From Geobacter metallireducens GS-15 (lineage in GTDB: Bacteria > Desulfobacterota > Desulfuromonadia > Geobacterales > Geobacteraceae): a stretch of 32,000 nt of DNA. Shown piece after piece: positions 1-32,000 of this stretch. A model generated the notes under the pieces. The model did no database searches. It saw only the letters and a program-made list of their open reading frames with translations, and had not been told where the DNA came from. The DNA is taken from contig NC_007517.1 of the NCBI RefSeq assembly GCF_000012925.1, positions 390,001-422,000 of the forward strand. Reading direction: 5' to 3'. Both the position numbers and the translations under genes were made by a program. Positions within the stretch are counted from its first letter, which is position 1. The number at the start of each line of letters is the position of its first letter.

Positions 1-626
1 CCGTCCAGCAGGAGCTTGTCGTTGGTGCAGAAGTCGCATGGCAGCGTCTTTCCCCCCTGGATCACCTCGTGGCAGGGGCGCCCCTCCCAGTTCTCGCCGA
101 AAAGCTGGGCGCCGTACTTGTTCAGGTAGAGGAGCCGGTAGCTGTCCATGTCAACCACGTAGACCAGGGCGTTGAGGGAGTCGAAGATGGTGCTGATCTG
201 GTTGAACTGGTTCCGCATGGCCGCTTCGGCCTGGCGCCGGCGCCGGCGTTCGCCGGCCTCCCTCACTTCGCGCTCGATGGCCGGCACCAGGCGCGAGAGG
301 TTGCCCTTCATGAGATAATCGTGGGCGCCGGCCTTCATGGCTGCCACCGCCAGGTCTTCGCCGATCTTGCCTGAAACAATGATGAACGGTATGTCGAGCT
401 CCCGTTCCTTGACGATCTCCAGCCCCACCATGGCGCCGAACCGGGGCATGTTGTAGTCGGCTATGATTACGTCCCATTCCCGTTCGTCCAGGAGAGCGCG
501 CATGCCGGCGTCCGTTTCGGTCCGCTCGTAGACGGGGTCGATACCGCCACGGCGCAGTTCTCGAAGCAAGAGAAGCAGATCGTCTTCGGAGTCTTCCAGG
601 ATAAGCATGCGTAACTGGTGATCCAT
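1..626 (-). CDS. Response regulator receiver domain protein followed by a PAS-like region; 5' part only, gene runs off the left edge
   Basis: Hand translation of the minus strand from ATG (626-624) gives MDHQLRMLILEDSEDDLLLLLRELRRGGIDPVYERTETDAGMRALLDEREWDVIIADYNMPRFGAMVGLEIVKERELDIPFIIVSGKIGEDLAVAAMKAGAHDYLMKGNLSRL... This is a CheY-like receiver: acidic EDSEDD pocket, phospho-acceptor Asp in IIADYNMP, conserved Lys in AMKAGAHDYL. The frame stays open to base 3, so it is absent from the ORF track (no stop in window). ORFs 69..374(+) and 151..477(-) are other frames of this gene. Confidence 0.85.
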   Translation of the reverse strand, partial: MDHQLRMLILEDSEDDLLLLLRELRRGGIDPVYERTETDAGMRALLDEREWDVIIADYNMPRFGAMVGLEIVKERELDIPFIIVSGKIGEDLAVAAMKAGAHDYLMKGNLSRLVPAIEREVREAGERRRRRQAEAAMRNQFNQISTIFDSLNALVYVVDMDSYRLLYLNKYGAQLFGENWEGRPCHEVIQGGKTLPCDFCTNDKLLLD

Positions 627-773
627 GGGGAGTCCTGTTCCCGGGACTGTGTCCGGCGATGGTTGTGTGGTGGTGAGATGACGGACTGACGTGCCGGTCA
701 TATGGCCATTTCGCATGACAATTCTAACCTTCCTCACCCTTTGGGTCAATGGGTGCTTGTCGACCCTTTAACC

Positions 774-802
774 TTGACTTTTCAACGGCATACCGGTAAC
801 GT
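774..802 (+). promoter_or_regulatory. Candidate sigma70-type promoter for ileS-lspA
   Basis: TTGACT (774-779), a 17-nt spacer, then TAACGT (797-802), about 65 nt upstream of the ileS ATG. The -35 is good and the -10 is weak. Sequence inspection only. Confidence 0.3.
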
Positions 803-867
803 TAGACGCTTTTTCGACCTTTGCCCTGCTGTTTTTCTCGTCGATTACCCCGTAGTGGAGGACGTCC

Positions 868-3639
868 ATGGAATATAAGAATACCCTCAATCTGCCGGTC
901 ACCGATTTTCCCATGAAGGCCAATCTTCCCCAGCGGGAACCGGAGATCCTCGCCGGCTGGCAGAAGAACGATCTCTACGGCAAGCTCACCGCGGCAGGGG
1001 AGGGGAAGCCCCGCTACGTCCTCCACGACGGCCCCCCCTACGCCAATGGCCACATCCACATCGGCCATGCCCTCAACAAGATCCTCAAGGACATCATTCT
1101 CAAGAGCAAGCGGATGCAGGGGTTTGACGCCCCCTACGTGCCGGGGTGGGACTGCCACGGCCTCCCCATCGAGCTCCAGGTGGAGAAAAATCTGGGGTCC
1201 AAGAAGCATGAGACCACCAAGCTCCAGATGCGAAAACAGTGCCGGGAATACGCCGAAAAATTCGTGAAGATCCAGCGGGATGAATTCGAGCGGCTGGGAG
1301 TCATCGGCGACTGGGACCGTCCCTACCTCACCATGACCCATGACTACGAGGGGATCACCGCCCGGGAACTGGCCCGCTTCGCCGCCAATGGCGGCCTCTA
1401 CAAGGGGAAGAAGCCGGTCCACTGGTGCTCCTCCTGTGTCACCGCACTGGCGGAAGCCGAGGTGGAGTACGCCGACAAGACCTCCCCCTCCATCTACGTG
1501 AAATTTCTCCTCCAGGATGACATCAGCGCCTCGGTGCCGGCCTTGGCCGGAAAGAAGGTGTCCCTGGTCATCTGGACCACCACTCCCTGGACCATCCCGG
1601 CCAACCTGGCCGTGGCCCTCCACCCGGAGCTGGAGTACGTGGCCCTGGAGGCCGGCGGCGAGGTGCTCGTGGTGGCCGAGGGGCTCAAGGATGCCTTCAT
1701 GGCCGCCACCGGCGTGCAGGGGAGTGTCATCGCCACTTTCCGGGCCGACATTCTCTACCGGAAGCGGTGCAAGCATCCCTTCTACGACCGGGATTCCATT
1801 GTCCTCCTGGGTGAGCACGTGACCCTGGACGCCGGTACCGGCTGCGTCCACACCGCCCCGGGCCACGGCCAGGAAGACTACGAGCTGGCCCTGGTGGAAG
1901 GGCTCGACATCTACAACCCGGTGGACAATCGGGGGCGCTACATCCAGAGCCTGGAATTCTTCGGCGGCCAGTTCGTCTTCGACGCCAACGCCACGGTCAT
2001 CGAGAAGCTCCAGGAGGTGGGGGCCCTGGTGGGGCAGGGGAGCGTGGAGCACTCCTACCCCCACTGCTGGCGCTGCAAGAAACCGATCATCTTCCGGGCC
2101 ACGGAGCAGTGGTTCATCTCCATGGAGAAAAACGACCTGCGGAAGAAGGCCCTGGAGGAGATCGACCGGGTCTCCTGGGTGCCGAAATGGGGACGCGAGC
2201 GGATCCACGGCATGATCGAGAACCGTCCCGACTGGTGCATCTCCCGGCAGCGCTCCTGGGGGGTTCCCATCACCGCCTTCTACTGCACGGAGTGCGGCGA
2301 GATTCTGGCCGACGGCACGATCATGCACCACGTGGCCGATCTCTTCATGGAGGGGGGGGCCGACCTCTGGTACGAAAAGGAGGCTGCCGAGCTCCTCCCG
2401 CCGGGGACCGTCTGCCCGCAGTGCGGCAAGAGCGCCTTCGAGAAGGAGATGGATATTCTGGACGTCTGGTTCGATTCCGGGGTTTCCCACGCCGCGGTCC
2501 TGGAAAACCGCCCCGAGCTCGGCTCGCCGGCCAACATGTACCTTGAGGGGAGCGACCAGCACCGGGGGTGGTTCCACTCGTCACTCCTGGCCTCCGTCGG
2601 GACCCGTGGCACCGCACCGTACAAGGAGGTCCTCACCCACGGCTTTGTGGTGGACGGCTCCGGCCGCAAGATGAGCAAGTCGGTGGGGAACGTGGTGGCC
2701 CCCGAAGAGGTGATCAAAAAGTACGGCGCCGAGATCCTCCGCCTCTGGGTGGCGGCCCAGGACTACCGGGACGACGTCCGGATTTCCCAGGAGATCCTCA
2801 CCCGCCTGGCCGAGGCCTACCGCCGGATCCGCAACACCTGCCGCTACCTCCTCGGGAACCTCTACGACTTCGACCCGGCCACCGACATGGTCCCCTTCGG
2901 GGAAATGACGGAACTGGACCGCTGGGCACTGCACCAGTTGGAGGTGCTCAAGGAGAAGGTTTTCACCGCCTACAACGAGTACGAGTTTCACATCCTGTAC
3001 CACGCCGTGAACGGCTTCTGCACCGTGGAGATGAGCGCCTTCTACCTCGACATCATCAAGGAGCGCTACACGAGCCGGAAAGACTCTCCGGAGCGCCGCA
3101 GCGCCCAGACCGTCATGTATCTCGTGCTGGAATCCCTGGTGCGGCTCATGGCGCCGGTCCTCTCTTTCACCGCCGACGAGGTCTGGGGATACATGCCGAA
3201 GCGGGCCGAGGCGAGTGTCCACCTGGCGTCCTTCCCGGAGCTCTGTCCCGAGCGGAAAGACGAGGCCCTGGTGGAGCGGTGGGCGCGGACCATGGCGGTG
3301 CGGGGCGATGTCTCCAAGGCCCTGGAACAGGCCCGGGTGCAGAAAACCATCGGCCACTCCCTCGACGCGGCAGTGACCCTGTCCGCCGAGCCCGAACTGC
3401 TTGGGTTCCTGAAGGAGTACGCCGGGGAACTGGCCACGGTTTTCATTGTCTCGAAGGTGGAGCTGGTGGGGGAGATCGCCGGCGAGTTCGTGGAGGCTGA
3501 GGGGGTGAAGGGGCTGAAGATCGGCGTCACCGCGGCCCCGGGCGACAAGTGCGAGCGGTGCTGGCACTATGACGAGGAAATCGGTGGCGATGCCGAGCAT
3601 CCGACCCTCTGCCCCAAGTGCGTTGCGGCGGTCAAATAG
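868..3639 (+). CDS. ileS: Isoleucyl-tRNA synthetase (type 1, with C-terminal zinc finger)
   Basis: 923-aa ORF with the class I HIGH motif (PYANGHIHIGHALNK), the KMSKS motif (GRKMSKSVGN), the CP1 editing region and the C-terminal CERCWHY...CPKC zinc-binding motif. GGAGG lies upstream of the ATG. Confidence 0.98.
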   Translation: MEYKNTLNLPVTDFPMKANLPQREPEILAGWQKNDLYGKLTAAGEGKPRYVLHDGPPYANGHIHIGHALNKILKDIILKSKRMQGFDAPYVPGWDCHGLPIELQVEKNLGSKKHETTKLQMRKQCREYAEKFVKIQRDEFERLGVIGDWDRPYLTMTHDYEGITARELARFAANGGLYKGKKPVHWCSSCVTALAEAEVEYADKTSPSIYVKFLLQDDISASVPALAGKKVSLVIWTTTPWTIPANLAVALHPELEYVALEAGGEVLVVAEGLKDAFMAATGVQGSVIATFRADILYRKRCKHPFYDRDSIVLLGEHVTLDAGTGCVHTAPGHGQEDYELALVEGLDIYNPVDNRGRYIQSLEFFGGQFVFDANATVIEKLQEVGALVGQGSVEHSYPHCWRCKKPIIFRATEQWFISMEKNDLRKKALEEIDRVSWVPKWGRERIHGMIENRPDWCISRQRSWGVPITAFYCTECGEILADGTIMHHVADLFMEGGADLWYEKEAAELLPPGTVCPQCGKSAFEKEMDILDVWFDSGVSHAAVLENRPELGSPANMYLEGSDQHRGWFHSSLLASVGTRGTAPYKEVLTHGFVVDGSGRKMSKSVGNVVAPEEVIKKYGAEILRLWVAAQDYRDDVRISQEILTRLAEAYRRIRNTCRYLLGNLYDFDPATDMVPFGEMTELDRWALHQLEVLKEKVFTAYNEYEFHILYHAVNGFCTVEMSAFYLDIIKERYTSRKDSPERRSAQTVMYLVLESLVRLMAPVLSFTADEVWGYMPKRAEASVHLASFPELCPERKDEALVERWARTMAVRGDVSKALEQARVQKTIGHSLDAAVTLSAEPELLGFLKEYAGELATVFIVSKVELVGEIAGEFVEAEGVKGLKIGVTAAPGDKCERCWHYDEEIGGDAEHPTLCPKCVAAVK

Positions 3640-3643
3640 GACC

Positions 3644-4132
3644 ATGAAGCCCAACTACCGCATTTTCTCAATCGTCACGGCGGTGTCCCTGGTAATCGAC
3701 CAGGCGACCAAGATTCTCGTGGACCGGACCCTGGAGCTCTACCAGTCCATTCCGGTGGTCCCCGGGCTCTTCAGCATCACCTACATGCGGAACAAGGGGG
3801 CGGCGTTCAGCTTCCTCTCGAACTTCGATTACCGCCGCCCCTTTTTCATCGCAGTCACGCTGGTGGCCATGGCGGCCATCGCCATCACCTTCCGCAAGCT
3901 CCGGGACGACCAGCGACTGGCGGCAGTTTCCCTTTCCCTCATCTTCTCCGGTGCTGTCGGCAATCTCATCGACCGGGTGCGGCTCGGCGAGGTGATCGAC
4001 TTCCTCGACGTCTACTGGAAAACCCACCACTGGCCCGCCTTCAACGTGGCCGACTCCGCCATCTGCGTTGGCGTGGCGCTCCTCGCCCTCGACATGATCC
4101 GCGACGAGCGGCGCCAGTCCAAAGATAATTAA
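3644..4132 (+). CDS. lspA: Lipoprotein signal peptidase (signal peptidase II)
   Basis: The ATG at 3644 lies 4 nt after the ileS stop; the ORF-track start at 3569 overlaps ileS and is unlikely. Motifs present: NKGAAFSF, NLIDRVRLGEVIDFLD, FNVADSAI. Four hydrophobic segments. The ileS-lspA pairing is classical. Confidence 0.95.
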   Translation: MKPNYRIFSIVTAVSLVIDQATKILVDRTLELYQSIPVVPGLFSITYMRNKGAAFSFLSNFDYRRPFFIAVTLVAMAAIAITFRKLRDDQRLAAVSLSLIFSGAVGNLIDRVRLGEVIDFLDVYWKTHHWPAFNVADSAICVGVALLALDMIRDERRQSKDN

Positions 4133-5175
4133 AACCGCTGCCGTAGCGCCAGGTGGAAGTTCACGTCCGGCGAGGTTTTCACGTTCAGATCCTCGGAAAG
4201 AGCGATGTCGAAGAAGGTCCGCTCCGTGAAGGCGAAGGAAAACCCTCCCGTCATGAGAAGGGAGTTGGTGCTGATTTCCCTCAGGTCACTCCCCTCGTAG
4301 AGGGAGGAATGCCACGTGGTCTGAACCGTAAGTGCCATCCAGTCGAGGGGGCTCCAGCCGAAGCCGAACGTCCCCATGGCCGCCAGGTTCCGCTGCTGGT
4401 CCCCGAGCACATCGCCATCCCCCATCACTGTGCCGCCGGCGTTGGCAAAGAGGGTCAGGTGCCCCCAGTCGCCGAGCCGGTAATCGTCGCTGGCGGCGAG
4501 CCAGAGGGCGAAGTCGACGCTGCCGCTTCCCCGCAGTTTGTCGCTGTCGCCGGTGGGGAGTTTCAGGGCACTCCGCAGGGCAACGCGGCGGGGGGCCGTC
4601 GCCCCGTCATCGTAGAGTTGGATTCCCCCCGTCAGGCGGATATCGCCGATACCTGCATTGCTGTCGTCGATCCTGAACCGATCGGTGCCGTTCGTGTCGT
4701 ACCGGTAGCGGAGCCGGTCCCGGGGAGCGTACTCCCTCCCGCCGTTGGTGAAGCCGAAGGCCTTGTGAAACCATTCGATGAAGCCGTCGAGGAATCCTCC
4801 CGACTGAACGATGAAGGGAATCTCAATGCCTGCCTCCACGCCGGGAACAAGGCCGTAGCGCAGATCGAGGGCGAACCGGTATGTCTCGCCGTCGAGGATG
4901 ATGTGCTCGTTCCCCTTGGAATCCACGGCGTAGTTGTTGGACAGATCGGCCACGGCGGAAACCTCGCCTTCCCTCGACGCCAGGATCCTGGCGCTGTCCG
5001 GCACCGGCAGACCGTGGATTTGCACGAGTGGCGCCATGTTCCCTGTCCGGAAGGGTGTGACTTCCATGCCGCGGGCAACCGTACCCGTGAGCAGCAGTGC
5101 CAGCCCGGCCATGGCCGCTCCTGCCCGTATCCGCCACGTCCCTGTCCGTTTCCCCGAACTACCGTTCATTGCCAT
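4129..5175 (-). CDS. Predicted outer-membrane beta-barrel protein (resembles the DUF3187 family from memory)
   Basis: 348-aa ORF. N-terminal signal peptide (RIRAGAAMAGLALLLTGTVARG). Alternating amphipathic Gly/aromatic-rich strands. C-terminal ...FHLALRQRF ends in Phe, as in BAM substrates. The family name is recollection, not a search result. Confidence 0.65.
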   Translation of the reverse strand: MAMNGSSGKRTGTWRIRAGAAMAGLALLLTGTVARGMEVTPFRTGNMAPLVQIHGLPVPDSARILASREGEVSAVADLSNNYAVDSKGNEHIILDGETYRFALDLRYGLVPGVEAGIEIPFIVQSGGFLDGFIEWFHKAFGFTNGGREYAPRDRLRYRYDTNGTDRFRIDDSNAGIGDIRLTGGIQLYDDGATAPRRVALRSALKLPTGDSDKLRGSGSVDFALWLAASDDYRLGDWGHLTLFANAGGTVMGDGDVLGDQQRNLAAMGTFGFGWSPLDWMALTVQTTWHSSLYEGSDLREISTNSLLMTGGFSFAFTERTFFDIALSEDLNVKTSPDVNFHLALRQRF

Positions 5176-5315
5176 ACCAGGCCCCCCCTGCGGAACAATG
5201 GCATATCCACGGCTGCCCTGTCCCTGAGATTCAATAACTATCTTGAACTGAAATGCGCATCTGCGCTAAGGTGAAACGTTATCGCCATCGTAGTATACCA
5301 GATTTGGAGACGCTC

Positions 5316-7841
5316 ATGACGCCTGCCAGCGGCAGACAGAACATTGACCCCCGGAATGTAAACCGGCGGAGAGACAAAAATCCATGGAAAGTTGTCGTCA
5401 TAACGCTCGTTACCCTTGGTGTTGTGGCCCTTCTCGCTGTGTTCGGCTATTTCACCTATCTTTACGCCTCCCTGCCGAAGGTCGACCGTCTTGCCGACTA
5501 CCGGCCTCCCATTGTTTCCCAGGTCTTTGGCGATGATGGCAGCCTTGTTGGGGAGTTTTACCTGGAGCGGCGCATCGTCGTGCCGGTGGAGAAAATTCCC
5601 CGGAAGCTGATCCAGGCTTTCGTGGCGGCCGAGGATTCCAACTTCTACCAGCACAAGGGGCTCGATTACCTGGGGATCGCCCGGGCCGCGGTGAAAAACC
5701 TCCTCGCTATGCGGAAGAAGGAGGGGGCGTCCACCATCACCCAGCAGGTGGCGAAGTCGATGCTTCTCACCTCCGAGAAGAGTTTTGCCCGCAAGTTCAA
5801 GGAGGCGATTCTTGCCACTCGCATGGAGAAGATGCTCTCCAAGGACGACATCCTCTACATCTACCTGAACCAGATCTATCTGGGGGGAGGCGCCTACGGG
5901 GTCCAGGTGGCTGCCGAGACCTACTTCGGCAAGAACGTGGAGCAGCTGAACCTGGCCGAGATGGCCATGCTCGCCGGGCTCCCCAAGGCCCCCAACTCCT
6001 ACTCTCCCATCAAGCACCTGGACCGGGCCCGGGAACGGCAGGCCTACGTCCTTGAGCGGATGGTAAGGGAGGGGTACGTGACCCAGGCCGAGGCGGACCA
6101 CGCCCGGGCGACCCCCATCGTGGTCAGGTCCATGAAGAAGGTAAACAGCGAGCAGTCGGCCTATTTCCTTGAGCATATCCGGATCAAGCTGGAGGAGACC
6201 TATGGGATGGACCGGCTCTACAAGGAAGGGCTGAAGATCTACACCACCATGAATGCCGAGATGCAGAAGGGGGCCTTTGATGCGGTGGTGAACGGCCTGA
6301 AAAACGTGGACAAGCGCCAGGGGTTCCGGGGAGCGGTCAAGTACCTTGGGGAAACCGAGGTGGATACCTTCAGTAAGAAAGTGGAAGACGGGATCGATAC
6401 CGCGTCCCTCAAGCAGGGGAGCACCTACCAGGGGGTCGTCACCGCCGTGGATCCGGCAAAGGGGGATGCAACCGTGCGGGTTGGAGACCGGACCGGCACC
6501 ATCTCCCGCAAGAACATGGCCTGGGCCGGCAAGGTGCAGCTTGTGAACGCCTGGGGCAAGCAGGACGGGAAAGGGAAGTCGCTCCCCTTGGGGAGCGTTG
6601 TCTTCGTTTCGGTGCTCACCCCTGATGTGAACAAGCAGGGGGCCATCTTCTCCCTGGACCAGGAGCCCGAGGCCCAGGCGGCGGTGGTGGCCCTTGATCC
6701 CCTGACCGGTGCCGTGAAGGCCATGGTTGGCGGGTATGATTTCCGCAGGAGCCAGTTCAACCGGGCCGTCCAGGCAAAGCGGAATCCCGGCTCTGCCTTC
6801 AAGCCGATCATCTACGCCGCCGCCCTCGACAAGGGGCTCACGGCGGCAACAACCTTCGACGACTCCCCCGTCGAATACGAGGGGGGCGGGGACAAGGCCT
6901 GGAAACCGAAAAACTACGACAACATCTATCGGGGCATCGTGACCATGCGCGAAGCCCTCACCAATTCCATCAACGTGGTGAGCGTCAAGATTCTGGAACA
7001 GATCGGCGTCGGCGCTGCCATCGACTATGCCAAAAAACTCGGCATCACCTCCCCCCTGGCCGCCAACCTTACCCTGGCCCTCGGTTCGTCCAGCGTGACC
7101 CCCCTTGAATTGACCTCCGCCTACGCCGTATTCGCCTCGGGAGGGTACCGGACAACGCCTTACTTCATCACCAAAGTGGAGGATGCCGACGGCAAGGTTT
7201 TGGAGGAGACGGCACCGCCGGTCATTCCGACCTTCACCAACCAGAGCACGGCCACCCTCACCAATGCAGACCTCCCACCCGCAACGGGCGCCGTTCCCGG
7301 GGGGGGAGCGGTACCGGCCATTGCGCCCGAAACCGCCTACATCATCACCAATCTCATGGAGAGCGTCGTCACGAGCGGCACCGGCCAGCGGGCCCGGGCC
7401 CTGGGCCGCCCCGTGGCGGGAAAGACCGGCACCACCAACGACATGAAGGACGCCTGGTTCGTGGGCTATGTGCCGCAGCTGGTGGCCGGGGTCTGGGTGG
7501 GGTACGATCAGGAGCGCTCCCTTGGCGCCGGAGGGTCGGGCGGGCAGGCCGCGGCACCCATCTGGACCGAGTTCATGCAGCGGGCCCTGGCGGGTATCCC
7601 CGTGAAGAACTTTATCCAGCCGGCGGACATCACGTTTGCCACCATCAATGTCCGCACCGGACGCCTGGCCCGGGAAGGGAGTCCGGGGGCGACTCAGGAG
7701 TGCTTTGTCGCCGGTACCGAGCCCACGGCGTACGATGGCGAGCAGGATACACCCACCACCGAAGAAAATGCCAGCGATTCCGATGGGTTGCCGGAATGGG
7801 TGCGCGCTGGGCGTCTGCCGCGACGGTCCGAAAGTCGCTAA
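5316..7841 (+). CDS. mrcA: Bifunctional penicillin-binding protein 1A (glycosyltransferase + transpeptidase)
   Basis: The preferred start is ATG 5316 (GGAGA 5 nt upstream); the track start at 5253 adds 21 aa with no RBS. There is a TM anchor. GT51 motifs: AEDSNFYQHKGLD and GASTITQQ. Transpeptidase motifs: SAFKP (SxxK), SIN (SxN), KTGTT. There is an OB-like insertion between the modules. Confidence 0.95.
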   Translation: MTPASGRQNIDPRNVNRRRDKNPWKVVVITLVTLGVVALLAVFGYFTYLYASLPKVDRLADYRPPIVSQVFGDDGSLVGEFYLERRIVVPVEKIPRKLIQAFVAAEDSNFYQHKGLDYLGIARAAVKNLLAMRKKEGASTITQQVAKSMLLTSEKSFARKFKEAILATRMEKMLSKDDILYIYLNQIYLGGGAYGVQVAAETYFGKNVEQLNLAEMAMLAGLPKAPNSYSPIKHLDRARERQAYVLERMVREGYVTQAEADHARATPIVVRSMKKVNSEQSAYFLEHIRIKLEETYGMDRLYKEGLKIYTTMNAEMQKGAFDAVVNGLKNVDKRQGFRGAVKYLGETEVDTFSKKVEDGIDTASLKQGSTYQGVVTAVDPAKGDATVRVGDRTGTISRKNMAWAGKVQLVNAWGKQDGKGKSLPLGSVVFVSVLTPDVNKQGAIFSLDQEPEAQAAVVALDPLTGAVKAMVGGYDFRRSQFNRAVQAKRNPGSAFKPIIYAAALDKGLTAATTFDDSPVEYEGGGDKAWKPKNYDNIYRGIVTMREALTNSINVVSVKILEQIGVGAAIDYAKKLGITSPLAANLTLALGSSSVTPLELTSAYAVFASGGYRTTPYFITKVEDADGKVLEETAPPVIPTFTNQSTATLTNADLPPATGAVPGGGAVPAIAPETAYIITNLMESVVTSGTGQRARALGRPVAGKTGTTNDMKDAWFVGYVPQLVAGVWVGYDQERSLGAGGSGGQAAAPIWTEFMQRALAGIPVKNFIQPADITFATINVRTGRLAREGSPGATQECFVAGTEPTAYDGEQDTPTTEENASDSDGLPEWVRAGRLPRRSESR

Positions 7842-7900
7842 TCCCTTGCGGGGCAACGGTTTACGACCCATGAAAAAATTATTTTTCTCCAAATAATCCC

Positions 7901-7928
7901 TTGCAATGTGGAAATTTCTGTCTATAGT
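7901..7928 (+). promoter_or_regulatory. Candidate strong sigma70 promoter of the HU gene with an A/T-rich UP-like element
   Basis: TTGCAA (7901-7906), a 16-nt spacer, then TATAGT (7923-7928). It is preceded by aaaaaattatttttctccaaataat, one of the few AT-rich patches in the window. Confidence 0.5.
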
Positions 7929-7963
7929 ATTCGCCAGAATTACCTTAACAAGGAGGGTTGATC

Positions 7964-8248
7964 ATGACCAAAGCTGAACTTGTGGATGCCGTAGCGAAAT
8001 CTGCCAACCTCACCAAGGCTGCCGCCGACAAGGCGGTGGGCGCCGTAATCAGTGCCGTGAGCGATGCCCTCAAGAAGGGCGACAAAGTGACCCTGGTTGG
8101 ATTCGGGAGCTTCGAGGTGTCCACCCGCAAGGCCCGTACCGGCCGTAACCCCCAAACCGGCAAAGAGATCAAGATCGCTGCTGCCAAGGTTCCCAAGTTC
8201 CGCCCGGGCAAGGCTCTCAAGGACGCCGTTGCCGCCAAGAAAAAATAA
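7964..8248 (+). CDS. hup: Nucleoid-associated DNA-binding protein HU
   Basis: [89 protein letters not shown] is a canonical HU/IHF fold signature (GFGxF, RxGRNPxTG). AGGAGG (7951-7956) lies 7 nt upstream of ATG 7964; the track start at 7958 is a TTG. Confidence 0.96.
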
Positions 8249-8304
8249 TTTCCGCGCGTCCCCCATGGGGAGACGTTGCTGATATAATTATACATGTGAT
8301 AAGA

Positions 8305-8329
8305 AACCCCGCCGGTGCGGGGTTTTTTC
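8305..8329 (+). terminator. Rho-independent terminator after the HU gene
   Basis: AACCCCGC cggt GCGGGGTT followed by TTTT(T): a perfect GC-rich stem with a U-tract. Confidence 0.8.
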
Positions 8330-8396
8330 ATTGCTGAACTCTTTGGGGGAAAGCTTCGGGGGGGGCTCTCCTTTCAGGCCGAACGACCATGTGCCC

Positions 8397-8425
8397 TTGT
8401 CAACGGCCCCTATCCCGGTTACAGT
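8397..8425 (+). promoter_or_regulatory. Candidate promoter of the YdbH-like operon
   Basis: TTGTCA (8397-8402), a 17-nt spacer, then TACAGT (8420-8425). AGGAGG at 8434-8439 and ATG 8451 follow. Confidence 0.4.
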
Positions 8426-8450
8426 CTCGTCTCAGGAGGAAGATGCCGCG

Positions 8451-11400
8451 ATGACCCCTGCCCTGGAGCCAGCACCGACTCAACCGGTACGACGCCGTAC
8501 CCTTGCGTGCATCCTGGCATGCGTTGCGCTCTTCATCCTCTTCGTTCCCGTCGCCTTCAAGCTCTATCTGACCTCGCCCCAGGCGGCCAGCCATCTCTCC
8601 CGCCTTCTCACGGACTCCCTGCGCTCCCCCGTGACCGTTGCCGCCTTGGAAACCCGCGGCGGTACGGTCGTTATCCGGGGTCTTTCAGTGGCCAATCCCC
8701 CCGGTTTCTCCGCCGCCCCTCTGGCTGTCGTCGACACCCTTGCCATTACTCCACGCTGGTTTGGGCTCCTCTGGGGCGACCGCAGGTTCAGTCGCATCGA
8801 AATCCGCGGAGCGAGGGTTGTCGCGGAAAAAAACAGGGGCGGGGTTTGGAACGTGGTGGAACTGCAGCGTCGGTTGCCGAAGAAGAGATCTCCCGCCAGG
8901 GAGACGCGGATCGACGAACTGATACTCCGTTCCTGGTCGATGACTGTGGAGGGACGGAGCGTTGCGGGCATTGCATTCCGGATCAGGGACCTCGCCACGC
9001 GGGGGTCGACCGATTCACGTCTGGATCTGGCCTTCGCAGACGGCGCAGGCAACCGCTACCGGATCGAGGGGAACGCCCGTCCCGGTCCGGCGTCCGCCTT
9101 TGACCTGATGCTCACGGCCCCTTCCCTGACCCTCGCCCCCCTTGCTGATGTGATCAAGCGCCATGAGCTGTTCCTGGAGCAGGGGACCGGTGCCCTGCGG
9201 CTCAGGGTAGCGCTTGAGGGGGGAGTACTCAGGGCGGACGGGATCATGGACTTTGGCAAGATCGCTGTCAGGGGTGGCAAGGGGACTCTCCTTCTTGCCG
9301 GTCGCGTGAACCTTCGGGGGGACTATGATCCCCGGCGGGACGAGGCCCACGTTACAAGCCTCGCCATAACCCTCGCGGATCTCGCAACGGCCCGGGTTGC
9401 TGCTAAGGTGAACCGGGTGCGGAAGGAGCGGGCTTTCTCTGCCGATGTCAGCCTGGACGAGGTGGATCTGAAGCGCCTTTCCCCCCTGGTCGCAGCCGTG
9501 ACAGGGCGCCCTCTTTCCCTGGCCGGGCAGGTGGGAAGCCGGAATCTCCATGTCGCCGGTGACGGTGCCCGGGGGATGATCGCCATTGAGGGGGGGGGCG
9601 TTGCCCGGGACGTGGTGGTTTCCCTTGGCGGCCGCCTCCTTGTCAAGGGGGGGGAAGGGATAGTTTCCCTGGCGTCGGCTCCCGGGGGGATCCTTGCCAA
9701 GGGAACATTCTCCACCCCGCGAAATACGGAAGATGCCCTTGTCGAGAAGATTGAACTTCCCTTCGCCCTGCTCCTGACACCACGTTTCAAGCCCCTGGAT
9801 GTCCAGGTGCCGTCACTGGCGGCCCGCATCATGGGGGTGCCGCTCACCGGCCATCTCAGTTTCAGGCCTGGTTCGCAACGCCCCTTGCTTGCGTCGCTCC
9901 ATGTTCCATCAACGTCCCTCGTGCTCTTTTCGCCCTATCTGTCACGCTACGGCCTTCGCCCCACCAGCGGCACAACCTCTCTGGCTCTCGACCTCCAGGG
10001 GAAGGGGGCGGCGGATTTCGATGGTGAAGCTGCCATTCGGGTTGATTCCCTGGCGGCTGAAGTGCAGGGGAAGCGGGCCATCCTCGGCACAGGGGAGGTT
10101 CACTCCCGCTTCAAACGGAGCGGAGAGCATCTGTCAGCCACGGGTACGGCTCGGCTCGACGGGGCGGAATTCAACGGGAACGGGGGGGGAATCAGCACCA
10201 CCTTCTCCTTTGCAGACCGGAGCCTTACCCTGGAAGATGTCAGGGGGAGTTTCGCCGCAACGATGGTCTCCGCCGGCCGCGCGACCCTGACGCTTCCGGC
10301 CGTGAAGGCGGGAGCTGCTCCGGAGCCTCGTCCCCTCTTGCTCCAGTTGGCGGGCGGAGCAGTTCGTCGCGGCGATGTCGAGGCAACGGGCCTTTCGGCC
10401 TCGCTCCGGGGCAGTCTCCATGCCGATCCCAAGGGCCGCTGGTTCGAGGGGGGGGGAGCCGTTTTCGCCGAACGGCTAGCCCTCCGGGGAGCCCCGGTGG
10501 GGGCGCCGTCGCTTCGGTTCACCCTGTCGCGGAGTGCAGGGGAGGTAGACCTTGGCGGGAAGCTCCTGGACGGAACCATGAGCGGTCAGGCATCCTTCGA
10601 TCCCCGCTCGCCTGCAACGGGCGCATCCTTTTCTCTGGGGGTTAAGGACGGAAAGCTGGCGCTCGCGAGGACGCTTCTTCCCGGAAAGCAGCCGGTAGTC
10701 CCGGCCGATGGTTTGGTGTCCGGGACGGTCGCCGGTTCATTTGCCCGCGCCGGCGGGTTGTCGGCCCGGATCGATCTCCGTGCTGACGGCGTCGCCCTGG
10801 CAGGGGAGGGGGGGAAGCGCCTTCTCTCGGGCGGGGGAGCACGTATCGCCGGGCGGGTGGAGGGGGAGCGGGTCGTGCTGCAGGAGAGTTCCGCCACCTT
10901 CGGAGAGGGGGCCACCCTTCGGCTGCAGGGGGAGATGGAGCGGGTTCTCTCGCCCCAGCGGGCCGGGCGTCTTACCTTCTCCCTTCCCGCAACTCCCCTT
11001 GACCGCCTCATTGATCCGGTAGTGAACGCACTTCCCCGCTTCATCCAGGAGGCGACCGTCGCGGGGAGCGTGGCAGCCGAGGGGACCGCCGTGCTGAAAG
11101 GGAAGGGGGGGGGCGTTGACGGTACTCTCACCTTCGACGGGGTGAGCCTCGACGTCCCGTCCCAGAAGCTCCTGGTGAGCGGCGTGCACGGCACCGTTCC
11201 CTTCTCCCTTGAGTCCTCTCCTGGCACGTACCGGCGAGCCCGGGACGAAGTGGGATTCACCAAGGAGAATTTTACGCGACTTCTGGAGCAGTTCCGACAG
11301 ACGCCGACGGCTGATCGGACCCTGACGGTCGGCAAACTCCGTTTCGGCCCCCTGGAACTGGGAGAGACGACGGCATTCCTGCGGAGCGCCAATGGTGTCG

Positions 11401-11999
11401 TGGAGCTGACCTCCCTGCGTTCGGGCCTTTCGGGAGGGGAGGTGCTCGGCAGGGGGTTCGTTGCCATGAAGGGGGGGCTTGCCTACGGCTGCGATATCCT
11501 GGTGTACGACCTGAGCCTGCGGCGTTTCTGCGATGCCATTCCGAAAATCAAGGGGTATGTCTCGGGCCGCCTGGACGGAATCGCGAGCCTCAAGGGCGCG
11601 GGAAAAGGGATAGCAGGGCTCGACGGCATTACCGATCTCTGGGTGCGGAATACGAAGGGAGAGAAGATGCTCCTCTCCAAGGAGTTTCTCCAGCGGCTCG
11701 CCGGCAAGAAGCTGAAAGGCTTCTTCTTCCGGGACGATCGCCCGTTCGACCGCGGCGAGGTGAGTGCCTACCTGGAGGAGGGCTATCTTACCTTCACGAC
11801 CCTGGACATTTCCCATACGAACCTGCTGGGAATGCGGGATCTGAGTGTCACCGTGGCGCCGGTTCAGAACCGGATCGCCATTGACCACCTCTTCAGCGCC
11901 TTGAAAGAGGCGGCGACCAGGGGGAAGGCGGTCTCGCGGGGTGACGAGGCCCCCGCGGCCGAGCCCCCTGTCCAGACCGACTTCCAGTGGCGTGACTGA
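8451..11999 (+). CDS. Giant AsmA-like / YdbH-like envelope protein (putative intermembrane lipid-bridge protein), N-terminally membrane anchored
   Basis: The start is set at ATG 8451 (AGGAGG upstream). The track start at 8331 would read through the HU terminator. N-terminal anchor RRRTLACILACVALFILFVPVAFKLYL is followed by an AsmA-family-like opening (...PVTVAALETRGGTVVIRGLSVANPPGF). About 1150 aa are Gly/Val/Leu/Ala-rich repetitive beta-strand sequence with no cofactor motifs. The gene immediately downstream is a DUF1318/YdbL-type gene, as in E. coli ydbH-ynbE-ydbL. Family assignment rests on context and recollection. Confidence 0.65.
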   Translation: MTPALEPAPTQPVRRRTLACILACVALFILFVPVAFKLYLTSPQAASHLSRLLTDSLRSPVTVAALETRGGTVVIRGLSVANPPGFSAAPLAVVDTLAITPRWFGLLWGDRRFSRIEIRGARVVAEKNRGGVWNVVELQRRLPKKRSPARETRIDELILRSWSMTVEGRSVAGIAFRIRDLATRGSTDSRLDLAFADGAGNRYRIEGNARPGPASAFDLMLTAPSLTLAPLADVIKRHELFLEQGTGALRLRVALEGGVLRADGIMDFGKIAVRGGKGTLLLAGRVNLRGDYDPRRDEAHVTSLAITLADLATARVAAKVNRVRKERAFSADVSLDEVDLKRLSPLVAAVTGRPLSLAGQVGSRNLHVAGDGARGMIAIEGGGVARDVVVSLGGRLLVKGGEGIVSLASAPGGILAKGTFSTPRNTEDALVEKIELPFALLLTPRFKPLDVQVPSLAARIMGVPLTGHLSFRPGSQRPLLASLHVPSTSLVLFSPYLSRYGLRPTSGTTSLALDLQGKGAADFDGEAAIRVDSLAAEVQGKRAILGTGEVHSRFKRSGEHLSATGTARLDGAEFNGNGGGISTTFSFADRSLTLEDVRGSFAATMVSAGRATLTLPAVKAGAAPEPRPLLLQLAGGAVRRGDVEATGLSASLRGSLHADPKGRWFEGGGAVFAERLALRGAPVGAPSLRFTLSRSAGEVDLGGKLLDGTMSGQASFDPRSPATGASFSLGVKDGKLALARTLLPGKQPVVPADGLVSGTVAGSFARAGGLSARIDLRADGVALAGEGGKRLLSGGGARIAGRVEGERVVLQESSATFGEGATLRLQGEMERVLSPQRAGRLTFSLPATPLDRLIDPVVNALPRFIQEATVAGSVAAEGTAVLKGKGGGVDGTLTFDGVSLDVPSQKLLVSGVHGTVPFSLESSPGTYRRARDEVGFTKENFTRLLEQFRQTPTADRTLTVGKLRFGPLELGETTAFLRSANGVVELTSLRSGLSGGEVLGRGFVAMKGGLAYGCDILVYDLSLRRFCDAIPKIKGYVSGRLDGIASLKGAGKGIAGLDGITDLWVRNTKGEKMLLSKEFLQRLAGKKLKGFFFRDDRPFDRGEVSAYLEEGYLTFTTLDISHTNLLGMRDLSVTVAPVQNRIAIDHLFSALKEAATRGKAVSRGDEAPAAEPPVQTDFQWRD

Positions 12000-12077
12000 G
12001 GAACACGCTCTTGCGCTCCCATCTCCGGGCAGATGTGCTATAGTACCGGCAGTACCTTGCGAAACGAGGAGGAATCC

Positions 12078-12737
12078 ATGAAACGAACCATCATGAAAGC
12101 CCTGCTGGCAGGACTCTTCGGCATGCTTGCCGCCTGCGCCATCATCACCGTCAATGTCTATTTTCCCGAAAAGGCGGTGAAGGAGGCCTACAAATCCCTT
12201 GACGAGATGCTCCTGAAGCCGGGGGAAGAGAAGCCAGCCCCGGACGGGCAGAAGCCAGCCGAAGAAAAACCGGCGCCTGGGCCCCAGAGCAAACTCCTGA
12301 AGGGGTTCTCCTCCTTTGCCTTGGTTGGGGAGGCCTTTGCCGCCGATAACTATGCGGATCAACTGGCCATCGAGATTTCCGGCATGCCCGAGGTGCTGAA
12401 GGCCTATGACGAGATGAAGGCGCGGCTTCCGCAGCTGGACCTCCTGCGGGACCAGGGGGTGGTTGGAGAGACCAACCAGGGGCTCGTGACGATCCGCGAC
12501 AAGGGGAAGGCCACGCCCCAGGACGAGGCCCTGGTCAAGGCGGAGGTGGCGAACCGCAAGACGGTCATCACTGCCATGGCGCGGGCGATCCTGAAGCTCA
12601 ACAAGCAGCCCGAGTCCAAAGCGACCATCGGCCAGGTGCTCCCCAAGGCGGCTGCCACCTATGCCGATGCCAAGAGGGAGGCGGCAAAGCCGGGGTGGTG
12701 GACACAGCTGGCTAACGGGAGATGGGTCCAGAAATAG
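12078..12737 (+). CDS. Lipoprotein with a YnbE-like N-terminal segment, a Pro/Lys/Glu-rich linker and a C-terminal DUF1318 (YdbL-like) domain
   Basis: The start is at ATG 12078 (GAGGAGG 6-7 nt upstream). Lipobox L-A-A-C (MKRTIMKALLAGLFGMLAAC). The mature N-terminus AIITVNVYFPEKAVKEAYKSLDEMLL resembles the YnbE core. Linker: KPGEEKPAPDGQKPAEEKPAPGPQ. The C-terminal LRDQGVVGETNQGLV...KAEVANRK...KPGWWTQLANGRWVQK matches my memory of the DUF1318/YdbL pattern. Confidence 0.7.
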   Translation: MKRTIMKALLAGLFGMLAACAIITVNVYFPEKAVKEAYKSLDEMLLKPGEEKPAPDGQKPAEEKPAPGPQSKLLKGFSSFALVGEAFAADNYADQLAIEISGMPEVLKAYDEMKARLPQLDLLRDQGVVGETNQGLVTIRDKGKATPQDEALVKAEVANRKTVITAMARAILKLNKQPESKATIGQVLPKAAATYADAKREAAKPGWWTQLANGRWVQK

Positions 12738-12767
12738 GAAGAGATCGACATGCGTCGGACGAGGAGG

Positions 12768-12794
12768 GGCGGGGACGATATCCCCGCCTTTTCT
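12768..12794 (+). terminator. Rho-independent terminator after the YdbL-like gene (in the convergent gap with the MATE gene)
   Basis: GGCGGGGA cgata TCCCCGCC followed by TTTTCT. Confidence 0.6.
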
Positions 12795-12797
12795 GTG

Positions 12798-14156
12798 TCA
12801 GATGACTACCGCGTGGAGGTCCCGCTGCCGGTACCGCCACCAGAAGGCGACGGCCCTCGCGTACCAGTCGATGACGAAGACCCCCCAGACGGCGTAGAGG
12901 GAGAGGTGGAGCCAGTCGGCCGCCACCCATGAGAGGAAGACCCGCACCCCCCACATGGTGCCGAGGGTCACCAGGAAGACGTAGAAGGTGTCGCCGGTCC
13001 CCCGCAGGCTCCCGGCGTAGACGAAGGAGAGGGCCAGGGGGACCTGGGCGAAGGCCACCAGCCGCAGGAAGACGATTCCCTTCTCGATGACCGCCGGGTC
13101 ATGGGTGAAGAGTCCGATGAGGGGCCCGGGCAGCGTCAGGAAGACGGCCGCCATGGTCCCCATCACCATGACCGCCAGACGCAGCGCCTCACGGTGGCTG
13201 ATCCGCGCCCGGCGGTATTTTTTTGCTCCGAGGGCCTGCCCCATGAGGGTGGCCGCGGCGATCCCCATGCCGGCCCCGGGCATGAAGGAGAGGGACTCGA
13301 TGGAGAGCCCGATCTGGTGCGCCGCGTAGGCGGCGGTGCCGTAGCTGATGATGAATTTCGAGTAGAAGAGCTGCCCTCCCTGCTGGGCGACCCGCTCCAG
13401 GGCCACGGGCCACCCCACCCGCCAGATGCGCTGGAAGAGCCCCGTGTCGGGGCGCCCCACCCGGATATAGCGGAGTCTCATGGCCTGGATCAGGAGGTAG
13501 AAAAAGCCGATGGCCTCGGAGGCGTTGATGGCGATGGCCGCGCCGGTCACCCCCATGGCGGGGAGACCCAGCTTGCCGTAGATGAGGGGCCAGGCCATGA
13601 GCACGTGGAGGACATTCACAAGGAGAATGGCGGTCATGGGGGTCCGGGTGTTGCCGGTGCCGTGCATGATGGCCGAGAGGATGTTGAGCCCCGTGGTGAA
13701 GGCCAGATAGAGAAAGACCAGCCGGGTATAGCCGGCGGCCAGGTGGAGGACGTCATCCTTCGCGCCGAGAAAGGCGGCCAGATCGCCGCTGAAGAACCAC
13801 CCCAAGGTCGAGGCCGCCGCCGTCATGGCGGCACAGGCGAGGCAGGCGGCAAAGGCGGCCCGGCGGGCTTCCCGGCGCTGTCCCGCTCCCCAGAGGTGAG
13901 CGATCACCACCGTGGTGCCAGTGGCAAGCCCCCAGAAGACCGTCATGGTCACGAAGACGAGGAGCTGGCCGAGCCCCGTGGCCGCGATGGCCGCTGCGCC
14001 GAGCCCCCCCACGAGGAAGATGTCGACGATGGCCACGAGACGCTGGAAGAGGGACGAGAGGAGGACCGGAAGCGACAGGTTCATGACATTGCGGCGGATG
14101 GAGATCCGCTTTTTCCGCTCCCTGAAGTGTCGTGTCGTAAATCCTCTTCCCGTCAT
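12798..14156 (-). CDS. MATE-family multidrug/toxic-compound efflux transporter
   Basis: Twelve predicted hydrophobic segments. The N-terminus ...NVMNLSLPVLLSSLFQRLVAIVDIFLVGGLGAAAIAATG is the typical MATE opening. The preferred start is ATG 14156 (AGGGGA 6 nt upstream); the track start at 14186 is a GTG 10 codons further up. Confidence 0.9.
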   Translation of the reverse strand: MTGRGFTTRHFRERKKRISIRRNVMNLSLPVLLSSLFQRLVAIVDIFLVGGLGAAAIAATGLGQLLVFVTMTVFWGLATGTTVVIAHLWGAGQRREARRAAFAACLACAAMTAAASTLGWFFSGDLAAFLGAKDDVLHLAAGYTRLVFLYLAFTTGLNILSAIMHGTGNTRTPMTAILLVNVLHVLMAWPLIYGKLGLPAMGVTGAAIAINASEAIGFFYLLIQAMRLRYIRVGRPDTGLFQRIWRVGWPVALERVAQQGGQLFYSKFIISYGTAAYAAHQIGLSIESLSFMPGAGMGIAAATLMGQALGAKKYRRARISHREALRLAVMVMGTMAAVFLTLPGPLIGLFTHDPAVIEKGIVFLRLVAFAQVPLALSFVYAGSLRGTGDTFYVFLVTLGTMWGVRVFLSWVAADWLHLSLYAVWGVFVIDWYARAVAFWWRYRQRDLHAVVI

Positions 14157-14344
14157 CCCGTATCCCCTAACCCCCCTGTCGGTCACGGCGTTCCCGTCTT
14201 CCGGCCCATGTCATCAGATCATTGTCCCTTTCCGTGAACGTCATGCTTTCGCCTGGAAACTATGCGGTTCCCCCCCGTGATTTGCAAGCGCTTTTTGCGC
14301 GGGACCCGGGCTGGTTGTCCCAACATAGTTGACGCGGAGTGCAG

Positions 14345-14373
14345 AGTGTACCAGCAGGAAAATAAATTGTGAA
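14345..14373 (-). promoter_or_regulatory. Candidate promoter of the MATE gene
   Basis: On the minus strand: TTCACA (14373-14368), a 17-nt spacer, then TACACT (14350-14345). Its -35 overlaps, back to back, the -35 of the marR candidate promoter. Confidence 0.4.
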
Positions 14374-14395
14374 CAAATAAATAGTATGCTATTTA
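14367..14395 (+). promoter_or_regulatory. Candidate promoter of the marR-family gene, positioned for a leaderless or near-leaderless transcript
   Basis: TTGTGA (14367-14372), a 17-nt spacer, then TATTTA (14390-14395). The A of the ATG (14402) lies 7 nt downstream of the -10, and there is no Shine-Dalgarno sequence upstream. Confidence 0.3.
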
Positions 14396-14398
14396 TAT
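14375..14398. promoter_or_regulatory. Palindromic candidate MarR operator
   Basis: AAATAAATAG tatg CTATTTATAT. The arms ATAAATAG/CTATTTAT (14377-14384 / 14389-14396) are a perfect 8-bp pair with a 4-nt spacer. It lies inside the marR spacer/-10 and next to both -35 boxes. Confidence 0.5.
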
Positions 14399-14401
14399 TG
14401 C

Positions 14402-14866
14402 ATGAACCTGTCTGACGAAAAAATTGGTCGCAGCAACCTCTTTTATCGGCTCGGTCTCCTGACACGGCACTGGCGCCAGGTCCTGGATACTGACTTCCAG
14501 TTTGCCGGCTTGACCGACGCCACCTGGCGTCCCCTCCTTCACCTCCATCTCCTCGGTGATGGGACTCGGCAGAAGGATTTGGCAGCGTCGATCGGCATCG
14601 AGGGGCCCTCACTCGTCCGTCTCCTCGATACCCTTATCGCCAAAGGGCTGATAGAGCGTTTAGAAGATGTCACGGACCGCCGGGCGAAGCTGCTCAACCT
14701 GACTCCCGAGGGCCGCGTGATTGTGGCTCGGATCCAGGAAACGGTGACGGCCCTGGAAAACGATCTCCTCAGCCCCTTCAGCGACGACGAGATTGCCCGG
14801 GTGGCGGAATTCATCGAACGGCTTGAATCCACCGTGAACGAGGCCCGGCGGAGGGGAAAGAGATGA
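14402..14866 (+). CDS. MarR-family transcriptional regulator
   Basis: 154 aa. The winged-helix region ...TRQKDLAASIGIEGPSLVRLLDTLIAKGLIERLEDVTDRRAKLLNLTPEG is the standard MarR DNA-binding signature. It is divergent from an efflux pump gene. Confidence 0.9.
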   Translation: MNLSDEKIGRSNLFYRLGLLTRHWRQVLDTDFQFAGLTDATWRPLLHLHLLGDGTRQKDLAASIGIEGPSLVRLLDTLIAKGLIERLEDVTDRRAKLLNLTPEGRVIVARIQETVTALENDLLSPFSDDEIARVAEFIERLESTVNEARRRGKR

Positions 14867-14933
14867 TGCGTCGCGCAGTCCTGCCGATCCTGTGGCCGCG
14901 CCTCGCGCCGTGGCGGGACTTCAGGGGAGCATC

Positions 14934-15266
14934 ATGCCCTATCTGAGATTCAAGGGATTCGACGAGGGCTTTCTGCGGAAGCTCGGTCCCCTGGTCGTGG
15001 AGGAGTTCTCCCGCGTGGCGGTCGTCCCGCCGGAAGTGGTCAAGATCGAGCTGCTGAACATCGTGCAGATAACGGCCACCCCCCGCTCGCTGGAGATATT
15101 CATTTTTCCGCGGGACCAGAAAAAACATGATGCCATCGCGGCAACCCTCGCCGGCATCCTGGGCCGGTACGGCTACGACGATGTGCATATCTTCTTTGTC
15201 CTTCTCTCCCCCTCCCTCTACTACAAGGAAGGGATCCCGCTCAATAACGTCAGCTGGCTTCCCTGA
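14934..15266 (+). CDS. Small conserved protein, DUF1904 / tautomerase-superfamily-like (Pro at position 2)
   Basis: The start is set at ATG 14934 (GGGGAG upstream); the track ORF begins at an upstream GTG. MPYLRFKGFDEGFLRKLGPLVVEEFSRV... has the MP-x-x-R-F opening and the ~110-aa size I associate with DUF1904. Assignment is from memory only. Confidence 0.5.
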   Translation: MPYLRFKGFDEGFLRKLGPLVVEEFSRVAVVPPEVVKIELLNIVQITATPRSLEIFIFPRDQKKHDAIAATLAGILGRYGYDDVHIFFVLLSPSLYYKEGIPLNNVSWLP

Positions 15267-15317
15267 TGAAAGCATGCCGTGGAGGCATTTTCACTGCTCA
15301 CCGCGAAAGGAGTCATT

Positions 15318-16052
15318 ATGGATCTCAAAGGTAAAACCGTTTTGGTTACCGGTGCCAACGGCGGCATCGGCGGCGCCCTGGTCAGGACATTGCTGGACAA
15401 GGGAGTTGCCAAGGTCTACGCCGCTGCCCGGAGTATCGACGCCGTGGCTGATTTGGCCCACGGTGGTGACGACAGGGTCGTCGCGCTCCGCCTTGACGTG
15501 ACCCAAGCCGCCAGCGTGGCTGGCACGGCGGAGCAGTGCCGGGACGTGGACCTGATCATCAACAACGCCGGCGTCAACCGCTGCACGGGGTTCATGAGCC
15601 CCACCACCCTTGAGGACGCCCGGCTGGAGATGGAGGTCAACTACTTCGGCACCTTGGCCATGTGCCGGGCCTTCGCGCCGGTGCTGGCTTCTCGCGGCGG
15701 CGGGGCCATCGTGAACGTCTGTTCCATCATCGGCTTGGTCAACCTCCCCGTCAACGGGACCTATTGCGCATCCAAGGCCGCGGGGCACTCCCTGTTGCAG
15801 GGGCTCCGTGCCGAACTGGCACCCGGGGCAATCCGGGTGATCGGCGTCTATCCCGGCCCGGTGGACACGAAGATGACGGCGGGGCAGGAGATGCCCAAAG
15901 CGACAACGGAGCAGGTTGCCGCCGCCATTCTGGCAGGGGTGGAGAAGGGGGACGAGTACATCTTCCCCGATCCCATGTCGCAGCATGTCCATGCCATGCT
16001 TGAAAAGGACCCCCGTCAGGTGGAGAGGGATTTCGGGGCCATGGCCGGCTGA
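15318..16052 (+). CDS. Short-chain dehydrogenase/reductase (classical SDR)
   Basis: The start is at ATG 15318 (AAGGAG upstream). Rossmann motif TGANGGIGGA, NNAG, and catalytic YCASKAA (YxxxK). Length 244 aa. Confidence 0.9.
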   Translation: MDLKGKTVLVTGANGGIGGALVRTLLDKGVAKVYAAARSIDAVADLAHGGDDRVVALRLDVTQAASVAGTAEQCRDVDLIINNAGVNRCTGFMSPTTLEDARLEMEVNYFGTLAMCRAFAPVLASRGGGAIVNVCSIIGLVNLPVNGTYCASKAAGHSLLQGLRAELAPGAIRVIGVYPGPVDTKMTAGQEMPKATTEQVAAAILAGVEKGDEYIFPDPMSQHVHAMLEKDPRQVERDFGAMAG

Positions 16053-16072
16053 TAATCCTGGACTATCCTCCT

Positions 16073-16120
16073 GAACGCATGAAAGCCGCAGTTTCGGTGA
16101 ACTGCGGCTTTCATGCGTTC
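16073..16120. terminator. Perfect 21-bp inverted repeat (6-nt loop) between the convergent SDR and ssb genes; probable bidirectional terminator or RNA-stabilising hairpin
   Basis: GAACGCATGAAAGCCGCAGTT tcggtg AACTGCGGCTTTCATGCGTTC. There is no clear U-tract on either side. Confidence 0.6.
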
Positions 16121-16140
16121 AAGGTTTCAGGCTACCGGGG

Positions 16141-16584
16141 TTAAAACGGAATATCGTCATCCGGGTTGAAGGCAGGTTCGTCGTAGGCCGGGCCGCCGCC
16201 GAAGCCGCCTTCCTGGCCGCCGCGTCCGCCGGAGCGCCCGCCGCCCCCTTCGCCCTTGCCGCCGAGCATCTGCATCCGCTCCCCCACCACCTCGGTGGAC
16301 CAGCGGTCGCGGCCTTCCTTGTCCTGCCACTTGCGGGTCTGGAGCCGCCCCTCGATGAAGACGGTCCGCCCCTTTGCCAGGTACTCGCCGGCGATCTCCG
16401 CCTGGCGCCCCCAGAGGACCACGTTGTGCCACTCGGTCTTCTCCTCGAACTCGCCGTTCCTGTTCTTGAACTTCTCGCTGGTGGCGAGGGAGAAGCTGGC
16501 CACCGCCGTACCGCCCGGGGTGTAGCGGACTTCGGGGTCCTTGCCGAGATTGCCGATGAGCATTACCTTGTTGAGACTTGCCAT
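16141..16584 (-). CDS. ssb: Single-stranded DNA-binding protein
   Basis: [37 protein letters not shown]... OB fold, a Gly-rich linker and the acidic tip DDDIPF. GAAGGAGGG lies upstream of the ATG. Confidence 0.97.
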
Positions 16585-16630
16585 GGGAGCCCTCCTTCGG
16601 GGCGTTGATGTATGCCGAAAACCGCTGCAG

Positions 16631-16658
16631 TGTATAGGAATTGGGGGGATTCTGGCAA
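16631..16658 (-). promoter_or_regulatory. Candidate promoter of ssb
   Basis: On the minus strand: TTGCCA (16658-16653), a 16-nt spacer, then TATACA (16636-16631). Confidence 0.35.
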
Positions 16659-16726
16659 GCTATATTTGGTTTGACGAAGGATGGAAAAAGTCGTAAGGTT
16701 AACCGGATTTACACCCGGAGTCGTGA

Positions 16727-17431
16727 ATGCTTAACGGTTTGATTTATCTGCTCTTTTTTGTGCCGCTCACCGCCTTTTTCAGCGTGCTTGCCATGCTCGG
16801 CGGACTCGTCGATTCCCGGGGGGGATTGGCCCACCGGTGCGCCCTTGCCTGGAGCCGCGCCGGCCTCATACTGGCCGGGGTCCGTCTGAGGGTGAGCGGC
16901 GCGGAGCAGGTGCCGGCAGGGGAACCGGTGATTTTCATGGGGAACCACCAGGGGAACTTCGATATCCTCGTCCTTTCCCGGGCCGTCCCGCGCCGGTTTT
17001 CGTGGCTGGCCAAGGAGGAGCTTTTCCGCATTCCGCTGTTCGGGTCCGCCATGCGGCGGGCCGGCTACATTCCCGTGGACCGGAGTGACGGCCGCAAGGC
17101 CCTGCGGAGCCTTGACGCCGCGGCAAAGAGGATCAGGGCCGGGGCCAGCGTCATCGTCTTCCCCGAGGGGACCCGGACCGTCGACGGTTCGCTCCTCCCC
17201 TTCAAGAAGGGGGGCTTCATCCTGGCGGAGCGGGCGGGAGTGCCGATCGTCCCCTTCACCATCAACGGCAGCATGCGGGTGAACCCCCGCAATACCTGCA
17301 ACCTTGTCCGCGGCGCGGAGATCTCGGTCCGGTTCGGTGCGCCGATCCCCACCTCCGGCAGCAAAGCCCTCAAGGGGCAGCCCCTCATGGACCGGGTGCG
17401 GGACTCCATCCAGGCCGGGTTGGAACGTTAG
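16727..17431 (+). CDS. plsC: 1-acyl-sn-glycerol-3-phosphate acyltransferase
   Basis: N-terminal TM segment, HX4D motif (NHQGNFD), FPEGTR motif, and the GYIPVDR block. Confidence 0.9.
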   Translation: MLNGLIYLLFFVPLTAFFSVLAMLGGLVDSRGGLAHRCALAWSRAGLILAGVRLRVSGAEQVPAGEPVIFMGNHQGNFDILVLSRAVPRRFSWLAKEELFRIPLFGSAMRRAGYIPVDRSDGRKALRSLDAAAKRIRAGASVIVFPEGTRTVDGSLLPFKKGGFILAERAGVPIVPFTINGSMRVNPRNTCNLVRGAEISVRFGAPIPTSGSKALKGQPLMDRVRDSIQAGLER

Positions 17432-17432
17432 G

Positions 17433-17612
17433 ATGCAACTTCTTTCCCTCGCACTCATCGCCATAGGGGGCGCGGCCATGGCCTGGGGACTGCCGGCGGC
17501 CCACCGGTTGGCAAAACCGTGGGATGTTCTGGCGGCCGTTGCCGCACTCTGCGGGCTGGTTGCCGTGTTGGTGGGGGCTCTTCTTGCCGTTGTGCCGGGA
17601 TTTTTCGGATAG
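17433..17612 (+). CDS. Small (59 aa) two-helix membrane protein, unknown function
   Basis: The ATG is 1 nt after the plsC stop. MQLLSLALIAIGGAAMAWGLPAAHRLAKPWDVLAAVAALCGLVAVLVGALLAVVPGFFG has two hydrophobic helices. It is the tail of track ORF 17304..17612. Coding status is inferred from packing and hydrophobicity only. Confidence 0.5.
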   Translation: MQLLSLALIAIGGAAMAWGLPAAHRLAKPWDVLAAVAALCGLVAVLVGALLAVVPGFFG

Positions 17613-17618
17613 GAACCA

Positions 17619-18035
17619 GTGATCGAACGGACCAAGAACATCATTGCCAACGTGACGGTGATCGCCGTCATTTCCCTCCTCCTCATCGGGGGTAATACCT
17701 GGTGGCGGCAGCGGACCCAGTTCCAGCGGGGAGAAGCTGCCCTGGCGGCCCGTGATTACCTGGCCGCCATTTCCGGGTACGAGGCTGCAATCCACATGTA
17801 TACCCCGGGGAGCTCCCTGGTGGAGAACTCGGCCCGGCGCCTCTGGGATATGGGGGGCGAATTCGAGCGGGCCGGCGACCTGGAGCGGGCCCTCATTGCC
17901 TACCGGTCGCTCCGGAGCTCCTTCTACGCGGCCCGGTGGCTCGCGCAGCCGGGGGAGGAGTGGATCGAGGGGTGCGATCGGAAGATCGCGGAGATTCTCG
18001 GACGGCAGGGGTACCCCCCTCCCGCCCCGAGGTAG
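17619..18035 (+). CDS. Membrane-anchored TPR-like protein, unknown function
   Basis: GTG start with AGGA upstream. N-terminal TM segment (IIANVTVIAVISLLLIGG) followed by TPR-like helices (ARDYLAAISGYEAAI..., AGDLERALIAYRSL). Confidence 0.6.
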   Translation: MIERTKNIIANVTVIAVISLLLIGGNTWWRQRTQFQRGEAALAARDYLAAISGYEAAIHMYTPGSSLVENSARRLWDMGGEFERAGDLERALIAYRSLRSSFYAARWLAQPGEEWIEGCDRKIAEILGRQGYPPPAPR

Positions 18036-18041
18036 GGTGCC

Positions 18042-19718
18042 ATGGAAACTGATCAGAACCAACCCGCCGGCCTGCGCGTCATCCCCCTGGGGGGGGTGGG
18101 GGAGATCGGCCTCAACATGATGGTCTACGAGTACGGCGACGACATCATCGTGGCCGACTGCGGACTCATGTTCCCCGAGCCCCACATGCTCGGCATCGAT
18201 ATCGTCATCCCCGACATCACCTACCTGCGTGAGCGGGCCGACCGGGTGCGGGGGATCTTCCTGACCCATGGCCATGAAGACCACATCGGCGCCCTTCCCT
18301 ACGTCCTTCCCGAGCTTCCCGTTCCCATTTTCGGCACAGCCCTCACTCTCGGCTTCGTGCGGGAGAAACTGAAGGAGTTCGACCTCGACAGCTCCACGGA
18401 CCTGAGCGTGGTGAAGCCTCGGGAGTCGGTAACCGTCGGCCCCTTCAAGGTGGAGTTCATCCGGGTCTCCCACTCCATTGTTGACGGCTGCGCCCTGGCG
18501 ATCCGCACCCCCGAGGGGGTGGTGATCCACACCGGCGACTTCAAGATCGACCAGACCCCTGTTGATGGCGAGCTGACTGACCTGGCCTCCTTTGCCCGCT
18601 ACGGCTCCGAGGGGGTCCTGGCGCTCTTCTCCGACTCCACCAACGTGGAACGGCAGGGGTACACCCTGTCGGAGCGGCTGGTGGGGGAGGCCTTTGACGA
18701 GATATTTCCCCGCTGTCCGGGGCGGATCATCGTGGCGGCTTTCTCCAGCAACATCCACCGGGTGCAGCAGGCGGTGGAGTCCGCGGCCCGCTGCGGTCGC
18801 AAGGTGCTCCTGAACGGCCGCTCCATGATCGCCAACGTGGCCATTGCCCGGCAGCTGGGGTACCTGCGTATCCCCGACGATGTGCTGATCGACCTTCGGG
18901 AGATGCCGCGCCTGCCGCCGGAGCAGGTCTGCATGATCACTACCGGTTCCCAGGGAGAGCCCATGAGCGCCCTGACCCGCATCGCCATGGACGACCACAA
19001 GCAGATCAAGCTGGAGAAGGGGGACACGGTGATCCTCTCCTCCCGCTTCATCCCCGGGAACGAGAAGACCATCTCCGACCTCATCAACCACCTTTACCGC
19101 CGGGGGGCCGAGGTCTTTCACGAGAAGGTGTCCGAGGTGCACGTGTCGGGCCATGCCTCCCGGGAGGAGCTGAAGTTGATGATCAACCTGGTGCGGCCCA
19201 AATTTTTCGTGCCGGTCCATGGCGAGTACCGGCACCTGGTGAAGCATTCCCGGCTGGCCCAGCGGGTGGGGGTCCCGGAGGAGCGCTGCCTCGTGGTTGA
19301 GAACGGTGCAGTGATCCGCTTCGCCGACGGAGCGGCCGAGGTGGCCGGCAGCGTCGCGAACGGCCGGGTATTCATCGACGGCAAGGGGATCGGCGACGTG
19401 GGGGCGGTGGTCCTCAAGGACCGCAAGCACCTCTCCGAGGACGGAATGGTGGTGGTCATCATCTCCATCAACCCCCAGACGGGCGAGATTCTCTATGGTC
19501 CCGACATCGTCTCCCGCGGGTTCGTTTTCGAGGACGAGAGCCAGGAGTACCTGGATGAAACGAAGAAGATAGTCCTGGACCTCCTGGCCGGGATGTCGCC
19601 GGAAGTCCTCAAGGACTGGAACGAGGTGAAGCAGGAAGTGCGGCGCATCCTGAGACGTTTCTTCAACAAGACCATTGAGCGGCGGCCAGTGATCCTGCCG
19701 CTGATTATAGAGATGTAG
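18042..19718 (+). CDS. rnj: Ribonuclease J (metallo-beta-lactamase / beta-CASP RNase)
   Basis: 558 aa. [11 protein letters not shown] motif, a beta-CASP region, the typical RNase J opening ([21 protein letters not shown]) and a C-terminal domain. Confidence 0.93.
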
Positions 19719-19720
19719 GA

Positions 19721-22003
<2,283 letters not shown>

Positions 22004-22009
22004 GCCGTC

Positions 22010-22309
22010 ATGACAGAGTACCCTCTCCCCCTTTTTATCCTCAATCTCATCCTCACCCTTGTCGATGCCGCCATCGGCTACCACGTGGCGCCGATGATCA
22101 TGCGCCGCTTCACCCCCGACCCGGAGACGGCGGAGCTGTCGGTGCGGGGGATGCGGACCATGCTCGGCGGGGTGGTGGCTCTCTACATGTTTTTCAACTG
22201 TCTCGGGTACTTCCGGCAGAACGGCGTCATGCTCATGGTAGTGACCGCCGTCGTGGTGGTGGATATGGTGGCGCAGTTGGTGGTGCGGCGAAAGATCGGG
22301 AAGGGGTAG
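22010..22309 (+). CDS. Small (99 aa) membrane protein, unknown function
   Basis: The ATG lies 6 nt after the ftsK stop. Three hydrophobic segments. It is followed by a terminator. Confidence 0.55.
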   Translation: MTEYPLPLFILNLILTLVDAAIGYHVAPMIMRRFTPDPETAELSVRGMRTMLGGVVALYMFFNCLGYFRQNGVMLMVVTAVVVVDMVAQLVVRRKIGKG

Positions 22310-22346
22310 GCAGGGGCAAAAATATGGGAAAAGACTCGAATACTTG

Positions 22347-22377
22347 AACGCGGCGGGCTTTCCCGTCGCGTTTTTTT
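22347..22377 (+). terminator. Rho-independent terminator ending the plsC-ftsK operon
   Basis: AACGCGGCGGG cttt CCCGTCGCGTT (one G-U pair) followed by TTTTTTT. Confidence 0.75.
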
Positions 22378-22398
22378 ATGCTGGCAGCCGGATAGATG

Positions 22399-23187
22399 CT
22401 ACTCCTCCAGCCTCCCCAAGATCCGCAGGAGACCGTCGAGGATGGTGAGGGGGTGGGGTGGACAGCCGGGGATGTAGAGGTCGATGGGGATGAGGCCGTC
22501 GGCGCCGTTGTGAACATCGGGGGAGTCGATGAAGGGACCACCGTTGATGGCGCAGGCCCCGGCGGCGATGGCGATTTTCGGCTCGGGGATCGCCTCCCAG
22601 GTCTTGAGGAGGGCGAGGTGCATGTTCTCGGTAACCGGGCCGGTGATGAAGATGCCGTCGGCATGGCGGGGGGAGGCAACGAACTGGATGCCGAAGCGCC
22701 CCAGGTCAAAGCCGACGGTGGAGAGGACGTTGGTGTCGGCCTCGCAGGCGTTGCACCCCCCTGCCGAGACCTCGCGGAGCTTGAGGGAGTGGCTGAAGAG
22801 GAATTGTCGCGTCGCGTCCAGGGGGGGGGCGAGCCTCCGGACCTCTCCGGACCGGACGATGAGGTCCTCCCGCCGGTTAACGGCCAGCCGGTGATCGCCA
22901 GTGAAAGAGATGGCGCCGTGGGGGCAGGCGCCGGCGCATTCAGGGCAGAAGAGGCATTTCCCCATGTCGAGGGCGAGGGTTTTCCCGGTCCCCGGTCCCT
23001 GGTCCCCGGTCCCGGCCGTTATGGCGCCATGAGGACAGGCGTTGGCACAGTCGGCGCACCCGCCGGGACACATTTCCGGATCCAGGAAGGGGGCCCCCCG
23101 GAAGAGTTCCGGCAGTTGCGCCGGCCCAGCGGGGTAGGCGATGGTTCGGTGTCCCTGGTGACGTCTGGCAAAGAGTGCCTTGAGCAT
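22399..23187 (-). CDS. Fusion of a 2x[4Fe-4S] ferredoxin module (HyfH/HycF/NuoI-like) to a NuoB/HyfI/HycG-type small subunit
   Basis: N-terminal half: CPGGCADCANACP and CLFCPECAGACP. C-terminal half: the NuoB-type cluster ligands GGCNACE, GACAINGG and IPGCPPHP. GGAGG lies 7 nt upstream of ATG 23187. Confidence 0.85.
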   Translation of the reverse strand: MLKALFARRHQGHRTIAYPAGPAQLPELFRGAPFLDPEMCPGGCADCANACPHGAITAGTGDQGPGTGKTLALDMGKCLFCPECAGACPHGAISFTGDHRLAVNRREDLIVRSGEVRRLAPPLDATRQFLFSHSLKLREVSAGGCNACEADTNVLSTVGFDLGRFGIQFVASPRHADGIFITGPVTENMHLALLKTWEAIPEPKIAIAAGACAINGGPFIDSPDVHNGADGLIPIDLYIPGCPPHPLTILDGLLRILGRLEE

Positions 23188-23210
23188 GGTGCGCCTCCCC
23201 TGGGGGGGAC

Positions 23211-24041
23211 CTATTCCGCTGCGGCCCCGCTATAGCCGAGTTTTACGGAGATGGTTTCGGCGGCTTTCTGGGCCAGGGGGACCAGTTCTGCGGCGACGCG
23301 CTCGTCGGAGAACCTCATGGTCGGCCCTGAGATGATGACCGCCCCGACCGTTTCAGTCCGGTAGTCGCGGATGGGGGCAGCCACCCCCCGGACTCCGATT
23401 TCAAGCTCCTCGTTGTCGATGGCGTAGCCGGCGGCGGCGATTTCCTTCAGGTGCTCCCGGAGCCGGGTGGCGTCGGTGATGGTGTTGGGAGTGAAGGGGA
23501 CCAGTTCCTTGCGGGCCAGGTAACGCTCAAGCTTCGGTTCGGAGAGGGAAGCGAGCATCACCTTCCCGGCGGCGGTGCAGTAAGCGGGCAGCCGGGAACC
23601 GAGTCGGGAGACGACCCGGACCGTGGCACGGCTTTCGACCCCGTAGAGGTAGATGCTCAGGTTTTCCTTAAGGATGGAAACGTAAGCGGTTTCATCGCAT
23701 TCCCTGACCAATTCCTCAAGAACCGGTTTTGCGTAGGGGAGGAGCGCCATCTGGCGGATCATGGTCTGGCGGATCTCAAGGGTTTTGAGTCCGAGCCGGT
23801 AGTTGCCGGTGACCCGGTTCTGTTCCACGTACCCCCGGGCCTCCAGGGTGGCCAGGAGCCGGAATACGTTGTTCTTGTGGAGCCTGAGCCGCTTTGCCAG
23901 TTCGGTTACGCCGAGCTCGGACACCCCTTCTCCGTGGAACTGCTCCAGGAGATCGAGGGCGTGGGAGACGGCAAGAATCATGTAATCGGATTTGTCTTTT
24001 TTCTGCACGGTGAGCCTCTGTCGGGTGGAGTGAAAAAGCAA
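23211..24041 (-). CDS. IclR-family transcriptional regulator embedded in the hyf-like operon
   Basis: N-terminal wHTH (ILAVSHALDLLEQFHGEGVSELGVTELAKRLRLHKNNVFRLLATLEARGYVEQ) plus an IclR-type effector-binding domain. The start is ambiguous: TTG 24041 (track), GTG 24008 (AGAGG 6 nt upstream; my preference) or ATG 23981. Confidence 0.9.
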   Translation of the reverse strand: MLFHSTRQRLTVQKKDKSDYMILAVSHALDLLEQFHGEGVSELGVTELAKRLRLHKNNVFRLLATLEARGYVEQNRVTGNYRLGLKTLEIRQTMIRQMALLPYAKPVLEELVRECDETAYVSILKENLSIYLYGVESRATVRVVSRLGSRLPAYCTAAGKVMLASLSEPKLERYLARKELVPFTPNTITDATRLREHLKEIAAAGYAIDNEELEIGVRGVAAPIRDYRTETVGAVIISGPTMRFSDERVAAELVPLAQKAAETISVKLGYSGAAAE

Positions 24042-24055
24042 ACCCGTCTCTTATA

Positions 24056-25564
24056 TCACAAATCGAACCCGCAGTAGGAGAGATTAAAACTCTTGTTGCA
24101 GAGGGGGAAGTCGGAAATCTGCTGATTCCGCAGGGCCAGGGCGAGTCCGGTCCAGTTGTGGAACGACGGGTCGACCACCTTGTAGCGGGCAAAACGGCCG
24201 GTGCCGTCGGTGATGGCAACGTGGCAGATCTCACCCCGCCACCCCTCGGTGAGAGCCACGGCCACGCTGTCCGGCGCAGGGGTGGCGGTATTCGTCACAG
24301 GAGGGCCGGCCGGCAACTGGCGGAGTTGCTCCGCTACGAAGTGGAGGGAGGCCTCCGCCTCGCGCCAGCGGACATGGGCCCGGGCAAAGACGTCACCGTT
24401 TTCCTCAACAGCCACGGCCACCGGACTCACGCCGTAGATGCCGAAGGGGGTATCCCGCCGCACGTCCCGGTCGATACCGCATGCCCGGGCCGCCGGACCC
24501 ACGAGGCCGATCTCCCGGGCCGTCTCCTGACTCACCTTTCCTGTCCCCTCGAAGCGGGCCATGACCGACTGGGTGTCCCAGAGGAGCCCCACCGCATTTT
24601 CCAGATCGTCGCTCGCGGCGGCGAGCCGATCGAGGAGCTCGCCCGCCTGCCGTTCGCCCACGTCGAAACCGACCCCGCCGGGGCGTACGATACCCCTGCC
24701 GAAACGGCTTCCACAGATATGGGCCGTCATGTTGAGGAAATCCCCCCTGATCCGGCCGCAGAAGGAGGCGGTGGGAAGATAGGCCACATCCCCGGCCAGT
24801 GCCCCCAGGTCGCCGGTGTGGTTGGCGAGCCGTTCCAGTTCCAGGGAGATGGCCCGGATGATCTCGGCCCGGGCCGACGGAACCGTCCCCCCGAGCGCCT
24901 CCATGACCATGGCATAGGCCAGGGTGTGGCCGATGGTGGTGTCGCCGGCGATGGTCTCCATCTGGAAGAGGGTTTTCGGGTGGGGGCCCTTCAGGATGCC
25001 CTCCTCAACCCCCCGGTGCTGGTAGCCGAGGGCAATCTCCAGGCTGAAGACCTCTTCGCCGTGGCACTGGAAGCGGAAATGCCCCGGCTCGATGATCCCT
25101 GCGTGGACCGGTCCCACCGCCACCTCGTGGATCTCCTCCCCCTCCACCCGGTAGTAGTCGGTGTCACCCGCCACTTTCCCGCCTAAACCTTTACGTGACG
25201 GCATGAAGGGGTGGTGGAACCGGACCGGCTTGGGCCAGGGGTGGGCCTCGGGGGTGATGCCGCACTGTTCGGCGATCTCCCGCTCGAAAAGGTGGAGTTG
25301 GGGGACGAGACGGCAGATGGAGGGAAAGGCCATTCCCGCCTCGGTTCGCATGAGCCCCAGAAGCCCGTCGTTGGGGGCGGCCATGAGGCACCAGAGGGTG
25401 GCGCCGGCGTCGGTGGGGACCCCGAAACAGGAGGCGACCCGCCATCCACGGTCGGTGGCGTCGATAATATCCTGGAGGAACTGTTCGAGGGGAAGGAGCG
25501 GCACCGAGGCCACCGGCACCGCCTCTCCGTTGCGCAGGCAGGTGAGGGAGAAGGTGCGGGTCAC
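24056..25564 (-). CDS. NuoC-NuoD / HycE / HyfG-like large subunit lacking the [NiFe]-binding cysteine pairs (Ehr-type)
   Basis: The GTG start at 25564 overlaps the upstream stop (GTGA). The 925-aa track ORF is an out-of-frame read-through into the HyfF-like gene. Hallmarks: FEREIAEQCGI (NuoC-like), GPVHAGIIEPGHFRF and LGYQHRG. The L1 position reads ETIAGDTTIGH instead of CGxCxxxH. The C-terminus reads SDFPLCNKSFNLSYCGFDL instead of DPCxxCxxR. Confidence 0.9.
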   Translation of the reverse strand: MTRTFSLTCLRNGEAVPVASVPLLPLEQFLQDIIDATDRGWRVASCFGVPTDAGATLWCLMAAPNDGLLGLMRTEAGMAFPSICRLVPQLHLFEREIAEQCGITPEAHPWPKPVRFHHPFMPSRKGLGGKVAGDTDYYRVEGEEIHEVAVGPVHAGIIEPGHFRFQCHGEEVFSLEIALGYQHRGVEEGILKGPHPKTLFQMETIAGDTTIGHTLAYAMVMEALGGTVPSARAEIIRAISLELERLANHTGDLGALAGDVAYLPTASFCGRIRGDFLNMTAHICGSRFGRGIVRPGGVGFDVGERQAGELLDRLAAASDDLENAVGLLWDTQSVMARFEGTGKVSQETAREIGLVGPAARACGIDRDVRRDTPFGIYGVSPVAVAVEENGDVFARAHVRWREAEASLHFVAEQLRQLPAGPPVTNTATPAPDSVAVALTEGWRGEICHVAITDGTGRFARYKVVDPSFHNWTGLALALRNQQISDFPLCNKSFNLSYCGFDL

Positions 25565-26994
25565 GGCACGTTTCCTCCTAATAGGGCCGCTCCTTCCGTA
25601 ATGAGGCGGCTGAGTGGTTCCGGTATCCAGATACCGAGCATGAGGACGACTCCCATAAGAATGAGCGGCGGCACCACCGTGAGGAAGCGGTCCCGGTAAC
25701 CGGTATGTTCGATGCGGCTCGATTCCCCCATCACCACCGGCAGGACCGTGCGCGCCATGCCGAGGAAAATGGCGGCCAGAAAAAAGAGGATGAGACCGCC
25801 GATCCACTCTCCTCCTTGGGTCATGGCGCTGGAGATGATGGAGAATTCGCTCACGAAGAGGCCGAAGGGGGGAGAGCCGGTGACGGCGAAGAACCCGGCC
25901 AGGAAGAGCCCTCCCGACCAGGGGAGACGCCGCAGTGCTCCCCGCACCTGCTCGCACCGTTTGCTGTTGTAGGAACGGTGGATGTTGGCGGCGGCCAGGA
26001 AGAGGACCCCCTTGGTGAGGCTGTTGTTCACCAGATGGAGGAGTGCCCCGGCCAGAGCCCCTTTGCCGAGCCCCAGGGCCACGGCCAGGATCCCCACATG
26101 CTCCACGCTGGAGTAGGCGAGCATCCGCTTGAAGTCGGCCTGGCGTGCCATGAAGACGGCGGCCGTGGCCATGGAGAGGAGGCCCATGAGGACAAGGGCG
26201 TCCCGGTGGAAGGTCGTCCCGTTGGCTGCCACGCAGACCTGGTAGGCCCGCAGGAGCCCCACGAAGGAGCAGGTCACGAGCCCTCCGGCCAGGAGCCCCC
26301 CCACGAGTCCGGGCGCTTCGCCGTAGGCGTCGGGCTTCCAGGTGTGGAGCGGCGCGAGCCCCATCTTGGTCCCGTAGCCCACGAGGAGAAACACGAAAGC
26401 CGCCTTGAGCCAGGCGGGGGAGAGGAGCCGCGCGTTCGCCACCAGGGGTTCCAGGAGAAGCGTCGGTTCGATCCGGGCCACCACGGTGGAGTAGGCCAGG
26501 AAGAGGAGCCCCAGGAGCGCCAGGGCGATCCCCACGGAGCAGATGAGCATGTACTTCCAGGTGGCCTCGATGGAGCGGGCGTTGCGGTTGAAGTAGAGGA
26601 GGGGGGTCATGGTGAGGGTGGTCGTCTCGATGGCCACCCAGAGGAGCCCCAGGTGGTGGGCAAAGGCCACGAGCGTCATGGCCGAAAGGCAGACCGGTAG
26701 CATGGCGCAGAGGAGGCGGTTCGGCCGTTCCCGGCGGTAGGCGAGATATTCCACGGCATAGAGCCCGGATGCGAAAAAGAGAAGGCTCACGGAGAGGAGT
26801 ACGAGCTTCCCGATGGCGTCCAGGTGGAGCCACATCCCCACCGAAGGGGATGTGGGGGTGAGTGCCGCCTCGATCGTCAGGGCCAGGTGGAGCGTCCCGA
26901 CGACGGGAAGCACCCAGGGACGGCTCCGGTCAGAAGGGATGAGCCAGGCCGTGATGGCGCCCAGAAGCGGTATGAGGAGGATGCCGGTAATCAT
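25561..26994 (-). CDS. NuoN/NuoM / HyfF-like antiporter-type membrane subunit
   Basis: 477 aa and polytopic, with typical complex I / Mrp antiporter-like sequence (…VEHVGILAVALGLG…, …GLAPLHTWKPDAYGEAP…). Confidence 0.9.
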   Translation of the reverse strand: MITGILLIPLLGAITAWLIPSDRSRPWVLPVVGTLHLALTIEAALTPTSPSVGMWLHLDAIGKLVLLSVSLLFFASGLYAVEYLAYRRERPNRLLCAMLPVCLSAMTLVAFAHHLGLLWVAIETTTLTMTPLLYFNRNARSIEATWKYMLICSVGIALALLGLLFLAYSTVVARIEPTLLLEPLVANARLLSPAWLKAAFVFLLVGYGTKMGLAPLHTWKPDAYGEAPGLVGGLLAGGLVTCSFVGLLRAYQVCVAANGTTFHRDALVLMGLLSMATAAVFMARQADFKRMLAYSSVEHVGILAVALGLGKGALAGALLHLVNNSLTKGVLFLAAANIHRSYNSKRCEQVRGALRRLPWSGGLFLAGFFAVTGSPPFGLFVSEFSIISSAMTQGGEWIGGLILFFLAAIFLGMARTVLPVVMGESSRIEHTGYRDRFLTVVPPLILMGVVLMLGIWIPEPLSRLITEGAALLGGNVP

Positions 26995-26995
26995 G

Positions 26996-27634
26996 CTAGT
27001 CCCTGAGGGTGGTGAGCCGCGACGTGTCGATGGACGAGAACTCGCGGCTGATCTGGTTGATGATGATCCCCATGACGAAGATGCCGACGATGAGGTCCAG
27101 CAGGACCCCCGCCTCCACCATGACTGGCATCGCCTCGGTCAGGAGGAGTCCAAAGAGGAAGATACCGTTTTCCAGCATCAGGTAACCGATTACCTGAGAG
27201 ATGGCTTTACGCCGGGTCACCAGCACGATGAAGCCGGTGAGGAGCGTGGCGATGGCCGCCGGCACGAAGAGGAGCCCCTGGTGCTCCGGAGCCAGGGGGA
27301 GGCGGGCGGCGAAGACAAAGGAGAGCCCCGTCGTGATGGCGCCGATGAGAAGCGTCGGCACATACCCCAGGTAGGGCTCCATCTCCCGGGATATCCGGGC
27401 CCGGACGATGGCGCCGGTCAGAAGCCACGGGATGATGATTCCCTTTGCCAGGATGAGGCCGCCGGTAATGACCACCAGGTGCCAGGAGAACGAGTGGACG
27501 AGGATCGGGAGGATGCCGAGGATGACCCCTTGGATGGCCACGGCGCGGATCGCCACGGCCAGGCGCCCCGAACCGAGGGCCGCGAAGTTGATGAGCATCA
27601 CGAGGACGATGAGCTGGTCCACCAGGGAAGTCAT
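26996..27634 (-). CDS. HyfE-like small polytopic membrane subunit
   Basis: 212 aa with about 6-7 TM segments. Size and position (between the HyfC-like and HyfF-like genes) match E. coli hyfE. The gap to its neighbours is 1-3 nt. Confidence 0.8.
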   Translation of the reverse strand: MTSLVDQLIVLVMLINFAALGSGRLAVAIRAVAIQGVILGILPILVHSFSWHLVVITGGLILAKGIIIPWLLTGAIVRARISREMEPYLGYVPTLLIGAITTGLSFVFAARLPLAPEHQGLLFVPAAIATLLTGFIVLVTRRKAISQVIGYLMLENGIFLFGLLLTEAMPVMVEAGVLLDLIVGIFVMGIIINQISREFSSIDTSRLTTLRD

Positions 27635-27637
27635 GGT

Positions 27638-28546
27638 CTACCTCAGCACCAGGAGCAGCGAAAACGCCGCCAGGATGCAGGCCGCCGCCAGCATCTGGGG
27701 GACCTTGGGGAGCCGCAGCCGTGCCATGACCGATTCCACCATGCCGATCCCCACGGCCAGCATCATCATGGCGATCACGAAGAGGACCCAGTCCACCACG
27801 GGGATGCCGGTGGCATAGGGGAGGGCGATGTCGGTGAACAGGGCACCCAGCACGAAGAGTTTCAGGGCCGCCCCGTAGAGGATGGCGCCGAAGAGGGGGC
27901 CGCTGTGGTCGAGCACCATCACCTCGTGGATCATGGTCAGTTCCAGGTGGGTGGTGGGGTCGTCGAAAGGGACCCGGCAGTTCTCGGCCAGGAGCACGAT
28001 GAAGAGGCTTCCCACCAGCAGGAGGAGCGATGCGCCGGCCGAAAGCCAGGAGGTGGCGGCAGTCCCGGTCAGCATGGGGGTCAGGGAGAGGGAGCCGGAG
28101 AGCCGTGCCAGCACCGCCAGGGAGAAGAAGAGGGCCGGCTCGGCCAGGCAGGCGAAGGTGGCCTCCCGGGCCGCCCCCATCCCCTCGAAGCTGGAACCGG
28201 TATCCAGGGCCGCCGCCGTGGTGCAGAAGCGGGCCAGCCCGAAGAGATAGGCGAAGAGGATCATGTCGCCGCTGAAAGAGAGAGGGGGGCGGTGCTCCCC
28301 GAGGGGGATCAGGAGCGAGGCCACAAGCGTTGCCGCCAGGCCCGCCACTGGTCCCGCCCGGAAGACCCAGCTCGTGGTTTCGCTGAAGACCGACCCCTTG
28401 CGCACGAGCTTTGCCAGGTCGTAGTACGCTTGAAAAAGCGGTGGACCGGTGCGGCCTGCAAAGATGGCCTTGGTCCGGTTGATCACCCCGAGCAGCAGCG
28501 GCGGCATGAGCAGGGTAATCAGGATATGGATAACGGCGTCGACCAT
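27638..28546 (-). CDS. NuoH / HycD / HyfC-like membrane subunit
   Basis: 302 aa. The N-terminal ...GVINRTKAIFAGRTGPPLFQAYYDLAKLVRKG is the conserved NuoH/HycD loop. AGGAG lies upstream. Confidence 0.9.
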   Translation of the reverse strand: MVDAVIHILITLLMPPLLLGVINRTKAIFAGRTGPPLFQAYYDLAKLVRKGSVFSETTSWVFRAGPVAGLAATLVASLLIPLGEHRPPLSFSGDMILFAYLFGLARFCTTAAALDTGSSFEGMGAAREATFACLAEPALFFSLAVLARLSGSLSLTPMLTGTAATSWLSAGASLLLLVGSLFIVLLAENCRVPFDDPTTHLELTMIHEVMVLDHSGPLFGAILYGAALKLFVLGALFTDIALPYATGIPVVDWVLFVIAMMMLAVGIGMVESVMARLRLPKVPQMLAAACILAAFSLLLVLR

Positions 28547-28561
28547 TCCCTTCCTGCTCCT

Positions 28562-30571
28562 TTAATAGGCCCACGCCAGCAAGAGCGCCAGCGTCACGAA
28601 GATGTAGAGGATATAAAGGTGGAGCCGGCCGTGCTGGAGCTTGCGGGCCAGAGAGAACCTCCGGTCCATGGCCGAGAGGAGCGGCGTGATGACCAGTTCC
28701 AGTACCGCTTCGGGAACATGGCTCGAAAAGGCGCTTTTCCCCGGGAAGAGGCCCTGAACCTTGGGCGGGTGGACCCGGGGGCGGAGCACCGCGGCGAATA
28801 GGTTCACGAACATCTCTGCAAAGGAAGAGGCGGTGTACTGCATCCGGACAGTGGGACGGGCAAAGCCGCAGCCCCAGGTGCCGACTCTCCCCCGAGGTTG
28901 ATCCGTTACCCGCTTCCAGAGCCAGGCGCCGATGCCGAGAATCGCCAGAAGGAGGATGAGCCCCATGAGGGTAATCCAGCCAAAGGGCGCCGCATCCGCC
29001 AGCCGGACGCCGGCAAAGGGGAGCTGGGGGCTCCAGGCAAAGAGGGCCGGCTCCAGAAAGCGTGGGAGTGCCACGGGGAGGAGGCCGATGGCTGCGCAGA
29101 GTATGGCAAGGAGCATCATGGGGCCCCGCATGGCCCACCCCGGTTCGTGGCACCCGGCCGCGTCGGACGACCGGGGTAACCCCAGGAAGACCGTGCCGAA
29201 TACCTTCACGAAGCAGAGGACCGCCATCCCTCCCACCATGGCCAGGGCCGGCGCCGCCAGCCCCAGCAGGGGGGCCGCGGCCCCCTTTTCCTGCACGAGG
29301 CCGGAGAAAAAGCCGAGATAGACGAGAAGCTCACTCACAAAGCCGTTCAGGGGGGGGAGTCCGCAAATGGCCACGGCGCCGGTGAGAAAGAGGGCCGCGG
29401 TCCAGGGCATCCGTCGGCCCAGCCCGCCGAGGCTGTCGATCTCCCGGGTCCCAGCCTCGTGAATTACCGCACCGGCCCCGAGGAAGAGGAGGGACTTGAA
29501 AAGGGCGTGATTCAGGATATGGAGAAGCGCCCCCCCGAGCCCGAGGACCACCAGGAGCGGCAGTCCCGCTCCCCTGCCGATGAGGGCAACGCCGAGCCCC
29601 ATGACGATGATGCCGATGTTTTCGATGCTGTGGTAGGCCAGGAGCCGCTTCAGGTCGTGCTGTCCCACGGCAAAGGCAACCCCGAGGATTCCCGACACAA
29701 TTCCCGCCATAAGAAGAACCATCCCCCACCAGGGCGGGACCACTCCGAAGAAGGAGAGGATGCGGACCATGCCGTAGATTCCCATCTTGATGAGGACTCC
29801 CGACATGAGGGCCGACACGTGGCTCGGTGCGCTGGCATGGGCGCCCGGGAGCCAGACGTGAAGCGGCATCACCCCTGCCTTGAGGCCAAAGCCCAGGAGA
29901 GCGGTCACGAAAATGGCGGCCCCAAGGGGAGTTGTTCCGTCCAGCGCCGTTGTCGCAGGAAATGAAAAGGAACCGGCAGTCGCTTTTAGCAGGGAGAAGC
30001 AGGCGAAGAGGGTGAGGGTGCTTGCGTGGGTTGCCACGAGATAGATGAGGGATGCGTCTCGAACCTCCTGCTCCAGATCGTCGGTGGCGAGGGCAAAGTA
30101 GGCGGAAAGGGCCATGATCTCCCAGAAGATGAGAAAAAGGACTCCGTTCCGGGCCAGGGGGACCAATGCCAGGGAAGCGGCGAGGACGCCGAAGAAAAAG
30201 GTGAGCCGCGGTGCCGTGCGGGGGTGGTGGCTGGCGGGCCAGTAGCCGATGCCGTACACGGCGCAGCAGGCGCTGACGATGAAGACGGGGAGGAGGAAGA
30301 AGGCGGAGAGCGGGTCGATGCCGGCCTCAAGGGGGCCGAAGGGAAGCGAGCTTACGAGGGTGTAGGAGACGGTCCGTTCAGTAAAGAGCGTTGCCAGGGC
30401 ACCGATGATTCCCAGGATGGAGCCGAGAACGACGGTGAGAGAGGCGCATTTCTGCCCCCAGTCCAGCTTCTTGGGGAGAAAAAGGCCCGGAATGCCCGAC
30501 GCGCCGATCAGGAGCGCGCCGGCTATGACCAGGCTGACAGGATTGTCAGGCCCTGCCGTTGATGCTTCCAT
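28562..30571 (-). CDS. NuoL / MrpA / HyfB-like antiporter-type membrane subunit
   Basis: The preferred start is ATG 30571 (GGAGA 7 nt upstream), giving 669 aa. The track start at 30634 adds a Cys/Arg-rich 21 aa with no RBS. Typical motifs: WEIMALSAY and LLAYHSIENIG. Confidence 0.9.
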   Translation of the reverse strand: MEASTAGPDNPVSLVIAGALLIGASGIPGLFLPKKLDWGQKCASLTVVLGSILGIIGALATLFTERTVSYTLVSSLPFGPLEAGIDPLSAFFLLPVFIVSACCAVYGIGYWPASHHPRTAPRLTFFFGVLAASLALVPLARNGVLFLIFWEIMALSAYFALATDDLEQEVRDASLIYLVATHASTLTLFACFSLLKATAGSFSFPATTALDGTTPLGAAIFVTALLGFGLKAGVMPLHVWLPGAHASAPSHVSALMSGVLIKMGIYGMVRILSFFGVVPPWWGMVLLMAGIVSGILGVAFAVGQHDLKRLLAYHSIENIGIIVMGLGVALIGRGAGLPLLVVLGLGGALLHILNHALFKSLLFLGAGAVIHEAGTREIDSLGGLGRRMPWTAALFLTGAVAICGLPPLNGFVSELLVYLGFFSGLVQEKGAAAPLLGLAAPALAMVGGMAVLCFVKVFGTVFLGLPRSSDAAGCHEPGWAMRGPMMLLAILCAAIGLLPVALPRFLEPALFAWSPQLPFAGVRLADAAPFGWITLMGLILLLAILGIGAWLWKRVTDQPRGRVGTWGCGFARPTVRMQYTASSFAEMFVNLFAAVLRPRVHPPKVQGLFPGKSAFSSHVPEAVLELVITPLLSAMDRRFSLARKLQHGRLHLYILYIFVTLALLLAWAY

Positions 30572-30657
30572 GGATGGTCTCCGGGAGAGGCAGAAGCGCT
30601 GTGTGTGGTCGCAGCACTCGCGGTGTGACGCCATTTTACTGGTGCGTACCTTTGCGG

Positions 30658-30686
30658 ACTATACGTCCTTAGGGAAAATGCGTCAA
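30658..30686 (-). promoter_or_regulatory. Candidate sigma70 promoter of the hyf-like (Ehr-type) operon
   Basis: On the minus strand: TTGACG (30686-30681), a 17-nt spacer, then TATAGT (30663-30658). A second overlapping TTGACT lies 7 nt upstream. The predicted leader is about 80 nt to ATG 30571. Confidence 0.5.
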
Positions 30687-31097
30687 TAGTCAAGTGGAGT
30701 CTGCCGCTGACAATGGTGGCGCGCAATGGCGGGTGAGACAAGGTTTTGCTTAACGGGTTTCGTTGAGATGGATTTGCGATAATTCCTGTTGACAAGAGGG
30801 GAGGAATCGGATTACTTATAGATCTGTACGACCTCATATTTGTCCATTGGAAATACCCCCGGCGTTCTTTCATTCCTTTACAAATCAGGCGCTCCACTCA
30901 AAACCATAATCAACGTGCGTCGCTACGCCTATTCGGAAAAGTTACGACATTCGATTACATAAGAGCACAGATTCCACGTATCCACAAACAGGTGCGTTTC
31001 CCGCTTTCGTTACGTTCAGTTATCCGATGAATGACCCCGACAATGAGCCCGCCATCATTCAGCAACTATCCCGTTGCGCCCGTCCACAGGAGAACCG

Positions 31098-32000
31098 ATG
31101 AATCTTCAGGAGCTTAAAGGCAAAAAAATCAATGAGCTTGCGGCAATCGCCAAGGGCCTCAACATCGAGGGTGCCTCAAGCCTGCGCAAGCAGGATCTGA
31201 TTTTTGCCATCCTCAACGCCCAGACCGAGAAAAACGGTATGATCTTCGGCGAGGGGGTCCTGGAATGTCTTCCCGACGGCTTCGGCTTTCTCCGGGCGCC
31301 GGACTACAACTATCTGCCGGGGCCTGACGATATCTATGTTTCTCCTTCTCAGATTCGCCGGTTCAACCTCCATACCGGCGACACCGTTTCCGGCCAGATC
31401 CGCCCCCCCAAGGAGGGGGAGCGCTACTTTGCCCTCCTCAAGGTGGAGACGGTCAACTTCGAGCCACCCGAGGTGGCCCGGGATAAGATCCTCTTCGATA
31501 ACCTCACTCCCCTTTATCCCGACGAAAAGCTGAAGCTGGAGACCGCGCCGGATAATATGCCGATGCGGGTCCTGGAGCTCGTCTCTCCTATCGGCAAGGG
31601 GCAACGGGGCCTCATTGTGGCGCCGCCCCGCACCGGCAAGACGATGCTCATCCAGAACATCGCCAACTCCATTGCGGAGAACCATCCCGAGGTCTACCTG
31701 ATCGTCCTTCTCATCGACGAGCGCCCCGAAGAGGTTACCGACATGCAGCGCTCGGTCCGGGGGGAGGTGGTTTCCTCCACCTTCGACGAGCCCGCCACCC
31801 GCCACGTGCAGGTAGCCGAGATGGTCATCGAGAAGGCGAAGCGCCTCGTGGAGCACAAGCGGGACGTGGTGATTCTCCTCGACTCCATCACCCGCCTCGC
31901 CCGGGCCTATAACACGGTGCTCCCCCCCTCCGGCAAGATCCTCACCGGCGGCGTGGACGCCAACGCTCTCCAGAAGCCGAAGCGCTTCTTCGGCGCGGCC
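31098..32000 (+). CDS. rho: Transcription termination factor Rho (N-terminal 301 codons; continues past the right edge)
   Basis: Hand translation from ATG 31098 gives [117 protein letters not shown]... It contains Walker A PPRTGKT and [13 protein letters not shown]. It is absent from the ORF track because there is no stop in the window. Confidence 0.97.

Follow-up and report, generated by a model that had tools for sequence, protein, structure and literature searches.

At the locus analyzed here, Geobacter metallireducens GS-15 carries its ehrABCDLS operon, together with an IclR-family gene that lies between ehrL and ehrS. With somewhat more confidence than doubt, we infer that Ehr is a ferredoxin-coupled, ion-translocating oxidoreductase that has the architecture of formate hydrogenlyase and an acceptor other than H+. 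All seven proteins were identical to GS-15 entries (ABB30612-ABB30618), six of which carry the name of an 'Ech-hydrogenase-related complex' subunit. The identical records were ABB30617 for ehrB, ABB30616 for ehrC, ABB30615 for ehrD, ABB30614 for ehrL, ABB30613 for iclR and ABB30612 for ehrS. The locus has been annotated for years and is a known cluster of a known class, not a discovery; the name ehrABCDLS and its gene order have already been published (PMC6688271, PMC4667449). A preliminary description of this DNA had assigned the locus to the Ehr class and held the role of that class to be not established. The ligand-less large subunit and the public names agree with the first judgement. As for the second, the function of Ehr is still described as unknown in the accessible literature (PMC10284858, PMC7894505), where we found no biochemical characterisation of any Ehr complex.

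In the window, which is the whole stretch of 32,000 nucleotides analyzed, seven co-directional ORFs occupy positions 22399-30634 of the minus strand. The longest ORFs were 28562-30634, 27638-28546, 26996-27634, 25561-26994, 24056-25564, 23211-24041 and 22399-23187. Junctions recomputed from these ORFs (15, 3, 1, -4, 14 and 23 nt) exactly matched the tight packing described before, and the GTG start of ehrL forms a GTGA overlap with the ehrD stop. Two starts lie inside the longest ORFs. The ehrA start in public databases is the ATG at 30571, which is kept in the related locus L001 together with its GGAG ribosome-binding site; the ATG at 30634, where the longest ORF would begin, is not kept. The iclR gene starts at the GTG at 24008, which is preceded by AGAGG. 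Therefore, the ehrL-iclR gap is 47 nt, and the value of 14 nt holds for the longest ORF but not for the gene.

A candidate sigma-70-like promoter, TTGACG-N17-TATAGT, was located at 30658..30686 on the minus strand. It was the sole such match in the 9.3 kb scanned. As shuffled sequence gave 1.4 such matches, the match is not significant by itself. Both hexamers are kept in L001 (TTGACA-N18-TATAGT) amid otherwise diverged intergenic DNA, and their conservation in this 81%-identical relative lends the candidate some support. The single good promoter of the earlier reading is a match to the consensus, and other promoters may exist. A GC-rich hairpin at 22346..22373, with a 12-bp stem and a T-run on the plus strand, separates the ehrS stop from the convergent unit on the ftsK side. 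It is possibly a bidirectional terminator, and may end the ehr transcript.

The gene order is HyfB-, HyfC-, HyfE-, HyfF- and HyfG-like, IclR, and then a HyfH+HyfI fusion. The E. coli hyf genes run in the order B, C, E, F, G, H, I, and Ehr shares this order with hydrogenase-4 / formate hydrogenlyase-2 (hyfABCDEFGHIJR). The colinearity with hyf claimed previously agreed with the Pfam and NCBIfam domain assignments. In these profile-HMM searches the assignments were Hyf-like, and HyfB, HyfE and HyfF models were the top NCBIfam matches for EhrA, EhrC and EhrD, but every Hyf equivalog score was below NCBI's curated cut-off. Compared with hydrogenase-4, Ehr lacks HyfA, HyfD, HyfJ and HyfR, and HyfH and HyfI are fused.

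Such an order, the Hyf matches and the top solved homologues among E. coli FHL subunits would suit a true group 4 [NiFe] hydrogenase of the Hyf / formate-hydrogenlyase-2 type that evolves H2 and whose maturation and formate dehydrogenase genes lie elsewhere. The invariant EPGHFRF, HRG and WRGE motifs of EhrL are also hydrogenase-like, and G. sulfurreducens contained more of the Ehr proteins on formate (PMC7894505). The large subunit argues strongly against this reading. EhrL (24056..25564, minus strand, 502 aa) joins a NuoC-like N-terminus to a HycE/NuoD-like large subunit without [NiFe] ligands, as judged by its translation, Pfam and PDB matches. When EhrL was aligned with HycE, RVCGICGFAH corresponded to TIAGDTTIGH and DPCYSC to NLSYCG. 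The four Ni/Fe cysteine positions are all replaced (A206, T209, S496 and G499), which bears out the ligand-less large subunit noticed earlier and does not fit a group 4 clade with intact ligands. Among 81 EhrL sequences S496 and G499 were invariant, A206 was kept in 74 and T209 in 76. The C-terminal extension for HycI-type processing was absent from 81 of 81, the end of EhrL being the end of mature HycE. With Ala/Thr/Ser/Gly at the ligands and no processable extension, Ehr cannot be a [NiFe] hydrogenase. HyfA/HycB, FdhF, hyp and hycI genes were absent within 42 kb as well. The hydrogenase reading is refuted at the level of sequence, and we leave it almost no probability.

The lost metal ligands might also mark a non-functional hydrogenase relic drifting under relaxed selection, a claim made for G. 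sulfurreducens KN400 (PMC13194489). No Ehr phenotype is known, and missense mutations occurred in ehrA-2 and ehrB over 17 years' electrode growth (PMC13194489). Against this, the seven ORFs of G. metallireducens are intact and their dN/dS relative to L001 was 0.15-0.22 (0.147 for iclR), which disfavours a dead relic. We also clustered all ORFs of 80 related loci, up to 10 kb on either side. The six-gene order was kept in 60 of the 80, and the cassette with its fused small subunit was conserved across many phyla. The identity of EhrL was 55-81% over a range of lineages that included Geobacter, Planctomycetota, Verrucomicrobiota and Myxococcota; comparisons of Geobacter-type relatives with distant phyla gave 55-68%, with long invariant motifs. 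FeS cysteines and antiporter Lys/Glu residues are retained, and subunits have been seen by proteomics (PMC7894505, PMC8691401), the former study detecting them in G. sulfurreducens. The present dN/dS values refute the drifting relic, to which we assign only a very slight probability.

The membrane subunits pointed to the same relatives as EhrL. EhrA (28562..30571, minus strand, 669 aa) is a HyfB/HycC/NuoL-like antiporter-type subunit, with Pfam Proton_antipo_M, the HyfB model NF005086 (580 bits; cut-off, 667 bits) and HycC as the best PDB match (8e-74). It carries the motifs WEIM, LKAGVMPLHVWLP, LIKMG and FKSLLFL, and the antiporter-type residues Glu, Lys, Lys and Lys are present. EhrB (27638..28546, minus strand, 302 aa) is HycD/HyfC/NuoH-like (Pfam NADHdh) and matched HycD at 1e-31, a much stronger match than the roughly 1e-6 of NuoH homologues. 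EhrC (26996..27634, minus strand, 212 aa) is HyfE-like (NF008556, 8.8e-23, under cut-off); a search by sequence found no solved homologue. EhrD (25561..26994, minus strand, 477 aa) is a HyfF-like antiporter-type subunit, matching HyfF models (NF005044, 1.7e-94, under cut-off) and, in the PDB, best MbsH and MbhH. It keeps the TM5 Glu, TM7 Lys and TM12 Lys, and its TM8 Lys is replaced by Thr. The residues of the presumed ion path in EhrA and EhrD are intact.

EhrS (22399..23187, minus strand, 262 aa) fuses a HyfH/HycF-like 2x[4Fe-4S] domain (Pfam Fer4_7; HycF, 6e-17) to a HyfI/HycG/NuoB-like small subunit (Oxidored_q6; HycG, 6e-32). This fusion was present in 73 of 73 relatives aligned. All 12 cysteines for three clusters are present, eight in the ferredoxin domain and four for the proximal cluster, and these cysteines of the presumed electron path are conserved. 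Two Geobacter relatives, L005 and L016, have lost four of the eight ferredoxin-domain cysteines, so the two-cluster entry path is not universal.

Judged by homology, the architecture of the complex is that of formate hydrogenlyase / hydrogenase-4, with antiporter-like EhrA and EhrD, HycD-like EhrB, HyfE-like EhrC and a peripheral arm of EhrL and EhrS. E. coli FHL-1 (HycBCDEFG-FdhF, PDB 7Z0S) supplied the closest solved homologue of EhrA, EhrB, EhrL and both EhrS halves, and MbhL, MbhJ, MbhM and MbhH of MBH (PDB 6CFW) the second-best solved homologues of Ehr subunits. FHL-1 lacks the HyfE-like subunit and the second antiporter-like subunit, both of which Ehr has; conversely, it has the donor HycB + FdhF and a [NiFe] site, and Ehr has neither.

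Two Mrp-type subunits with intact charged residues could also mean that Ehr serves chiefly in pH or Na+/K+ homeostasis as a cation/proton antiporter, its FeS arm being a redox sensor or gate and not a catalytic path. An acceptor site could not be recognised, and for the ehrABCDLS of Methylacidiphilum a function in pH homeostasis has been proposed (PMC6688271). Moreover, the cassette stands behind an HTH + PTS-EIIA (Ntr-like) regulator gene in most other lineages, in place of IclR. In E. coli, PTS-EIIA(Ntr)-like systems are linked to K+/ion homeostasis. However, the strict invariance of the EhrL pocket residues E159, D208, H213, R443 and C498, and the conservation of the 12 cluster cysteines in most lineages, go beyond what a sensor would appear to require, and Ehr has none of the Mrp-specific small subunits (MrpB, C, E, F and G). 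We regard a mainly antiporter function as rather unlikely.

The flanks are housekeeping genes, in agreement with the preliminary description: ileS, lspA, a PBP1 gene, an AsmA-like gene, RNase J and ftsK on one side, and rho on the other, followed beyond the window by rpmE, thyX, prfA, prmC and hisGD. The reported absence of maturation and donor genes from the window was confirmed and extended, as no hyp, hycI, fdh or CODH genes were present there or in a further 10 kb on the rho side. Fdh, NuoEF and HycB genes did not recur among the 80 loci, whose sole recurrent neighbour was the HTH+EIIA regulator gene. The absence of a donor module is thus a family-wide property. It is to be expected if the fused ferredoxin-like domain is the electron entry point. 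Alternatively, Ehr might be the membrane module of a supercomplex with formate dehydrogenase or another dehydrogenase encoded in trans. FHL, the closest solved architecture, works in this way; an FDH-Ehr complex was hypothesised from gene proximity in Riflemargulisbacteria and Saganbacteria (PMC6349859), and the rise of Ehr subunits on formate would fit (PMC7894505). The lack of recurrent fdh, nuoE/F or hycB-like genes counts against it, and the HycF-like domain fused to the small subunit could take ferredoxin directly, like Ech/MBH. We consider a supercomplex unlikely.

Of the window and the 80 loci, only the window itself, L001 and L005-L007 had the iclR gene (23211..24008, minus strand, 265 aa; Pfam HTH_IclR and IclR_C) between ehrL and ehrS. 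This gene is a lineage-specific insertion outside the family cassette. The Ehr of G. sulfurreducens (GSU0739-0743 and GSU0745), which later papers trace to a first description by Coppi 2005 (cited in PMC7894505, PMC13194489), is described as having the six structural genes in an identical order and a ligand-less large subunit, and the public records of the G. metallireducens locus use its names (PMC4667449, PMC6688271). The G. metallireducens operon differs in having an IclR-family gene between ehrL and ehrS. Neither a second ehrA copy (ehrA-2, GSU0734-type) nor the HTH+EIIA gene occurs in the G. metallireducens window and the adjoining 10 kb.

Complex I (Nuo/Nqo) shares ancestry and fold with the NuoB, C, D, H and L/M/N-like subunits of Ehr, which matched these families in Pfam and NCBIfam. 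Ehr might therefore be a stripped-down paralogue, working as a Nuo/NDH-1/Fpo-type NADH- or ferredoxin:quinone oxidoreductase, and many host lineages are respiring bacteria. The AF2 monomer model of EhrL had a TM score of about 0.76 against E. coli NuoCD and 0.82 against HycE, with pLDDT <50 in 133-182 and 484-502, the very segments that are invariant and would form the pocket. Nqo4 Asp139 has an invariant counterpart in D259, whereas the T. thermophilus Nqo4 quinone ligands His38 and Tyr87 correspond to invariant Ile158 and Gly207. The window and the adjoining 10 kb hold no Nuo set, with no NADH module (NuoE/F/G), NuoA or NuoJ/K, and each subunit with a solved homologue scored much better against E. 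coli FHL (7Z0S), MBH or MBS. A complex I paralogue is accordingly an improbable reading.

Ech/MBH likewise have no dedicated dehydrogenase module, and ferredoxin donates directly to their 2x[4Fe-4S] subunit; they reduce protons at a [NiFe] site, which Ehr lacks. The Pyrococcus furiosus MBS/MBX (PDB 6U8Y) is hydrogenase-derived and ion-translocating but no longer makes H2, and its MbsH is the best solved match of EhrD. MBS has a different, larger subunit set, and its catalytic subunits are much more distant (MbsL 1e-20 against HycE 5.7e-44 for EhrL).

In the ferredoxin-coupled oxidoreductase that we favour, a low-potential soluble carrier, most likely ferredoxin, would dock on the HyfH-like 2x[4Fe-4S] domain of EhrS; as this domain is fused to the small subunit, a separate donor module would not be needed. 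By way of the two ferredoxin-type clusters, electrons would reach the proximal [4Fe-4S] cluster in the NuoB-like domain, and then a remodelled, still protonatable pocket at the EhrL/EhrS/EhrB interface, which would contain the five invariant EhrL residues. A non-H+ acceptor would be reduced there. In Geobacter the obvious candidate is menaquinone; alternatively, the acceptor could be a soluble or a sulfur/thiol compound. Against a quinone speak the substitutions at the Nqo4 ligand positions and the closeness of EhrB to HycD rather than NuoH. Other Ehr types are also present in CPR bacteria (PMC7304191) and in organisms from which quinone synthesis is reportedly missing (PMC6349859). The reaction may be coupled to H+/Na+ movement via EhrA and EhrD, and might also run in reverse, with membrane potential driving ferredoxin reduction. 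Donor, acceptor, ion and direction are each deduced in this scheme. In the G. metallireducens lineage, the in-operon IclR-type, metabolite-sensing regulator probably tunes expression. What is new here is the context provided by the 80 related loci, namely the conservation of the cassette, the absence of a donor, the IclR insertion, the alternative regulator and the dN/dS values.

The seven closely packed minus-strand ORFs of the preliminary description were recovered at the same coordinates, between 22399 and 30634 of the window. The junctions that we recomputed from the longest ORFs (15, 3, 1, -4, 14 and 23 nt) also agreed with it. The E. coli hyf gene order was used as the reference, and Pfam and NCBIfam matches confirmed the colinearity that had been claimed. 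The order is B-C-E-F-G-H-I, with HyfD missing and iclR placed between the G-like and H-like genes. In the direction of transcription, the products are EhrA, which is HyfB-like and of antiporter type (NCBIfam NF005086, 580 bits), the NuoH/HycD-like EhrB (second, by Pfam and NCBIfam), the HyfE-like EhrC (NCBIfam NF008556), the HyfF-like, antiporter-type EhrD (NCBIfam NF005044) and the large subunit EhrL (24056-25564), which joins a NuoC-like N-terminus to a NuoD/HycE-like body. They are followed by the IclR-family regulator (sixth, by Pfam and NCBIfam) and by EhrS, in which residues 1 to ~113 correspond to HyfH/HycF (2x[4Fe-4S]) and residues 144-259 to NuoB/HyfI. Thus, the layout was confirmed, with corrections to two start codons. 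In exact-sequence look-ups, the ehrA product was found only as a protein of 669 aa starting at ATG 30571. This ATG and its ribosome-binding site, GGAG, are kept in L001, the closest relative (81% identical), whereas the upstream ATG 30634 is not. The IclR product was found only as a protein of 265 aa starting at GTG 24008, and AGAGG lies 6 nt upstream of this codon. With this start, the spacer between ehrL and iclR is 47 nt.

All seven products matched consecutive GenBank entries of strain GS-15 (ABB30612-ABB30618), and EhrL was 100% identical to a G. metallireducens protein. For these exact sequences, the entries ABB30612 and ABB30614-ABB30618 and UniProt Q39YQ6-Q39YR2 are named 'Ech-hydrogenase-related complex ...', and the regulator is "IclR family" in UniProt. 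The genes that first defined the class are GSU0739-0743 and GSU0745 of G. sulfurreducens, to which GSU0734 may be added (PMC4667449; Coppi 2005 via PMC7894505). The cassette has been named ehrABCDLS in other phyla (PMC6688271), and in 2023 the function of the class, described in 2005, was still open (PMC10284858). No paper was found under the guessed locus tags Gmet_0368-0373, and the genome paper of G. metallireducens uses neither 'hydrogenase' nor 'IclR' in its main text. The locus carries existing names and belongs to a published class; therefore, it was already known, and it is filed where the preliminary description had put it. The Ehr-class assignment is supported by the ligand-less EhrL, by the ehrABCDLS order and by the curated names of the exact sequences. 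The operon was already annotated as ehr, in a model organism, and so the locus is no new kind of system.

The promoter claim stood only in part. The sequence TTGACG-N17-TATAGT is present at 30686-30658, but a single match in 9.3 kb is no more than chance would give (1.4 expected from shuffles). Both hexamers are conserved in L001 (TTGACA-N18-TATAGT) amid poorly alignable intergenic DNA, and this conservation supports the promoter candidate. At the other end, a GC-rich hairpin (22346-22373), with a T-run on the plus strand, lies between the ehrS stop codon and the convergent ftsK-side unit. It is plausible that the ehr operon forms a single transcript. On the plus strand, directly after ftsK and before this hairpin, there is an ORF of 99 aa (22010-22309) with a weak MatE match (4e-6), which may encode a small membrane protein or be a gene fragment. 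The divergent intergenic region between rho and ehrA (30572-31099) is unusually long, at 528 nt. Upstream of the promoter-like site, it shares with L001 the short blocks TTGTCAA(C/T)A and CCTTGTCTC, which could be candidate regulator sites. Rfam gave no match in the whole window at the gathering threshold, nor in the 528-nt region at E <= 1, and a riboswitch or leader RNA for ehr thus found no support. Inverted repeats of at least 10 nt were absent from the promoter region and from the ehrL-iclR and iclR-ehrS junctions, and this search gave no candidate IclR operator.

EhrL is homologous to the large subunits of group 4 [NiFe]-hydrogenases and to NuoD (Pfam Complex1_49kDa, 5e-39; HycE, 5.7e-44). 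The HMMER alignment with HycE of E. coli formate hydrogenlyase (FHL; 7Z0S) placed RVCGICGFAH opposite TIAGDTTIGH and the C-terminal DPCYSC opposite NLSYCG. The positions of the [NiFe] ligands are A206, T209, S496 and G499 in EhrL, the last pair being placed by ungapped extension of the alignment; both the N-terminal and the C-terminal CxxC are absent. Among 81 aligned members of the family, S496 and G499 occur in all 81, A206 in 74 and T209 in 76. EhrL ends in ...CGFDL, opposite ...CTDR of mature HycE, and none of the 81 sequences has a C-terminal extension of the kind that a HycI-type endopeptidase cleaves. The ligand-less large subunit of the preliminary description was thus borne out, and no intact set of ligands was seen. 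As the four ligand cysteines and the extension are absent, the ehr complex is, by its sequence, not a [NiFe] hydrogenase. Group 4a enzymes (Hyf/Hyc) have both. The ehr products also scored below the NCBIfam equivalog cut-offs of the Hyf models: 580 vs 667 for HyfB, 318 vs 610 for HyfF, 81 vs 136 for HyfE and 69 vs 270 for HyfH.

EhrL has cysteines of its own. C167, C269, C489 and C498 are present in 81/81 sequences, C284 in 80/81 and C447 in 75/81, and none of these six cysteines has a counterpart in HycE, MbhL or Nqo4 where the sequences align. E159, D208, H213, D259 and R443 are also invariant among the 81 sequences, and the conserved residues might form a new metal, FeS or thiol site. We rejected the idea that every Ehr type has the six cysteines, as an unfused subtype in the related locus L022 keeps only C489; by alignment, they are specific to the subtype. 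The AF2 monomer model of EhrL had a pTM of 0.85 and a TM score of 0.82 against 7z0s_E. Its pLDDT fell below 50 exactly in the two most conserved segments, an invariant hairpin (133-182) and the C-terminus (484-502). This is consistent with segments that would become ordered only when the complex assembles or a cofactor is present.

A simple paralogue of complex I (NuoA-N) is another alternative. Complex I has the NADH module NuoE/F/G and NuoA, J and K; none of these, and no complete Nuo set, was found in the ehr operon or its flanks. We take His38 and Tyr87 (T. thermophilus Nqo4 numbering) to be the ligands of the quinone headgroup. These positions are Ile158 and Gly207 in EhrL (ungapped HMMER alignment, offset 120) and are invariant in 81 sequences, whereas the equivalent of Nqo4 Asp139 is kept as D259. 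Functionally, the ehr complex is therefore probably not a complex I paralogue. Mrp antiporters combine MrpA/D with MrpB, C, E, F and G; ehr has only two MrpA/D-like subunits, and its products hit no further Mrp family. The matches to MBS/MBX (MbsL 1e-20, MbsM 7e-10, MbsJ 5e-21) were all weaker than those to FHL and MBH, and the MBS/MBX gene set comprises 13 subunits, compared with six structural genes in the ehr operon.

The best solved homologues were HycC for EhrA (8e-74), HycD for EhrB (1e-31, compared with about 1e-6 for NuoH homologues), MbsH and MbhH for EhrD (3e-27 and 6e-24), HycE for EhrL (5.7e-44), and HycG and HycF for the C-terminal and N-terminal halves of EhrS (6e-32 and 6e-17). 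No solved homologue of EhrC was found by sequence. Thus, wherever an Ehr subunit has a solved homologue, the nearest one belongs to E. coli FHL or to MBH/MBS and not to complex I. In EhrS, the eight ferredoxin-type cysteines are all kept, and the cysteines of the proximal [4Fe-4S] cluster are C145, C148, C212 and C242, opposite the HycG motifs GGCNGCE, GAC and GCPP. EhrA retains the Glu of TM5 and the Lys of TM7, TM8 and TM12. EhrD has Thr instead of Lys in TM8 but retains the other three residues (TM5 Glu, TM7 Lys and TM12 Lys). The wire of three clusters and both antiporter-type modules are therefore intact. In two of the related loci, L005 (Geobacter argillaceus) and L016, the ferredoxin-like domain of EhrS lacks C40, C44, C47 and C84, four of the eight cysteines, and so would bind at most one of its two clusters.

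One genome per species was scanned, and 80 loci were obtained whose EhrL was 55-81% identical to the query. They came from Geobacteraceae and other Desulfuromonadales, Myxococcota, Planctomycetota, Verrucomicrobiota, Acidobacteriota, Methylomirabilota, Spirochaetota, Fibrobacter, Latescibacterota, Riflebacteria and others. The six structural genes lie on one strand in the same order in 60 of the 80 loci, and most of the others are truncated contigs. This order, A-B-C-D-L-S, interrupted by iclR in the window, agrees with the published ehrABCDLS (PMC6688271). Each of the 73 aligned EhrS sequences (244-285 aa) carries the HyfH+HyfI fusion. In L022, a second Ehr-like cluster lies directly upstream of the cassette (636-4199), with a HyfF-like gene, a large subunit of 529 aa and an unfused small subunit of 171 aa. 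The [NiFe] ligands are missing from its large subunit, too (VSGDSTVAH; CNKSFNQSYSGNDL), as are most of the subtype-specific cysteines. In L006, L007 and L012, genes for an unfused small subunit likewise occur upstream.

The preliminary description had noted that maturation genes and an electron-donor partner were absent. Indeed, no hyp, hycI, fdh or CODH gene was found in the 32-kb window. Genes for a HycB/HyfA ferredoxin, formate dehydrogenase or hyp/hycI were likewise absent from the window and a further 10 kb; the 10 kb beyond rho carry rpmE, thyX, prfA, prmC and hisGD. Neighbors of the 80 loci were surveyed by all-against-all clustering of every ORF, in which antisense shadow-ORF clusters were disregarded; GC3-based gene calling was too noisy and was set aside. 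No formate dehydrogenase, NuoEF or HycB-type gene recurred beside the cassette. The missing donor partner is thus a family trait and not peculiar to the window. In nine loci (L009, L010, L012, L015, L017, L020, L022, L023 and L033), mostly of Geobacteraceae or Desulfuromonadales type, a co-directional GAPDH-like gene of ~480 aa (Gp_dh_N + Gp_dh_C, with an N-terminal extension; e.g. L015:4362-5825) follows ehrS. This gene is absent from the window.

The sole recurrent neighbor outside the cassette was a protein of ~235 aa with HTH_17 and PTS_EIIA_2 domains. Of the 68 loci in which ehrA is complete, 46 have its gene immediately upstream and in the same direction. In six further loci, it is upstream of a divergent ehrA copy (ehrA-2). 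Examples of the gene are L042:2321-3028, L031:4247-4960 and, on the minus strand, L005:3488-4171. The phospho-histidine motif GxGIAIPH is kept in 54 of 57 of these proteins. This suggests control of Ehr by a PTS(Ntr)-type system in most phyla, and we found no mention of this gene beside ehr in the accessible Ehr literature. Neither the HTH+EIIA gene nor a second ehrA copy was found in the window by tblastn, and L001 also lacks both. Among the 80 loci, only L001 and L005-L007 have iclR between ehrL and ehrS, and in the protein collection it was also seen in close relatives of G. metallireducens. Therefore, iclR is a lineage-specific insertion. Judged from gene neighborhoods, the IclR protein may take the place of the HTH+EIIA regulator in the lineage of the window.

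A 2026 paper called Ehr non-functional and drifting (PMC13194489), which would make the operon a relic. Three observations argue against it. The dN/dS against L001 was 0.15-0.22 for all seven genes, iclR included. Long stretches are invariant across phyla (VGPVHAGIIEPGHFRFQCHGE, ELERLANH, CGRIRGDFLN, EGWRGE and SDFPLCNKSFNLSYCG). Proteomic work on G. sulfurreducens has also found Ehr subunits, which were more abundant on formate and in syntrophic co-culture (PMC7894505, PMC8691401). The substitution pattern and these stretches are evidence that the ehr operon is under purifying selection, contrary to the published claim.

From its subunits, the ehr complex looks like an FHL/Hyf that has no dehydrogenase or HycB and whose HycF-like domain is joined to the small subunit. 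In Ech and MBH, ferredoxin is the direct electron donor of the homologous 2x[4Fe-4S] subunit. By analogy, we propose that the ehr complex would exchange electrons with ferredoxin. Three [4Fe-4S] clusters would then conduct the electrons to a pocket where EhrL, EhrS and EhrB meet. This putative pocket would retain the proton-path glutamate of hydrogenases (E159), a canopy-type arginine (R443) and the L1 histidine (H213), and D208, T209, S496 and C498 would substitute for the metal ligands. The redox step would be coupled, possibly reversibly, to ion movement through EhrA and EhrD. Quinone might be the acceptor at this site. Three points count against it: the quinone-ligand His and Tyr are missing in EhrL, EhrB is HycD-like in character, and other Ehr types are reported from CPR bacteria (PMC7304191) and from organisms that reportedly do not synthesize quinone (PMC6349859).

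Ferredoxin exchange can be extended to a joint reading, which we regard as rather unlikely when taken as a whole. The fused-EhrS subtype would be an active ferredoxin-linked ion pump in at least 10 phyla, with the NiFe pocket rebuilt as a catalytic or cofactor site and with regulation wired to central metabolism. Under the same doubtful combination, the candidate site would consist of C167, C269, C489, C498, C284 and C447 together with E159, D208, H213 and R443. Most lineages would be controlled through the HTH and phosphorylatable PTS-EIIA(Ntr-like) regulator, and the G. metallireducens clade through an in-operon IclR sensor of an organic-acid or aromatic-pathway intermediate; we hold both only tentatively, as parts of that improbable whole.

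Ehr is a widespread and strongly conserved relative of complex I and the energy-converting hydrogenases, and it is an open problem in bioenergetics. Our contribution to it is modest: purifying selection, no conserved donor module in 80 genomes, two regulatory handles and a set of invariant residues. The handles, in-operon IclR here and HTH+EIIA in most other lineages, are offered for a genetically tractable host, and the invariant Ehr-specific residues define a set of candidate targets for mutagenesis. If the joint reading is true, the ehr complex could be a missing route of ferredoxin re-oxidation in Geobacter and many respiring bacteria or, alternatively, could reduce ferredoxin at the expense of the membrane potential.

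Follow-up and report, generated by a model that had tools for sequence, protein, structure and literature searches.

The large subunit of the Ehr complex of Geobacter metallireducens, a hydrogenase-like protein with a replaced and conserved NiFe pocket

The 32,000-nucleotide stretch of Geobacter metallireducens GS-15 DNA analysed here (the window) carries ehrL, the gene for the large subunit of Ehr, the Ech- or energy-converting-hydrogenase-related complex. EhrL is very probably best explained as part of this known complex, a non-hydrogenase in which redox chemistry linked to ferredoxin would drive ion translocation. The gene has been described before and is not new: the existing annotation names its product (ABB30614.1) as the large subunit of Ehr, and orthology and identity place it with the founding Geobacter Ehr proteins.

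Ehr was first described in Geobacter (Coppi 2005; see also Marreiros et al. 2013; as cited in PMC3569383, PMC4758237 and PMC13194489). In the literature the missing NiFe cysteines are the defining feature of the family, and HydDB screens Ehr out as a non-hydrogenase. Loss of these cysteines is textbook knowledge for Ehr, and the remaining importance lies with the family itself. We found no structure or enzymology of any Ehr in the literature, papers of 2023 and 2025 still term its function unknown, and what is published on the G. sulfurreducens genes GSU0739-0745 amounts to a genome note and two proteomics papers. Naming the Ehr acceptor would fill a gap in models of ferredoxin and energy metabolism for Geobacter and many anaerobes, and would also inform on NiFe pocket conversion during the evolution of complex I.

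24056..25564, minus strand: ehrL, the Ehr large subunit of 502 amino acids, in which a NuoC-like N-terminal domain is fused to a HycE/NuoD-like domain without NiFe ligands.

A preliminary description of this DNA had placed an open reading frame at these positions, and the frame and its translation bear this out; all the motifs that it quoted were found in the protein, namely FEREIAEQCGI, GPVHAGIIEPGHFRF, LGYQHRG, ETIAGDTTIGH (codons 24958-24926) and the C-terminal SDFPLCNKSFNLSYCGFDL followed by the stop. The start is set at the GTG at 25564 because homologues and the deposited protein begin there. This codon shares bases with the TGA that ends the gene upstream (GTGA), and a ribosome-binding site, AGGAGGA, lies about 7 nt upstream of it. 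A 925-aa in-frame ORF (24056-26833) was rejected as a longer ehrL, being a high-GC artefact that overlaps ehrD. The protein matches the Pfam model Complex1_49kDa (5.3e-39) and, slightly below the gathering score of that model, Complex1_30kDa (2e-4), and its top phmmer match in the PDB is Escherichia coli HycE (7z0s_E, E = 5.7e-44). HycE is also the best Foldseek match (TM 0.89) of the AF2 model (pLDDT 93.8, pTM 0.94), followed by E. coli NuoCD at about 0.83. As modelled, EhrL is a group 4 [NiFe]-hydrogenase large-subunit fold, in agreement with the hydrogenase/NuoCD fold proposed earlier.

24926..24958, minus strand: the L1-equivalent segment, where alignment to HycE and HyfG puts E203-T-I-A206-G-D208-T209-T-I-G-H213 in place of R-x-C-G-x-C-x-x-x-H.
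24059..24085, minus strand: the L2-equivalent C-terminus, N494-L-S496-Y-C498-G499-F-D-L502 in place of D-P-C-x-x-C-x-D-R.

The phmmer alignment with HycE and a MAFFT alignment with HycE, HyfG and NuoCD pair EhrL Ala206 with HycE Cys241, Thr209 with Cys244, Ser496 with Cys531 and Gly499 with Cys534, which are the same exchanges of cysteine for Ala, Thr, Ser and Gly that a hand alignment had suggested. EhrL therefore holds 0/4 of the cysteines in the group 4 motifs RxCGxCxxxH and DPCxxCxx(H/R). With all four ligands replaced, EhrL is, judged from its sequence, unable to assemble NiFe(CN)2CO and hence not a hydrogenase, and the earlier claim that no canonical centre can form is supported. In HycE, a maturation endopeptidase cuts off a C-terminal extension once Ni has been inserted, the cleavage lying after Arg537. 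The terminal Leu502 of EhrL is aligned to this Arg537 and all 120 close homologues end there, so that the maturation extension of group 4 [NiFe] hydrogenases is absent from EhrL.

Conservation was scored in these 120 close homologues and in 88 Ehr-type representatives clustered at <=50% identity. The ligand replacements recur in both sets and are neither chance nor the quirk of a single sequence. Among the 88 representatives, the first cysteine position of the L1-equivalent segment is A, S or C and the second S or T; Asp208 is kept in 82/88, Ser496 in 85/88, Gly499 in 88/88 and Asp501 in 87/88. Gly180, Asp208, Asp465, Ser496 and Gly499 are conserved pocket residues specific to Ehr, their spatial closeness being read from homology to HycE alone. 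Because the replacement residues are strongly conserved, the pocket appears to be re-purposed and not decayed, as the preliminary description had argued, and a pseudogene or decaying ehrL was rejected on this conservation. Two C-terminal cysteines remain, C489 and C498, with the Cx8C spacing noted before, and align to HycE Ile524 and Ser533. Both are invariant among the 120 close homologues; only 58/88 and 46/88 representatives, respectively, have cysteine there, and a metal or persulfide site common to the family was rejected.

25070..25114, minus strand: the beta1-beta2 loop GPVHAGIIEPGHFRF, of hydrogenase type, with the proton-relay residue Glu159 (HycE Glu193) retained.

The loop glutamate, the canopy arginine and the His/Glu/Arg proton pathway of group 4 hydrogenases are all present in EhrL. 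Glu159 is found in 81/88 representatives, and the relay residues E159, H249, R360, E402 and R443 are kept in 77-84 of the 88. The role of HycE E193 in proton transfer is taken from the FHL structure paper (PMC9474812).

22399..23187, minus strand: ehrS, encoding a HycF-like 2x[4Fe-4S] domain (residues 1-113) fused to a HycG/NuoB-like proximal-cluster domain (131-262).

The three-cluster [4Fe-4S] electron wire of EhrS is intact as well. EhrS, identical to ABB30612.1, matches Fer4_7 and Oxidored_q6 in Pfam, and HycG (7z0s_G, 5.9e-32) and HycF (7z0s_F, 5.7e-17) in the PDB. Its proximal-cluster cysteines are those of a CxxC motif (C145, C148), C212 and C242 (GCPP). The alignment with HycG residues 34-165 has zero gaps and gives a proximal-cluster loop of equal length, confirming that the NuoB-like partner has all four ligands of the proximal [4Fe-4S] cluster, as had been claimed. 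Eight further cysteines in the HycF-like two-cluster domain bring the Fe-S cysteines to 12, each conserved in at least 38 of 41 family members.

28562..30634, minus strand: ehrA, an antiporter-like subunit that resembles HyfB, HycC and NuoL and is extended at its C-terminus by an ND3-like part (NCBIfam hydrogenase 4 subunit B, 6.9e-174).
27638..28546, minus strand: ehrB, a HycD/HyfC/NuoH-like membrane anchor of 302 aa with an intact E-channel (Pfam NADHdh, 2.6e-32).
26996..27634, minus strand: ehrC, a HyfE-like small membrane subunit of 212 aa (NCBIfam hydrogenase 4 membrane subunit, 8.8e-23).
25561..26994, minus strand: ehrD, a HyfF-like antiporter-like subunit of 477 aa (Proton_antipo_M, 1.4e-40).
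23211..24041, minus strand: a gene for an IclR-family regulator, between ehrL and ehrS (Pfam IclR_C, 2.5e-48, and HTH_IclR).

These genes form an operon (30634-22399) in the order ehrA-B-C-D-L-(iclR)-S, which joins HyfB/NuoL-, HyfC/NuoH-, HyfE- and HyfF-like membrane subunits to a NuoB-like small subunit, the make-up of an Ehr complex. The ehrA ORF has 690 codons for amino acids, and the true start is probably Met22. The top NCBIfam match of ehrD, hydrogenase 4 subunit F, is under its cutoff, as is the Pfam match of EhrC to Oxidored_q2 (7e-5) under its gathering score. The E-channel and antiporter residues of Ehr are conserved in 96-100% of members. In EhrB, 35/35 members have R106, E128, E136, E188, E202 and E208, and 30/35 have Y100; EhrA conserves E172/K252, H372, K380, E435 and C589 in at least 55 of 57, and the E123/K210 pair, K328 and E383 of EhrD are conserved as well. 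A scan of the whole window with Rfam gave 0 matches, and there is therefore no known riboswitch in the 460-bp leader of ehrA at 30635-31097, which contains a single weak 11-nt inverted repeat. The other genes of the window are housekeeping genes (IleRS, LspA, PBP1A, an AsmA-like protein, MarR, SDR, PlsC, RNase J, FtsK, Rho); hyp, formate dehydrogenase (FDH) and ferredoxin genes are absent from it.

Relatives of the ehrA-B-C-D-L-S cluster are encoded in at least 595 species genomes, and according to published surveys roughly one half of Nitrospirales genomes have Ehr. The order A-B-C-D-L-S is conserved in the 80 loci that we inspected, which include Geobacterales, Planctomycetota, Verrucomicrobiota, Acidobacteriota, Spirochaetota and Gemmatimonadota. 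The iclR insertion between L and S is lineage-specific, occurring in a single one of the 80 (L004). Clustering of every ORF in these loci that reached 110 aa showed no recurrent gene besides the six ehr genes, the other clusters being antisense ORFs or fragments. The Fe-S wire, the proton relay, the pocket, the E-channel and the antiporter Glu/Lys residues are under strong purifying selection across many phyla.

Ehr is not a decayed hydrogenase but a redox complex under selection, probably linked to ferredoxin and translocating ions. The lack of a conserved partner oxidoreductase gene beside the cluster points to a soluble donor, and by analogy with Ech and Mbh, together with this lack of conserved neighbours, ferredoxin is the most likely partner. 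With this in mind, one may propose that a soluble low-potential carrier, most likely ferredoxin, exchanges electrons at the HycF-like domain of EhrS. The electrons would then reach the proximal cluster, and redox chemistry coupled to protons in the remodelled pocket would be linked to ion translocation. The opposite direction is conceivable too, in which case the membrane potential would power the reduction of ferredoxin.

For the second substrate in Geobacter we tentatively favour the menaquinone/menaquinol pool, used at a site unlike that of NuoD. Ehr might then transfer electrons from ferredoxin to menaquinone or, powered by the membrane potential, from menaquinol to ferredoxin, as a minimal complex-I-like enzyme devoid of NuoEFG that holds the quinone head in the former NiFe pocket. 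We regard this as possible, with reserve. The architecture and coupling elements are common to Ehr and complex I, the proton-delivery path needed for quinone protonation is kept, and Gly180 is NuoD-like (NuoCD Gly246), the hydrogenases having Phe there. Geobacter uses menaquinone, and it makes and uses reduced ferredoxin. In G. sulfurreducens, Ehr is also up on formate, where the enzymes of the citric acid cycle and of PEP synthesis are lowest, which would fit operation in reverse. The pocket itself speaks against a NuoD-type site. A check proposed in the preliminary description, whether the quinone-contacting His and Tyr of NuoD line the EhrL pocket, turned out negative: E. coli NuoCD His224 and Tyr273, which correspond to the head-group ligands H38 and Y87 of Thermus thermophilus, are replaced by Ile158 and Gly207. 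Likewise, EhrS does not have the tandem CC of NuoB (cluster N2) but a CxxC (GGC145-N-A-C148), as in HycG. All NCBIfam equivalog scores for NuoD and NuoB are far under cutoff, EhrL reaching 182 bits against a cutoff of 360 for NF004739 and 145 against 459 for TIGR01962. Respiratory chains are generally absent from CPR bacteria. A general role in quinone chemistry is further weakened by reports of Ehr in CPR bacteria and in Riflemargulisbacteria, where no full pathway of quinone biosynthesis was found.

A rather doubtful reading, albeit one that would also account for Ehr in quinone-free bacteria, is that the remodelled pocket is a new proton-coupled catalytic site fed by the proximal [4Fe-4S] cluster and that the electrons go to something other than H+, quinone or sulfane sulfur. 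The site would comprise the Ehr-specific Asp208, Asp465 and Gly180, together with Ser496, Gly499, Ser/Thr209 and the retained Glu159, His213 and Arg443, and it might accommodate a small polar substrate or a metal other than NiFe held by O/N ligands. Alternatively, with such a site Ehr could be a ferredoxin-reducing machine powered by the membrane potential. If true, Ehr would represent a widespread, uncharacterised class of ferredoxin-dependent, ion-pumping reductases. On conservation, we put forward Asp208, Asp465, Gly180, Ser496 and Glu159 for mutagenesis.

Ehr could also work without a net electron acceptor: the redox state of its Fe-S chain would gate a cation/proton antiport or pumping activity, and the complex would serve as a sensor of the ferredoxin pool. 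Such a device would account for Ehr in organisms that have neither quinones nor respiratory chains, two complete antiporter-like subunits are part of the Mrp/Hyf-like membrane arm, and no acceptor site is recognisable by homology. We nevertheless consider it unlikely, for a substrate-proton relay kept in full and conserved, Ehr-specific pocket carboxylates suggest chemistry beyond sensing, and a purely regulatory Fe-S chain is not known from the complex I superfamily.

Very unlikely, in our view, is a mechanism like that of the archaeal MBS (Mbx), in which a sulfur species such as polysulfide would be reduced at the proximal [4Fe-4S] cluster and the NiFe pocket would serve as a chamber only. 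Geobacter species are able to reduce S0, MBS is the sole characterised cysteine-depleted relative of the group 4 hydrogenases, and MbsL is a detectable homologue of EhrL (6u8y_L, 1e-20). However, MBS catalysis needs a shortened MbsJ loop, through which one iron of the cluster has no Cys ligand, and the loss of the beta1-beta2 Glu and proton path. EhrS aligns to HycG without gaps and with four cysteines, EhrL keeps Glu159 and the whole proton relay, and the ehr operon has no MbsA-G/Mrp small subunits; Ehr thus shows none of the MBS/Mbx hallmarks.

It is highly improbable that Ehr still makes or consumes H2 at a non-canonical site, for instance as an FHL-like partner of formate dehydrogenase. 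All Ehr subunits were detected, at higher abundance, in G. sulfurreducens grown on formate, and the authors of that study suggested a link to H2 from formate; the hydrogenase-type proton relay is retained too. Against this stand the loss of four ligand positions, with Ser496 and Gly499 near-invariant, the missing maturation extension, and the observation that Ehr expression in Nitrospira moscoviensis is not raised by H2. Neither FDH nor hyp genes adjoin the ehr cluster here or in the 80 loci; with nothing recurrent beyond the ehr genes, the neighbourhoods of Ehr loci lend the FDH-Ehr idea no support. Finally, that Ehr is a non-functional hydrogenase relic under relaxed selection, as a 2026 paper states for G. 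sulfurreducens KN400, reporting that every long-term anode-evolved line carried missense mutations in ehrA-2 and ehrB, is scarcely credible given the six-gene synteny in the 80 loci, the relatives in at least 595 species genomes, the near-invariant Fe-S ligands, E-channel, antiporter and replacement pocket residues, and the expression of the Ehr proteins; our conservation data speak against this recently published view.

Among known systems, the founding Geobacter Ehr is the closest, having the same cluster, the same subunits (EhrA, B, C, D, L, S) and the same loss of NiFe cysteines. In G. sulfurreducens (GSU0739-0745), and in many other loci, there are an ehrA-1 and an ehrA-2, while the G. 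metallireducens window has one ehrA and differs in the IclR-family gene between ehrL and ehrS. MBS of Pyrococcus furiosus (MbsL/MbsJ, PDB 6U8Y) is likewise derived from group 4 hydrogenases and has lost NiFe binding while keeping a three-cluster wire and ion pumping. In MbsL, 2/4 cysteines are kept while both the loop Glu and the proton path are missing, and the shortened loop of MbsJ gives a three-Cys cluster (PMC7684303). Ehr, in contrast, has both loop Glu and proton path as well as four Cys for its cluster, and is devoid of the Mrp small subunits. NuoD/NuoCD (Nqo4, 49-kDa) shares with EhrL the fold, the loss of NiFe cysteines, the glycine at Gly180 and a C-terminus that stops at the same aligned position, but the loop of EhrL is of hydrogenase type (IEPGHF) and Ehr has no NuoA/J/K/E/F/G set.

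The E. coli hydrogenase-3/4 large subunits HycE and HyfG (FHL, PDB 7Z0S), with the group 4f [NiFe] hydrogenases, are the best match in both sequence and fold and share with EhrL the fused NuoC-like N-terminal domain, the loop Glu, the canopy Arg and the proton path; the CxxC of HycG recurs in EhrS and the membrane subunits are Hyf-like. The differences are that canopy Asp529 of HycE is Asn494 in EhrL, that all four NiFe ligands are replaced, and that there is no C-terminal extension for HycI-type processing. In addition, HycF and HycG are fused in one Ehr protein and the FDH and HycB modules are missing. At its base, the Ehr radiation has four-Cys relatives that share the motif DFPL(I/V)NKSF. 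By its sequence, Ehr is hydrogenase-like, and not NuoD- or MBS-like, in every marker that we tested except the metal ligands.

The minus-strand gene at 24056-25564 is ehrL: its product matches G. metallireducens GS-15 ABB30614.1 / UniRef100_Q39YR0 with 100% identity along the full length, and it is already annotated EhrL. ORF calling and translation confirm a real reading frame of 502 residues, whose GTG start at 25564 follows an AGGAGGA ribosome-binding site and overlaps the TGA of the upstream ehrD as GTGA (25564-25561), suggesting translational coupling. A longer 925-aa ORF (24056-26833) is an artefact of read-through in high-GC sequence; both the deposited protein and every homologue begin at 25564. 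Pfam detects Complex1_49kDa (5.3e-39) and a sub-threshold match, slightly below gathering score, to the NuoC-like Complex1_30kDa (2e-4). The closest solved structure by sequence is HycE of the E. coli FHL (7z0s_E, 5.7e-44), followed by MbhL and Nqo4; HycE is also the best structural match (TM 0.89) to an AF2 model of EhrL (pLDDT 93.8, pTM 0.94).

The preliminary description had read this protein as a hydrogenase-type large subunit devoid of NiFe-ligating Cys. All the motifs it quoted occur in the translation, and its hand alignment was reproduced both by HMMER alignment to HycE and by MAFFT alignments with HycE, HyfG and NuoCD from E. coli K-12, which agree with each other. The replacements extend to 88 Ehr-type representatives (clusters at ≤50% identity, 35-60% identical to EhrL).

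Residues at the HycE NiFe-ligand positions in the 88 representatives
HycE Cys241, EhrL Ala206: A 43, S 31, C 9
HycE Cys244, EhrL Thr209: S 40, T 35
HycE Cys531, EhrL Ser496: S 85
HycE Cys534, EhrL Gly499: G 88

The leftover C-terminal Cys, C489 and C498, are spaced Cx8C as originally noted and align to HycE Ile524 and Ser533; neither is family-wide (Cys in 58/88 and 46/88 representatives), which rules them out as a general ligand pair. Gly180, Asp208, Asp465, Ser496 and Gly499 each reach 85% conservation or more among the Ehr sequences, and the same residue is absent at these positions from 6/6 true hydrogenases. Among 120 close homologues, essentially no variation is seen in the segments E-T-x-A-G-D-T-T-x-G-H and SDFPLCNKSFNLSYCG(F)DL. 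The Cys loss is itself a published, family-defining trait and was here correctly rediscovered: Ehr is described as close to group 4f hydrogenases but without CxxC motifs, its function being given as unknown (PMC10284858; PMC12342949), and HydDB was trained to leave Ehr out (PMC5037454). The interpretation first proposed is supported; what continues to merit attention is the role of so widespread a complex, along with residue-level hypotheses.

The other subunits are encoded on the same strand, with an IclR-family gene between ehrL and ehrS:

30634-28562, minus strand: ehrA, HyfB/HycC-like
28546-27638, minus strand: ehrB, HycD/NuoH-like
27634-26996, minus strand: ehrC, HyfE-like
26994-25561, minus strand: ehrD, HyfF-like
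25564-24056, minus strand: ehrL, large subunit
24041-23211, minus strand: IclR-family transcriptional regulator
23187-22399, minus strand: ehrS, small subunit

The operon is divergent from rho and convergent with ftsK. The IclR-family gene is separated from ehrL and ehrS by 14- and 23-nt gaps and is therefore probably co-transcribed with them; gaps between the remaining ehr genes are only 1-15 nt. HyfB homology begins only at residue 34 of the ehrA ORF, so that the true start is probably Met22; an 11-nt inverted repeat (30626-30636 / 30675-30685) spans the first ATG of this ORF. The 460-bp ehrA-rho intergenic region (30635-31097) has lower GC, and an Rfam scan of the window, this region included, gave no match. 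There are no hyp, FDH or ferredoxin genes in the window, where the other genes are housekeeping. Directly after ftsK, a 99-aa ORF (22010-22309, plus strand) partially matches the MatE family (profile positions 76-151 of 161) and encodes either a fragment of an efflux transporter or a small protein of the membrane.

For HycE, the paper on the FHL structure assigns functions to Asp192/Glu193 in the beta1-beta2 loop, to Arg478/Asp529/Ser283 in the canopy and to His284/Glu437/Arg395 along the proton path (PMC9474812). By alignment, their EhrL equivalents are Ile158/Glu159, Arg443/Asn494/Asn248 and His249/Glu402/Arg360. Glu159 is kept in 81 of the 88 representatives, Arg443 in 82, His249 in 84, Glu402 in 83 and Arg360 in 77 (Lys in another 9), the sole clear change among these being canopy Asp to Asn in 55, with Asp in 20. 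The last residue of EhrL, Leu502 (24059-24061; stop 24056-24058), aligns to HycE Arg537, the site of HycI cleavage after Ni insertion. EhrL has no C-terminal maturation extension; 120/120 close homologues end at its terminal position, as does NuoCD in the alignment.

The membrane subunits are similarly preserved. The HycD E-channel residues R106, E128, E136, E188, E202 and E208 are kept by EhrB in 35/35 sequences and Y100 in 30/35; EhrA retains the TM5 Glu/TM7 Lys pair (E172/K252) in 57/57, along with H372, K380, E435 and the ND3-loop Cys589, and EhrD retains E123/K210, K328 and E383. EhrS (22399-23187) is one protein of two domains: a HycF-like 2x[4Fe-4S] domain (residues 1-113; 7z0s_F, 5.7e-17) and a HycG/NuoB-like domain (131-262; 7z0s_G, 5.9e-32) that aligns without gaps to HycG residues 34-165. 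The four proximal-cluster Cys ascribed to the NuoB-like partner are present (C145-x-x-C148, C212 and C242, the last in GCPP), and all 12 EhrS Cys are kept in at least 38/41 family members. The fusion is general across the family, in the window and in those related loci of other genomes (L004-L083) that include ehrS.

Scanning one genome per GTDB species revealed Ehr relatives in at least 595 genomes. The best 80 of these loci come from Geobacterales, Planctomycetota, Verrucomicrobiota, Acidobacteriota (Geothrix, Thermoanaerobaculia), Spirochaetota, Gemmatimonadota, Desulfovibrionaceae, Lentisphaerae, Chlamydiota, Cloacimonadaceae, Riflebacteria and others. Their genes as a rule follow the order ehrA-B-C-D-L-S, and an additional ehrA frequently lies upstream; clustering of all flanking ORFs yielded no other recurrently linked gene. 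Four relatives keep CGxC and CxxC together with the DFPL(I/V)NKSF motif of Ehr and a rough NJ tree puts them at the base of the Ehr radiation, in keeping with a group-4f-like ancestor that lost its NiFe site once, although a tree without support values is only indicative. In two genomes a second, divergent ehr cluster adjoins the first (L008 13332-20566; L042 2562-9983), with large subunits 38-39% identical, ~530 aa long and carrying SGD(T/S)(T/S)...NxSYSG, thus also without the Cys. At least two Ehr subfamilies therefore co-occur in one genome and are presumably not redundant.

Outside the window, the IclR-family gene separates L and S, among the best 80 loci, only in an uncultured Geobacter (L004, 11570-12382); in the other related loci that include ehrS, ehrS lies directly 3' of ehrL. 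Consecutive accession numbers suggest that the insertion is common to G. hydrogenophilus and G. grbiciae. The top NCBIfam matches of the regulator, all sub-cutoff, are BhcR and PcaR/PobR-type, and the effector it responds to might point to the conditions that call for Ehr.

Residue conservation thus indicates that Ehr is a complete complex-I-superfamily machine, with a three-cluster wire, hydrogenase-type proton relay, coupling loops, E-channel and two competent antiporter-like subunits, in which the only systematic change is that a conserved set of polar and small residues, plus two new carboxylates, has taken the place of the NiFe ligands. One may propose that electrons enter from a soluble carrier of low potential docked at the HycF-like domain and pass on to the proximal cluster. 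Ferredoxin is the probable carrier, on the model of Ech and Mbh and in view of the absence of linked partner genes. The pocket would then host a proton-coupled redox step that drives ion translocation or is driven by it. For Geobacter we tentatively favour the menaquinone pool as acceptor, possibly with reverse operation supplying reduced ferredoxin at low citric-acid-cycle flux; the greater abundance of Ehr on formate in G. sulfurreducens would agree with this. However, the pocket is not of NuoD type, and reports place Ehr in CPR bacteria and also in Riflemargulisbacteria, where no pathway for quinone biosynthesis has been identified.

It has been stated that Ehr is non-functional and drifting: in G. 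sulfurreducens, every line that had evolved on anodes over 17 years showed mutation hotspots at KN400_0713 (ehrA-2) and KN400_0718 (ehrB), which the authors put down to drift of a non-functional complex (PMC13194489). A relic is contradicted by the conservation of residues and synteny, and the proteins are also expressed and responsive to electron donor. Given this strong conservation, the hotspots might instead reflect adaptation, with an energy-coupling complex being modified or lost.

Ehr is not MBS-like. The P. furiosus sulfane reductase MBS is without the loop Glu and proton path, and its shortened MbsJ loop leaves one cluster iron open (PMC7684303); in Ehr both the Glu and the path persist, and the cluster loop carries four Cys and is as long as in hydrogenases. 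Nor is Ehr NuoD-like: Ile158 and Gly207 stand where E. coli NuoCD has its quinone-head residues His224 and Tyr273, scores to the NCBIfam NuoD models fall far short of cutoff, and EhrS has CxxC rather than tandem CC. HycC itself has lost the TM5 Glu/TM7 Lys pair that persists in EhrA, and the HycF-like and HycG/NuoB-like parts, which are separate subunits in FHL, Hyf, Ech and complex I, are fused in EhrS.
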